A stretch of 40,485 nt of DNA from a virus (lineage: Duplodnaviria > Caudoviricetes), in the IMG/VR virus record IMGVR_UViG_3300046779_001371, positions 1 to 40,485 of that record. The stretch is one strand, 5' to 3'. Shown here piece after piece: positions 1 through 40,485 of this stretch. The translations under genes were made by a program, and so were the position numbers. Numbering within the stretch: the first letter of the stretch is position 1; every line of letters starts with the position of its first letter. The notes beneath the pieces are model-generated. The model was given only the letters and a program-made list of their open reading frames with translations, ran no database searches and had not been told where the DNA came from.

Positions 1-2
1 AA

Positions 3-527
3 ATGGATAGGGTCTTGACAGGTCCAACTCTCAAGAGTGAGGCACCTGCCGTCGGGTCTATGGACTGGATGGTTCAGGAGAAGAAGAAACAAGAAGCGTT
101 GGAAGATGAAGTTGCTCGTCTAGAGCAGATCGCTGACAACACTGCAAAACTAAACAAGGTAATAGGCCAACTCAAGAGCCGAGTCGGAAAGACTTGGTAT
201 GTGTTCAGTGGCGCTACTCCAGATGGTTGGGACTGTTCAGGTCTGACCATGTGGGCGTATGAACAGCTTGGCATTGTTCTTGAGCATCGTGCGTCAAAAC
301 AGACAGAAGCTGGTGAGGTTGTGGAAACCCCGAAGCTCGGCGACATTGTTGTCTTCACCTACAACGGCAACAAGTCTGCGTACCACGTCGGTATATACAC
401 TGGACCGAATGAGATGGTCCATGCTGGTGGTGGAAAGGGTGAGAGCACGGCTCTTGCTTCAATCAGCAAATTTGCAGGCAAACATAGCAAGGTGACTTAT
501 GTTCGTCTCATCGAAACTAACAATTAG
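3..527 (+). CDS. NlpC/P60 family cell-wall peptidase (possibly 5' partial)
   Basis: YVFSGATPDGWDCSGL (catalytic Cys), GDIVVF, HVGIY and MVHA motifs; N-terminal coiled coil. Confidence 0.9.
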   Translation: MDRVLTGPTLKSEAPAVGSMDWMVQEKKKQEALEDEVARLEQIADNTAKLNKVIGQLKSRVGKTWYVFSGATPDGWDCSGLTMWAYEQLGIVLEHRASKQTEAGEVVETPKLGDIVVFTYNGNKSAYHVGIYTGPNEMVHAGGGKGESTALASISKFAGKHSKVTYVRLIETNN

Positions 528-535
528 CTAATAAA

Positions 536-577
536 GCAAAAAGCCCGTCCTCTTCTAGAGGGCGGGTTTTGCATTTT
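536..577. terminator. Intrinsic (probably bidirectional) terminator
   Basis: GCAAAAAGCCCGTCCTCT-TCT-AGAGGGCGGGTTTTGC hairpin flanked by A and T tracts after the NlpC stop. Confidence 0.8.
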
Positions 578-606
578 CCGGGCTCTCTTTCCGTTAGGAT
601 AGGAGC

Positions 607-951
607 ATGAGTCAATTGATTGAACATGCCAAGAGAGAGCTTGAACTTGTTGGTGAAGAACCGAAAGTTATTGAGTGGTATCTGAAAGTTGTTGGGACCT
701 TTGCCGAGTTTGGGCACTCTGGGTTTAGCGCCGAGCACACCCTTGAAGTCCTTGAGCAACTGCTTCGGTATAAGAACCTAACACCCCTAACGGACGACCC
801 TCGTGAGTGGGTTGACGTATCTAGCTACTTTGAGGGTAAAGAGATCTGGCAGAGCGTTCGTAACTCCGAGGCTTTCTCTGCAGATGGTGGGAAGACTTAC
901 TCTATCCTTTCGGAGGCTGGCTATATCAGCCATAACACTCTGAAGAAGTAG
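607..951 (+). CDS. Conserved phage hypothetical protein (paralogue of 7535..7927)
   Basis: HAKRELELV...GHSGFSA...LTPLTDDPREW...WQSVRN..FSADGGKTY; TAGGAT -10 six nt before ATG. Confidence 0.75.
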   Translation: MSQLIEHAKRELELVGEEPKVIEWYLKVVGTFAEFGHSGFSAEHTLEVLEQLLRYKNLTPLTDDPREWVDVSSYFEGKEIWQSVRNSEAFSADGGKTYSILSEAGYISHNTLKK

Positions 952-1067
952 TGTCGAAGTTTGGATGGTGCCTAACAGGGCATCATGAGATGTGTATCAA
1001 AGAGTTCCCCGAGCATCTCTGCTCATGCGAGTGCCACGCTACTGACGCGGAGAAATCTCTGTCATAG
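951..1067 (+). CDS. Small Cys/His-rich (metal-binding) protein, 38 aa, not in ORF track
   Basis: GTG overlapping upstream TAG; MSKFGWCLTGHHEMCIKEFPEHLCSCECHATDAEKSLS. Confidence 0.55.
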   Translation: MSKFGWCLTGHHEMCIKEFPEHLCSCECHATDAEKSLS

Positions 1068-1590
1068 ATCTAAGACCAGATGCTGGAACATTCCAACGAC
1101 GGTAGTTAGTAGAAGAAGTCTCATACTCTGGTTTCATGCAATCTCTTCCCCATATCCAGCCAATGGCTATGTAAGGGGGAGACGCGTACTCTTTAGATGG
1201 CATGCGTTGTGCTTTCTTCTCTAAGCCGCCAACTAGCAAAACATACGCGTTATCTGGATTATCTCTTTCAGTAAACCTAAGTGTTGGTTCTACACCCTCT
1301 TTTTTACCAATGGTGAAGAAGTATCTAATTTCAAATGGTGGAACATCTTCTTCAGTTTTCCATTTATTGACGTGTGGAGTGAAGTCAGTAAGACCCATCA
1401 TCCTTGCAAATGCAAGTTCAGAACCAGCAGCGACAGAGTGCTGCCACATCTCCCACACGTCTCCCTCTGCATAATTGACGTTATGAGTAGGGTTTCCAAG
1501 GTAAGGCTTCTGGCGTTCATAGCCTATTCGAGCGCATTCGCCCTCCTCCATTGGAGTAAGGCTGTATGTCCATCTGTCGTTAGGTGTCAT
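1039..1590 (-). CDS. Phage hypothetical protein, possible PD-(D/E)XK-like fold
   Basis: 183 aa; AAGSELAFARMMG...EDVPPFEIR...YVLLVG...GWIWG resembles common phage nuclease-like proteins. Confidence 0.55.
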   Translation of the reverse strand: MTPNDRWTYSLTPMEEGECARIGYERQKPYLGNPTHNVNYAEGDVWEMWQHSVAAGSELAFARMMGLTDFTPHVNKWKTEEDVPPFEIRYFFTIGKKEGVEPTLRFTERDNPDNAYVLLVGGLEKKAQRMPSKEYASPPYIAIGWIWGRDCMKPEYETSSTNYRRWNVPASGLRSMTEISPRQ

Positions 1591-1609
1591 TTTCCGGGCT
1601 CCCGTTCCG

Positions 1610-1771
1610 TTATTCAGAGCGTGCGACGGAAATGCGTTTGTGACAGTGAATGCAGGAGGTGTAGGTAAGTCCAGTGTAGGGGCAAGAGGCTGAGTCTGTT
1701 TCTGGGTGTTTGCAGGTCAGTGCTCGGTAGTGCCAAACAACTACATGTGCTAAGTGCCTGAGGATTCTCAT
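1610..1771 (-). CDS. Small zinc-binding protein, 53 aa, not in ORF track
   Basis: MRILRHLAHVVVWHYRALTCKHPETDSASCPYTGLTYTSCIHCHKRISVARSE; TAGACT -10 six nt before ATG. Confidence 0.65.
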   Translation of the reverse strand: MRILRHLAHVVVWHYRALTCKHPETDSASCPYTGLTYTSCIHCHKRISVARSE

Positions 1772-1784
1772 ATCCTCAGTCTAG

Positions 1785-2192
1785 TTACTTAGTGGCTTCT
1801 CGTCTAGCTTTGAGTGCTTCGAAGTCTTTGACTTTGGTGTCGCCCATGTAGCCCCAAGCGTAGCCACCAGCAATAAGAGCCTCGTTGACAGAAGTTTCTG
1901 CACCATCAAGATAGAGCCAGCCAAGGATGCGACCGTACTTCTCGGAAGAGTCAGGAAGCTCTGTCTTGATCACGATGGTCTTGGCGTTGGCAATAAGTTC
2001 GCCAAGCTTCTTCTTCACCTCAAGACCAAGAGCCTTCTCATACTTGTCAGTGGTGCGTGACTCAGGGGTATCGATACCAGCAAGGCGTACACGCTGCGAG
2101 TAAGAGATGTTGAATCCCAAATCAATGTCGACGTCAATGGTGTCACCATCAACAATACGAGTTACTTTCTTTACGTTGTAATCAAACACCAT
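1785..2192 (-). CDS. Thermonuclease (staphylococcal nuclease, SNase) family protein
   Basis: RIVDGDTIDV, RVRLAGIDTPES, KYGRILG, VNEALIAGGYA motifs. Confidence 0.92.
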   Translation of the reverse strand: MVFDYNVKKVTRIVDGDTIDVDIDLGFNISYSQRVRLAGIDTPESRTTDKYEKALGLEVKKKLGELIANAKTIVIKTELPDSSEKYGRILGWLYLDGAETSVNEALIAGGYAWGYMGDTKVKDFEALKARREATK

Positions 2193-2382
2193 GCACCTCC
2201 AGCTGCATCTTCGCGTATGCGTGGCGGTACGCGTTTATGAACCCACGCTGGTAAGCCTGAAACTCAATGGAGCTAAAGCTCTTGCCCTTGAAGTACCCTC
2301 GAGCTGATTCCATAGCCATAACGCTTAGTGCTTTATGCCTTGGCTCGTTGTAGTACTTCAAGTAAGCAATAAACTTCTTCAC
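2182..2382 (-). CDS. Hypothetical protein
   Basis: 66 aa ORF overlapping both neighbours. Confidence 0.6.
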   Translation of the reverse strand: MKKFIAYLKYYNEPRHKALSVMAMESARGYFKGKSFSSIEFQAYQRGFINAYRHAYAKMQLEVHGV

Positions 2383-2657
2383 TTTGCTTCGTCTTCCACC
2401 TTTGTTCCAGCAGCAGATGTCCCGTTGAGCATGAAGCCCGAGATGACACCTACAAGGAATGAAATAGTTGTTGAGAGGAGGCTAAAGAAAGCCTTGTCGT
2501 TTTCAGACTGAACAGCGCCAAGAGGCTGAGTCACAAAGGTCACCGCGTAGATGATTGCCATAGTTGCCACGAACACGGTCGAAGCAAGCATGATTCCAAC
2601 AATAAAGCGAAGTCGAGTGTTGAGCTCATCTGTTGTGTAGCGGGTCTTCTTACTCAT
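2379..2657 (-). CDS. Two-TM membrane protein
   Basis: Two hydrophobic helices (FIVGIMLASTVFVATMAIIYAVTFV; AFFSLLSTTISFLVGVISGFML); start re-placed at MSKKTR overlapping upstream stop. Confidence 0.7.
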   Translation of the reverse strand: MSKKTRYTTDELNTRLRFIVGIMLASTVFVATMAIIYAVTFVTQPLGAVQSENDKAFFSLLSTTISFLVGVISGFMLNGTSAAGTKVEDEAK

Positions 2658-2904
2658 TCGGGGTGACCGTTTCGGTAGTTGGGGCATTGTTATATTCGGT
2701 ATCTTCATCGTAAAGTGGGGTTCCCTTCATTACGTCCTTGGTACAAATACCAAAGCCTTCGCAGTTTGGAGGTAGGCAGTCAGGGCTTTCCCAGTTGGCT
2801 GGATCTTGACATGGGTAGCGGTAGACCTCTTTGAAGTCATATTTTCCACAGCTGGTTAGAGTGAGGCAAAGCGCTAACGCGCTAATAAGTTTGATTGCTT
2901 TCAC
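2650..2904 (-). CDS. Cys-rich lipoprotein
   Basis: GGAGG RBS plus GTG at 2904; signal peptide with lipobox LTSC; YRYPCQDPANW..DCLPPNC...GIC. Confidence 0.7.
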   Translation of the reverse strand: MKAIKLISALALCLTLTSCGKYDFKEVYRYPCQDPANWESPDCLPPNCEGFGICTKDVMKGTPLYDEDTEYNNAPTTETVTPNE

Positions 2905-2939
2905 AATTCCTCCAGTTTGCCTTTGTCCGAGGCTATAAG

Positions 2940-3009
2940 CCTTACCTACAAGAAGGTAGGTGGCTGGCCCCTGCAGACCAGCCACCGTTTTCCTTCTTGT
3001 CGGGTAAGG
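2940..3009 (-). ncRNA. Unassigned 70-nt three-stem hairpin downstream of tRNA cluster
   Basis: CCTTACC/GGTAAGG (7 bp), ACAAGAAGG/CCTTCTTGT (9 bp), GGTGGCTGGTC/GGCCAGCCACC (11 bp) with internal loops; intergenic. Confidence 0.4.
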
Positions 3010-3061
3010 AAATCTAGTTCTGGTTTTATTGTAAAGGGATTTGAGGAGAGTGATTTTGAAG

Positions 3062-3132
3062 CTCCCCGTCATGGATTCGAACCACGATAACCGCCTCCAA
3101 AGGGCGGCGTCTTGCCGTTAGACGAACGGGGA
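3062..3132 (-). tRNA. tRNA-Gln (UUG)
   Basis: TCCCCGT/ACGGGGA acceptor, CCGCC-CT-TTG-GA-GGCGG anticodon arm, GGTTCGAATCC T-loop; no encoded CCA. Confidence 0.95.
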
Positions 3133-3140
3133 TTGGGGAG

Positions 3141-3215
3141 TGGAGCCCCGAGTCAGGATTGAACTGACGACCTACGCATTACAAGTGCGTTGCTCTACCA
3201 CTGAGCTATCGAGGC
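3141..3215 (-). tRNA. tRNA-Thr (UGU)
   Basis: GCCTCGA/TCGGGGC acceptor, AGCTCAGTGGTAGAGC D arm, ACGCA-CT-TGT-AA-TGCGT anticodon arm, encoded CCA. Confidence 0.95.
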
Positions 3216-3272
3216 AGTGACTCGTTTTCATCGGCGGTGGAGAGTCAGACCACTTCATGGAGTAAAACTTAT

Positions 3273-3401
3273 TTAGTTAGCTGGAACTAGGCGACGCTTT
3301 TCTGGGTCCCACTTCTTAGGGTGCTTCTTGAAAGCTTTGCCATTTTGACGGTCATTGCTTTTGCTTACTGGAGCTGGAGCTCCGCCCTTACCTTTTGCCA
3401 T
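3273..3401 (-). CDS. Small basic peptide, 42 aa, between tRNAs (not in ORF track)
   Basis: GAAGGA RBS; MAKGKGGAPAPVSKSNDRQNGKAFKKHPKKWDPEKRRLVPAN. Confidence 0.6.
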   Translation of the reverse strand: MAKGKGGAPAPVSKSNDRQNGKAFKKHPKKWDPEKRRLVPAN

Positions 3402-3429
3402 TTCATTCCTTCGTTTTATCTACTACTAG

Positions 3430-3504
3430 TTGCGGAGGTGGGATTTGAACCCACGGCCTTCGGATTATGAGCCCGACGAGGTAACCGAACTCCTCTACTC
3501 CGCG
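3430..3504 (-). tRNA. Initiator tRNA-fMet (CAU)
   Basis: C1:A72 mismatch, A11:U24 pair, TCGGG-CTCATAA-TCCGA anticodon arm, GGTTCAAATCC T-loop; no encoded CCA. Confidence 0.93.
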
Positions 3505-4076
3505 ACTTCTATTTTACCACCAGGAACCCACAAGTTGTCTCCAACTTCAAGATTCTCACAGCGAGCCAGCACAAACAATAAGTCGCTCAATCGGTTGAGG
3601 TACTTTGCAGTCAAGATGCTCACACCTTCACCGAACTGATGAATAGCATGCCACGTTGCTCGCTCTGCACGACGAACCACCGTGCGGGCAACATGTAGGT
3701 GAGCGGCGGCTGGAGTTCCACTAGGAAGAACAAAAGAGCGTAGTGGTTGTAGATAGATGTTGCAGTTGTCAATCTCTTCTTCCAAAGAAGCAATCTGCTC
3801 TTGGGTAACACGAAGTGGAGTTACCTTAGGATTGTCGATAACTGGAGTGCAGAGGTCAGCACCAACATCAAACATGTCGTTTTGGATCTTGGTCAATAAT
3901 GCGAGAACTTTCGGGTTTTCAATGACTGACATGGCAACTCCGATGTAGGAGTTGGCTTCGTCGACAGTTGCAAACGCCTCTAGGCGTGGGTCATTCTTAG
4001 AAGTGCGAGACATGTCGCCAAGTGAGGTAGTGCCATCATCACCAGTCTTAGTGTAGATGCGAGTCAGATTGACCAT
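3495..4076 (-). CDS. pduO: ATP:cob(I)alamin adenosyltransferase, PduO type
   Basis: MVNLTRIYTKTGDDGTT, ATVDEANSYIG, FVLPSG, LHVARTVVRRAER, YLNRLSDLLFVLAR; start re-placed at 4076. Confidence 0.95.
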   Translation of the reverse strand: MVNLTRIYTKTGDDGTTSLGDMSRTSKNDPRLEAFATVDEANSYIGVAMSVIENPKVLALLTKIQNDMFDVGADLCTPVIDNPKVTPLRVTQEQIASLEEEIDNCNIYLQPLRSFVLPSGTPAAAHLHVARTVVRRAERATWHAIHQFGEGVSILTAKYLNRLSDLLFVLARCENLEVGDNLWVPGGKIEVAE

Positions 4077-4249
4077 TAGTGTCCTGTCATTGCACGCCAG
4101 ATGTGTAACGTGGCTTGCTGAAAAATGTAGAGTGCAGCAATGTTGACTGCAAGCTGAACCCCTACTTGAATCCAAGGACTTACTGAAGTTGTTTCTTTTA
4201 CAGAGACTTCCTTGAAAATTGTTTTAGTAGGACGAATCAGCGTTTTCAC
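4076..4249 (-). CDS. Small single-TM protein, 57 aa (not in ORF track)
   Basis: GTG overlaps upstream TGA and its TAA overlaps the pduO ATG; ...SPWIQVGVQLAVNIAALYIFQQATLHIWRAMTGH. Confidence 0.6.
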   Translation of the reverse strand: MKTLIRPTKTIFKEVSVKETTSVSPWIQVGVQLAVNIAALYIFQQATLHIWRAMTGH

Positions 4250-4707
4250 GGTAGGGGAACCTCTCCATTATCGGCGAAGACGAGTCCCAAAGAGTCGCCT
4301 GGATTTAGGTAGACCTCATTGATTCCCACTTGAGCCCACCCCCATTCACCCTGTAGGTCAAATGGAAACGGAATCACTTCGCGCTCTTTTACAAGTACTG
4401 CCCAATAGGACTCTGCAGGAGGCATCACTTCACAAGTTTCTACTGAAACATCAGGGAAGCCACCTAGACGACAAAGGATTGCATTGCCATAGTCTTGAGT
4501 ACCTTGGGTACTTAGGTTAGCAGTAGCGAGAAGATCCAAAGCGTTGGTCTTGCCTTCTACGGGGATACAGCTTGTGGTCTTTGCCCCGTTGTTTAGTGGA
4601 CCATAGTCAACATACAAAGTGACGCAATTTGCTTCTTGACTCTGTACGAAAGTGAATCCACCAACAACTAATCCAAGACCAGCCAAAACTAAAAGTATTT
4701 TCTTCAT
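4246..4707 (-). CDS. Secreted/anchored transcobalamin-beta-like (DUF4430 / SCO2322-like) putative cobalamin-binding protein
   Basis: Signal anchor; CVTLYVDYG...ALDLL...GNAILCRLGGFP...CEVMPPAESYWAV...WGWAQVGI...LNPGDSLGLVF pattern; in operon with pduO. Confidence 0.65.
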   Translation of the reverse strand: MKKILLVLAGLGLVVGGFTFVQSQEANCVTLYVDYGPLNNGAKTTSCIPVEGKTNALDLLATANLSTQGTQDYGNAILCRLGGFPDVSVETCEVMPPAESYWAVLVKEREVIPFPFDLQGEWGWAQVGINEVYLNPGDSLGLVFADNGEVPLP

Positions 4708-4726
4708 CGTTTTACTCTATAGGTTT

Positions 4727-4936
4727 TTAGATTGGTTTCCAAATCTTATATCCTGGAAGATATGGATTGTCAGTGTCAGAGCCTCGATAGGTTTGACCAG
4801 TCTCGGTGTCAATAAGGATGTACTTCTCTGGAGCCTTTGTGATGACTGCAAGGTGGATAGCAGACTCTAGCTCTGGAACTGTGTCGCTACTTTGTTCAAT
4901 GTGGTAGGTATGAACTTGAAGTTCTCTGTCACTCAT
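4727..4936 (-). CDS. Hypothetical protein
   Basis: 69 aa, ATGA overlap with upstream gene; TKAPEKYILIDTETGQTYRG. Confidence 0.65.
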   Translation of the reverse strand: MSDRELQVHTYHIEQSSDTVPELESAIHLAVITKAPEKYILIDTETGQTYRGSDTDNPYLPGYKIWKPI

Positions 4937-5382
4937 CGTTCTTTGATCCGCTCGATGAGTTCGGTGGAAGAAAAGTTGTGCTTACGAGAGTTGTAGTAAA
5001 TCTCGATATCGTGGGCTAGACAGTAATCACGACCAGTAAAGTCTTTACCTGCATAATCTTCACCGATAATTCTGATATCAATGTGAAGAGTCTTGAGCAG
5101 GTCTAGTAAGTCATCTTCTGTCTCATAGACAACAACTTCATCAATGTATTTGACTGCCTTGAGCTGAATCTGACGCTCGATGAGAGATTGCACTGGACGA
5201 CGCTTATTTGGTCTATCAATACTTGGGTCAGCTTGTAGAGCAACAATAAGGTAGTCGCATACGCTCTTTGCCTCTTCAAGCATGAGAATATGACCTGCAT
5301 GTAGTAAATCAAAACATGATGCTGTAAAGCCAACCTTTGCTGGGTTGAATAGGCGTTCTAGTTCTTTGAGTGCTGAGTCCAT
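4933..5382 (-). CDS. Cytidylyltransferase (TagD/RfaE-like, HxGH nucleotidyltransferase)
   Basis: CFDLLHAGH, CDYLIVAL, KYIDEVVVY, HNFSSTELIERI. Confidence 0.92.
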   Translation of the reverse strand: MDSALKELERLFNPAKVGFTASCFDLLHAGHILMLEEAKSVCDYLIVALQADPSIDRPNKRRPVQSLIERQIQLKAVKYIDEVVVYETEDDLLDLLKTLHIDIRIIGEDYAGKDFTGRDYCLAHDIEIYYNSRKHNFSSTELIERIKER

Positions 5383-6128
5383 TAGTCCAGTGCTGCTTCC
5401 TTGATTTTGCGAAGAATGATTTCGTTGGTACGAGAACGCTTGAATGTTTTGTAACGATGCTCGATGGATTTGAAACGCCCAAAGATGAGTTTGGTGTCCG
5501 CAACGCTTTCTGCAATTTTGTATATCTCTGGTGTCAGCTCGAATCTCTTGAGCACTACCTTCTTATCCGTATTGAAGCGTGCATACATAACTGGCTCTTC
5601 TGGAAGATGAAAACGGTCTTGTTTCTCCCAAAGTTGCATTTCGACGTGAACTGGACGGAACCACTTAGAAATGTCAAACGCTCCTGGAACAATAGCTCCG
5701 TATTTAGAGTGAACCGTGTCATGGATGTATGGAGGAGTAATCTCCATATTGACTGATTCTTCAGAGAAGAAAAGCCACCCAAGTGGAAGCCAAAGAACTT
5801 TGCGATCTTCAAGGAATGTCATCATTGTGCGACTACCGTGCATCTGATGTTCTTGGACTCCTTGGAACTGACCAGTCTGCTTGTTGAACTCAAACTTGCT
5901 ATCAATCAGATTAGAAAAAGTATAGGTGTTCCTGAATAGCTCTTTGAAAGCAGGGCAGTACAGGATGCTGTTGTTGGCATCTGCTGAAGGAACTTTATTC
6001 TTGCGAAGATTACCAACCACTGGTTCTGGGTCCGCGTAAACCATATTCCAGTCATAGCGTTCTTCCGCTTTGATTGGGTAGTACGGGGACCAGTAAACGA
6101 CTAGTTCGTCTTTATTGTCTTTAGCCAT
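5382..6128 (-). CDS. Conserved phage protein, DUF6065/dUTPase-fold-like
   Basis: YCPAF...WLFFSEESV.MEITPPY...VPGAFDISKWFRP pattern; leaderless promoter. Confidence 0.55.
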   Translation of the reverse strand: MAKDNKDELVVYWSPYYPIKAEERYDWNMVYADPEPVVGNLRKNKVPSADANNSILYCPAFKELFRNTYTFSNLIDSKFEFNKQTGQFQGVQEHQMHGSRTMMTFLEDRKVLWLPLGWLFFSEESVNMEITPPYIHDTVHSKYGAIVPGAFDISKWFRPVHVEMQLWEKQDRFHLPEEPVMYARFNTDKKVVLKRFELTPEIYKIAESVADTKLIFGRFKSIEHRYKTFKRSRTNEIILRKIKEAALD

Positions 6129-6142
6129 ACGTCCATCCTACA

Positions 6143-6724
6143 TTAGAAGAGGACGTAATCCTGAAGTTCGGCATCAAAGATAGGGGAAAGGTGGATGGGG
6201 GTCAACCAGTCAAAGTCTTCAGGCAATCCTGTGAGGGCAAAAGTGTCTGCGGTTTTGACCTTTTTGCCTCCGTGCTGGTTGTGAGTCCACTGTCCCTTAT
6301 CGTCCTGAACTGCTAGGTGTTTCATAGCAGTTTCTTTTGAGGCAACATACATCTCTAAGCGGTCTGGGTAGAAAGCCATGAAGAGGATGTACTCATAATC
6401 TTGGGTCTGACGAATCTGCTGCCACTTGAACTTGTTGGTCACATCCCAAAGGAATGAGCCTTTGATTTCTACTTTGTGTCCATTTATCGTTCTATCCCAA
6501 TCAGAATTGCCTGATCGCTCAACGTGCTGGTTGTAATACTTGAGAACATCTTCGGCTACTGATTCCATCTTTGCGCCCTTCTTTCGAGAGGACAAACGCT
6601 TGAGTGGAAGGAACGGAGAATTGATGTATGGGTCTTTGTGCAGGTAAGTGAGGAGCTTCCTTAGAGTGGAAAGCTCTGCTACATCTTCTGCCTTGAGGGC
6701 CACGTCATTTAGTCTATCTATCAT
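6143..6724 (-). CDS. PD-(D/E)XK restriction-endonuclease-like protein
   Basis: KGAKME...SDWDRTINGHKVEIKGS...FKWQQIRQTQDYEYILF. Confidence 0.7.
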   Translation of the reverse strand: MIDRLNDVALKAEDVAELSTLRKLLTYLHKDPYINSPFLPLKRLSSRKKGAKMESVAEDVLKYYNQHVERSGNSDWDRTINGHKVEIKGSFLWDVTNKFKWQQIRQTQDYEYILFMAFYPDRLEMYVASKETAMKHLAVQDDKGQWTHNQHGGKKVKTADTFALTGLPEDFDWLTPIHLSPIFDAELQDYVLF

Positions 6725-6813
6725 ATAAAGAACCTAATTTGAAAAAAGAACACATAAAGGTTTAGACACGCCCAAGCGCATCAATTCCTAAAATCAACGA
6801 TAGTCTTGTTTTT

Positions 6814-7548
6814 GTGATTTATGAATGGAAACTTGATAACGAGAGTCGAAACTTTGGTGACGCACTCCCAGAGGCGATGACTCCGCCTGATATTTATCAG
6901 GACTGGGCAGATGACCCAGAGGTCATGTACTTCCCTATTGGCAGTGTTATATGTAATGACATTATTGCCGAAACTTTATACAACGGCTACAAGCCTGTAT
7001 TTATCGGATGTGGGTGGAGAGGTGAAGAGCTAGACCCTGCATTGGTCATCCACTGTGAGTTCTACGGCGCTCGCGGTCCACATACTCAGGCAGAACTTGC
7101 ACGTCACGGTATAGAGGTTGAAGTTGTTGGAGATCCTGCCTACATGCTCCCTCAGATTTTTGCCAAGTCAGCTCCGAATGGTTTGGCTATGGTAATTAGA
7201 CATGTACTAGATGAGTCTGATTACACCCCAAATACTATTCACGAATACGGGGCTGATGCCGTCTTTAGCCCTGTTGTCCATGATGAAGGCGACATTATTG
7301 CTGTCATTGAAAAGATTTCTGGTGCTCGCTTTGTTCTTGCAGGATCTATGCATGCTGCCATTGTTGCGCATGCATACGATGTACCATTTGCCCTACTAGA
7401 TGGTCCTTATATTGACTGCCTGCCGAAGTGGTATGACTGGTTTGCTTCGGTAAACTTAGGAGAACCAGAATTTGTCTCCAACATTGTTGAGGGACGAAAG
7501 TGGTATAACGAGAAATTTAGAGATAGGAAACCTAATGGAACTAACTAA
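6814..7548 (+). CDS. Polysaccharide pyruvyltransferase family protein
   Basis: NFGDAL, IGSVI, ARGPHT, GDPAYML, SMHAAIVAHAYDVP. Confidence 0.85.
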   Translation: MIYEWKLDNESRNFGDALPEAMTPPDIYQDWADDPEVMYFPIGSVICNDIIAETLYNGYKPVFIGCGWRGEELDPALVIHCEFYGARGPHTQAELARHGIEVEVVGDPAYMLPQIFAKSAPNGLAMVIRHVLDESDYTPNTIHEYGADAVFSPVVHDEGDIIAVIEKISGARFVLAGSMHAAIVAHAYDVPFALLDGPYIDCLPKWYDWFASVNLGEPEFVSNIVEGRKWYNEKFRDRKPNGTN

Positions 7549-7927
7549 AGAAGAGTGGCTTCGTCACGCTAGGTTTGAACTAGAACTAGTTCACGAAGTC
7601 CCTGAATACGTTGAGTTTTATTTGAAGATTGTAGAAGCCTTCTGGGACTTTCAGCACGATGAGCGAACTCTATTTGCTACCCCAGAAACTATTGAAAAGC
7701 TTTTGCGTCACAAGAACCTTAGTGGGTTGACTTCAAACCCGAGTGAGTGGCGACAAGTAGGTGAAGGCATCTGGCAAAATAAACGACACCCTTTGTCATA
7801 CTCGGTTGATGGTGGTAAGTCGATTGTTACATTCCCACCACTAGACAGCAATATGAATTCATCATTGATTCATAATGGGCTTCCATCACATGTCAATGAG
7901 AAGATTGACGAACTAAAAGACCTATAG
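7535..7927 (+). CDS. Conserved phage hypothetical protein (paralogue of 607..951)
   Basis: HARFELELV...LLRHKNLSGLTSNPSEW...IWQNKR...SVDGGKS; start at ATG 7535. Confidence 0.7.
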   Translation: MELTKEEWLRHARFELELVHEVPEYVEFYLKIVEAFWDFQHDERTLFATPETIEKLLRHKNLSGLTSNPSEWRQVGEGIWQNKRHPLSYSVDGGKSIVTFPPLDSNMNSSLIHNGLPSHVNEKIDELKDL

Positions 7928-8179
7928 AGTCGGAGACCTAGTAATCTTTGGTTGCGGGTAGTTAGTAGCGTCATCATCTAGCAACTGTTGGTAGATAGCA
8001 CCCGGAATGTTGTCACCTTTGCGCTCATGCGCTTTGAGGTGGTCAATCATTTCTTGGGTGCTTTCTGCTCTAAAGAATGCTTCAAGCATGTCCCCGAAGG
8101 AACAGAGCGAGCACTGGACTGGACCAGACTCGGTGCGGAAGACGTAAACGTCGTACTCTGGAATGCGTGCATAAATCAT
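7922..8179 (-). CDS. Small putative zinc-binding protein
   Basis: CSLC...HLKAH (C2H2-like); TATACT -10 six nt before ATG. Confidence 0.65.
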   Translation of the reverse strand: MIYARIPEYDVYVFRTESGPVQCSLCSFGDMLEAFFRAESTQEMIDHLKAHERKGDNIPGAIYQQLLDDDATNYPQPKITRSPTL

Positions 8180-8240
8180 GAGTTGAGTATAGAACTATTG
8201 TCTGACAAATGCTAGTGTTGGACTAACGAAAGGACGTATT

Positions 8241-8555
8241 ATGGCAATGTTGATGAAGTTTGAGATCCGTGACCCTGAGTGGGCTCAGGCTCTCCAATTT
8301 GGTCTTGAGGAATACATGGGCAATCTCTACAACTCTCTAGAGGCTGATTCAGACTCTGAAGAGGCTGACCCAGATACAGAAAGCGGTATTCCATTCTGTG
8401 GATGCAACGTCTGTGAAGGACGAGAGATTCTCTCTTTTATTGCCCCTCGTGTAATCAAGGGCTATCTAGATAAGAAGATTGGGTACGTTGAGGTAGACGA
8501 GGCTGACCACAAGGGAAAGATTATTGAAGTTCCCTTGAACATGAAGCACGACTAG
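8241..8555 (+). CDS. Hypothetical protein with CGCxxC motif
   Basis: GAAAGGA RBS; PFCGCNVCEGRE. Confidence 0.7.
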   Translation: MAMLMKFEIRDPEWAQALQFGLEEYMGNLYNSLEADSDSEEADPDTESGIPFCGCNVCEGREILSFIAPRVIKGYLDKKIGYVEVDEADHKGKIIEVPLNMKHD

Positions 8556-8794
8556 TCGTCAAAATCCTCATCTGATTCATCAAAATCATCATCGGAAGAT
8601 GATGTGAAGATGATTGCGTCTTCATTAGCTTCGCTAACAATCATGGCTACAAGGGTGAGTGCTTGGCGCTCGCGGAAACCTGCACGCTGGAGTGACAGAA
8701 ACATTTCATGCATCTGCATAGAATCTTGGTCCAGCGGACTTAGATTCAGCTCTTGCTCAAACTTGTCAAAGTTTGGCTCTTCGTTTTCTGCCAT
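8552..8794 (-). CDS. Acidic hypothetical protein
   Basis: MHEMFLSLQRAGF..RQALTLVA plus Asp-rich tail; leaderless promoter. Confidence 0.7.
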   Translation of the reverse strand: MAENEEPNFDKFEQELNLSPLDQDSMQMHEMFLSLQRAGFRERQALTLVAMIVSEANEDAIIFTSSSDDDFDESDEDFDD

Positions 8795-8803
8795 AACTAG
8801 AGT

Positions 8804-9886
8804 TTAGACCTCTTTCTCAGAGCCAATGTATTCGTGGCTAAATGACCATCTATCTGGGTTCAACTGCCAGCGTGTATTTTCACGCTGAACTAAACCATCT
8901 TTTCTCTTCATGTGATTTTTTGACGTGGCTTTCCACTTCGTAGAACTGTCTCGATAACCTCCCAAACGAGGATGAGAAGTTTTACTGAAGTAACGCTTGC
9001 CGTTATCAAGATAATGCTGAGCAACAGCCTCAGAGATGCGAGGACCGAAACCAAAGCCTTGGTAATCAGGATGCACCACCAGTCTGTGTTCACGCCATGC
9101 GTTCTGAACGGTACCAGAGGGGTAAGTCATCGAGGCTACAAAACCTACTAGCTGTCCTTCCCAGATTGCCACATAGCTGTGTGATGCCTTGTTGAGCTTT
9201 TCCGAGAGATAATGGTGCGCAGAGAAGTGGCTCCAAATGCTGTTGTGGGCAGGATAGATGTCGAGTACCAATTCAGGTCGTTGAAGATACCTTCCTGAGG
9301 TCCACTCGCCACGATCAGTATCAATTACCCAATCAGGTTCGAGGAACTCAAGGATGTCGCGGTGGACTGTAGCCAGTACGACTCCTTTGATGTTGTTGGC
9401 ACGGATGTACTTAGACATTGAAGTTGAAGCAGCCTTGGCGACATTGCGGTCGATGACAGATGTGTACTCGTCAATGACAGAGTTGTTGTGAAGTGAGCGA
9501 GCTAGGTCAGCTCTGAACTTTTGACCGTTAGAAAGAACTTCGTAAGGCTTTACCCATTCAGGTACTGACATCAAACCTGCTGCAGAAAAACGCTCATTGG
9601 CAACAACTGCGTTTTCAAAGTGCGATGCAATTGAGCCAGAAGTCCATGTTGGTTTGAAAGGTTCACCGAAAGACTTCAGAAGTGTCGACTTACCTGTCCC
9701 AGAGGCACCGACGATAACGCCGATGCTGAAGTCCTTCGGCAACCCGCGAGGCATTATGAAGGGATAGAAGTGTTCCACACCTTCAGAGTTGTAGTCAAAT
9801 GGGCGAATGAGATCTTCAGTGACCTCATCCATTTCAACATGCGAGGTGAGGGGCTCGGTGGAGCGTTCTAGTTTCTGCCATAACAT
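8804..9886 (-). CDS. ABC-type ATPase fused to C-terminal GNAT acetyltransferase
   Basis: Walker A GASGTGKST, signature LSNGQ, Walker B VIDEY, H-loop ATVH; GNAT motif A RLVVHPDYQGFGFG. Confidence 0.88.
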   Translation of the reverse strand: MLWQKLERSTEPLTSHVEMDEVTEDLIRPFDYNSEGVEHFYPFIMPRGLPKDFSIGVIVGASGTGKSTLLKSFGEPFKPTWTSGSIASHFENAVVANERFSAAGLMSVPEWVKPYEVLSNGQKFRADLARSLHNNSVIDEYTSVIDRNVAKAASTSMSKYIRANNIKGVVLATVHRDILEFLEPDWVIDTDRGEWTSGRYLQRPELVLDIYPAHNSIWSHFSAHHYLSEKLNKASHSYVAIWEGQLVGFVASMTYPSGTVQNAWREHRLVVHPDYQGFGFGPRISEAVAQHYLDNGKRYFSKTSHPRLGGYRDSSTKWKATSKNHMKRKDGLVQRENTRWQLNPDRWSFSHEYIGSEKEV

Positions 9887-9923
9887 ACGACCAGGTTAGC
9901 AGAGATTCTGGAAAAAGTCCAGG

Positions 9924-11159
9924 TTAGAGTAAGTCGTGCCATCCGAGAAGGGCTCGAACATTCATTGTTCCAGTCATTGTTCTAAACGAGAGAACGTAAA
10001 CGTCAGAGACAGGAGTTGCAGAGTTTGTGCGACCAAGCTGCAAGTCCCAGCTACCAAGGTCCGCAGTTCCCTGCTCTGCCGATGATTGGTTAGTTGCAGA
10101 GAAAAACTGTCGACGCATTGGGATACCATCTTGGCTCATTGATGTTGCTGTCACGTTATACTCGACATTGCCGTTGTAAGGGTCAGTCACCCAAGTTCCG
10201 TTGTTTACTGCTGTCGGATTCTTTACTAGAGCCCAGCCACCTTCACCAGCGTTGGATGCGCTGATGTCAACATAGGTAGGAAGAATGACGGAATCGGTAC
10301 GTCCATCTTTCATTCGCATTGCTACAAGAGGATATCGGTCAGTGCCAACAGTCGCGGAAACATCACGCCAAGCTGTGAAGATGGTTGACTCATCGTGAGC
10401 ATAACCACCGTTAGAGATAACAGAGTTACAAATCTGGTGCATTGTTGATGCACTTGAAGTCGTACCAGTGTTTGTAATCTCAAAGCGCAATGGTAGTGAG
10501 GCAGTTGTTATGTAGGTATTAGCAATACGGTTTGCGTGGTTGAACTGATGCGCAACAATGAAGTATCCATCAATAGCAAAGCCCATGCGTACTGAGCCAA
10601 CACCAAGCCACTCGTACTCGAAGAAAAGAATCTGAGCCTTGCTTAGGTCAAGCACAACGTCGGATGGTCCAGAACCATCAAGCTTGTCCATGTTCCACTG
10701 CGACTGAGGGACACGAGTTTCAACCAATTGACCAGTTGAATAGGAACGCTCTACAAAATAGATGTTGGTCCCGTCTTGCTCAAGGTAATGACCATTGGTG
10801 CGAGAGAAGTACCCTGCACGCTGGCGAAGATTAGTCTTTGCTGGAGCAAAAACAAAAGTCTGCATAACCTGCAAAGACTTGCCAGGTTGGTATGGAAAAA
10901 CCTTGAATGATTCACGGGTTACTTCAGAACCAGAAGTTGTTGATACGTTTAGTAAAGCGCAGCTTTGGTTAGCATCAAAAGTTACAGTTGCTCCGTTTGA
11001 AGTAGTATCACTGTAGTCACCGTTATCTTTGTAGCGGTGAGCTGAGTCAAAAATTGTTTCCCCATGAGAAGTCTTGGTACGCCCGAACATATCGGTGCGG
11101 AACGCGTTGATTTGATCGCGGGACGGCTTAGATACGTTGTTGAGCGGAGAGGAAGACAT
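9924..11159 (-). CDS. Beta-rich conserved phage protein, possibly virion-associated
   Basis: DMFGR...TIFDS, YQPGKSL, EWLGVGSVRMGF; Ser/Thr-rich. Confidence 0.55.
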   Translation of the reverse strand: MSSSPLNNVSKPSRDQINAFRTDMFGRTKTSHGETIFDSAHRYKDNGDYSDTTSNGATVTFDANQSCALLNVSTTSGSEVTRESFKVFPYQPGKSLQVMQTFVFAPAKTNLRQRAGYFSRTNGHYLEQDGTNIYFVERSYSTGQLVETRVPQSQWNMDKLDGSGPSDVVLDLSKAQILFFEYEWLGVGSVRMGFAIDGYFIVAHQFNHANRIANTYITTASLPLRFEITNTGTTSSASTMHQICNSVISNGGYAHDESTIFTAWRDVSATVGTDRYPLVAMRMKDGRTDSVILPTYVDISASNAGEGGWALVKNPTAVNNGTWVTDPYNGNVEYNVTATSMSQDGIPMRRQFFSATNQSSAEQGTADLGSWDLQLGRTNSATPVSDVYVLSFRTMTGTMNVRALLGWHDLL

Positions 11160-11186
11160 TACTCTATTGTAAATGAAAACAATTCA

Positions 11187-11214
11187 TTGACTTTGTAGAA
11201 CCCCTAGATATGAT
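11187..11214 (+). promoter_or_regulatory. SigmaA-like promoter for a leaderless mRNA
   Basis: TTGACT-N16-TATGAT-N6-ATG(11221). Confidence 0.6.
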
Positions 11215-11220
11215 GGAAAT

Positions 11221-11532
11221 ATGGCGAAGAAAAAGAAAACCCCAGCAGCTATGTGGCTTGAAAGTCCTAGCGCCCATTGGGTTATAGAGACTGAGATACA
11301 AATCCACGGTCGCCATGTAGTCAAGGACACCGAGCTATCCATCATCGGAGAGCGGGGAAGATTCCGCTTTTTGAAGCAAATAACCAATGGGGACAAGACT
11401 TGGATCGATGTGGTTGGAGGACCTAAAGGGGCTAAGCAGATGAGGTCTTTCCACCTAGACAAGGTTCGTCGAGTACACTACAAAAACAAGACCCGAGAGG
11501 GTCGTAAGGCTCAAGGATTGGATGTAGAATAA
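11221..11532 (+). CDS. Basic hypothetical protein (SH3-like actinophage family)
   Basis: GERGRFRF...WIDVVGG...MRSF. Confidence 0.7.
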   Translation: MAKKKKTPAAMWLESPSAHWVIETEIQIHGRHVVKDTELSIIGERGRFRFLKQITNGDKTWIDVVGGPKGAKQMRSFHLDKVRRVHYKNKTREGRKAQGLDVE

Positions 11533-11537
11533 AACCT

Positions 11538-11819
11538 ATGAAATGTCTATGCGGATTCCAGCACTTACCTAACAGTGCCCCTCTTTTGGCTAGCCACCTC
11601 AATGAATGCATGATTGATGGTGTCTTTACTGACCCATCTAAGTTGCCTGTCGTTGTGTGGCGTGATGGCGGTTTCTCTGTGGTCCGTGAGGCTGAAGAAG
11701 GCGAACAGACCTACGACATTGGTATTACTCGTCATCCTCTTTATGTCGAGGAGACTGTGAGCGTAGTAGTAGATACAGTTGAACCTGTAGTCGAAGAAGA
11801 AACCAACGCATCAGAGTAG
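11538..11819 (+). CDS. Hypothetical protein
   Basis: MKCLCG...HLNEC; TAGAAT -10 seven nt upstream. Confidence 0.6.
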   Translation: MKCLCGFQHLPNSAPLLASHLNECMIDGVFTDPSKLPVVVWRDGGFSVVREAEEGEQTYDIGITRHPLYVEETVSVVVDTVEPVVEEETNASE

Positions 11820-12044
11820 TTCTGATTCGTCCACAATATCTAGAGCTTTCTCGAAGAAATCGTTCTCTCGCTCCATGTAGTGATGACGGCAGAAGAATAA
11901 AAACCCTGCTGCAAAACTGATTCGATAATATGCCTGAAACCCACAAAGGTCGCAACGTTCGCGCTTTGTAAAATACTCTAGCTCTGGCTCTTCAAGTTTT
12001 ACAGTCGTCTCTACAGTCTCTTCAGCTGGAGAGATTTCATTCAT
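11811..12044 (-). CDS. Small zinc-finger protein (actinobacterial type)
   Basis: ERCDLCGFQAY...FFCRHH; start MNEISP overlapping upstream stop. Confidence 0.7.
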   Translation of the reverse strand: MNEISPAEETVETTVKLEEPELEYFTKRERCDLCGFQAYYRISFAAGFLFFCRHHYMERENDFFEKALDIVDESELL

Positions 12045-12276
12045 TCTGAAGACCCTCATAAATCTCTGTACAGGTCTTACATACAGGATAGTTGTCAGGG
12101 TTACGGAATGGCACCCACTTCTTACCACATAGGGCGGTGACGGGGGTACCGTTCACCAAGGCTTCCATTACCTCTTCTTTTGGGGCATAGTGGGCTTCAC
12201 GTTCGTGATCGCCATCATTAGTCCAAAGACGGGTGTCCTCTTGTGTAGAGGTTCCTGAGCCTAGTAGTGCTGTCAT
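12037..12276 (-). CDS. DUF3039 domain protein
   Basis: AHYAPK...VNGTPVTALCGKKWVP.RNP..YPVCKTCTEIY, typical of actinobacterial DUF3039. Confidence 0.85.
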   Translation of the reverse strand: MTALLGSGTSTQEDTRLWTNDGDHEREAHYAPKEEVMEALVNGTPVTALCGKKWVPFRNPDNYPVCKTCTEIYEGLQNE

Positions 12277-12285
12277 TCCTACAGT

Positions 12286-13227
12286 CTAGTACTCCACAGG
12301 AATGAGTGATTTGAGAACCACGTCCTTTGGTAGACGAGCAATGTGGCTAGATATGTCTTCACGTCCAAAAGATATTAGGAAGTTATCCTTGTGAGCTACC
12401 AGCCCAGCTGCAAACTCAACTCCAGACCTATAAAACTGGAAGCCTTTAGAGACTGCCAAAATATTGCCTTGATAGTCGTATTGAGTGAAGTAGTGGACGT
12501 AGTTTCGAAGAGCAGCGTTGTGAGTGCTAAATCTCTCTGGTGCCCACTGAGCCTCGTTCTTGACAAAGGTTCTGTGGCAGACGCCGAGATAGGTGCCATC
12601 CTCTAGTTGGAGAAGGTTAGTGTTTCCTCTAAGCTGGGATAGACGTGGGATATCCGTAAAAAGCATTGTCATCATGTTGCTTTGAACGATGGCGTTTGGT
12701 CCATAGATAAAGTCAAAGTGAGGGTTTTTCTCATAGGTAGTCATCCAGTTCTTTTCTGGACGTTGAGTATCCATACCAGTAATAATTTCAAAACTAACAA
12801 ACTTTGTGCATTTTGAATCTAGCCTTGCAACTGCCATGCGAGCATAAGGAGCACGCTCTTTATCCATGATGACACAAGTCATGTGCCAAGCATTGTCACG
12901 ATAGAAAACCTTTGGGTCTTCTAAACCACGACGGAGAGGACCAGCGATTGAAGTATCAATTTGTCGTAGGTTTTCAATCTTGAACTCTTTGTTGAGTTCT
13001 CCCCAGTAAATCTTGGAGGTAATAATGTCGCCCTCTGTAACATGGTAAGCACCATTCGGGAGGATGACATAGTTAGATGACCGCAGGGCAACCACATACT
13101 TGTTCTTATGATTGCCTATAGATGGGTTAGTTGCTCCCCACTTCTTATTGTTTGGATCAATAAGACGTCTGAGGTCTAAAACATCTCCACCTAAATCCCG
13201 AACATACGGGAACTGCGAGAAATCCAT
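12286..13227 (-). CDS. Five-bladed beta-propeller glycoside hydrolase/phosphorylase-like protein (GH130/GH43 clan-like)
   Basis: NPSI, GLEDPKVF, EKNW, LRGNT, VEFAAGL, LISFG motifs. Confidence 0.7.
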   Translation of the reverse strand: MDFSQFPYVRDLGGDVLDLRRLIDPNNKKWGATNPSIGNHKNKYVVALRSSNYVILPNGAYHVTEGDIITSKIYWGELNKEFKIENLRQIDTSIAGPLRRGLEDPKVFYRDNAWHMTCVIMDKERAPYARMAVARLDSKCTKFVSFEIITGMDTQRPEKNWMTTYEKNPHFDFIYGPNAIVQSNMMTMLFTDIPRLSQLRGNTNLLQLEDGTYLGVCHRTFVKNEAQWAPERFSTHNAALRNYVHYFTQYDYQGNILAVSKGFQFYRSGVEFAAGLVAHKDNFLISFGREDISSHIARLPKDVVLKSLIPVEY

Positions 13228-13599
13228 TTATGCTCCGATGAAATGCTTTACTAAGAAAGTGGTTGCAAGAGCGGCCCACAAGATGTTGAACCAAATGATG
13301 GTTGGCATTGTTTTGATGGTTGCAGACCACACCAAAAGAACACTAGTAATAAGTGCAATGATGTAGAGCCACCAAATAGAGATACCGAAGAGCAAACCAG
13401 GAATGATAATGAGTGCCTTGGTTGTAAATGCTAGGAACTCGACGGTGTTAGGGACATTCCAATACTGCTTGGTTCCCATCTTTTTGAGGGCTGGAAGCCA
13501 TTGGAAGTGCTTACGCCAACCTCCACTAAATACTTCCTCATTGCTGAGGTAGTTAGGGTCTTTGATTGTTGGGGTCTTTGTTGGGTTACTTTTCTTCAC
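13228..13599 (-). CDS. Membrane protein (3 TM)
   Basis: Hydrophobic C-terminal two-thirds; overlaps halogenase stop. Confidence 0.7.
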   Translation of the reverse strand: MKKSNPTKTPTIKDPNYLSNEEVFSGGWRKHFQWLPALKKMGTKQYWNVPNTVEFLAFTTKALIIIPGLLFGISIWWLYIIALITSVLLVWSATIKTMPTIIWFNILWAALATTFLVKHFIGA

Positions 13600-15151
13600 T
13601 TAGCTTCTCCAAAAACTCGTCGTGGGTTACGGATTCGAACTCTGTCACTTGCTCGATGGTCTTCTTGAAGAAGTGATAGCTGTTCTTCAAGTAAGACCTA
13701 GAGAAGTTGTAGAACTCAAATTCTTTTAGGTTCTCCAATACCTGAGGGTGTTGGATGCCAACTAGGATGTTGTGCCATGAGTCTAACGGGAACTGGTCTT
13801 CTGGAGCAACGTCTTCGAAGATAAAGTTTCGTGTCTCGGCAATCTCTAGCATTGACTGTAGATACTCTGGGGCATTCTCTTTTGTGTAGTGCTTCCAGAA
13901 GTCTGTATCAGTACGACCAGTCATGTAGTGCAGATATACAAACCCAGCAATCCGCTCATTGATTGTGGCTACATATTTGTTGTAGTCCTGTCGAACTCTA
14001 TCGTCACGCTTGTATAGAGTTTCTGTGTTTCCAAGAACTCTAGCAATGCTGATGATTGATGACCAGATAGATGTGGCTTCTAGAGGCTCGATGAATCCAG
14101 CAGATAGTCCTGTAGAGATAACATTTTTTCTCCAAGTCTCCGCGTAGCATCCTGCCTCGAACTTGAATGATTCTTTTCTAGGCCACTCTGGTTCATAACC
14201 AAGCCATTCAATAATTTCTGCTTTAGCCTCTTCATCTGAGATGTAGTTAGAGTCGAAGACATAGCCACAGCCATAGCGATCTTGTAGAGGAATCTTCCAA
14301 GTCCATCCGTACTTCATAGCAGTTGACTCTGTGTATGGAGGGATTGGTCGTTCCATCTCAAGGAAGAACGGCATTGCTGAATTTACTGTCAAGTGGTCTT
14401 TATAGCTAACCCACTCGGTTTCAAACTTTTTATTGAAGAAGCTTCTAAATCCACTGCAGTCAAAGATAAAATCAGTTTGGATTTCAGCACCATGAGCAAG
14501 CTTGAGAAGGTTTACATCTCCATGATCGTCTTCAGTGAAGTCAACAACTTCACCTTCAATGTGAATGATTCCTCGCTCTAGAGCAATCTCCTTGAGAGTC
14601 TCTGCTAACTTCTTTGCATCAAAGTGAATAGAGAAAGCTGCCATCTGTTCAAACTGAAAAATAGGATTGTCAGGGGAGTATGCTTCATTCTGCTTTACAC
14701 GGAAAGGAACCTTATTGAGTTCTGAGATTGCAGACATGTAGTCATACTCGACTTGCTTATCTCCTGCTGCTACAGCCATACCCCACACTGGAGGATTACC
14801 AGCAGCAAATCTTTCAATGGATAGGGCGTATGGAGATAGGTTTCCATAAGGAGTAAAGGTGTTGTAGTAGAAGTCCTCTTCTCCACCATTGTGCCAGTTT
14901 GTAAACTTGATGGAGTTTTTTAGAGTTGACCCTGTTTCCTTTACCAACTTCGAGACTGGAATCTCTAGAACATCAAGCAAAGAGATAAGAGGAGGAGTGC
15001 TTCCTTCTCCTGCTCCCAAGATGCCAATGGACTCTGACTCAATGAGAGTGATTGTCTTAGTAGGCAATACTGTCTTTACATAAAGTGCAGTAAGCCAACC
15101 TGCTGTTCCGCCACCAATAATCGTGACGTTTCTAATTACTCTCTTATCCAT
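13586..15151 (-). CDS. Tryptophan-halogenase family flavin-dependent halogenase
   Basis: IGGGTAGW, GAGEGS, TLKNSIKF (catalytic Lys), HFDA, DCSGF, GWTWKIPL, FIEPLEATS. Confidence 0.93.
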   Translation of the reverse strand: MDKRVIRNVTIIGGGTAGWLTALYVKTVLPTKTITLIESESIGILGAGEGSTPPLISLLDVLEIPVSKLVKETGSTLKNSIKFTNWHNGGEEDFYYNTFTPYGNLSPYALSIERFAAGNPPVWGMAVAAGDKQVEYDYMSAISELNKVPFRVKQNEAYSPDNPIFQFEQMAAFSIHFDAKKLAETLKEIALERGIIHIEGEVVDFTEDDHGDVNLLKLAHGAEIQTDFIFDCSGFRSFFNKKFETEWVSYKDHLTVNSAMPFFLEMERPIPPYTESTAMKYGWTWKIPLQDRYGCGYVFDSNYISDEEAKAEIIEWLGYEPEWPRKESFKFEAGCYAETWRKNVISTGLSAGFIEPLEATSIWSSIISIARVLGNTETLYKRDDRVRQDYNKYVATINERIAGFVYLHYMTGRTDTDFWKHYTKENAPEYLQSMLEIAETRNFIFEDVAPEDQFPLDSWHNILVGIQHPQVLENLKEFEFYNFSRSYLKNSYHFFKKTIEQVTEFESVTHDEFLEKLSEEK

Positions 15152-16739
15152 TTGTCTCTCCTAGGTCTTCTAGATTTCTTCCTGCAAGATGTTCAAGAAA
15201 CTCCCTATGCCCAGCGAATGTTGGGATTAGTGTTTTTTGAAACTGTTTATAGTGTTCGTAGTTCTGGTTTAGGTAATTGATAGCTGGGTTGTGCTGAGAA
15301 GCTTTTTTCAGATTCGTATGTAGGTCTTTGTTATTATGCCCTAAACCAACCTTATACCAACTATGTAGGGGCCAGATGGACCCAACTACATCGTCTGCAT
15401 GAGGAAGTCGTGTTTCAAATAACTCAAGGAACTTTTTCAAACCTTCAGGAGCATTCTCCTTCGTGAACTTCTTCCAAAACTCTGTATCATCACGATCAGT
15501 AAGAAAGTGGTAGTAGATAAAGTCAACGATTTGGTCATTCATATCACGGAACCACTCGTTGAATTCTGCAGCAATCTTAGGGTTCTTAGAGTGGATAATC
15601 TCTGGACTGCCCAGCACTCTGGCTAATGCAGTAGAAGATACCCACATCGAGGTTGCTTCAAGAGGTTCAACAAAACCTGACGATAGACCTACAGAAATAA
15701 CATTGTTCTTCCATGGCTCTTTGTAGTAGCCAGCTTTGAATTTGAACCCGCCTTTATCTTTTCGTGGGTACTCTGGTTCAAAGCCAATAAACTCTTCAAG
15801 TTCTTTGATTGCATCTTGCTCAGTAATCAAAGATGAGTCATATACATAGCCGCATCCGTAGCGGTGCTGGAGGGGGGTCTTCCATAGCCATCCATACTTC
15901 ATAGCAAAAGCTTGAGTGTATGGAGGAATGTCTTCGTCAATAGGAATGAAGAACGGGACAGCAGCATCAGTTGGTAAGTATTGACTGTGAGACTGCCACT
16001 CTGTTTCGAATTGTTTGTTGAAGAAACTTGCAAAACCAGAACAGTCAAAAACAAAATCAGTCTTTATAACTTTCCCAGATCCGAGGGTGATGCTCTTTAC
16101 ATCCCCACTACCGTCTTGAGAGTATGACTCAACGATTCCTTCAACCCTTTGGATTCCTCTTTCCTTGCCTAACTTCTTTAGGAACTTAGCAAGTAGCGAT
16201 GCATCAAAATGAACTGCAAATGCCGAGACGTTTGTGTACTCATCTATAGGGTCACTAGAACGACGCTCTTTGTTTTGGTCAATGAAGAAAGGAACTTTGT
16301 ATTGTTCTGATGCATTACCAAGAACATCAACTTCTTTGAAGTCTTCGCCCTTTGACTCTGCAGAAACAAAGACAGGTGGTCCCAAGGTGATGAAGGTGTC
16401 TAACTTATATACATCTGGGGATAGATTTCCGTATGTAGAAAAGCAGTGGTAGAAGTGGTCTTTATCTCCAAGACCGTTCCAATTCACAAAACGGATACCG
16501 TTCTTCAATGTGCAGCTGGTCTCTTTGATAAGACGTGAAATAGGAATATCAATAGCATCGAGCAGACGAATTAGATCAGGAGTAGTTCCTTCACCAGCGC
16601 CAAGGATTCCAATTGAATCGGACTCGACTACGGTAATTTTCTTATCTGGCATCACTGCTCTTGCGTATAACGCCGTGAGCCAGCCAGCACTACCTCCACC
16701 AATTACGGTGATATTTTTGATTGTCCTAGTGTCATTCAT
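15144..16739 (-). CDS. Tryptophan-halogenase family flavin-dependent halogenase (second copy)
   Basis: IGGGSAGW, GAGEGT, TLKNGIRF, HFDA, DCSGF, GWLWKTPL, FVEPLEATS. Confidence 0.93.
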   Translation of the reverse strand: MNDTRTIKNITVIGGGSAGWLTALYARAVMPDKKITVVESDSIGILGAGEGTTPDLIRLLDAIDIPISRLIKETSCTLKNGIRFVNWNGLGDKDHFYHCFSTYGNLSPDVYKLDTFITLGPPVFVSAESKGEDFKEVDVLGNASEQYKVPFFIDQNKERRSSDPIDEYTNVSAFAVHFDASLLAKFLKKLGKERGIQRVEGIVESYSQDGSGDVKSITLGSGKVIKTDFVFDCSGFASFFNKQFETEWQSHSQYLPTDAAVPFFIPIDEDIPPYTQAFAMKYGWLWKTPLQHRYGCGYVYDSSLITEQDAIKELEEFIGFEPEYPRKDKGGFKFKAGYYKEPWKNNVISVGLSSGFVEPLEATSMWVSSTALARVLGSPEIIHSKNPKIAAEFNEWFRDMNDQIVDFIYYHFLTDRDDTEFWKKFTKENAPEGLKKFLELFETRLPHADDVVGSIWPLHSWYKVGLGHNNKDLHTNLKKASQHNPAINYLNQNYEHYKQFQKTLIPTFAGHREFLEHLAGRNLEDLGETNG

Positions 16740-16749
16740 AGAAAGTTAC

Positions 16750-17481
16750 CTAGTTGTAGTTCTTTCTGTGCCAGTACTTATCTTTGTAATCACCAATAAG
16801 TTTGGTCATACCTTCCCAAGCACGTCGGTGAGACTCGAGGCGTTGAGCTTCACCTCCGTCGACACTCTGCCAGTCGTCACGCTTGAACGGGATAATCTGA
16901 AACATAGGTGTTCCACGAGGGATAACCCCCTCAAACTCTTCGCTCAGGTAGAAAGGTAAGTGACCATCTGGCATCAATGCGTCTGAGTCATGCACTCCTG
17001 AAAGTGTGACAAAAGGAAGATCAAACCTATTCAATGGATGTGTAATCAAGATTGAATAGCCTGGAGGAGTTTGCATTGAAAAAGGATTATGCCAAACAAA
17101 CTGCATCTTGTTGTGCCCTAGTGGGATTGGGATAAGTTCCAAACCCTTACCATCTCGACCATCAATTGGCTCTGGTGGAAGTAGCCACCTAAACTCTGGT
17201 CCTGTCGGCGTTCTGATAACTTCAACATCTTGCCATAGAAGAGCTGCATAACCAGTTGTAAGTCCATCAAAGAAAGGGATACAAGCTTTCATAGAGCGGT
17301 TGCCCTCATACTTATTCTCACCAATTTTGAGAATGCGTGGCTTCTTTTCACCATCTAGAAAACGAGTAGATTTTTTATACCACTCAGGGACAATTGACTT
17401 CATTGGCACTGGCAGTGGAATTACTGGATCTACAGAAGCAAATTTGATTATTTGCGTTTCTTGTTTTTTACGCCAGAACAT
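16750..17481 (-). CDS. Conserved phage protein, DUF6065/dUTPase-fold-like
   Basis: AGGAG RBS; VPEWYKK, MKACIPFFDGLTTGY, TPPGYSILITHPLNRFDLPF, IPRGTPMFQIIPFKRDDW. Confidence 0.65.
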   Translation of the reverse strand: MFWRKKQETQIIKFASVDPVIPLPVPMKSIVPEWYKKSTRFLDGEKKPRILKIGENKYEGNRSMKACIPFFDGLTTGYAALLWQDVEVIRTPTGPEFRWLLPPEPIDGRDGKGLELIPIPLGHNKMQFVWHNPFSMQTPPGYSILITHPLNRFDLPFVTLSGVHDSDALMPDGHLPFYLSEEFEGVIPRGTPMFQIIPFKRDDWQSVDGGEAQRLESHRRAWEGMTKLIGDYKDKYWHRKNYN

Positions 17482-17602
17482 TTCACTCCTTCTTTCTTTC
17501 ATAGCAAGCCTAGCACTGTAGCTACAAGAAGTGGAGTTTGGCACTCAAGTCTCTACATCTTTATGTCTTTTACCTGCAGTTTAGAGGGCTAGCCCTCACG
17601 AG

Positions 17603-17845
17603 TCAAGCGGATTCGCGGAGGCTTACTGCAAGTTCGTTGATGAGGTCAACACGAAAGCCTGACCATACCTTGTCATCTGCGACAACGATTGGTGCTGACT
17701 TGTGTCCAGCCTCCATGTATTCGGCAACTGCATCTGGGTTCTCGTTGATCATCACTGTCTCAAATTCAATTTCGCGTGCTGTTAGCAACTTCTTTGTCTG
17801 CTCGCACTGGACGCAATTTGGGAGTGAGTAAACGACAACAGACAT
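17603..17845 (-). CDS. nrdH: NrdH-like glutaredoxin
   Basis: YSLPNCVQC, SAPIVV, WSGFR. Confidence 0.9.
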   Translation of the reverse strand: MSVVVYSLPNCVQCEQTKKLLTAREIEFETVMINENPDAVAEYMEAGHKSAPIVVADDKVWSGFRVDLINELAVSLRESA

Positions 17846-17862
17846 AGGTATTCCTTTGAGAG

Positions 17863-18273
17863 TTAGAGGGTGACGATGCGCTGGATACCAGCGGAAGCTA
17901 TAAGTTTACTACAACCTGGACATGCAGCGCCCGTGATGTAAATGGTTGCTCCTTGCAGTTCTTCCCAGTCTGCACGCAGTAGGGCGTTAGATTCTGCGTG
18001 TGTCGCCCAGCAAAGGTCGTAGTCACCCTTACCGTGAATTGCTCCTGAGTCTAAGTTGCGTGGGCACTGACCTGTAGCACCGCATGAACGCTCATCACCT
18101 GCTGGAGTTCCGTTGTACCCAGTGCTGACAATCTTGTGATTCTTGACCACGATTGCACCATGCTGTCGCCTTGCGCAATCTCCACGAAGAGAAACTGCCT
18201 TAGCAATGTTGAGGTAGTAATCGTCCCAGTCTGGTCTATTCAAAGGGTTCGAAGTCGTGGATGACGAGGACAT
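17863..18273 (-). CDS. dCMP deaminase
   Basis: RPDWDDYY, STGYNG, HAESNAL, ACPGC zinc motif; start uncertain. Confidence 0.9.
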   Translation of the reverse strand: MSSSSTTSNPLNRPDWDDYYLNIAKAVSLRGDCARRQHGAIVVKNHKIVSTGYNGTPAGDERSCGATGQCPRNLDSGAIHGKGDYDLCWATHAESNALLRADWEELQGATIYITGAACPGCSKLIASAGIQRIVTL

Positions 18274-18400
18274 AGTTTGCCTTTCGAGAGTAGAGGATAC
18301 GAGCGACAAACTTCAGAATGGAATGCTTCCACTCTGGGGCTTCAAGAGCGGTCATACGAACACCGTTGTATGAACCTGTAGATTCTTTTGCCTTAGCCAT
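18236..18400 (-). CDS. Hypothetical protein
   Basis: MAKAKEST... start overlaps upstream stop. Confidence 0.5.
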   Translation of the reverse strand: MAKAKESTGSYNGVRMTALEAPEWKHSILKFVARILYSRKANYVLVIHDFEPFE

Positions 18401-18653
18401 TAGTTGTCTCTTTCTTAGTAACAATCTTAGATGGCTTCTTCTTTAGCAATTTTGGCTTCTCTGCATACTTGAACCACTCATAGATAAAAATGGCAGCAGC
18501 AATTAGAAAACCAAGTGATTCGGCTGCAAGGATGTAATACGGAGTTGGATCTACAAGATAGGTGTCCCACGCAAAGTTGGCAGCGGTAACTGGAAATGCA
18601 ATTGCATTACCAAATACAACTGCAGTGACAATGCTTTTATATACGTTCTTCAT
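18393..18653 (-). CDS. Two-TM membrane protein
   Basis: Two hydrophobic segments and Lys-rich tail; ATGA overlap. Confidence 0.65.
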   Translation of the reverse strand: MKNVYKSIVTAVVFGNAIAFPVTAANFAWDTYLVDPTPYYILAAESLGFLIAAAIFIYEWFKYAEKPKLLKKKPSKIVTKKETTNG

Positions 18654-18913
18654 ATGGTCTTTCTAGTTTCAATCTCGATGCCTACGTTACTGCCTAGAGT
18701 CTGAGCAACTCGAGCGAGTTGAACAAACCTTTGTGAAGCATCTTTCCAACCCCTTGCGTAAGCTTTATCAATCTTCTTCTGTAACTCTGGTGCTAGTTCA
18801 ATAGGTGTAGCGAGCTTTGTTTCAAGCTCTAGGATGCGAGCGTTGCGCTTAGTTAGCGTAGCCTGCAGACCTTCGATGTGAATCTTGAGGGCTTCGTCAG
18901 TTTCAAGTTTCAT
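18650..18913 (-). CDS. Hypothetical coiled-coil protein
   Basis: Coupled ORF in tight operon. Confidence 0.6.
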   Translation of the reverse strand: MKLETDEALKIHIEGLQATLTKRNARILELETKLATPIELAPELQKKIDKAYARGWKDASQRFVQLARVAQTLGSNVGIEIETRKTI

Positions 18914-19092
18914 TTCTTCTTCTCTTCTTTGTCAAAGTCCATCTTCTCGATGTGACTGATGATATGTTCTATTGCCATAACGTAATTGCCATTACCGTAG
19001 GCATACGCTTTCTTGAGATTCTTTTTTAGGTTAGCGACAATATCTTTTCGCTCCTTATTACGGATAAGAACTGTCATTTCATCAAGTGCCAT
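18910..19092 (-). CDS. Hypothetical protein
   Basis: Coupled ORF. Confidence 0.55.
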   Translation of the reverse strand: MALDEMTVLIRNKERKDIVANLKKNLKKAYAYGNGNYVMAIEHIISHIEKMDFDKEEKKK

Positions 19093-19315
19093 CTTCTATC
19101 CTTACGTCATATTGATTATCTAATTTCCACTCAAGTCCAACCTTAGAAATACTGATAACAGTTTCAGGGTTGGGACATTCGGAACATTTATAACTTTCAG
19201 AGCCGTCACGATGAAAGAGGGTGAAAGAAGCTTGATTTCCGCAACTAGCGCAGACTTTACTCACTTCTCTCCCCACTCCTTCTTCATCTTGTTGTAACCA
19301 AATGCGATGTAGCAA
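19082..19315 (-). CDS. Small zinc-ribbon protein
   Basis: CASC...CSEC; start uncertain. Confidence 0.55.
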   Translation of the reverse strand: MLHRIWLQQDEEGVGREVSKVCASCGNQASFTLFHRDGSESYKCSECPNPETVISISKVGLEWKLDNQYDVRIEDGT

Positions 19316-19388
19316 CCAAGGCGCTGTAGAGGCTCTTTGACTACAAGCCAGTCATGTAATGCAAAGATTGGACGTGCAAGCATGTTTC

Positions 19389-19949
19389 TCATTTACTCAT
19401 CTGCTCCCTTAGGTAGTAGAAACAATAAAGGCTCATCTTGGCGTCCCACCCTGCGTTGTGGGCATCTTCGTATCCAATCTTCTCGATTGCATACTGCTTG
19501 GAACGCTTCTTCCATGTCTCAGCATTGACACGCATACCGTTCTCTTCTTTACCGTCTAGAGCAAAGCAAAGAGCGTTGAGGTCAACTGTTCGACGTGAGA
19601 AGAGTGAGTTGAGCTGTGGCAAGGTCTCCTTGACAAAAGGCATATCAAACGAGCCAACATTCCAACCAACAGCGATGGTGTTGTTGCGACGCTTAGGATC
19701 AGCACCTAGAGAAACTAGAAAACTGTAAGCGTTAGCGTCTGTCACATCTGCGTTAGGTTCTGATGGCAAAGACTCTCTAGGAATCTTGTGCACTGCTTCT
19801 GCTTCTGGGTCCCAAGACATCTCACCTGGATTGATGTTCGCTGTGTAGGCAGCATTATCTAGTGCAAGACCAATCTGAATTAGTCGTGCGCCTTCACTTA
19901 GTTCGGTACCTGACATTTCACCGTCAAGTCCCACAAATAGGAAAGTCAT
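19389..19949 (-). CDS. DEDDh 3'-5' exonuclease (DnaQ-like)
   Basis: VGLDGEMSG (ExoI), VGWNVGSFD (ExoII), HNAGWDA (ExoIII). Confidence 0.88.
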   Translation of the reverse strand: MTFLFVGLDGEMSGTELSEGARLIQIGLALDNAAYTANINPGEMSWDPEAEAVHKIPRESLPSEPNADVTDANAYSFLVSLGADPKRRNNTIAVGWNVGSFDMPFVKETLPQLNSLFSRRTVDLNALCFALDGKEENGMRVNAETWKKRSKQYAIEKIGYEDAHNAGWDAKMSLYCFYYLREQMSK

Positions 19950-20251
19950 TAGATGGTCCCGCACTTCTCGCAACCTACACGGTCATAGAGTTCTGGAAGA
20001 GCTTTGATTGCTTCGATAGAGGCATCAATACCATCTTCTAAATCTTTCAATGACTGCCTAAGAGGAATCTTGCTAGTTAGAGCAGAAACTCCACGAATCT
20101 GTGCACGAACATCTGCTAGGTGTTCAAGGATGTCTCGACGCTCGAAGTCAGCACCACGCTTGAGACACTCTTCAGTTAGTGCGTCATACTCGTCAAGAGT
20201 GAGCTGGTGTGTAATTTTACGCTCTGAATTAGATGCTTTTTTCTTTGTCAT
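19949..20251 (-). CDS. Hypothetical protein
   Basis: Coupled ORF, C-terminal CEKC. Confidence 0.6.
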   Translation of the reverse strand: MTKKKASNSERKITHQLTLDEYDALTEECLKRGADFERRDILEHLADVRAQIRGVSALTSKIPLRQSLKDLEDGIDASIEAIKALPELYDRVGCEKCGTI

Positions 20252-20511
20252 TTCTTGTTCATCCAGTCGGTGATAATTTCCATTGCTTGTTCGATGCTGT
20301 AGTTCTGAAACTCTTCATGCTTTGCCTCTGGCAGATACTCCAAGAAAAGCTGGATCATCATGCCAAATAGGTTTGGGCTATCTGGGTTGTTGTAAGACTC
20401 CTGCACGATAGGAAGAGTCTTGGTGTACGGAAGAGTTGAGAACGGACGGATGAGGGTATGGAAGTCTAAGACTTCAATATCTACAAAGTCGGTGTCGTTG
20501 ATGTTAGTCAT
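20248..20511 (-). CDS. Hypothetical protein
   Basis: Coupled ORF. Confidence 0.6.
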   Translation of the reverse strand: MTNINDTDFVDIEVLDFHTLIRPFSTLPYTKTLPIVQESYNNPDSPNLFGMMIQLFLEYLPEAKHEEFQNYSIEQAMEIITDWMNKK

Positions 20512-20647
20512 TTGCGAACTGCTCCTTCAAACGAAGTGCTCGTGCGTGCAGGTCTTCAATGTTGATTGCTAGCTCTCTCAACTGCTCATCTAATATGAGC
20601 AAGCGAAACTCTAGGTTGAAAATCATGTCTTGGAGTTCTTCGTCCAT
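20504..20647 (-). CDS. Small leucine-zipper-like protein, 47 aa (not in ORF track)
   Basis: MDEELQDMIFNLEFRLLILDEQLRELAINIEDLHARALRLKEQFAND; AGAAAGA RBS. Confidence 0.55.
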   Translation of the reverse strand: MDEELQDMIFNLEFRLLILDEQLRELAINIEDLHARALRLKEQFAND

Positions 20648-20682
20648 TTTTGTCTTTCTGTCGTTGGATTTTTATGCTAGCA

Positions 20683-20856
20683 CTATCCGCCTGTTTTGTA
20701 AAACCCTCTACCTTTGAACTGTACTGGGGCGGAGTAATAGATGCGAATTAGAGGCTTCTGACACTCAGGGCACTCATAAACCTGCTGATCTTCATGCATT
20801 GAGCGCACTTCTGTGTACGGATGCCCGTCTTCACATTTATATTCATAGGTTGCCAT
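20683..20856 (-). CDS. FmdB-family zinc-ribbon protein, 57 aa (not in ORF track)
   Basis: MATYEYKCEDGH...CPEC...VQFKGRGFYKTGG; TATGAT -10 six nt upstream. Confidence 0.85.
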   Translation of the reverse strand: MATYEYKCEDGHPYTEVRSMHEDQQVYECPECQKPLIRIYYSAPVQFKGRGFYKTGG

Positions 20857-20867
20857 AGCTCCATCAT

Positions 20868-20899
20868 AAAGTAAATCCCCCCTAGTTGCCTAGGAGGGA
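20868..20899 (-). terminator. Intrinsic terminator after M23 lysin
   Basis: TCCCTCCTAGG-CAA-CTAGGGGGGA hairpin followed by TTTACTTT on minus strand. Confidence 0.55.
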
Positions 20900-20919
20900 C
20901 ATACTTTCAGACAGCGAAA

Positions 20920-21813
20920 TTACTTCACTTTGCTCCATGTCAAGTTGCCAACGGCACCATCTGGTTTGGTGATGTCCTTGAACTTCTTCTGGAATGCAAC
21001 AACTGCTGTATGAGTCTTGTCATCGAATACTCCAGTAACTGGAATGTTCAAAGACTTCTGTAGGTAAGAAACCTCAGGACCCTTAGAGCCCTTCTTTAGT
21101 TCACCCTTGAGTGCTGGTTTCTTAGCAGGAGCCGCAGGCACACTTGGTGCACTTGCTGCTGGTGTTGACACTTTCTTTACAGGTGCAGGTGCCTGTGGTG
21201 CTGCAGGTACTGCAGCTGCTGCTTTCTTCTGTGCTAATTCTGCTTCTACTTTCTTTGCTTGTGCTTCATCGTGAGTTGGGGCTGGTGCTGACTTCTCGTT
21301 AGGGTCTGCTTCTACTGGTGCAGTAGCAATTGACTTCTCTAGCGCGATGAGCGACTTGAAAAAACCAATCGGCTCAATGTAGTTCTTACCGTTCGCATCC
21401 CAGATGTGACTCTTCCCAAGACGTAGCTCCCAGTGAAGATGCTTGCCAGTAGACATACCAGTAGTACCCATCTTGCCCAAAGGAGTGCCTGCTTCAACTT
21501 TCTGACCCTTCTTTACTTTGATAGAACCATCTTGCATGTGTGCATATAGAGTTGTGTAATCTTTACCGTTGATCTTGTGTAGCAAGATAACGTAGTTACC
21601 GAAGCCACCACCTGCAGCGGTTGACTTCTTTGCTTCTAGTACTTTTCCATCATACGGAGATTCAATCCAACATGGCTCATGTGGAGACCAAATGTCGGTG
21701 CCGTTGTGGTGCTTTGGTTTCTTTGTTACTGGGTGAATACGATTACCCATAAGGGAAGTTGGTTTGAAGTCTTTCCCTAGTTTCCCATCGATTGGGAATT
21801 GTGCCTTTGCCAT
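20920..21813 (-). CDS. M23 peptidase endolysin with C-terminal peptidoglycan-binding domain
   Basis: HNGTD, YAHM, STGKHLHWE; Ala/Pro/Lys linker; LKKGSKGPEV..LQ...AVVAFQ...DGAVG..TW. Confidence 0.9.
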   Translation of the reverse strand: MAKAQFPIDGKLGKDFKPTSLMGNRIHPVTKKPKHHNGTDIWSPHEPCWIESPYDGKVLEAKKSTAAGGGFGNYVILLHKINGKDYTTLYAHMQDGSIKVKKGQKVEAGTPLGKMGTTGMSTGKHLHWELRLGKSHIWDANGKNYIEPIGFFKSLIALEKSIATAPVEADPNEKSAPAPTHDEAQAKKVEAELAQKKAAAAVPAAPQAPAPVKKVSTPAASAPSVPAAPAKKPALKGELKKGSKGPEVSYLQKSLNIPVTGVFDDKTHTAVVAFQKKFKDITKPDGAVGNLTWSKVK

Positions 21814-21862
21814 AATTTCCTCGCTAAATTGGACGAATGTCCCTTCTAGTTTCGTGGAATGG

Positions 21863-22351
21863 CTACTGCTCGATTCTGTAGATTAGGTGCTCGACTGGCT
21901 TACCATCAACCATCAAAGCCACATAAAGTGATTCTGATTGTATAAAGCCAGCCTTATTCAAGACTCTAATACTTGCTTTATTGTCTTCGTGGACATACGC
22001 CTCAATGGGGAGGTGGAGGGTATGTAATACATAATCTGTAATAAGTAGTACAGCCTGAGTTGCTACGCCTCGGTTGTTGTAGCTTTCATCAACCCAATAA
22101 CTTATGGAAGCTTCAGTCGTTGAAATTTCAATCATCAACTGACCGACTGGCTCTGTCCCCCAAAAGATATTGAAAACTTTGGTGGAGGTGTTTGGCTTAG
22201 GAAGAGTCTGCCAATTAGTAATGCGTCGCTTGTTCTTTTGAAAGAGCACTGCTACTTGGGCGCTCTCATGGGTTTTTGCCGTAGACAAAGAAACCAGACC
22301 CTGTGACAGATGCACAAGGTCTGGCTCTATGAATTCACGAACACGCTCCAT
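21863..22351 (-). CDS. RimJ/RimL-type GNAT acetyltransferase
   Basis: ISYWVDESYNNRGVATQA, NKASIRVLNKAGF. Confidence 0.85.
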   Translation of the reverse strand: MERVREFIEPDLVHLSQGLVSLSTAKTHESAQVAVLFQKNKRRITNWQTLPKPNTSTKVFNIFWGTEPVGQLMIEISTTEASISYWVDESYNNRGVATQAVLLITDYVLHTLHLPIEAYVHEDNKASIRVLNKAGFIQSESLYVALMVDGKPVEHLIYRIEQ

Positions 22352-22370
22352 ATTAGAAGCGTATCAACTA

Positions 22371-22607
22371 CTACTGACTTTCTACAATAGGAGCTGATGT
22401 GATTACTTCTGGAATGTATGGCTTTTCGATTACAGGAGCAACATCTACTCCTGCCTCTTCTAGAGCAGCATTGAGTGCTGATACAAGAGTAAGACGATCA
22501 GCTGCAAGAGCTGGGTCATCTGATACTTGAGTCATCTCAAGCATCTGAGATTTGATCCACTCAATCTTTTCTTCGACTGATTCGAAGGTTGGAATATTGA
22601 TAGACAT
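22371..22607 (-). CDS. Acidic hypothetical protein
   Basis: GGAAAGG RBS, 78 aa. Confidence 0.6.
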   Translation of the reverse strand: MSINIPTFESVEEKIEWIKSQMLEMTQVSDDPALAADRLTLVSALNAALEEAGVDVAPVIEKPYIPEVITSAPIVESQ

Positions 22608-22620
22608 TAGGTACCTTTCC

Positions 22621-23400
22621 TTATTTGCCTGCTTTTATGATAGCAGCCCAAGTCTTGGGACCAACTACCCCAGCGGCATCTCCAAGCTTAGGATTAGCCT
22701 TTTGGAAAGCAATAATTGCTTTCTTTGTGACTGGACCATAAACGCCATCTGGCTTCGGAACACCCAACTTTTGTTGAATGGTTTTGACATGGATACCTGA
22801 TTCACCTGGGTCAATTGTTTCTCCAGGATATACAAGTGGGTCTGTTACTGGAGCCTTAGCAACCTTAGGTGCTACTGGATTTGCAGTCGATGCTGCATAG
22901 TTAGGACGACCCCAACCAACGATTGCGTTAGGAAGTCCTTGCTTTGCATTCTTCTTATATGCACGAACTTTCTTACAGCACTCGCCACCATTGCGTTGGT
23001 CTCCCTTTGCATTACCTGCAGTGTTTCCACCAACGGTTGTGACTGAGCCATCCTTGTTGTTCTTGATACAAATCTCGACGTGTGACACTCGGTCAACACC
23101 ATCTCCTGGATAATCAAAGTACAGGATGTCTCCAGCCTGTGGTTCATTGACTCCATCGTTTTCAAAGTATGACTTCATCTTCTTGAAGCCATCAACACCT
23201 GCTGGTGTGTAGACGGTGTTAGGTACCTTTACTCCAGCTTCGTTTGCGCACCACATGACGAATGAACCGCACCATGGTTGGAAGTTTGCTTTTGTGAAAG
23301 CACCGTACTTTGTCTGATTATCTTTTGGACCTTCAATGGTTCCTACTTCTGCGAGCGCAACTTCAATAAGTCGTGCTGCTGTTCCTTGTGCTGCTGGCAC
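22621..23400 (-). CDS. CHAP-domain endolysin with C-terminal peptidoglycan-binding domain
   Basis: PWCGSFVMW (Cys), GDILYFDY, SHVEI (His), GGNT; DGVYGPVTKKAIIAFQ. Confidence 0.88.
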   Translation of the reverse strand: MPAAQGTAARLIEVALAEVGTIEGPKDNQTKYGAFTKANFQPWCGSFVMWCANEAGVKVPNTVYTPAGVDGFKKMKSYFENDGVNEPQAGDILYFDYPGDGVDRVSHVEICIKNNKDGSVTTVGGNTAGNAKGDQRNGGECCKKVRAYKKNAKQGLPNAIVGWGRPNYAASTANPVAPKVAKAPVTDPLVYPGETIDPGESGIHVKTIQQKLGVPKPDGVYGPVTKKAIIAFQKANPKLGDAAGVVGPKTWAAIIKAGK

Positions 23401-23403
23401 TTA

Positions 23404-23586
23404 TTACCTCGATTCCTTTTGGGTATCCGTAGTGTACCGTGATGATTTCATGGTGGATATAACCCTGCGTAAATTAGAGTTTTCTCTGCGTAGATTCACG
23501 TTGTCGGTGATTGTGTAAATCATGACGACAATTGCTCCGAGGAGCGCAATGATGATGGCAATGATGTCTGTCTTTAGTAGTTCCAT
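23404..23586 (-). CDS. Single-TM protein with coiled coil (possible holin or lysis accessory)
   Basis: IIAIIIALLGAIVVMIYTI TM immediately upstream of lysin; TACGCT -10 six nt before ATG. Confidence 0.55.
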   Translation of the reverse strand: MELLKTDIIAIIIALLGAIVVMIYTITDNVNLRRENSNLRRVISTMKSSRYTTDTQKESR

Positions 23587-23600
23587 TGCCGAAGCGTAGC

Positions 23601-23637
23601 AAAGAAAAAGACCCCCTGGCACGTCAGAGGGTCTTCT
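23601..23637 (-). terminator. Intrinsic terminator after nrdJ
   Basis: AAGACCCTCTGAC-GT-GCCAGGGGGTCTT hairpin followed by TTTCTTT on minus strand. Confidence 0.75.
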
Positions 23638-23653
23638 TCGAAACGGGATATTA

Positions 23654-25696
23654 CTACTTGTTATTCTCCACGATGAGTTTGATCTCGCACGCGTCGGTGG
23701 TGCAGTAAGCCTCGCCGATTGCGTCTGCTGCCAAACCTTCGTACACGCCTGAGAAGTCGATTGGGAAAAGCTTCTTGATTGAAGCCTCGTACTCCTCTTC
23801 GGTGATTTGGGTGTAAGGCATCTGTGGGTAGGTGAAGTTTCCTGATGGAAGGAATGAGACAGTCTTGAGTTGTCCGTCGTACATGTGAAGGACTGTGCCT
23901 ACATGCTCGCCTTCCTTCTCAGGGTCGAATGAGACGGTGACAGATACTGAGTTGTCTGACCAGTAACGCTGTGCAGTTGCAGCAAGTGCCATCTTCTCGA
24001 AGATAGATACGTCGCGCTCTGCACGCTCTGCATCTGACTTGATTGGGAAGTAAACAACTGAGGTTGTCTCTGGAGACTCTGATGCAGGTTCTACTGTGTA
24101 GTTAGCCATCTTGAACAACGGAAGCATTGGGTCGTTGTTACCAAAACGGATTGCACGATTGAAGAACTTTCCACCTGGAGTCCAGTGAACTCCTGGTGAC
24201 TCACCTGCAAGGATTGACACTGTGCCTGATGGCTTCACTGTTGTGGTCTTGATTGACTCACGAACACCTAGCCACTCTGAGTAAACAACGTCATACTTCT
24301 TGACAGTCTCGTAGCCTTCATCCATCCACTGACGTAGAACTGGAAGACCCTTTGTGTCTGCAAAGTTTGCAACACCTGACATTGATGTACCAATGCGACG
24401 GTTGCGCTGCATGATTGCGTTTGTCTCTTCCCAGTGAGTTGGGAGAAGAGTTACGGTCTTGGCGTAGAGGTAAGCGAACTTGAGTGTGCGCTTGTAGTCT
24501 TCGAGGTTCTCGTGACGGTTGAGGTAAGTTTCAACGAGCGTACACATTTCATATGATTCGAGAGACTGTTCTGCACAAGGGTTGTAGCCTGCGATTCGCC
24601 AGTCTTTGTTATTGATTGGGTCTGCCAATCTTCCGTACTGACGAGACGTATCCATCCAGATAACGCCAGGCTCACCATTGCGGACAATTCCATCAATGAT
24701 TGGGTTGAAGTCAGTTCCAACTTCAACTGCGACTGAGTTGTTTGACATCCAACCCCAACCTGGGTTTTCTGCATCGTATGAGTTGCGTTCAGGGAAACGC
24801 TCTGCATTCTTGAGGTTGAGGAAGTCTTGGTCATTGATGTCACCAATGAGGATCTCTGCGCTTCTGCGAACATTGCCAGAGACTACACAACGACCAATCA
24901 AATTACCAATATCAGCGATGTCGGTGCGTGTGAGCTTGCCACCTGCGCGACCAGTGAACATCTTGCGAATAACATTGTGAAGAAGGATGAGTGGGTCTGG
25001 ACCTGAAGCTGTTCCACCGAAGGTTGCAATAGGTGCACCGTATGGGCGGATTTCTGAGTAATCAAAAATCAGTGACTTCTGACCTTCCTTGAGGAAAGAG
25101 TTGATAAGAGCAACGGTTGACTCCTGCCATCCTTCACGGGTGTCAGGGATAACGTAGGTCTCTTCACCCTGTGGCTCATAGATGGTGAAGTCCTTGTCAG
25201 CACCTACTTGGTCAAAGCCAACGCCAACACCAAGCATCGATGCTTCCATGAGGAATGCAAATGGTTTGCCTGGGTTATTCTTTGTCATCTCTGCAGTAGA
25301 AACAAATGCGCAGTTTTGAAGTGCAGCAGAGTTCTTCTGTACGTTGACAATGCTTGTACCCATCACCCAAAGTCCACGACCTGGTGGAGTCCACTTCAAG
25401 TTGAATAGGCGATCAAAAAATTCTTTAGCAGATGACTGTGCCTTTGCATCATTCCAAGGAAGACGCTGTGACTTTGCGTAATCTTTTTGAAGTGAGTAAG
25501 TACCGTTAGTTACGCGCTCGCAGACTTCAGCCCAAGTCTCTTTAGTTCCATCTTCTTTCTTACGAGAGTAAGTGCGAAGGAATGTAATTTCACCAACTGA
25601 GTTGCCACCAGCGTCACGATAACCGAACGGTGCTTTCTTCTCTTTGTATGTTGCTACATAATCTTTGGACAGTGAAAAAGAGAAAGCAATGCTCAC
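23654..25696 (-). CDS. nrdJ: Class II adenosylcobalamin-dependent ribonucleotide reductase (monomeric RTPR type)
   Basis: PPGRGLW, LQNCAF, VSGNVRRSA, YNPCAEQ, KPSGTVS, C-terminal CTTDAC; single subunit, no NrdB nearby. Confidence 0.95.
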   Translation of the reverse strand: MSIAFSFSLSKDYVATYKEKKAPFGYRDAGGNSVGEITFLRTYSRKKEDGTKETWAEVCERVTNGTYSLQKDYAKSQRLPWNDAKAQSSAKEFFDRLFNLKWTPPGRGLWVMGTSIVNVQKNSAALQNCAFVSTAEMTKNNPGKPFAFLMEASMLGVGVGFDQVGADKDFTIYEPQGEETYVIPDTREGWQESTVALINSFLKEGQKSLIFDYSEIRPYGAPIATFGGTASGPDPLILLHNVIRKMFTGRAGGKLTRTDIADIGNLIGRCVVSGNVRRSAEILIGDINDQDFLNLKNAERFPERNSYDAENPGWGWMSNNSVAVEVGTDFNPIIDGIVRNGEPGVIWMDTSRQYGRLADPINNKDWRIAGYNPCAEQSLESYEMCTLVETYLNRHENLEDYKRTLKFAYLYAKTVTLLPTHWEETNAIMQRNRRIGTSMSGVANFADTKGLPVLRQWMDEGYETVKKYDVVYSEWLGVRESIKTTTVKPSGTVSILAGESPGVHWTPGGKFFNRAIRFGNNDPMLPLFKMANYTVEPASESPETTSVVYFPIKSDAERAERDVSIFEKMALAATAQRYWSDNSVSVTVSFDPEKEGEHVGTVLHMYDGQLKTVSFLPSGNFTYPQMPYTQITEEEYEASIKKLFPIDFSGVYEGLAADAIGEAYCTTDACEIKLIVENNK

Positions 25697-25782
25697 GTTG
25701 TGGCTCCTTGGTTTAGTTTTAGCGTTGGTTGTTTAGCCTACTTCCGTAGGCTGGTTATTGCAAAGTTTTGGTCTTGCTGGAA

Positions 25783-25926
25783 TTACTTCTTAGGATTCCA
25801 ACCTGAGTGCTGACCAGCACATCCCTGCTTAGGGCAACGTGGTCGCCCATGCCCATCATCCATAATTCTTTTAGCGCCGCAATATGGGCATTTGTCTTGC
25901 TTGTCTGCTGAAAGTGCCTGACTCAT
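25783..25926 (-). CDS. Small zinc-finger protein, 47 aa (not in ORF track)
   Basis: AAGGAG RBS; CPYC...CPKQGC. Confidence 0.6.
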   Translation of the reverse strand: MSQALSADKQDKCPYCGAKRIMDDGHGRPRCPKQGCAGQHSGWNPKK

Positions 25927-25950
25927 TGCGGTCTCCTTAGGATTGTTTAC

Positions 25951-26268
25951 CTATTCTACGCTTACTTCTTCAGTGTTAGTTCTCATAAAGAAGATAGGAA
26001 GCTCTAGTTCTTTAGCGATGTCGAGCTCCAATTTTGCTCCTGCAGAGTTCTCCCAGCCGTCTAGCATGACGATTGCATCACACTTGAGAAGTGCTTCGAT
26101 GTCTTTGCGTAGATAAACCTTGCGTGGATAGATGGTTGTGGCATCAAATTCTTCTGCAGGATTCCATACAACAAAGCCATGAGAACGTAGTTCTTCTGCT
26201 GCTGCATTGAACGCTGGACGGTTGTAATCAGGAAGTCCCGTCATGGGACCTGATAGGTAATAGATCAT
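25951..26268 (-). CDS. DUF4406 / nucleoside 2-deoxyribosyltransferase-like protein
   Basis: YLSGPMTGLPDYN..AF, NPAE, CDAIVMLDGWENSAGAKLE. Confidence 0.85.
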   Translation of the reverse strand: MIYYLSGPMTGLPDYNRPAFNAAAEELRSHGFVVWNPAEEFDATTIYPRKVYLRKDIEALLKCDAIVMLDGWENSAGAKLELDIAKELELPIFFMRTNTEEVSVE

Positions 26269-26321
26269 TGACGGCTCTTCCTTTGGGGTATCTAGTAGCA
26301 AAGCTAAACGAGGAGAGAGCA

Positions 26322-26834
26322 TCAGTGGCGGTGCTCTGTCAAAAGTGTGTCATGGTAGCCACACTCAAGACATTCAATCTTCTCGATCAAGGGTCCATCA
26401 ATATCGTAGGAAAGGTGAAGGTGTCCTTCAACTTCAGCATCATCTGGGATAGATGCGTTGTCAACGGCTGCTAACCATTCGCGGACATCACCGACATAGG
26501 TAGGTTTGCCAGGTTCTGTTTGCATGAAGATGAAGAGGGCTGCGCTACTTGTGACAGCATCTGCACGTCTTTGTGCATGCTTAGGTGCGCTTGCTGGAAC
26601 CTCTTCATCTTCAAGTTCTTCTTCATCGTCATACATCTCGTTGAGGGTTTCATCGGTGATGATGTTGAGGACGGTTTCAACGGAAAGCTTTGCATCCTGT
26701 AGAGCCATTGAGTATTGGGAGTCTGGTTCGTTTGCATCCCATTCAATAGCGTTGGTGTTGTACTTGGTGTTGCCGTGAGACTTCATCAGGACATCTGCCA
26801 CTGCAAGTACTAGGGCTTCTCTAAAATCACTCAT
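26322..26834 (-). CDS. Hypothetical protein with acidic linker and C-terminal CxxC
   Basis: Start MSDFRE overlapping upstream TGA. Confidence 0.65.
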   Translation of the reverse strand: MSDFREALVLAVADVLMKSHGNTKYNTNAIEWDANEPDSQYSMALQDAKLSVETVLNIITDETLNEMYDDEEELEDEEVPASAPKHAQRRADAVTSSAALFIFMQTEPGKPTYVGDVREWLAAVDNASIPDDAEVEGHLHLSYDIDGPLIEKIECLECGYHDTLLTEHRH

Positions 26835-27172
26835 TCTTTTTCTACCAACTTCTGTTTGCGTCGTTTGAGCATCTTGTCTACTGCGGGAAGTACGAACTCG
26901 TAATGCTTGGATAACTCTAGTACATCTGCGTGGAAAGGGTTGCAACAACCATCACACATATGTTTAGTGTTGGGGTTGATCTCATCTGGGTCTGTGTGAG
27001 CGATATTGTGGGAGCAGATACGCATGATGCGTCCTACCTTGAAATCCCAAGTCTGCTTCCAATCAACCATGTGATGGTCGGAGTTGTTGTGGACGGTGCA
27101 GTACTGTCCGAGGCAGGTTCCTCTTTCGTGGGTGTTGAGTTCCTCTCCACCAACTAACGTCGCTTTTTCCAT
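26831..27172 (-). CDS. Cys/His-rich actinophage hypothetical protein
   Basis: CLGQYCTVHNNSDHHM...RICSHNIAHTDPD...HMCDGCC. Confidence 0.75.
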   Translation of the reverse strand: MEKATLVGGEELNTHERGTCLGQYCTVHNNSDHHMVDWKQTWDFKVGRIMRICSHNIAHTDPDEINPNTKHMCDGCCNPFHADVLELSKHYEFVLPAVDKMLKRRKQKLVEKE

Positions 27173-27218
27173 ACATCTAACATAGCGGTTTCTACTGACA
27201 TTGCGCTAGGGTTAGGGT

Positions 27219-27878
27219 ATGACAGTTCCACACTATGACGTAGTAATTGCAACGCCGGGCCATTCCATGGTGGCGGACTATGTGAAGTCTTTGGTCGAGA
27301 CAACCGTATGGTTGCAGGGTCAAGGGCTGACTTACCACTTCGTTTCTCAGTACTCCTCATTTGTGCCGAGTGCTAGGGAGAACACCGCTACTGGCAGTTA
27401 TGGGGCGGATTGGGAAAGTACCTCCTTTGGAGGGGGTACTTTTACCTATCGGTGGATTCTGTGGATTGATTCGGACATCTCTTGGAAGCCTGAGGATATT
27501 GGGGTTCTGATCGAGGCGGACAGGGACGTTATCGCTGGGATGATGCCTGTGAGCCGAGAGGGTCGAATTGGGGCTATGCGCTTCAACGACAAGGGGCAAC
27601 CTGTGTCTTTGCGGGGTCTGGACTTCATTATGGATGGCGACCCTGTGCAGGTAGATGGGGTGAGCTTTGGTTTCCTTCTCGTTCGCTATGGGGTTTTCGA
27701 GAAGATGGAGCGTCCGTGGTTTCGGATTCGGCAGACTTCGATTGAGGCTGTCCCCTATGCGGTGGACCTAGGGGAGGACTACTCTTGGTGCGTTGGGGCG
27801 GCGGAAGCTGGGTTTGTTATTTGGATGCACCCTTTGGTTCGGGTCGAGCATCGGAAAGAAATTATCCTAACAGTTTGA
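27219..27878 (+). CDS. GT-A fold glycosyltransferase
   Basis: VVIATP, ARE, LWIDSD (DxD), GFLLV..GVFE, GEDYSWC, VEH. Confidence 0.85.
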   Translation: MTVPHYDVVIATPGHSMVADYVKSLVETTVWLQGQGLTYHFVSQYSSFVPSARENTATGSYGADWESTSFGGGTFTYRWILWIDSDISWKPEDIGVLIEADRDVIAGMMPVSREGRIGAMRFNDKGQPVSLRGLDFIMDGDPVQVDGVSFGFLLVRYGVFEKMERPWFRIRQTSIEAVPYAVDLGEDYSWCVGAAEAGFVIWMHPLVRVEHRKEIILTV

Positions 27879-28076
27879 GAAGTTGTTCCCTTCTTGGGGA
27901 ATCTGTTATAGCACCTTCCTGTATTTCTTGCATTTCTTGCATGTGAAAGATTTTGGGACTTTTCTTTCAGGGGAAAGTTATTTGGAAGTGTGCAGCTGAA
28001 AATCTTGCAATCTTGTAATTCTATGATGGATTTGCGGTTAGGTCATATTCGGAAATAGTGTATTCAGATATAGATG

Positions 28077-28299
28077 TACTATCACGGAAAAATGAGTTTT
28101 TCGGGGTCTCTTTCCGAGATCAGCAGAGGTCGAGCTTTCGTTTGAGAAAGTGGGTCGATGAAAAATCCGTGATAGTTATTTTGAGATACTATCGCCGAAA
28201 AAAGTAAAACTTTATGAAATCCGTGATAGTACAGTTTTATTATAGAAAATCGATACTATCAGGGAAAATCTCTTAGAAAATCAAAAATCCGTGATAGTA
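28077..28299. repeat. Six alternately inverted 12-bp boxes (TCCGTGATAGTA), iteron-like; probable replication origin
   Basis: Forward AAATCCGTGATAGT at 28163, 28217, 28285; reverse TACTATCACGGA 28077, TACTATCGCCGA 28187, TACTATCAGGGA 28254; followed by very AT-rich 28300-28445. Confidence 0.75.
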
Positions 28300-28481
28300 T
28301 AACTAAAAACTAATTTATATATTGTAATATTCAATCTAATCTCTAGACGTGTATGAGAAATCCTTCTATACCCCCTAGGAATTTGGTTGAATATTTAGAT
28401 ATTTAGTTATAGTGTATAGTTATTTAGTAATATTCAATTTAGTCATTGACAGGGAACGGAATTAGGTATATGAAAAATAAC

Positions 28482-28510
28482 TTGACAACGGATATAGAGT
28501 TCGCTATAAA
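28482..28510 (+). promoter_or_regulatory. SigmaA-like promoter
   Basis: TTGACA-N17-TATAAA upstream of rightward operon. Confidence 0.75.
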
Positions 28511-28543
28511 TGATTCAATGACAAATGACAAAGGACGGTTCTA

Positions 28544-28759
28544 ATGGAACTCTGGCAATTCTGGGTACTTGCAGGGATCAATGCTGCGAGTGTGTTTCTT
28601 TCTACGATTGCTCTCTTCATGTATTCAATGTGGAGTAACAATCGAAAGAAGCGAAAGCTTTTGGAGAGCATGTTCGAGCAAGTCTTGGAAAAGGTCGAGA
28701 CAGATATTCAGTTCAGAGACATCGTTGGAAAACTAAACAAGGACGGTAATGATGAGTAG
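28544..28759 (+). CDS. Single-TM protein
   Basis: AAAGGA RBS; N-terminal TM followed by RKKRK. Confidence 0.7.
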   Translation: MELWQFWVLAGINAASVFLSTIALFMYSMWSNNRKKRKLLESMFEQVLEKVETDIQFRDIVGKLNKDGNDE

Positions 28760-29222
28760 TGCAAAAGAAGCCTTAGAGCTTTTGGGTATCAACGTTGATG
28801 ATGCCATTGAGACAGACAAGAAGCGCACCGAGACAAAACCTCGAGACCCTCGAGTTTGTCTATGTGGTCATGCTGTAAACAAGCACAACCAAATGGCTGG
28901 TGAAGTCAAGTGTGTACCAAGCCGATATTGGTGTCCATGCAAGAACCTTCGACCAGTAGTCCAAGTTGAGGACACAAGGTTGTTCTTGCGTAAGACCAAT
29001 GGACCAAATCAGGAACATGCCTTGGTTCGAGGAATTGCTGCTTCCGCTATGAATGACAAGAGCGTAAAGTGGATTGTGGAAGTCGCTTGCGACATCTGCC
29101 ACAAGACTGCTGCTGAAACTAGAATTATCCCAACGGCAGTCACTGAGTTCAAAACTGTGTCCTATGAAGCAACTGGATGGGACGCTCTAGTCTGTGAAGA
29201 CTGTTTGGAGAAGATTCGATGA
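28749..29222 (+). CDS. Cys-rich zinc-binding protein
   Basis: CLCGH..H, C...CPC, CDIC, CEDC. Confidence 0.7.
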   Translation: MMSSAKEALELLGINVDDAIETDKKRTETKPRDPRVCLCGHAVNKHNQMAGEVKCVPSRYWCPCKNLRPVVQVEDTRLFLRKTNGPNQEHALVRGIAASAMNDKSVKWIVEVACDICHKTAAETRIIPTAVTEFKTVSYEATGWDALVCEDCLEKIR

Positions 29223-29518
29223 GCCAACCTTTTGATCGCATCAGTGATGAGATTCGTATGCTAGTTGTACATGAGCGTATTTCTCCTGAACAGATGTTAG
29301 ATGTCAGTGCCATCGTGTATGCACAAACAGAGTCATGGAAAGAGGATGTTGTCCTCGAGATAAACAAACTCATCGACAACTGGGAAGCCACAATGGGTGA
29401 GGGCGATAAGTCGTTCTACTCACTTGGGCTCCGTCGAGCAATCGACATCATCACAGGACAAGACGCCTATGCTCAACTACCTATCTTGGAAACACCTGAC
29501 ACTCCAGATGAGCAATAA
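29219..29518 (+). CDS. Hypothetical protein
   Basis: ATGA coupling; YSLGLRRAIDIITG. Confidence 0.65.
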   Translation: MSQPFDRISDEIRMLVVHERISPEQMLDVSAIVYAQTESWKEDVVLEINKLIDNWEATMGEGDKSFYSLGLRRAIDIITGQDAYAQLPILETPDTPDEQ

Positions 29519-29633
29519 GCAACAAGTTGTTCTGACTAAGGAGGAGCTGGCTATCCAGAAGATTAGACAGCAGTCCATCATGGAGCGCAAGAAGAAATTT
29601 GAAGAAGCCAAGAGGAAAAAATCCAATGAGTGA
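29508..29633 (+). CDS. Small basic protein
   Basis: MSNKQQ...; overlaps both neighbours. Confidence 0.5.
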   Translation: MSNKQQVVLTKEELAIQKIRQQSIMERKKKFEEAKRKKSNE

Positions 29634-29877
29634 GATTACCTACAACGGAGACGTCGAGATGAAAATCCGACAGGTCCACTACATGGGTGAGTTCACTGGG
29701 TGGGAGGGTGAACTTCTAGTCAAGGGTCACACTTACTGTGAGGGGACTGCTCCAACATTTTGGGGAGTCCATGACCTACTGACAGAGTACATCTGGGAGC
29801 AGACGGTCAAAGATGACCATCCTGTTTTAGATCACAACTGGTTCACGAAGGATGCCAACGATAGGGGGAAAGATTGA
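29626..29877 (+). CDS. Hypothetical protein
   Basis: GAGG RBS, start MSEITY. Confidence 0.6.
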   Translation: MSEITYNGDVEMKIRQVHYMGEFTGWEGELLVKGHTYCEGTAPTFWGVHDLLTEYIWEQTVKDDHPVLDHNWFTKDANDRGKD

Positions 29878-30092
29878 GCGAATACTGGTCATGGATTCTG
29901 GCAGTTGTCGGAGTCTCGGGAATGTACTTTGTCGGAAAGAAGACCGTCTGGGGATGGTTGGTTCTTCTAACTAACGAAGTCATCTGGACTGCCTATGCTC
30001 TTGCCACAAAGCAGTATGGGTTTATCGTGATGGCTGTTGCCTATGCAACTGTCTACATCAAGAGCTTCATTGAATGGCGCAAAGAAGATTAG
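29874..30092 (+). CDS. Small 3-TM PnuC-like (half-size nicotinamide riboside transporter-like) membrane protein
   Basis: WSWILAVVGV...GKKTVWGW...NEVIW..YA...QYG...Y..SFIEWRK. Confidence 0.6.
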   Translation: MSEYWSWILAVVGVSGMYFVGKKTVWGWLVLLTNEVIWTAYALATKQYGFIVMAVAYATVYIKSFIEWRKED

Positions 30093-30094
30093 AC

Positions 30095-30289
30095 ATGCCT
30101 TACAAGTTGAACGGTGAACTAACCAATCGTTGTTCTTCCCATGGGAACAAAATGCTTTACAAGAACCATGGAACTTTGCTTGACGTTATCCTCAAGACTC
30201 AGAGAGAGCAGGGCATCAAATTGACTTGGTACAAATGTGAAGTCCACGGTGGCTATCACCTCACGAAGTGGGAGAACAAACAGACCTAA
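30095..30289 (+). CDS. Hypothetical protein
   Basis: C...K..Y...YKCEVHGGYHLTK. Confidence 0.6.
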   Translation: MPYKLNGELTNRCSSHGNKMLYKNHGTLLDVILKTQREQGIKLTWYKCEVHGGYHLTKWENKQT

Positions 30290-30480
30290 TGCCGAACCGC
30301 AAACCTGATACTGAGATTATCTTTACCGTCCGACAAGACGAAGAGTTCCCCGACTTCTGGGTCGCCGAACTTACTGTCGGAGGGGTTGAAGTTGTGACCG
30401 CACACACTGGTTCGATGAAAGATGCCATCGCAGTTTTTCATGAGTCCTTCCCTGAAGGCGGAGAGAAAAAACTCTTCTAA
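30289..30480 (+). CDS. Hypothetical protein
   Basis: TAATG coupling with upstream gene. Confidence 0.55.
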   Translation: MPNRKPDTEIIFTVRQDEEFPDFWVAELTVGGVEVVTAHTGSMKDAIAVFHESFPEGGEKKLF

Positions 30481-30695
30481 ATAGCTCGACACGCCGTTTC
30501 GAAAACACTTTTATTCAGGTAAAAACTCGGGTCGTTCAATCTACATTTCACGCCTAAAACCTGCCCTTTGGCGACCAATCTTCTTTATAGAGGGTGTGTT
30601 TCTCACACCATTTCCGAAAAAAACTTTTCAACCAATAATGTATTCTCTTTTTCGAGTAGATAGTCAAAAATCCTACTCAGAAGGACGAACCACAT

Positions 30696-31001
30696 ATGAA
30701 GAACGCAGCACTCGAGTCGTACCTCCGCAACCTGCTTGGTCAAGCAATCGGAGCCGTCATGATCGTCACTCAGACATCTGGCATCGCCTCACCTCTTGAC
30801 TTCGGTGGAAGCGAGTGGCTCCTTGTAGCCAACGCTCTTTGGGCATCAGTAATCCCTGTCGCTCTCCGCTGGGTCAACAAGAAAGACCCTGCCTTCGGAC
30901 GCATCGCTGAAGTAGCAGCAGCCGAAGTATCAACAAAGTTATCCACAGCTGCCGCGAGCGCGAAGAAAAAGCCAGTAGCTAAGAAGACCACAAAGAAGTA
31001 A
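30696..31001 (+). CDS. Holin-like membrane protein
   Basis: AALESYLR...two TMs...VALRWVNKKDPAFGR plus basic tail. Confidence 0.6.
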   Translation: MKNAALESYLRNLLGQAIGAVMIVTQTSGIASPLDFGGSEWLLVANALWASVIPVALRWVNKKDPAFGRIAEVAAAEVSTKLSTAAASAKKKPVAKKTTKK

Positions 31002-31006
31002 ACAAC

Positions 31007-31051
31007 TTTGGGAAGGCGGGCCAAACCAAGCGGCCCGTCTCCCAAATTTTT
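31007..31051 (+). terminator. Hairpin/terminator
   Basis: TTTGGGAAGGCGGGCC...GGCCCGTCTCCCAAA followed by TTTTT. Confidence 0.6.
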
Positions 31052-31068
31052 ACCCCTAGGAGACAAAG

Positions 31069-31269
31069 ATGGCAATGACCCCTCAAGAGCTAGAAGCCCA
31101 CGTTCAGACTGAGCTCGCTCTCAAAGCTGAGATTGAAGAACTCGTCCGAGTCCTCCGTGACTCCGAGTACCGCACCAAAACCGAGAAGGCATACTACGCT
31201 GACCAACTTGCGGCTAAGCGTCTAGAACTTCGTGAGCACCTAGGGCTGAACCCTCGCCCAACTAAGTAG
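31069..31269 (+). CDS. Hypothetical coiled-coil protein
   Basis: GGGAG RBS, 66 aa. Confidence 0.65.
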   Translation: MAMTPQELEAHVQTELALKAEIEELVRVLRDSEYRTKTEKAYYADQLAAKRLELREHLGLNPRPTK

Positions 31270-31277
31270 GGGTAAAA

Positions 31278-32225
31278 ATGTCCCTCGAACTTTTCGGCGA
31301 TAAAGCCGAGGAAGAATCAACCGTCCCACTCATCGAGTCCCCGACGGATATGCGTCCCGACCTTTCCGAGTACGGCATCGTCGAACACGACCGCGGCATC
31401 TGCGAAGACACCTACGAGAACCGCAGCCTCCTTAGACAAAGCGGATTCCAATGGGTACCTGTCTACACAGAGACGGGCAATGCCACAGGACTAATCGAGG
31501 CTCGCTCCCTCGAACAAATGAAAGAGCGTCGACTACTTTCACTTCAGGGCAAGCGGGCCCTACTAGCTGATCCACTTTCAAACAACTCTGAATACTTGAC
31601 GGGCCTCGACCTGATCGTTGACAGCGAGGCATGCAAGGTTGTTCCACCTTGGGTACTTGCTGCCACCCGCGCTTATGTAAAAGAGCAGGAAGCTGGTGGA
31701 CCTCCAACGGCGAAGCGAGCGCCGAAGCCAATGCCTACCCGCTGTCGAGAGTTCACCTCTGAGGGAATCCGCTGCATGCTTTGGGCATCGGGCAACATCA
31801 AGGACGACGGCTTGTGCCGCATGCACCTGGGTAAAAATCGTAAGACGGGCGCGGACATTGAACGGGCAAGAGCCAAGCTCATGCAGTCAGCTCCTTACGC
31901 TGTCGACACATTAGAACAACTTATGGAGACGGCTGTCTCTGAGCCAGTCAAGCTCAAAGCTGCAACGGAAATCCTTGACCGTGCTGGCGTGCGTGCTGGC
32001 ATGGATATCGGAATCGACGTCGACATCAAGGACTCACGCTCACCTGCCCAGATTATTGCGGAACGGCTTGCCCGCCTGAAGAACGGTGCCGCGATGATCG
32101 AAACTCAGTTTGCTGACACAAACGTACAAGATGCGGAAGTTGTCATCGAAACCCCAGAAATTTTTACCCCCCAGCCAGAACCAGAAGACACGATCTCAGC
32201 TGAAGAGCTGGAGGAGCTACAATGA
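31278..32225 (+). CDS. Probable terminase small subunit
   Basis: C-x9-C-x13-CRMH zinc motif (HGGxSTG-like), then helical AVDTLEQLM...VKLKAATEILDRAG oligomerisation segment and acidic tail. Confidence 0.6.
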   Translation: MSLELFGDKAEEESTVPLIESPTDMRPDLSEYGIVEHDRGICEDTYENRSLLRQSGFQWVPVYTETGNATGLIEARSLEQMKERRLLSLQGKRALLADPLSNNSEYLTGLDLIVDSEACKVVPPWVLAATRAYVKEQEAGGPPTAKRAPKPMPTRCREFTSEGIRCMLWASGNIKDDGLCRMHLGKNRKTGADIERARAKLMQSAPYAVDTLEQLMETAVSEPVKLKAATEILDRAGVRAGMDIGIDVDIKDSRSPAQIIAERLARLKNGAAMIETQFADTNVQDAEVVIETPEIFTPQPEPEDTISAEELEELQ

Positions 32226-32449
32226 CAAGAGAACAACTCATCCAAGATGCGCAGCAGCTAGCGGATCGGCTTGCTGAAGATATCCCGTTGTGCCGCACCC
32301 GCGACGAACACATCCGCGTAACGGCACGCGCTAATGAAGCCGCCAACCTCGTGAACGGCCTGCGTAATATGGAAGTCCCGCTCTACCAGTTCGAGTCAGC
32401 CACATTCACGGTAGCGGACGACCTCAGAGACGGCACGGTCAATGCCTAG
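32222..32449 (+). CDS. Hypothetical protein
   Basis: GGAGGAG RBS, ATGA overlap. Confidence 0.65.
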   Translation: MTREQLIQDAQQLADRLAEDIPLCRTRDEHIRVTARANEAANLVNGLRNMEVPLYQFESATFTVADDLRDGTVNA

Positions 32450-32518
32450 GTCAAACGGCAAGTGCACGCAGGAGACTGACCCAACGGATTGGGTTGACGG
32501 CGTGGAGGAGAGCCTCTA

Positions 32519-32683
32519 ATGGAAACGGTACTGCGTGATTGCTTCTGGTGCGGCGAGACCTATGACATGGGTAAAAATGAACGGTGCCCAAGATGCTCAA
32601 CGGATGTTGATACCCGTGCCATCAAGATCATTGACAGCTCAGCTACTGACGGCGAGAACGAAACAACTTCTTCAACCATCTGA
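32519..32683 (+). CDS. Small zinc-ribbon protein, 54 aa (not in ORF track)
   Basis: GGAGGAG RBS; CFWC...CPRC. Confidence 0.55.
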   Translation: METVLRDCFWCGETYDMGKNERCPRCSTDVDTRAIKIIDSSATDGENETTSSTI

Positions 32684-32818
32684 AGGCGGCCCGCACATTA
32701 GCGGTGAATAGCCAGAAGTACATCCCAATAACGGATATGAAAGTCGCGGCAAGCGGCAAGAGATTATGGACCTCTAACGGATCGCCTGGAACGGTGTGAG
32801 CGTAGATGGTCAAAATTT

Positions 32819-32977
32819 TTACCCCATCAACCAGTGCGACAGCGAGATCCAAACAACTCCTCCAACGGAGAAGACGGCGAGCCATCTGCGATCAGTTCGA
32901 CCGAAGAGCATGACGGCGAGAGCGGCGAGGAACATGAGGTGGTCTGCCTCTGTGAAGAAATGAATAACGGATTGCAT
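32819..32977 (-). CDS. Small two-TM membrane protein, 52 aa (not in ORF track)
   Basis: MQSVIHFFTEADHLMFLAALAVMLFGRTDRRWLAVFSVGGVVWISLSHWLMG; TATGAT -10 exactly six nt before ATG. Confidence 0.5.
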   Translation of the reverse strand: MQSVIHFFTEADHLMFLAALAVMLFGRTDRRWLAVFSVGGVVWISLSHWLMG

Positions 32978-33406
32978 ACTTCAATCATAAGCGGCGAGCG
33001 CCTATATCCCGCGTTGTACACGGTATCCGAACGTATGAACTTACACCTAACATGCAACGGACTATATGCAGGAAGATGACATAACGGGATGCTGCCCAGG
33101 TTTAGTAACGTTTCACAACTTCCAAATAACTTTACGGAGCTGAAGCGGCCCGCGGATCGTGCGATCGCACGAAAAAGCTGCAAGAAGATGTAACCGATAG
33201 AGCTCAGCTTACGATCCAACATCCAAACAACTGTTACTGACGGGTAGCTTGAGCTGAAGGGGGGTAAAAATTTTCGATCCATCCGACGCAGCGGCCCGAG
33301 AAGAGAATAAGTTGTTTGAATGTTGGAGCTCCAGAGCTCTGTACCTTTTTCGCTAACGGACATAAATCTGTTGTTTAGATGCGATATTTGCGGAAAATCC
33401 GTCAAA

Positions 33407-33530
33407 ACGGCTTGCTAAATGACAGAAACGTGTTGTTTAGTGACGGCTTGCGAAACCTAACAAGACGGCTTGCAAAACCTAACAACGGCTTGCGAAAACT
33501 TGACAAGGGGTACTAGACTAGGTTTGTCAA
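33407..33530 (+). repeat. Four ACGGCTTGC boxes (three in tandem ~21-bp units) plus TTGACAA-N17-TTGTCAA inverted repeat
   Basis: ACGGCTTGC at 33407, 33443, 33465, 33485; unit ACGGCTTGCRAAACCTAACAA; inverted repeat 33500-33530. Confidence 0.8.
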
Positions 33531-33629
33531 CACGGCGTGCCGACAAACTGAAGAGCGGCCCGCGTAACGGAAGTTATTTGGATGTTGCCCGCCGCAGCTA
33601 GCTCAGCGGATCGGATTCGAAAATAAAAC

Positions 33630-33658
33630 TTGACGGCGTGAGATTAGCGCTCTATGAT
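33630..33658 (+). promoter_or_regulatory. SigmaA-like promoter (leaderless)
   Basis: TTGACG-N17-TATGAT-N7-ATG(33666). Confidence 0.7.
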
Positions 33659-33665
33659 AAACGGC

Positions 33666-33959
33666 ATGATAGAAGCACTCATACTATGGAACCTCGTCGG
33701 AGTACGGAATGACATACGCGGCGAGGATGATCACAGCGAATGGATTATATTTCCGCTACTCGTTATCGGACCATTGCTGTGGCCCATCGGCCTGATGTTG
33801 ACGGCTCGCAAGTACTACAAGCTGAGCTGGAGACGGAGCATTCTCTCAAGCGCTGTAGTAACGGTGTGGATATTGTGGTTGGTACCCGTGGTGTACTTTG
33901 CGATCGCAGCTGTGCTGTTTGTCGCAACCGTGTGGTACTTTGGAAATGACGAAGGGTAA
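33666..33959 (+). CDS. Membrane protein
   Basis: 2-3 hydrophobic helices. Confidence 0.65.
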   Translation: MIEALILWNLVGVRNDIRGEDDHSEWIIFPLLVIGPLLWPIGLMLTARKYYKLSWRRSILSSAVVTVWILWLVPVVYFAIAAVLFVATVWYFGNDEG

Positions 33960-33961
33960 AA

Positions 33962-34201
33962 ATGAAAGCGACAAGCAAGAGATCAGAATTCGCTCGAGAC
34001 ATTGATGAGCTGATGGATGAGTACGTTCCTACAGAACATAAATTCAACGGGATGCATATGCACGTCTCAAAGAAGCACAGGGGTGTCGACATCACAACAG
34101 GTCCAGTATCTGCAGGTGCCCTGACTTATGACAAAGATACTGGAGCTATCAAGCTTTACGATGGCAGTCACTGGATCGATCTTTCAGCAGTTACAAAATA
34201 A
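33962..34201 (+). CDS. Hypothetical protein
   Basis: GAAGGG RBS; GALTYDKDTGAIKLYDGSHW. Confidence 0.6.
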   Translation: MKATSKRSEFARDIDELMDEYVPTEHKFNGMHMHVSKKHRGVDITTGPVSAGALTYDKDTGAIKLYDGSHWIDLSAVTK

Positions 34202-34224
34202 AAAAAAATATTTTGCGACACGAC

Positions 34225-34254
34225 TTGACATTGCTGAAAAAGTAGTTCTATAAT
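34225..34254 (+). promoter_or_regulatory. Consensus sigmaA early promoter with A-tract UP element
   Basis: TTGACA-N18-TATAAT, A-tract at 34200-34210. Confidence 0.85.
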
Positions 34255-34302
34255 AAAACCAACCTAGAAACCTCTAGGGAAAATGACGAAAGGAAAACCC
34301 AA

Positions 34303-34752
34303 ATGGGATACACACACTATTTTTCAAAGGTTGCAAACTCACGCGATGACGCACTGAGATTCGAAATGTTTTCAATTGGCGTGGCCCGCATTATCAAATA
34401 CGCGGCAGAGTTCGACGGGATCGAAATTGCGGACGGGCTTGGCGAAGAGCTAGGCAAGTGGGAAGCAGATACCGAAATTGTTCGCTTCAATGGTTACGGC
34501 GAGGATTCTCACGAAACTTTTCTTTTCTCAATCGACGGCGCGGATTCGTTCAACTTCTGCAAGACGGCACGCAAGCCTTACGACGCTGTGGTCACGGCCT
34601 GCCTGATTCATATGAAGGACATCTACGGTGACCTCGTGAGTATCGGCTCGGATGGTGACTGGTCAGAGTGGCAAGACGGAGCACGCCTCTACCGCAACGC
34701 AACGGGCTTGACCGCTGCGAACCCTATGGTGTCTGAGAAGGTATCGGCATGA
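34303..34752 (+). CDS. Conserved phage early hypothetical protein
   Basis: MGYTHYF...FNG...HETF...FNFCKTARKPYDAVVTACL...SDGDW. Confidence 0.75.
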   Translation: MGYTHYFSKVANSRDDALRFEMFSIGVARIIKYAAEFDGIEIADGLGEELGKWEADTEIVRFNGYGEDSHETFLFSIDGADSFNFCKTARKPYDAVVTACLIHMKDIYGDLVSIGSDGDWSEWQDGARLYRNATGLTAANPMVSEKVSA

Positions 34753-35012
34753 CTAGAAAGGGCGGTGCGAACGGCGAGGTTATGGACGCCACCTACACAG
34801 TGACACGGGTAGCGGTGCTACCTAACTGCGACTTCTGCGCACGGTTCAACATTGAAGAGACGGCACGCTATGACGCTGTGACTTCATACGGCCCGTGGGC
34901 CAATATGTGCCAGACCTGTTTTGAGATGCATGGCACGGGAAGGCTTGGACTTGGCAAGGGCCAACGGCTCGAGCTGGAAGATGAGCTGCACGATCACATC
35001 GGTCACGCGTAG
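34749..35012 (+). CDS. Zinc-binding hypothetical protein
   Basis: CDFC...YDAVT..GPWANMCQTCF..HG.G.LG.GKGQ. Confidence 0.7.
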   Translation: MTRKGGANGEVMDATYTVTRVAVLPNCDFCARFNIEETARYDAVTSYGPWANMCQTCFEMHGTGRLGLGKGQRLELEDELHDHIGHA

Positions 35013-35031
35013 CGGGTAAAAATTTGGATCC

Positions 35032-35069
35032 AGCAAGGGCCTCACGGATAACCGTGGGGCTTTTGCTTT
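35032..35069 (+). terminator. Intrinsic terminator
   Basis: AGCAAGGGCCTCACGG-ATAA-CCGTGGGGCTTTTGCT-TT. Confidence 0.75.
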
Positions 35070-35080
35070 ACCCTAGATGC

Positions 35081-35248
35081 GTGGGTAAAAAAGAACGGGA
35101 TGCGCTGAAGCGACTTATCAAAGGCATCCCAGGTATGTATGTGCAGAACCAGAAAGCACAGGTCTTCGAGGATAAGCGCACTCGAAGAAATCGCTCACGC
35201 CCAAATAAAAAACGAAACGCAATACAAGATGGGCTTGACACTGACTAA
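35081..35248 (+). CDS. Small basic protein
   Basis: TACCCT -10 six nt before GTG; AQVFEDKRTRRNRSR. Confidence 0.55.
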   Translation: MGKKERDALKRLIKGIPGMYVQNQKAQVFEDKRTRRNRSRPNKKRNAIQDGLDTD

Positions 35249-35264
35249 AAAAGTATGATAGTTT
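35235..35264 (+). promoter_or_regulatory. SigmaA-like promoter
   Basis: TTGACA-N18-TAGTTT with extended TG. Confidence 0.6.
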
Positions 35265-35301
35265 TTCATCACCATCAGCAATAACGACGAAAGGATTTCA
35301 G

Positions 35302-35508
35302 ATGGCTAAGCAAGTTTATTTTGTAATCGCTGTTGATTTAGATAAGGGCGTGCCATTTATAGATGACACAGTTCTTACAGCAAGATTTGCCAGTGATGAG
35401 CAAGTCTGGGACACAGACACCGAACAGTGGGAGTCTGATGATGAGGACTCAACTTTGTATCTCAAAGCGTTAGAGATTCTCAATACAGTTCCACTAGGCA
35501 AGGAGTAG
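35302..35508 (+). CDS. Acidic hypothetical protein
   Basis: GACGAAAGGA RBS. Confidence 0.7.
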   Translation: MAKQVYFVIAVDLDKGVPFIDDTVLTARFASDEQVWDTDTEQWESDDEDSTLYLKALEILNTVPLGKE

Positions 35509-35511
35509 GAG

Positions 35512-35667
35512 ATGCCTAAGTTCATTGTTAGAGCAACCCTCACTAAAGATTATGAAATCGAAGTTGAGGCTGAAGACGAGATGAAAGCGATCGAATCTCT
35601 AGACGATTGGATTGCCGACGACTTCGAGGATTATGAAGTTGGCGCTCGCTGGGATTTTGAGGCTTGA
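35512..35667 (+). CDS. Small acidic protein, 51 aa (not in ORF track)
   Basis: AAGGAG RBS; MPKFIVRATLTKDYEIEVEAEDEMKAIE... Confidence 0.65.
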   Translation: MPKFIVRATLTKDYEIEVEAEDEMKAIESLDDWIADDFEDYEVGARWDFEA

Positions 35668-35693
35668 CATAAAAGTCATAAAGGTTATACAAT
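35664..35693 (+). promoter_or_regulatory. SigmaA-like promoter
   Basis: TTGACA-N18-TACAAT. Confidence 0.8.
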
Positions 35694-35728
35694 AGTCTTG
35701 CAACACCAAAACGACGAAAGGATACAAA

Positions 35729-36394
35729 ATGCCAAACTGGGTAAGCAACTCACTAACCATCACTGGTAGTGCGGAAGACATTGCAAACATTAGAGAACAA
35801 CTGGCACGACCAAAGCCAGTTCCAGCAAGCGAGGAAGAACCTTACGAACAGCGTGAGATTTCTTTCTGGAACATCAAGCAACCTCCTGCGGAACACTACG
35901 ACGAGTATTGGGGAACGCACGGCTTCTCTGGTGGCGTAGCCACAGGGCAGACAACCTACAACTGGTATAACTTCAACAACCGAGAGTGGGGGACGAAGTG
36001 GGATGCCTGTGATGTTTATTTTGAACAGCGTGGGGACAACGAACTGTCTTACAGTTTCAACACAGCGTGGTCGCCTCCAATCTTGTTCGGCACGCTCTCG
36101 GAGCAGTATCCAAATGCCATCATCACTTTGCGGTATTGCGAAGAGCAAGGTTGGGGCGGAGAACTCAAATACGAGAATGGCGAGGAAGAGGAAGTCGAGT
36201 CTTGGGACATTCCAGAGAGCCACGCCGAATGGGTGGCATTGGAAGACGAGTGCCGTTCTTGCTCTTGGGGTAGCGAAGACCCTGAGGACTGGTATGACGA
36301 CTGCCCAGACAAAGCGGAGAAGATGAAAGAACTGCTGGAGGAAACTCAGCAGGCGGTCGATAAGTTCGAGGACATCTCAGAACTCACAGTGTGA
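35729..36394 (+). CDS. DUF1281/YubB-like ferredoxin-fold protein
   Basis: MPNWVSNSL, NWYNFN..EWGTKWD, FNTAWSPP. Confidence 0.8.
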   Translation: MPNWVSNSLTITGSAEDIANIREQLARPKPVPASEEEPYEQREISFWNIKQPPAEHYDEYWGTHGFSGGVATGQTTYNWYNFNNREWGTKWDACDVYFEQRGDNELSYSFNTAWSPPILFGTLSEQYPNAIITLRYCEEQGWGGELKYENGEEEEVESWDIPESHAEWVALEDECRSCSWGSEDPEDWYDDCPDKAEKMKELLEETQQAVDKFEDISELTV

Positions 36395-36478
36395 GGCTCG
36401 GCGTGGGGTGGGGGTAAAAAGCCCTCACCCTTACGCACGGCTTGTATGATTGACAACGGAACGAAGGAGAAGATTCAA

Positions 36479-36829
36479 ATGGGTAAAAAAGTTGAGATTC
36501 CAGAAGAGCTTGGCGTGCCAAGCATCGAGATCATTGAACCGCAAGAGGTAAAAAGATCGCTAGGTTATTTCGCTGCCGATGGTAACTACGGTGATGCTTC
36601 TGGGCTGCTGGTGCTTGAAACAAGTTACTGGCGTGAGATTGACTGGGAAATCTTGGAGTCAGCATCTGATTCACAGCGTGCAAATGTTGCTCGACTCATC
36701 ACAGAGTCTTACGAAAAGCCTGAAGACCTCGCTGCGCTCTACACAAAGTTTGAGCAGTATGGCATTGACCTAGATGACTTTATGCCTCGTGAGCCCCTCC
36801 AGCTTGACAATGATCAGGCCATAGGGTAA
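36479..36829 (+). CDS. Acidic hypothetical protein
   Basis: GAAGGAG RBS; YFAADGNYGDA. Confidence 0.65.
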   Translation: MGKKVEIPEELGVPSIEIIEPQEVKRSLGYFAADGNYGDASGLLVLETSYWREIDWEILESASDSQRANVARLITESYEKPEDLAALYTKFEQYGIDLDDFMPREPLQLDNDQAIG

Positions 36830-37020
36830 AAATAGATGTGCGCGGGTTTCTTCGTCGTTATCCTGCGCCAGACCTGAACAAGTCCTAAAACTGTTCATCT
36901 CTTTTCTCAAAGAGTTCAGCCCCCTCCGACTTGCCCCCAAGTTGTCGAGGGGGTTGTTCTTTGTCAGAGGCGTCCCCCAAAATGGGGACAAGAAACTTTC
37001 AAAAATTATTTGGTTCTAAC

Positions 37021-37050
37021 TTGACAAGTGCAGGAAAGTCGTGCAATACT
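37021..37050 (+). promoter_or_regulatory. SigmaA-like promoter
   Basis: TTGACA-N18-AATACT with extended TG; upstream A/T tract. Confidence 0.6.
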
Positions 37051-37094
37051 TTTCTCAATGCGAAAGCAGAAAACAAAATGACGAAAGGATACCC

Positions 37095-37550
37095 ATGTTA
37101 GATAACACGAAAGATGTTCAAGGCGTTGCTGTTTATGCCGAGTTCCGTAAGCCAGGAGCGACCATGCAGATTATGGTCACACCAGATGGCTACACCACAG
37201 ATGGTAAGGAAGTAAAGGCAAATCTGTATCGCCGAGTTGTGACTCCAACTTCTCCAAAGAAACAATGGCGCAACTCATCTATCAGCAAGAACGCGATCGC
37301 GTCACTAGAGGGCGCACCACTTCTTGATGAAAACAAAGAGGCGTTTGTTTCAGAGCGTCTGTCTTTCTCAACTGATTTGTTTGATGCCATCAACAATGGT
37401 GGCTGGCAGATTGTCAAAGAGCCTTTCTTGGTTGAAGTATCAAAGAAAGACTTGGAAGATGTAATGACAGGAAAGACTCCTAACAAGATGCTGTATCGCA
37501 TCAACCTCACAAGAAACTCACTTGGCTTTCCTGCCGAGTTGATTGCATAA
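37095..37550 (+). CDS. Hypothetical protein
   Basis: GACGAAAGGA RBS, start MLDNTK. Confidence 0.7.
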   Translation: MLDNTKDVQGVAVYAEFRKPGATMQIMVTPDGYTTDGKEVKANLYRRVVTPTSPKKQWRNSSISKNAIASLEGAPLLDENKEAFVSERLSFSTDLFDAINNGGWQIVKEPFLVEVSKKDLEDVMTGKTPNKMLYRINLTRNSLGFPAELIA

Positions 37551-37567
37551 AGGACAAAGGGATAAAA

Positions 37568-38608
37568 ATGGAAAAGACACTAAACGAGCGTTACTCATCA
37601 TTAGGTGGCGACAAGACCCTGTGGGGTTTGATTTCAGAAGTTGTATCTCAAAGCGTTAGCGAGAGTGCAACAACTTCACTAAGTGCATCAGTTACACCAA
37701 CAGGTCGTTATGTTGCTCGCGCATCAGGTGATGAACGCGCACCTCGCAAGTCAAAGCAGGTTATTACTGTGGATAGCATGGAGGGCGAAGAAGCCTATGT
37801 TCGACCAAATGGCGAAAAGTATTTTGGTCGCATGTGGGGTGGTCACTCAGATGTGATGGCACTTCGCAAAGCACGCGAAATGACTGCAAAGACTTTTTCA
37901 GGTGAGGGTGGTTCTGCCATGTTCTCACTTATCTATGGCGCACCGGGTTGCGGAAAGACCGCGATGGTTGAAGCAGCGTTTGGTGACGAAGTTGTTACCT
38001 TGATGGGAACTGGCGACACCGAAGTTGCAGACATGATTGGTGGCTATGTGCAGACACCATCAGGTGGTTTCGATTGGGTAGATGGTGGATTGGTAGATGC
38101 CGCGATCAATGGAAAAGTTTATTTCATTGACGAGATTGGTTTGATTGACCCTAAGGTTCTTTCACTTGCTTATGGCTTGATGGACGGACGCCGAGAGTTA
38201 GTCATTACTGCAAATCCAGAGCGCGGAACTATCAAGGCGCACCCGAACTTTTATGTAGTTGCCGCGACTAACCCAAATGCACCGGGAGTGCGTTTGTCAG
38301 AGGCGTTGCTATCTCGCTTTACTGTGCAGGTAGAAATGACTACTGATTGGGGCTTGGCAAAAAAGCTCGGAGTTCCTGCACCATTGGTGACAGCATCACA
38401 GAACCTTGCGAAGAAGCAAGTGTCTAACGAAGTTTCATGGTCGCCACAGATGCGCGAACTAATTGCGTTCCGTGACATAGCAACAACTTTCGGAAATGCG
38501 TTCGCGCTATCAAATCTCCTAGCGAGCGCACCAGAAATTGACCGACCAGTTGTATCAGATGTCCTCACTCGCGCTTATGGCGAGGAGTGCAAGCCAGCCA
38601 AAATCTAA
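37568..38608 (+). CDS. MoxR/CbbQ-type AAA+ ATPase
   Basis: Walker A GAPGCGKT, WVDG, Walker B FIDEI, AATNP, EALLSRF, sensor II QMRE. Confidence 0.92.
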   Translation: MEKTLNERYSSLGGDKTLWGLISEVVSQSVSESATTSLSASVTPTGRYVARASGDERAPRKSKQVITVDSMEGEEAYVRPNGEKYFGRMWGGHSDVMALRKAREMTAKTFSGEGGSAMFSLIYGAPGCGKTAMVEAAFGDEVVTLMGTGDTEVADMIGGYVQTPSGGFDWVDGGLVDAAINGKVYFIDEIGLIDPKVLSLAYGLMDGRRELVITANPERGTIKAHPNFYVVAATNPNAPGVRLSEALLSRFTVQVEMTTDWGLAKKLGVPAPLVTASQNLAKKQVSNEVSWSPQMRELIAFRDIATTFGNAFALSNLLASAPEIDRPVVSDVLTRAYGEECKPAKI

Positions 38609-38667
38609 TCCCTGTTCTGGCTGGGGTCAGGGAGGGGGAGGCATGGGTATCGCCTCCCCCAACCTCC

Positions 38668-38697
38668 TTGACAAATCAGGGAAAGCAATAATAGAAT
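38668..38697 (+). promoter_or_regulatory. SigmaA-like promoter
   Basis: TTGACA-N18-TAGAAT, preceded by GC hairpin at ~38629-38667. Confidence 0.75.
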
Positions 38698-38735
38698 TGA
38701 CATGTCGAGGACAACGACAGAAATGGAAATGATAA

Positions 38736-40485
38736 ATGGGACACATAAAGATTTCTGCAACTAGAGCAGAGAACACTCCTGCCGAGTGGCTGGGAGTTGG
38801 AAAGACGATTGGCGAACTTGTAAATGTTTGGTCAGAGCGTCACGACATAATCGCGTATGTAGGTGAGGGTGCAGGTGGCCCGGCACCAGCATGCTACAAC
38901 CCTGCGCTCGCCGAAGTTGAAGTCAATACAGCAGTAGCGTTTGGCAAAGCAACAACACCAGAAATGGTTGGCGACCTATCACAGCGTTCTCAGCAATACG
39001 AGTTCCCTAAGGCGACAGGTGCGATTATGCACGAAGCCTTTCACGCAAAGTTTTCTATCTTCGACATGGAGTCTGCATACAAGACTCTAGCGAAAGATGA
39101 ATACGAAGCCTTGATGTTGCTAGAGGAGGGTCGTATCGAAACACAGGGCGTATGGCTCAACCCACTTTCAAAAAACTTCTTGCGTTCTTGCGCGATCGAA
39201 ATTGTTCTTGCAGATGCGAAAGAGTCTTTCGGCGAAAGCACCTCCACAGTTGCGTCAAGCGCACAGGGAGTTGGACTTATCTATGCTCGCGTAGATGCTG
39301 GCATTTTAGATGCGACAGATGTCAAGGGCATTACAGATGTTATTGACAAGCACTTAGGTGAAGAACTTGTTAGCAAGTTGCGCGGGATTTCAAAAACTTT
39401 CCGCGAGAGCATCATCAGTTATCAGAAAGAAGCAGAGAGCGTTTTGTATCCACTTGCAAAAGAGTGGGCAAAACTTATTCGTGATGCGAAAGAAGAAAAG
39501 GGCGAACAAGACAGCGCGAGTGCATCAGAGATGATGCAAGCCTTGATGGACGCACTTGAAGAAGCATCAGAGAACACAGCGATTTCAGTTGGTGATGCAC
39601 TTGCCGAACAAGAGTTGGACGAAGCCAACAAAGAGATGGCAAAGCAAAAGTCCAATAAGGCACAAGAGCAAAACGCAAATAAAGAAACTGCGTCAAAGGT
39701 TTTTGCAAAGAGTTCAGGTGAGGGTGGTGGAGGCACTAACTCTCGCTTGATTGAGAAGCGCAACCCAACTAGCAAGGAAAGAGTTGCCGCTGTTCAGATT
39801 GCAAAGATGTTGGAAAGAGCGAAATACCGCGAGCGCGACCTCACCGAAGTTTCAAGTGTGACGCCTCCCGGAAGATTACGCACTCGACAGATTATTCAGG
39901 GCAAGGCACTAAAAGAGCGCGGAGTCACTAAGCCAGTTGAAGCATGGCGTCGTAATGTTCGTAAGCACACCGACGACCCAACACTCACAGTTGGCGTGAT
40001 GGTAGATGTTTCAGGTTCTATGGGCGACGCTATGCAACCTATGGCGACAACTGCATGGGTAATGTCAGAGGCGGTTCGCCGAGTGCAGGGCAAGACCGCG
40101 ATGGTTTATTTCGGTCAAGATGTTTTCCCAACTCTAAAGGCTGGACAGCACTTGTCAGAGGTGCAGGTTTATACGGCACAAGACAGCACGGAGGAGTTCG
40201 ACAAGGCGTTCCGCGCACTTGATGGCGCACTCAACTTGCTAAACGGCAGAGGCGCACGACTCCTTGTCGTTGTGTCAGATGGACATTACCGAAGTGACCA
40301 GCGAGAGATGGCACGCGATTGGACACGCAAGTGCGGAGAGGCTGGCGTAGCAGTTCTGTGGTTGCCGTTCGATAACGGACACAGCGCGAGCCGTATCCTC
40401 AATGAGCGAGATGGCGTGATAATGTCAGGAGTGCTAGACCCTGTGTCAGCCTCCATTGAGATAGGCAAGGCATCAGAGCGAGTTC
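38736..40485 (+). CDS. vWA-domain protein with N-terminal HExxH metallopeptidase-like domain (MoxR partner; 3' truncated, not in ORF track)
   Basis: Open frame from MGHIKIS...; IMHEAFH, LEEGRIE, MIDAS VMVDVSGSM, LLVVVSDG. Confidence 0.88.
   Translation, partial: MGHIKISATRAENTPAEWLGVGKTIGELVNVWSERHDIIAYVGEGAGGPAPACYNPALAEVEVNTAVAFGKATTPEMVGDLSQRSQQYEFPKATGAIMHEAFHAKFSIFDMESAYKTLAKDEYEALMLLEEGRIETQGVWLNPLSKNFLRSCAIEIVLADAKESFGESTSTVASSAQGVGLIYARVDAGILDATDVKGITDVIDKHLGEELVSKLRGISKTFRESIISYQKEAESVLYPLAKEWAKLIRDAKEEKGEQDSASASEMMQALMDALEEASENTAISVGDALAEQELDEANKEMAKQKSNKAQEQNANKETASKVFAKSSGEGGGGTNSRLIEKRNPTSKERVAAVQIAKMLERAKYRERDLTEVSSVTPPGRLRTRQIIQGKALKERGVTKPVEAWRRNVRKHTDDPTLTVGVMVDVSGSMGDAMQPMATTAWVMSEAVRRVQGKTAMVYFGQDVFPTLKAGQHLSEVQVYTAQDSTEEFDKAFRALDGALNLLNGRGARLLVVVSDGHYRSDQREMARDWTRKCGEAGVAVLWLPFDNGHSASRILNERDGVIMSGVLDPVSASIEIGKASERV

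What the first reader, a model, noticed from the sequence alone, without database searches (positions are those of the whole stretch)
31047..36832. Thirteen exact copies of GGGTAAAAA confined to 5.8 kb around the putative terminase/early region
Seen (manual count): + strand at 31270, 31829, 32569, 33262, 33954, 35014, 35083, 36412, 36481, 36824; - strand at 31047, 32161, 32816. Most extend to GGGTAAAAAT. I saw none in the first 30 kb, and far less than one is expected by chance. Many sit on gene starts, stops or in a hairpin loop, and others are written into codons. Inference: a regional array of binding sites for one protein, such as stoperator-like repression of early genes, packaging or DNA-entry signals, or partition-like loading sites. 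Not explained by any annotated feature.
Basis: partly seen in the sequence, partly recalled or inferred. Interest (0 to 1): 0.8.

Follow-up and report, generated by a model that had tools for sequence, protein, structure and literature searches.

The report
Protein-docking words in phage early DNA
A large lake phage, likely of actinobacteria, repeats one 9-letter DNA word through its early-gene region, mostly pointing with the genes, and two restriction-type target words that are nearly absent from that region survive within about 45 bases of it, likely because an unidentified phage protein covers each copy.

Summary
Confirmed: 13 exact GGGTAAAAA at the stated places (0.32 expected). The 5.8-kb limit is a contig artefact: in a complete relative 22 of 25 copies span 21 kb from the terminase-small-like gene through the early block. 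Codons are chosen to spell the word (17 of 21 G-K-K/N in early genes, 3 of 40 elsewhere). It flips strand where genes flip, and its 5' letters shift by lineage (GG, AG, CC, AA before GTAAAAA). In the early zone GATC and AGCT occur at 6.6 and 9.2 per kb within 45 bp of the word but 0.13 and 0.56 beyond 100 bp, and they follow the word when a site is gained. Contig depth roughly doubles near 33.2 kb in two of three runs, hinting at the genome end. Best reading: oriented sites for a phage protein covering about 100 bp, most likely stoperator-like brakes on early transcription, with shielding as a side effect. This scan noted the word and its islands before in related genomes; nine literature searches found no description.

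The parts
31047..31055 (-). Word copy 1, non-coding, directly after a strong hairpin and just upstream of the 66-aa gene; counterpart at -250 in L119/G006
31270..31278 (+). Word copy 2, between the stop of the 66-aa gene and the ATG of gene 1; counterpart at -13 to -17 in relatives
31829..31837 (+). Word copy 3, inside gene 1 (L-G-K-N); shared with L038 and L039, absent in G001 and G004
32161..32169 (-). Word copy 4, antisense inside the low-confidence tail of gene 1, read as I-F-T-P; counterpart near +900 in many relatives
32569..32577 (+). Word copy 5, inside a 54-aa zinc-ribbon-like ORF
32816..32824 (-). Word copy 6, non-coding block
33262..33270 (+). Word copy 7, centre of a cassette flanked by AAYAACTT-type boxes, GATC, AGCT and GCGGCCCG; coincides with the estimated depth step
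33954..33962 (+). Word copy 8, overlapping the ATG of a 79-aa ORF
35014..35022 (+). Word copy 9, just after a stop codon and before a strong hairpin
35083..35091 (+). Word copy 10, codons 2-4 of a 55-aa basic ORF; counterpart at +3418 in G001
36412..36420 (+). Word copy 11, G-run paired in a hairpin stem with TAAAA in the loop; counterpart at +5031 in G001
36481..36489 (+). Word copy 12, codons 2-4 of a 116-aa ORF; in G001 and G004 the copy sits upstream of the same gene instead
36824..36832 (+). Word copy 13, supplies the stop codon of the 116-aa ORF; counterpart at +5454 in G001
31278..32225 (+). Gene 1, 315 aa, likely terminase small subunit; homolog of gene 1 of Microbacterium phages Big4 and Cece (named TerS in Cece)
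   Evidence: fold support weak
32700..33650 (.). Repeat-rich, mostly non-coding block holding AAYAACTT/AAGTTRTT boxes, GCGGCCCG and dense GATC/AGCT
33120..33527 (.). Contig depth rises about 1.9-fold here in run X1 (both strains) and 1.8-fold near here in X7, not in X6: possible physical genome end or pac site (hint only)
34225..38697 (+). Near-consensus TTGACA/TANNNT promoter-like sites of the early block (34225, 35235, 35664, 37021, 38668)
34300..40485 (.). Early-gene zone depleted of 4-bp palindromes except beside the word
37568..40485 (+). AAA ATPase and VWA genes: a gap in the array here and in close relatives, not its end

Best explanation
The word is kept by selection across the early-gene block and mostly points with transcription, and it is likely the binding site of an unidentified phage protein that would cover about 100 bp around each copy and would act as a one-way brake on host RNA polymerase, damping early genes later in infection. 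Shown: array, codon-level selection, strand flips with gene direction, lineage-wide letter shifts, 45-bp palindrome islands. Inferred: that a protein binds, that it is phage-encoded, that it blocks elongation, and that its cover lets GATC and AGCT survive in DNA that otherwise purges them because it likely enters the cell first.
For: Selection at DNA level: 17 of 21 G-K-[KN] in early genes spell the word (about 3% expected from codon use) against 3 of 40 elsewhere and 0 of 11 in lineages without it; antisense [IFLV]-F-T-[PLHQR] 21 of 26 (related genomes are not independent). Direction: minus-strand copies lie at or in the leftward operon after the early block in G001, G004, G006, G007, G009, G021, and a leftward TTGACA promoter-like site at +1.1 to +1.25 kb faces the copy at +900 in 12 of 18 relatives scanned. 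Several copies sit 10-50 bp after a terminator-like hairpin. Placement at gene ends and between genes matches the description of stoperators (PMC9283540, PMC13313380, passages). 38 of 64 gene-1 loci with 8 kb or more carry 8 or more GTAAAAA cores, 521 of 588 on the plus strand, with lineage-wide 5' letters, as expected of a co-evolving phage reader; three likely host chromosomes hold only 4-7 copies, fewer than the reversed control. Footprint: pooled over five genomes, GATC 41 and AGCT 57 in 6,209 bp within 45 bp, against 7 and 31 in 55,352 bp beyond 100 bp, also inside coding DNA; where one genome has a site and a relative lacks it, 11 of 24 cases have more palindromes with the site, 1 fewer, 12 ties. 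Arrays without islands (L068, L045, L139, L143) show that shielding is not the array's only job.
Against: No reader was found and no repressor is annotated in G001. The two-HTH protein has the same predicted recognition helices in GG, AG and CC lineages, differs in one AG lineage, and is present in phages without the word. The leftward promoter was not found in this window, so its three minus copies are unexplained by direction. An automatic nearest-gene tally gives only 132 of 166 copies co-oriented (noisy ORF calls). Distance to promoters is not fixed. A repressor made after entry would come late to shield incoming DNA. Island density is about twice neutral in this window and in G001, more than passive tolerance predicts.
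Confidence: 0.4

Rival explanations
1. The word loads a protein that travels in the virion, or is made at once, and coats the first-entering terminal DNA; protection from nucleases is the main job and orientation only lets RNA polymerase pass.
For: Sharp, roughly symmetric 45-bp islands. Islands appear mainly where a palindrome is purged in the zone but not genome-wide, also around variant words (18 of 44 loci at uncorrected p<0.05). The purge starts about 3 kb after gene 1, near the depth step, and ends at +19 to +22 kb, like the 17,669-bp terminal repeat of Big4 and restriction-sensitive first-step DNA of T5/BF23 (PMC10644984, 10.1101/866236, passages).
Against: 6 of 13 window copies lie left of the depth step, outside the purged zone. 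Arrays persist in lineages with no islands. Islands cover well under a fifth of the zone. A DpnII-family nuclease was found in only 1 of 301 genomes of the likely host order and D12-type methylases in 21 of 301. Two-step entry is untested.
Confidence: 0.25
2. The copies are terminase-small-subunit sites that mark the genome end and guide cutting or duplication of the long terminal repeat, possibly gated by adenine methylation of nearby GATC as at the P1 pac site (recalled).
For: The array begins at the terS-like gene; the estimated depth step (33,230-33,280) falls on copy 33262; the richest cassettes surround it; DNA wrapping round TerS is a published model (PMC7617512, one passage). A phage Dam-family gene is present in 3 of 23 records searched, all of the window's clade, and in a fourth clade member.
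Against: No gene-1 column separates GG from AG lineages, and near-identical zinc-finger regions go with different words. Copies run 20 kb and follow gene direction. TerS would not explain a purge limited to the early zone. G008 has GATC islands with no Dam hit, and AGCT islands occur without GATC. Run X6 shows no step.
Confidence: 0.2
3. A host protein reads the word (a nucleoid protein such as Lsr2, or paused RNA polymerase).
For: A host protein would be present at entry; the A-tract and AAAAAT resemble minor-groove and -10-like elements (recalled); the promoter scan scored two copies as -10 boxes.
Against: No enrichment or strand pattern in three likely host chromosomes; exact, lineage-specific 5' letters; no fixed spacing to TTGACA.
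Confidence: 0.08
4. The word is read in RNA, as a nuclease or translation signal in early messages (like T4 RegB sites, recalled).
For: Mostly on the coding strand; 4 of 13 window copies touch a start codon.
Against: Antisense copies are conserved in coding DNA; copies lie behind terminators; in copy 36412 the G-run is paired in a stem; double-stranded palindrome islands are symmetric around it.
Confidence: 0.07

Closest known systems
Stoperators of Cluster A mycobacteriophages (L5, TipsytheTRex) and Cluster CA Rhodococcus phages
   Same: Twenty or more short asymmetric sites, oriented with transcription, between genes or overlapping gene ends, differing between relatives (PMC9283540, PMC13313380, passages).
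   Different: 9-10 bp rather than 13-14; limited to the early/terminal block; many copies inside codons; no repressor identified; palindrome islands are not described in the passages read; termination untested.
First-step-transfer DNA in the long terminal repeat of T5/BF23
   Same: Long terminal early block with strong host promoters, a repeat-rich non-coding region, and restriction sites that matter only there (PMC10644984, 10.1101/866236, passages; 10.64898/2026.04.02.716235, abstract and discussion).
   Different: No dispersed polar word with islands is described in what I read; two-step entry is not shown for this family; A1/A2 homologs were not searched.
pac/TerS sites of headful phages (SPP1, Sf6; P1 pac with Dam-methylated GATC, recalled)
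   Same: Repeated sites in and beside the terS gene, GATC clusters, a depth step just downstream.
   Different: pac regions span a few hundred bases (recalled), not 20 kb, and gene-1 residues do not track the word.
Repeated intergenic motifs of Microbacterium clusters EC, EG, EI
   Same: Asymmetric, similarly oriented repeats of unknown function in actinophages (PMC7302621, passages).
   Different: Those are 18-30 bp, intergenic and at a set distance from start codons; this word is short and written into codons on both strands.

Membership tests
Cluster A-type stoperator system | Many copies of one asymmetric site | tested here: met
   13 in the window, 22 of 25 within 21 kb in G001
Cluster A-type stoperator system | Orientation follows transcription | tested here: met
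   Strand flips with the leftward operon in six genomes; 10 of 13 in the window; three minus copies unexplained here
Cluster A-type stoperator system | Sites 13-14 bp, spread over the genome, intergenic or at gene ends | tested here: not met
   9-10 bp, one 17-24 kb block, many inside codons
Cluster A-type stoperator system | Cognate HTH plus Stoperator-domain immunity repressor | tested here: inconclusive
   No such hit among 143 G001 proteins in Pfam; a two-HTH protein exists but does not track the word; no targeted search with a Cluster A repressor was run
Cluster A-type stoperator system | Repressor-dependent, orientation-dependent termination | not testable with these tools
   Needs a reporter or RNA-end data
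T5-like first-step-transfer region | Long direct terminal repeat holding the earliest genes | tested here: inconclusive
   17,669 bp in Big4; here only a depth step in X1 and X7, not X6
T5-like first-step-transfer region | Zone-limited lack of restriction-type sites | tested here: met
   Palindrome counts fall from about +3 kb to +19-22 kb in most genomes examined, not in G008
T5-like first-step-transfer region | Two-step injection | not testable with these tools
   No cultured phage-host pair
TerS-recognised pac/end signal | Site at the physical DNA end, in or near terS | tested here: inconclusive
   Depth step estimated on copy 33262, from contig depths only
TerS-recognised pac/end signal | TerS sequence co-varies with its site | tested here: not met
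   Best GG-versus-AG column 0.83 and confounded with clade; a small specificity change could be missed
Host chromosome-architecture word (KOPS/Chi-like) | Enriched and strand-skewed in the host chromosome | tested here: not met
   4-7 copies per 1.3-1.5 Mb, control 9-12, in three candidate hosts; the true host is inferred

The most novel reading that the evidence does not exclude
A family-wide addressing system in which a phage protein, carried in with the DNA, docks on oriented words along the first-entering terminal repeat and shields 100-bp patches from host nucleases, so sharply that its footprint and each lineage's restriction pressure can be read from genome sequence alone.
Probability: 0.25. 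Interest if true: 0.85.

Novelty: new variant of a known kind. Interest (0 to 1): 0.68.

Why it matters
How lytic phages with long terminal repeats protect and later silence their first-entering genes is open even for T5 (10.64898/2026.04.02.716235, discussion). Here a short word, natural variants of it, and a sharply bounded 100-bp zone give a ready bait and readout for finding the protein, in phages that likely infect acI Actinobacteria. Avoided-word islands could also serve as a general way to map protein footprints in uncultured phages.

Tried and rejected
Chance or composition: rejected. Confinement to 5.8 kb: contig artefact. Host architecture word: rejected. Fixed-distance activator or -10 box: no fixed spacing. 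Gene 1 as reader: not supported; its fold searches gave only weak TerS-like helical matches and left the N-terminal domain unassigned. Two-HTH protein as reader: not supported; the 65-aa HTH has near-identical helices in GG and AA lineages. Phage N6_N4, C5 and D12 methylases: none in G001-G004. My first assumption that the genome end lies just before gene 1, as in Big4, is not borne out by depth or by the purge boundary. General relief for all palindromes near the word: weak beyond GATC, AGCT, GGCC, ACGT. DNA-level gain/loss test: only 7 events, p=0.06. Paired-word scan of viral contigs: the 119 loci were not analysed. Rfam over 27,000-40,485: no match. No RNA holder listed. The soil phages Big4, Cece, Racecar and DSL-LC01 lack the word in the stretches read. 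Literature searches listed no paper on this word; subscription papers and all supplements were not seen.
Full report
Observation. Ten extend to GGGTAAAAAT. The window is the whole record held, a 40.5-kb piece of a large tailed phage with a ribonucleotide reductase, tryptophan halogenases, endolysins and an AAA/VWA pair. Its cobalamin adenosyltransferase is closest to acI Actinobacteria, so that host is inferred, not shown.

Setting. The 315-aa ORF at 31278 is a homolog of gene 1 of Microbacterium phages Big4 and Cece, named terminase small subunit in Cece. In Big4 it opens a 17,669-bp direct terminal repeat that ends where rightward early genes meet a leftward operon. PHROGs and fold searches give only weak TerS support. 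Downstream in the window lie a repeat-rich non-coding block and small genes behind near-consensus promoters.

Extent. In G001 (136 kb, rated complete) 22 of 25 copies lie from 17 bp before gene 1 to +21.3 kb. G004 is similar; at least three of its outlying copies are duplicates from a 24-kb assembly overlap. The AAA/VWA genes are a gap in this clade, so the window's array is cut by the contig end. At least 8 of 13 window copies have positional counterparts, and one has moved from upstream of a gene into its codons 2-4.

Selection. In early genes of GG-word genomes, 17 of 21 G-K-[KN] tripeptides use the codons that spell the word, against about 3% expected, 3 of 40 elsewhere and 0 of 11 in 20 control loci; the antisense frame gives 21 of 26. 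Identical contexts were counted once, but related genomes still inflate n.

Family. Among 64 distinct gene-1 loci with at least 8 kb of sequence, 38 carry 8 or more GTAAAAA cores (521 of 588 on the plus strand) and 15 have the GG form 7 or more times. Other lineages use AG, CC or AA before the core, or other A-rich words. The 7-letter core is noisier: upstream controls hold 0-8 copies. Exact GG arrays fall within one 46-row group of a quick gene-1 tree, mixed with AG lineages (the careful tree did not finish). Three candidate host chromosomes hold 4-7 copies, below the reversed control.

Direction. Copies turn to the minus strand at or inside the leftward operon in G001, G004, G006, G007, G009 and G021, and back to plus in the next rightward operon in most of them. 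A conserved leftward promoter-like site faces the copy at +900 in 12 of 18 relatives scanned, but I could not find it in this window. An automatic tally gives 132 of 166 copies co-oriented with the nearest called ORF, with spurious ORFs among the misses. Antisense copies in codons, copies behind terminators and a copy with its G-run paired in a stem point to reading in DNA.

Palindrome islands. Earlier notes of this scan reported GATC/AGCT clustering in relatives; I tested it. In this window 23 of 39 AGCT and 15 of 30 GATC of the region lie within 75 bp of a copy (shift test p 0.001-0.004). From 34,300 on there are 4 and 4 in 368 bp within 45 bp, against 5 GATC and 2 AGCT in 5,413 bp beyond 100 bp. 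Pooled over five genomes the density is 6.6 and 9.2 per kb within 45 bp, about 1 at 45-100 bp, and 0.13 and 0.56 beyond, in coding DNA as well. GATC, AGCT, GGCC and ACGT rank first to fourth among all 4-mers. Where one genome has a site and a relative lacks it, 11 of 24 cases have more palindromes with the site, 1 fewer, 12 ties (nominal p 0.0007, events partly shared); the DNA-level version had 7 events and p 0.06. Islands show at p<0.05, uncorrected, in 18 of 44 loci, including AG, AA and GGAAAAAAA words; most of the other 26 either do not purge the palindrome or lack it wholly, and a few have too few copies. AAYAACTT boxes tend to sit 35-50 bp either side. Against simple tolerance, island density is about twice neutral here and in G001, and near neutral for GATC in G004, G006 and G031.

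Genome end. Palindrome depletion begins about 3 kb after gene 1 and ends at +19 to +22 kb in most genomes, not in G008. In run X1, which may be the source, the main strain's contig depth goes from about 265 to 525 and a second strain's from 75 to 143; linear mixing puts the step at 33,230-33,280, on copy 33262. X7 steps 15.3 to 27.7 near here; X6, from the same study as X7, does not; X3, X8 and X20 were too thin. Contig depth is flat per contig, so this is a hint. If right, six window copies lie outside the repeat.

Reader. Gene-1 residues do not separate GG from AG lineages. A two-HTH protein upstream of the putative portal gene keeps its helices across GG, AG and CC words, differs in AG lineage L075 and exists in Big4 and Cece. 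A phage Dam-family gene occurs in 3 of 23 records, all of the window's clade, and in G031; most of the others are incomplete, its specificity is untested, it is not among the 58 window ORFs scanned, and G008 has GATC islands without it. DpnII-family nucleases were found in 1 of 301 genomes of the likely host order, and a Lake Biwa study found no methylated motifs in seven Actinobacteria bins (10.1101/380360, passages), so the source of the purge is open; a phage nuclease is possible.

Mechanism. I commit to an oriented site for a phage protein covering about 100 bp, acting as a stoperator-like brake on early transcription, with shielding as a side effect (0.40). The array exists without islands, extends outside the purged zone and follows transcription. 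Rivals: a protective coat present at entry (0.25), TerS and repeat processing (0.20), a host reader (0.08), an RNA signal (0.07). That some protein covers the word is much more likely than any one of these jobs.

Comparison and verdict. It works most like Cluster A stoperators (PMC9283540, PMC13313380, passages) laid over a T5-like terminal early block (PMC10644984, 10.1101/866236, passages; 10.64898/2026.04.02.716235, abstract and discussion) but fails membership on site length, extent and lack of a known repressor. PMC7302621, PMC10611076 and PMC7617512 were seen as passages only; the DSL-LC01 paper's main text has no occurrence of 'motif' or 'terminal repeat'. P1 pac methylation, RegB and enzyme names are recalled. 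Nine searches listed no description of the word; supplements were not read. New variant of a known kind, interest 0.68.

Noticed in passing
window 27880-28520: AT-rich non-coding stretch (38% GC over 28,001-29,000) with three AAATCCGTGATAGT repeats, inverted copies and a 31-nt inverted repeat: likely replication origin.
   Followed up: no
window 1-40485: TTAA is wholly absent from 40 kb, CCGG occurs 8 times and GGCC 8 times in the first 31 kb; relatives keep TTAA. Other lineages lack GATC, AGCT or both throughout the stretches read.
   Followed up: partly
window 607-951 and 7472-7927: Two ORFs match the Thoeris inhibitor Tad3 family.
   Followed up: no
window 13586-16739: Two tandem tryptophan halogenase genes; nearby class II ribonucleotide reductase (23654-25696) and cobalamin adenosyltransferase (3495-4175).
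   Followed up: no
G001 +1234, G004 +1243 and ten other relatives: Conserved leftward promoter-like site pointing antisense into gene 2 and the terS-like gene; replaced or lost in this window.
   Followed up: partly
L021:5620-6150 (G001): Phage Dam-family methyltransferase gene restricted to the window's clade among records searched.
   Followed up: partly
window 33403-33505: Four to five tandem ACGGCTTGC repeats at 20-22 bp spacing; strains differ by deletions and duplications here.
   Followed up: no
window 30978-39836: GCGAGCGC and GCGGCCCG are also over-represented in the early zone across the family.
   Followed up: no
L173, L106, L178, L192: Other lineages carry different dominant words (TTAGTAGCA with 12 plus and 10 minus copies, TTGCTATCAA, AACTACGGAA) without GATC/AGCT islands.
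   Followed up: partly
window 31278-31700: The N-terminal domain of gene 1 (about residues 17-138) is modelled confidently but matched no named fold; it was not folded alone.
   Followed up: partly
window 3061-3504: Three tRNA genes (Gln, Thr, Met) on the minus strand.
   Followed up: no
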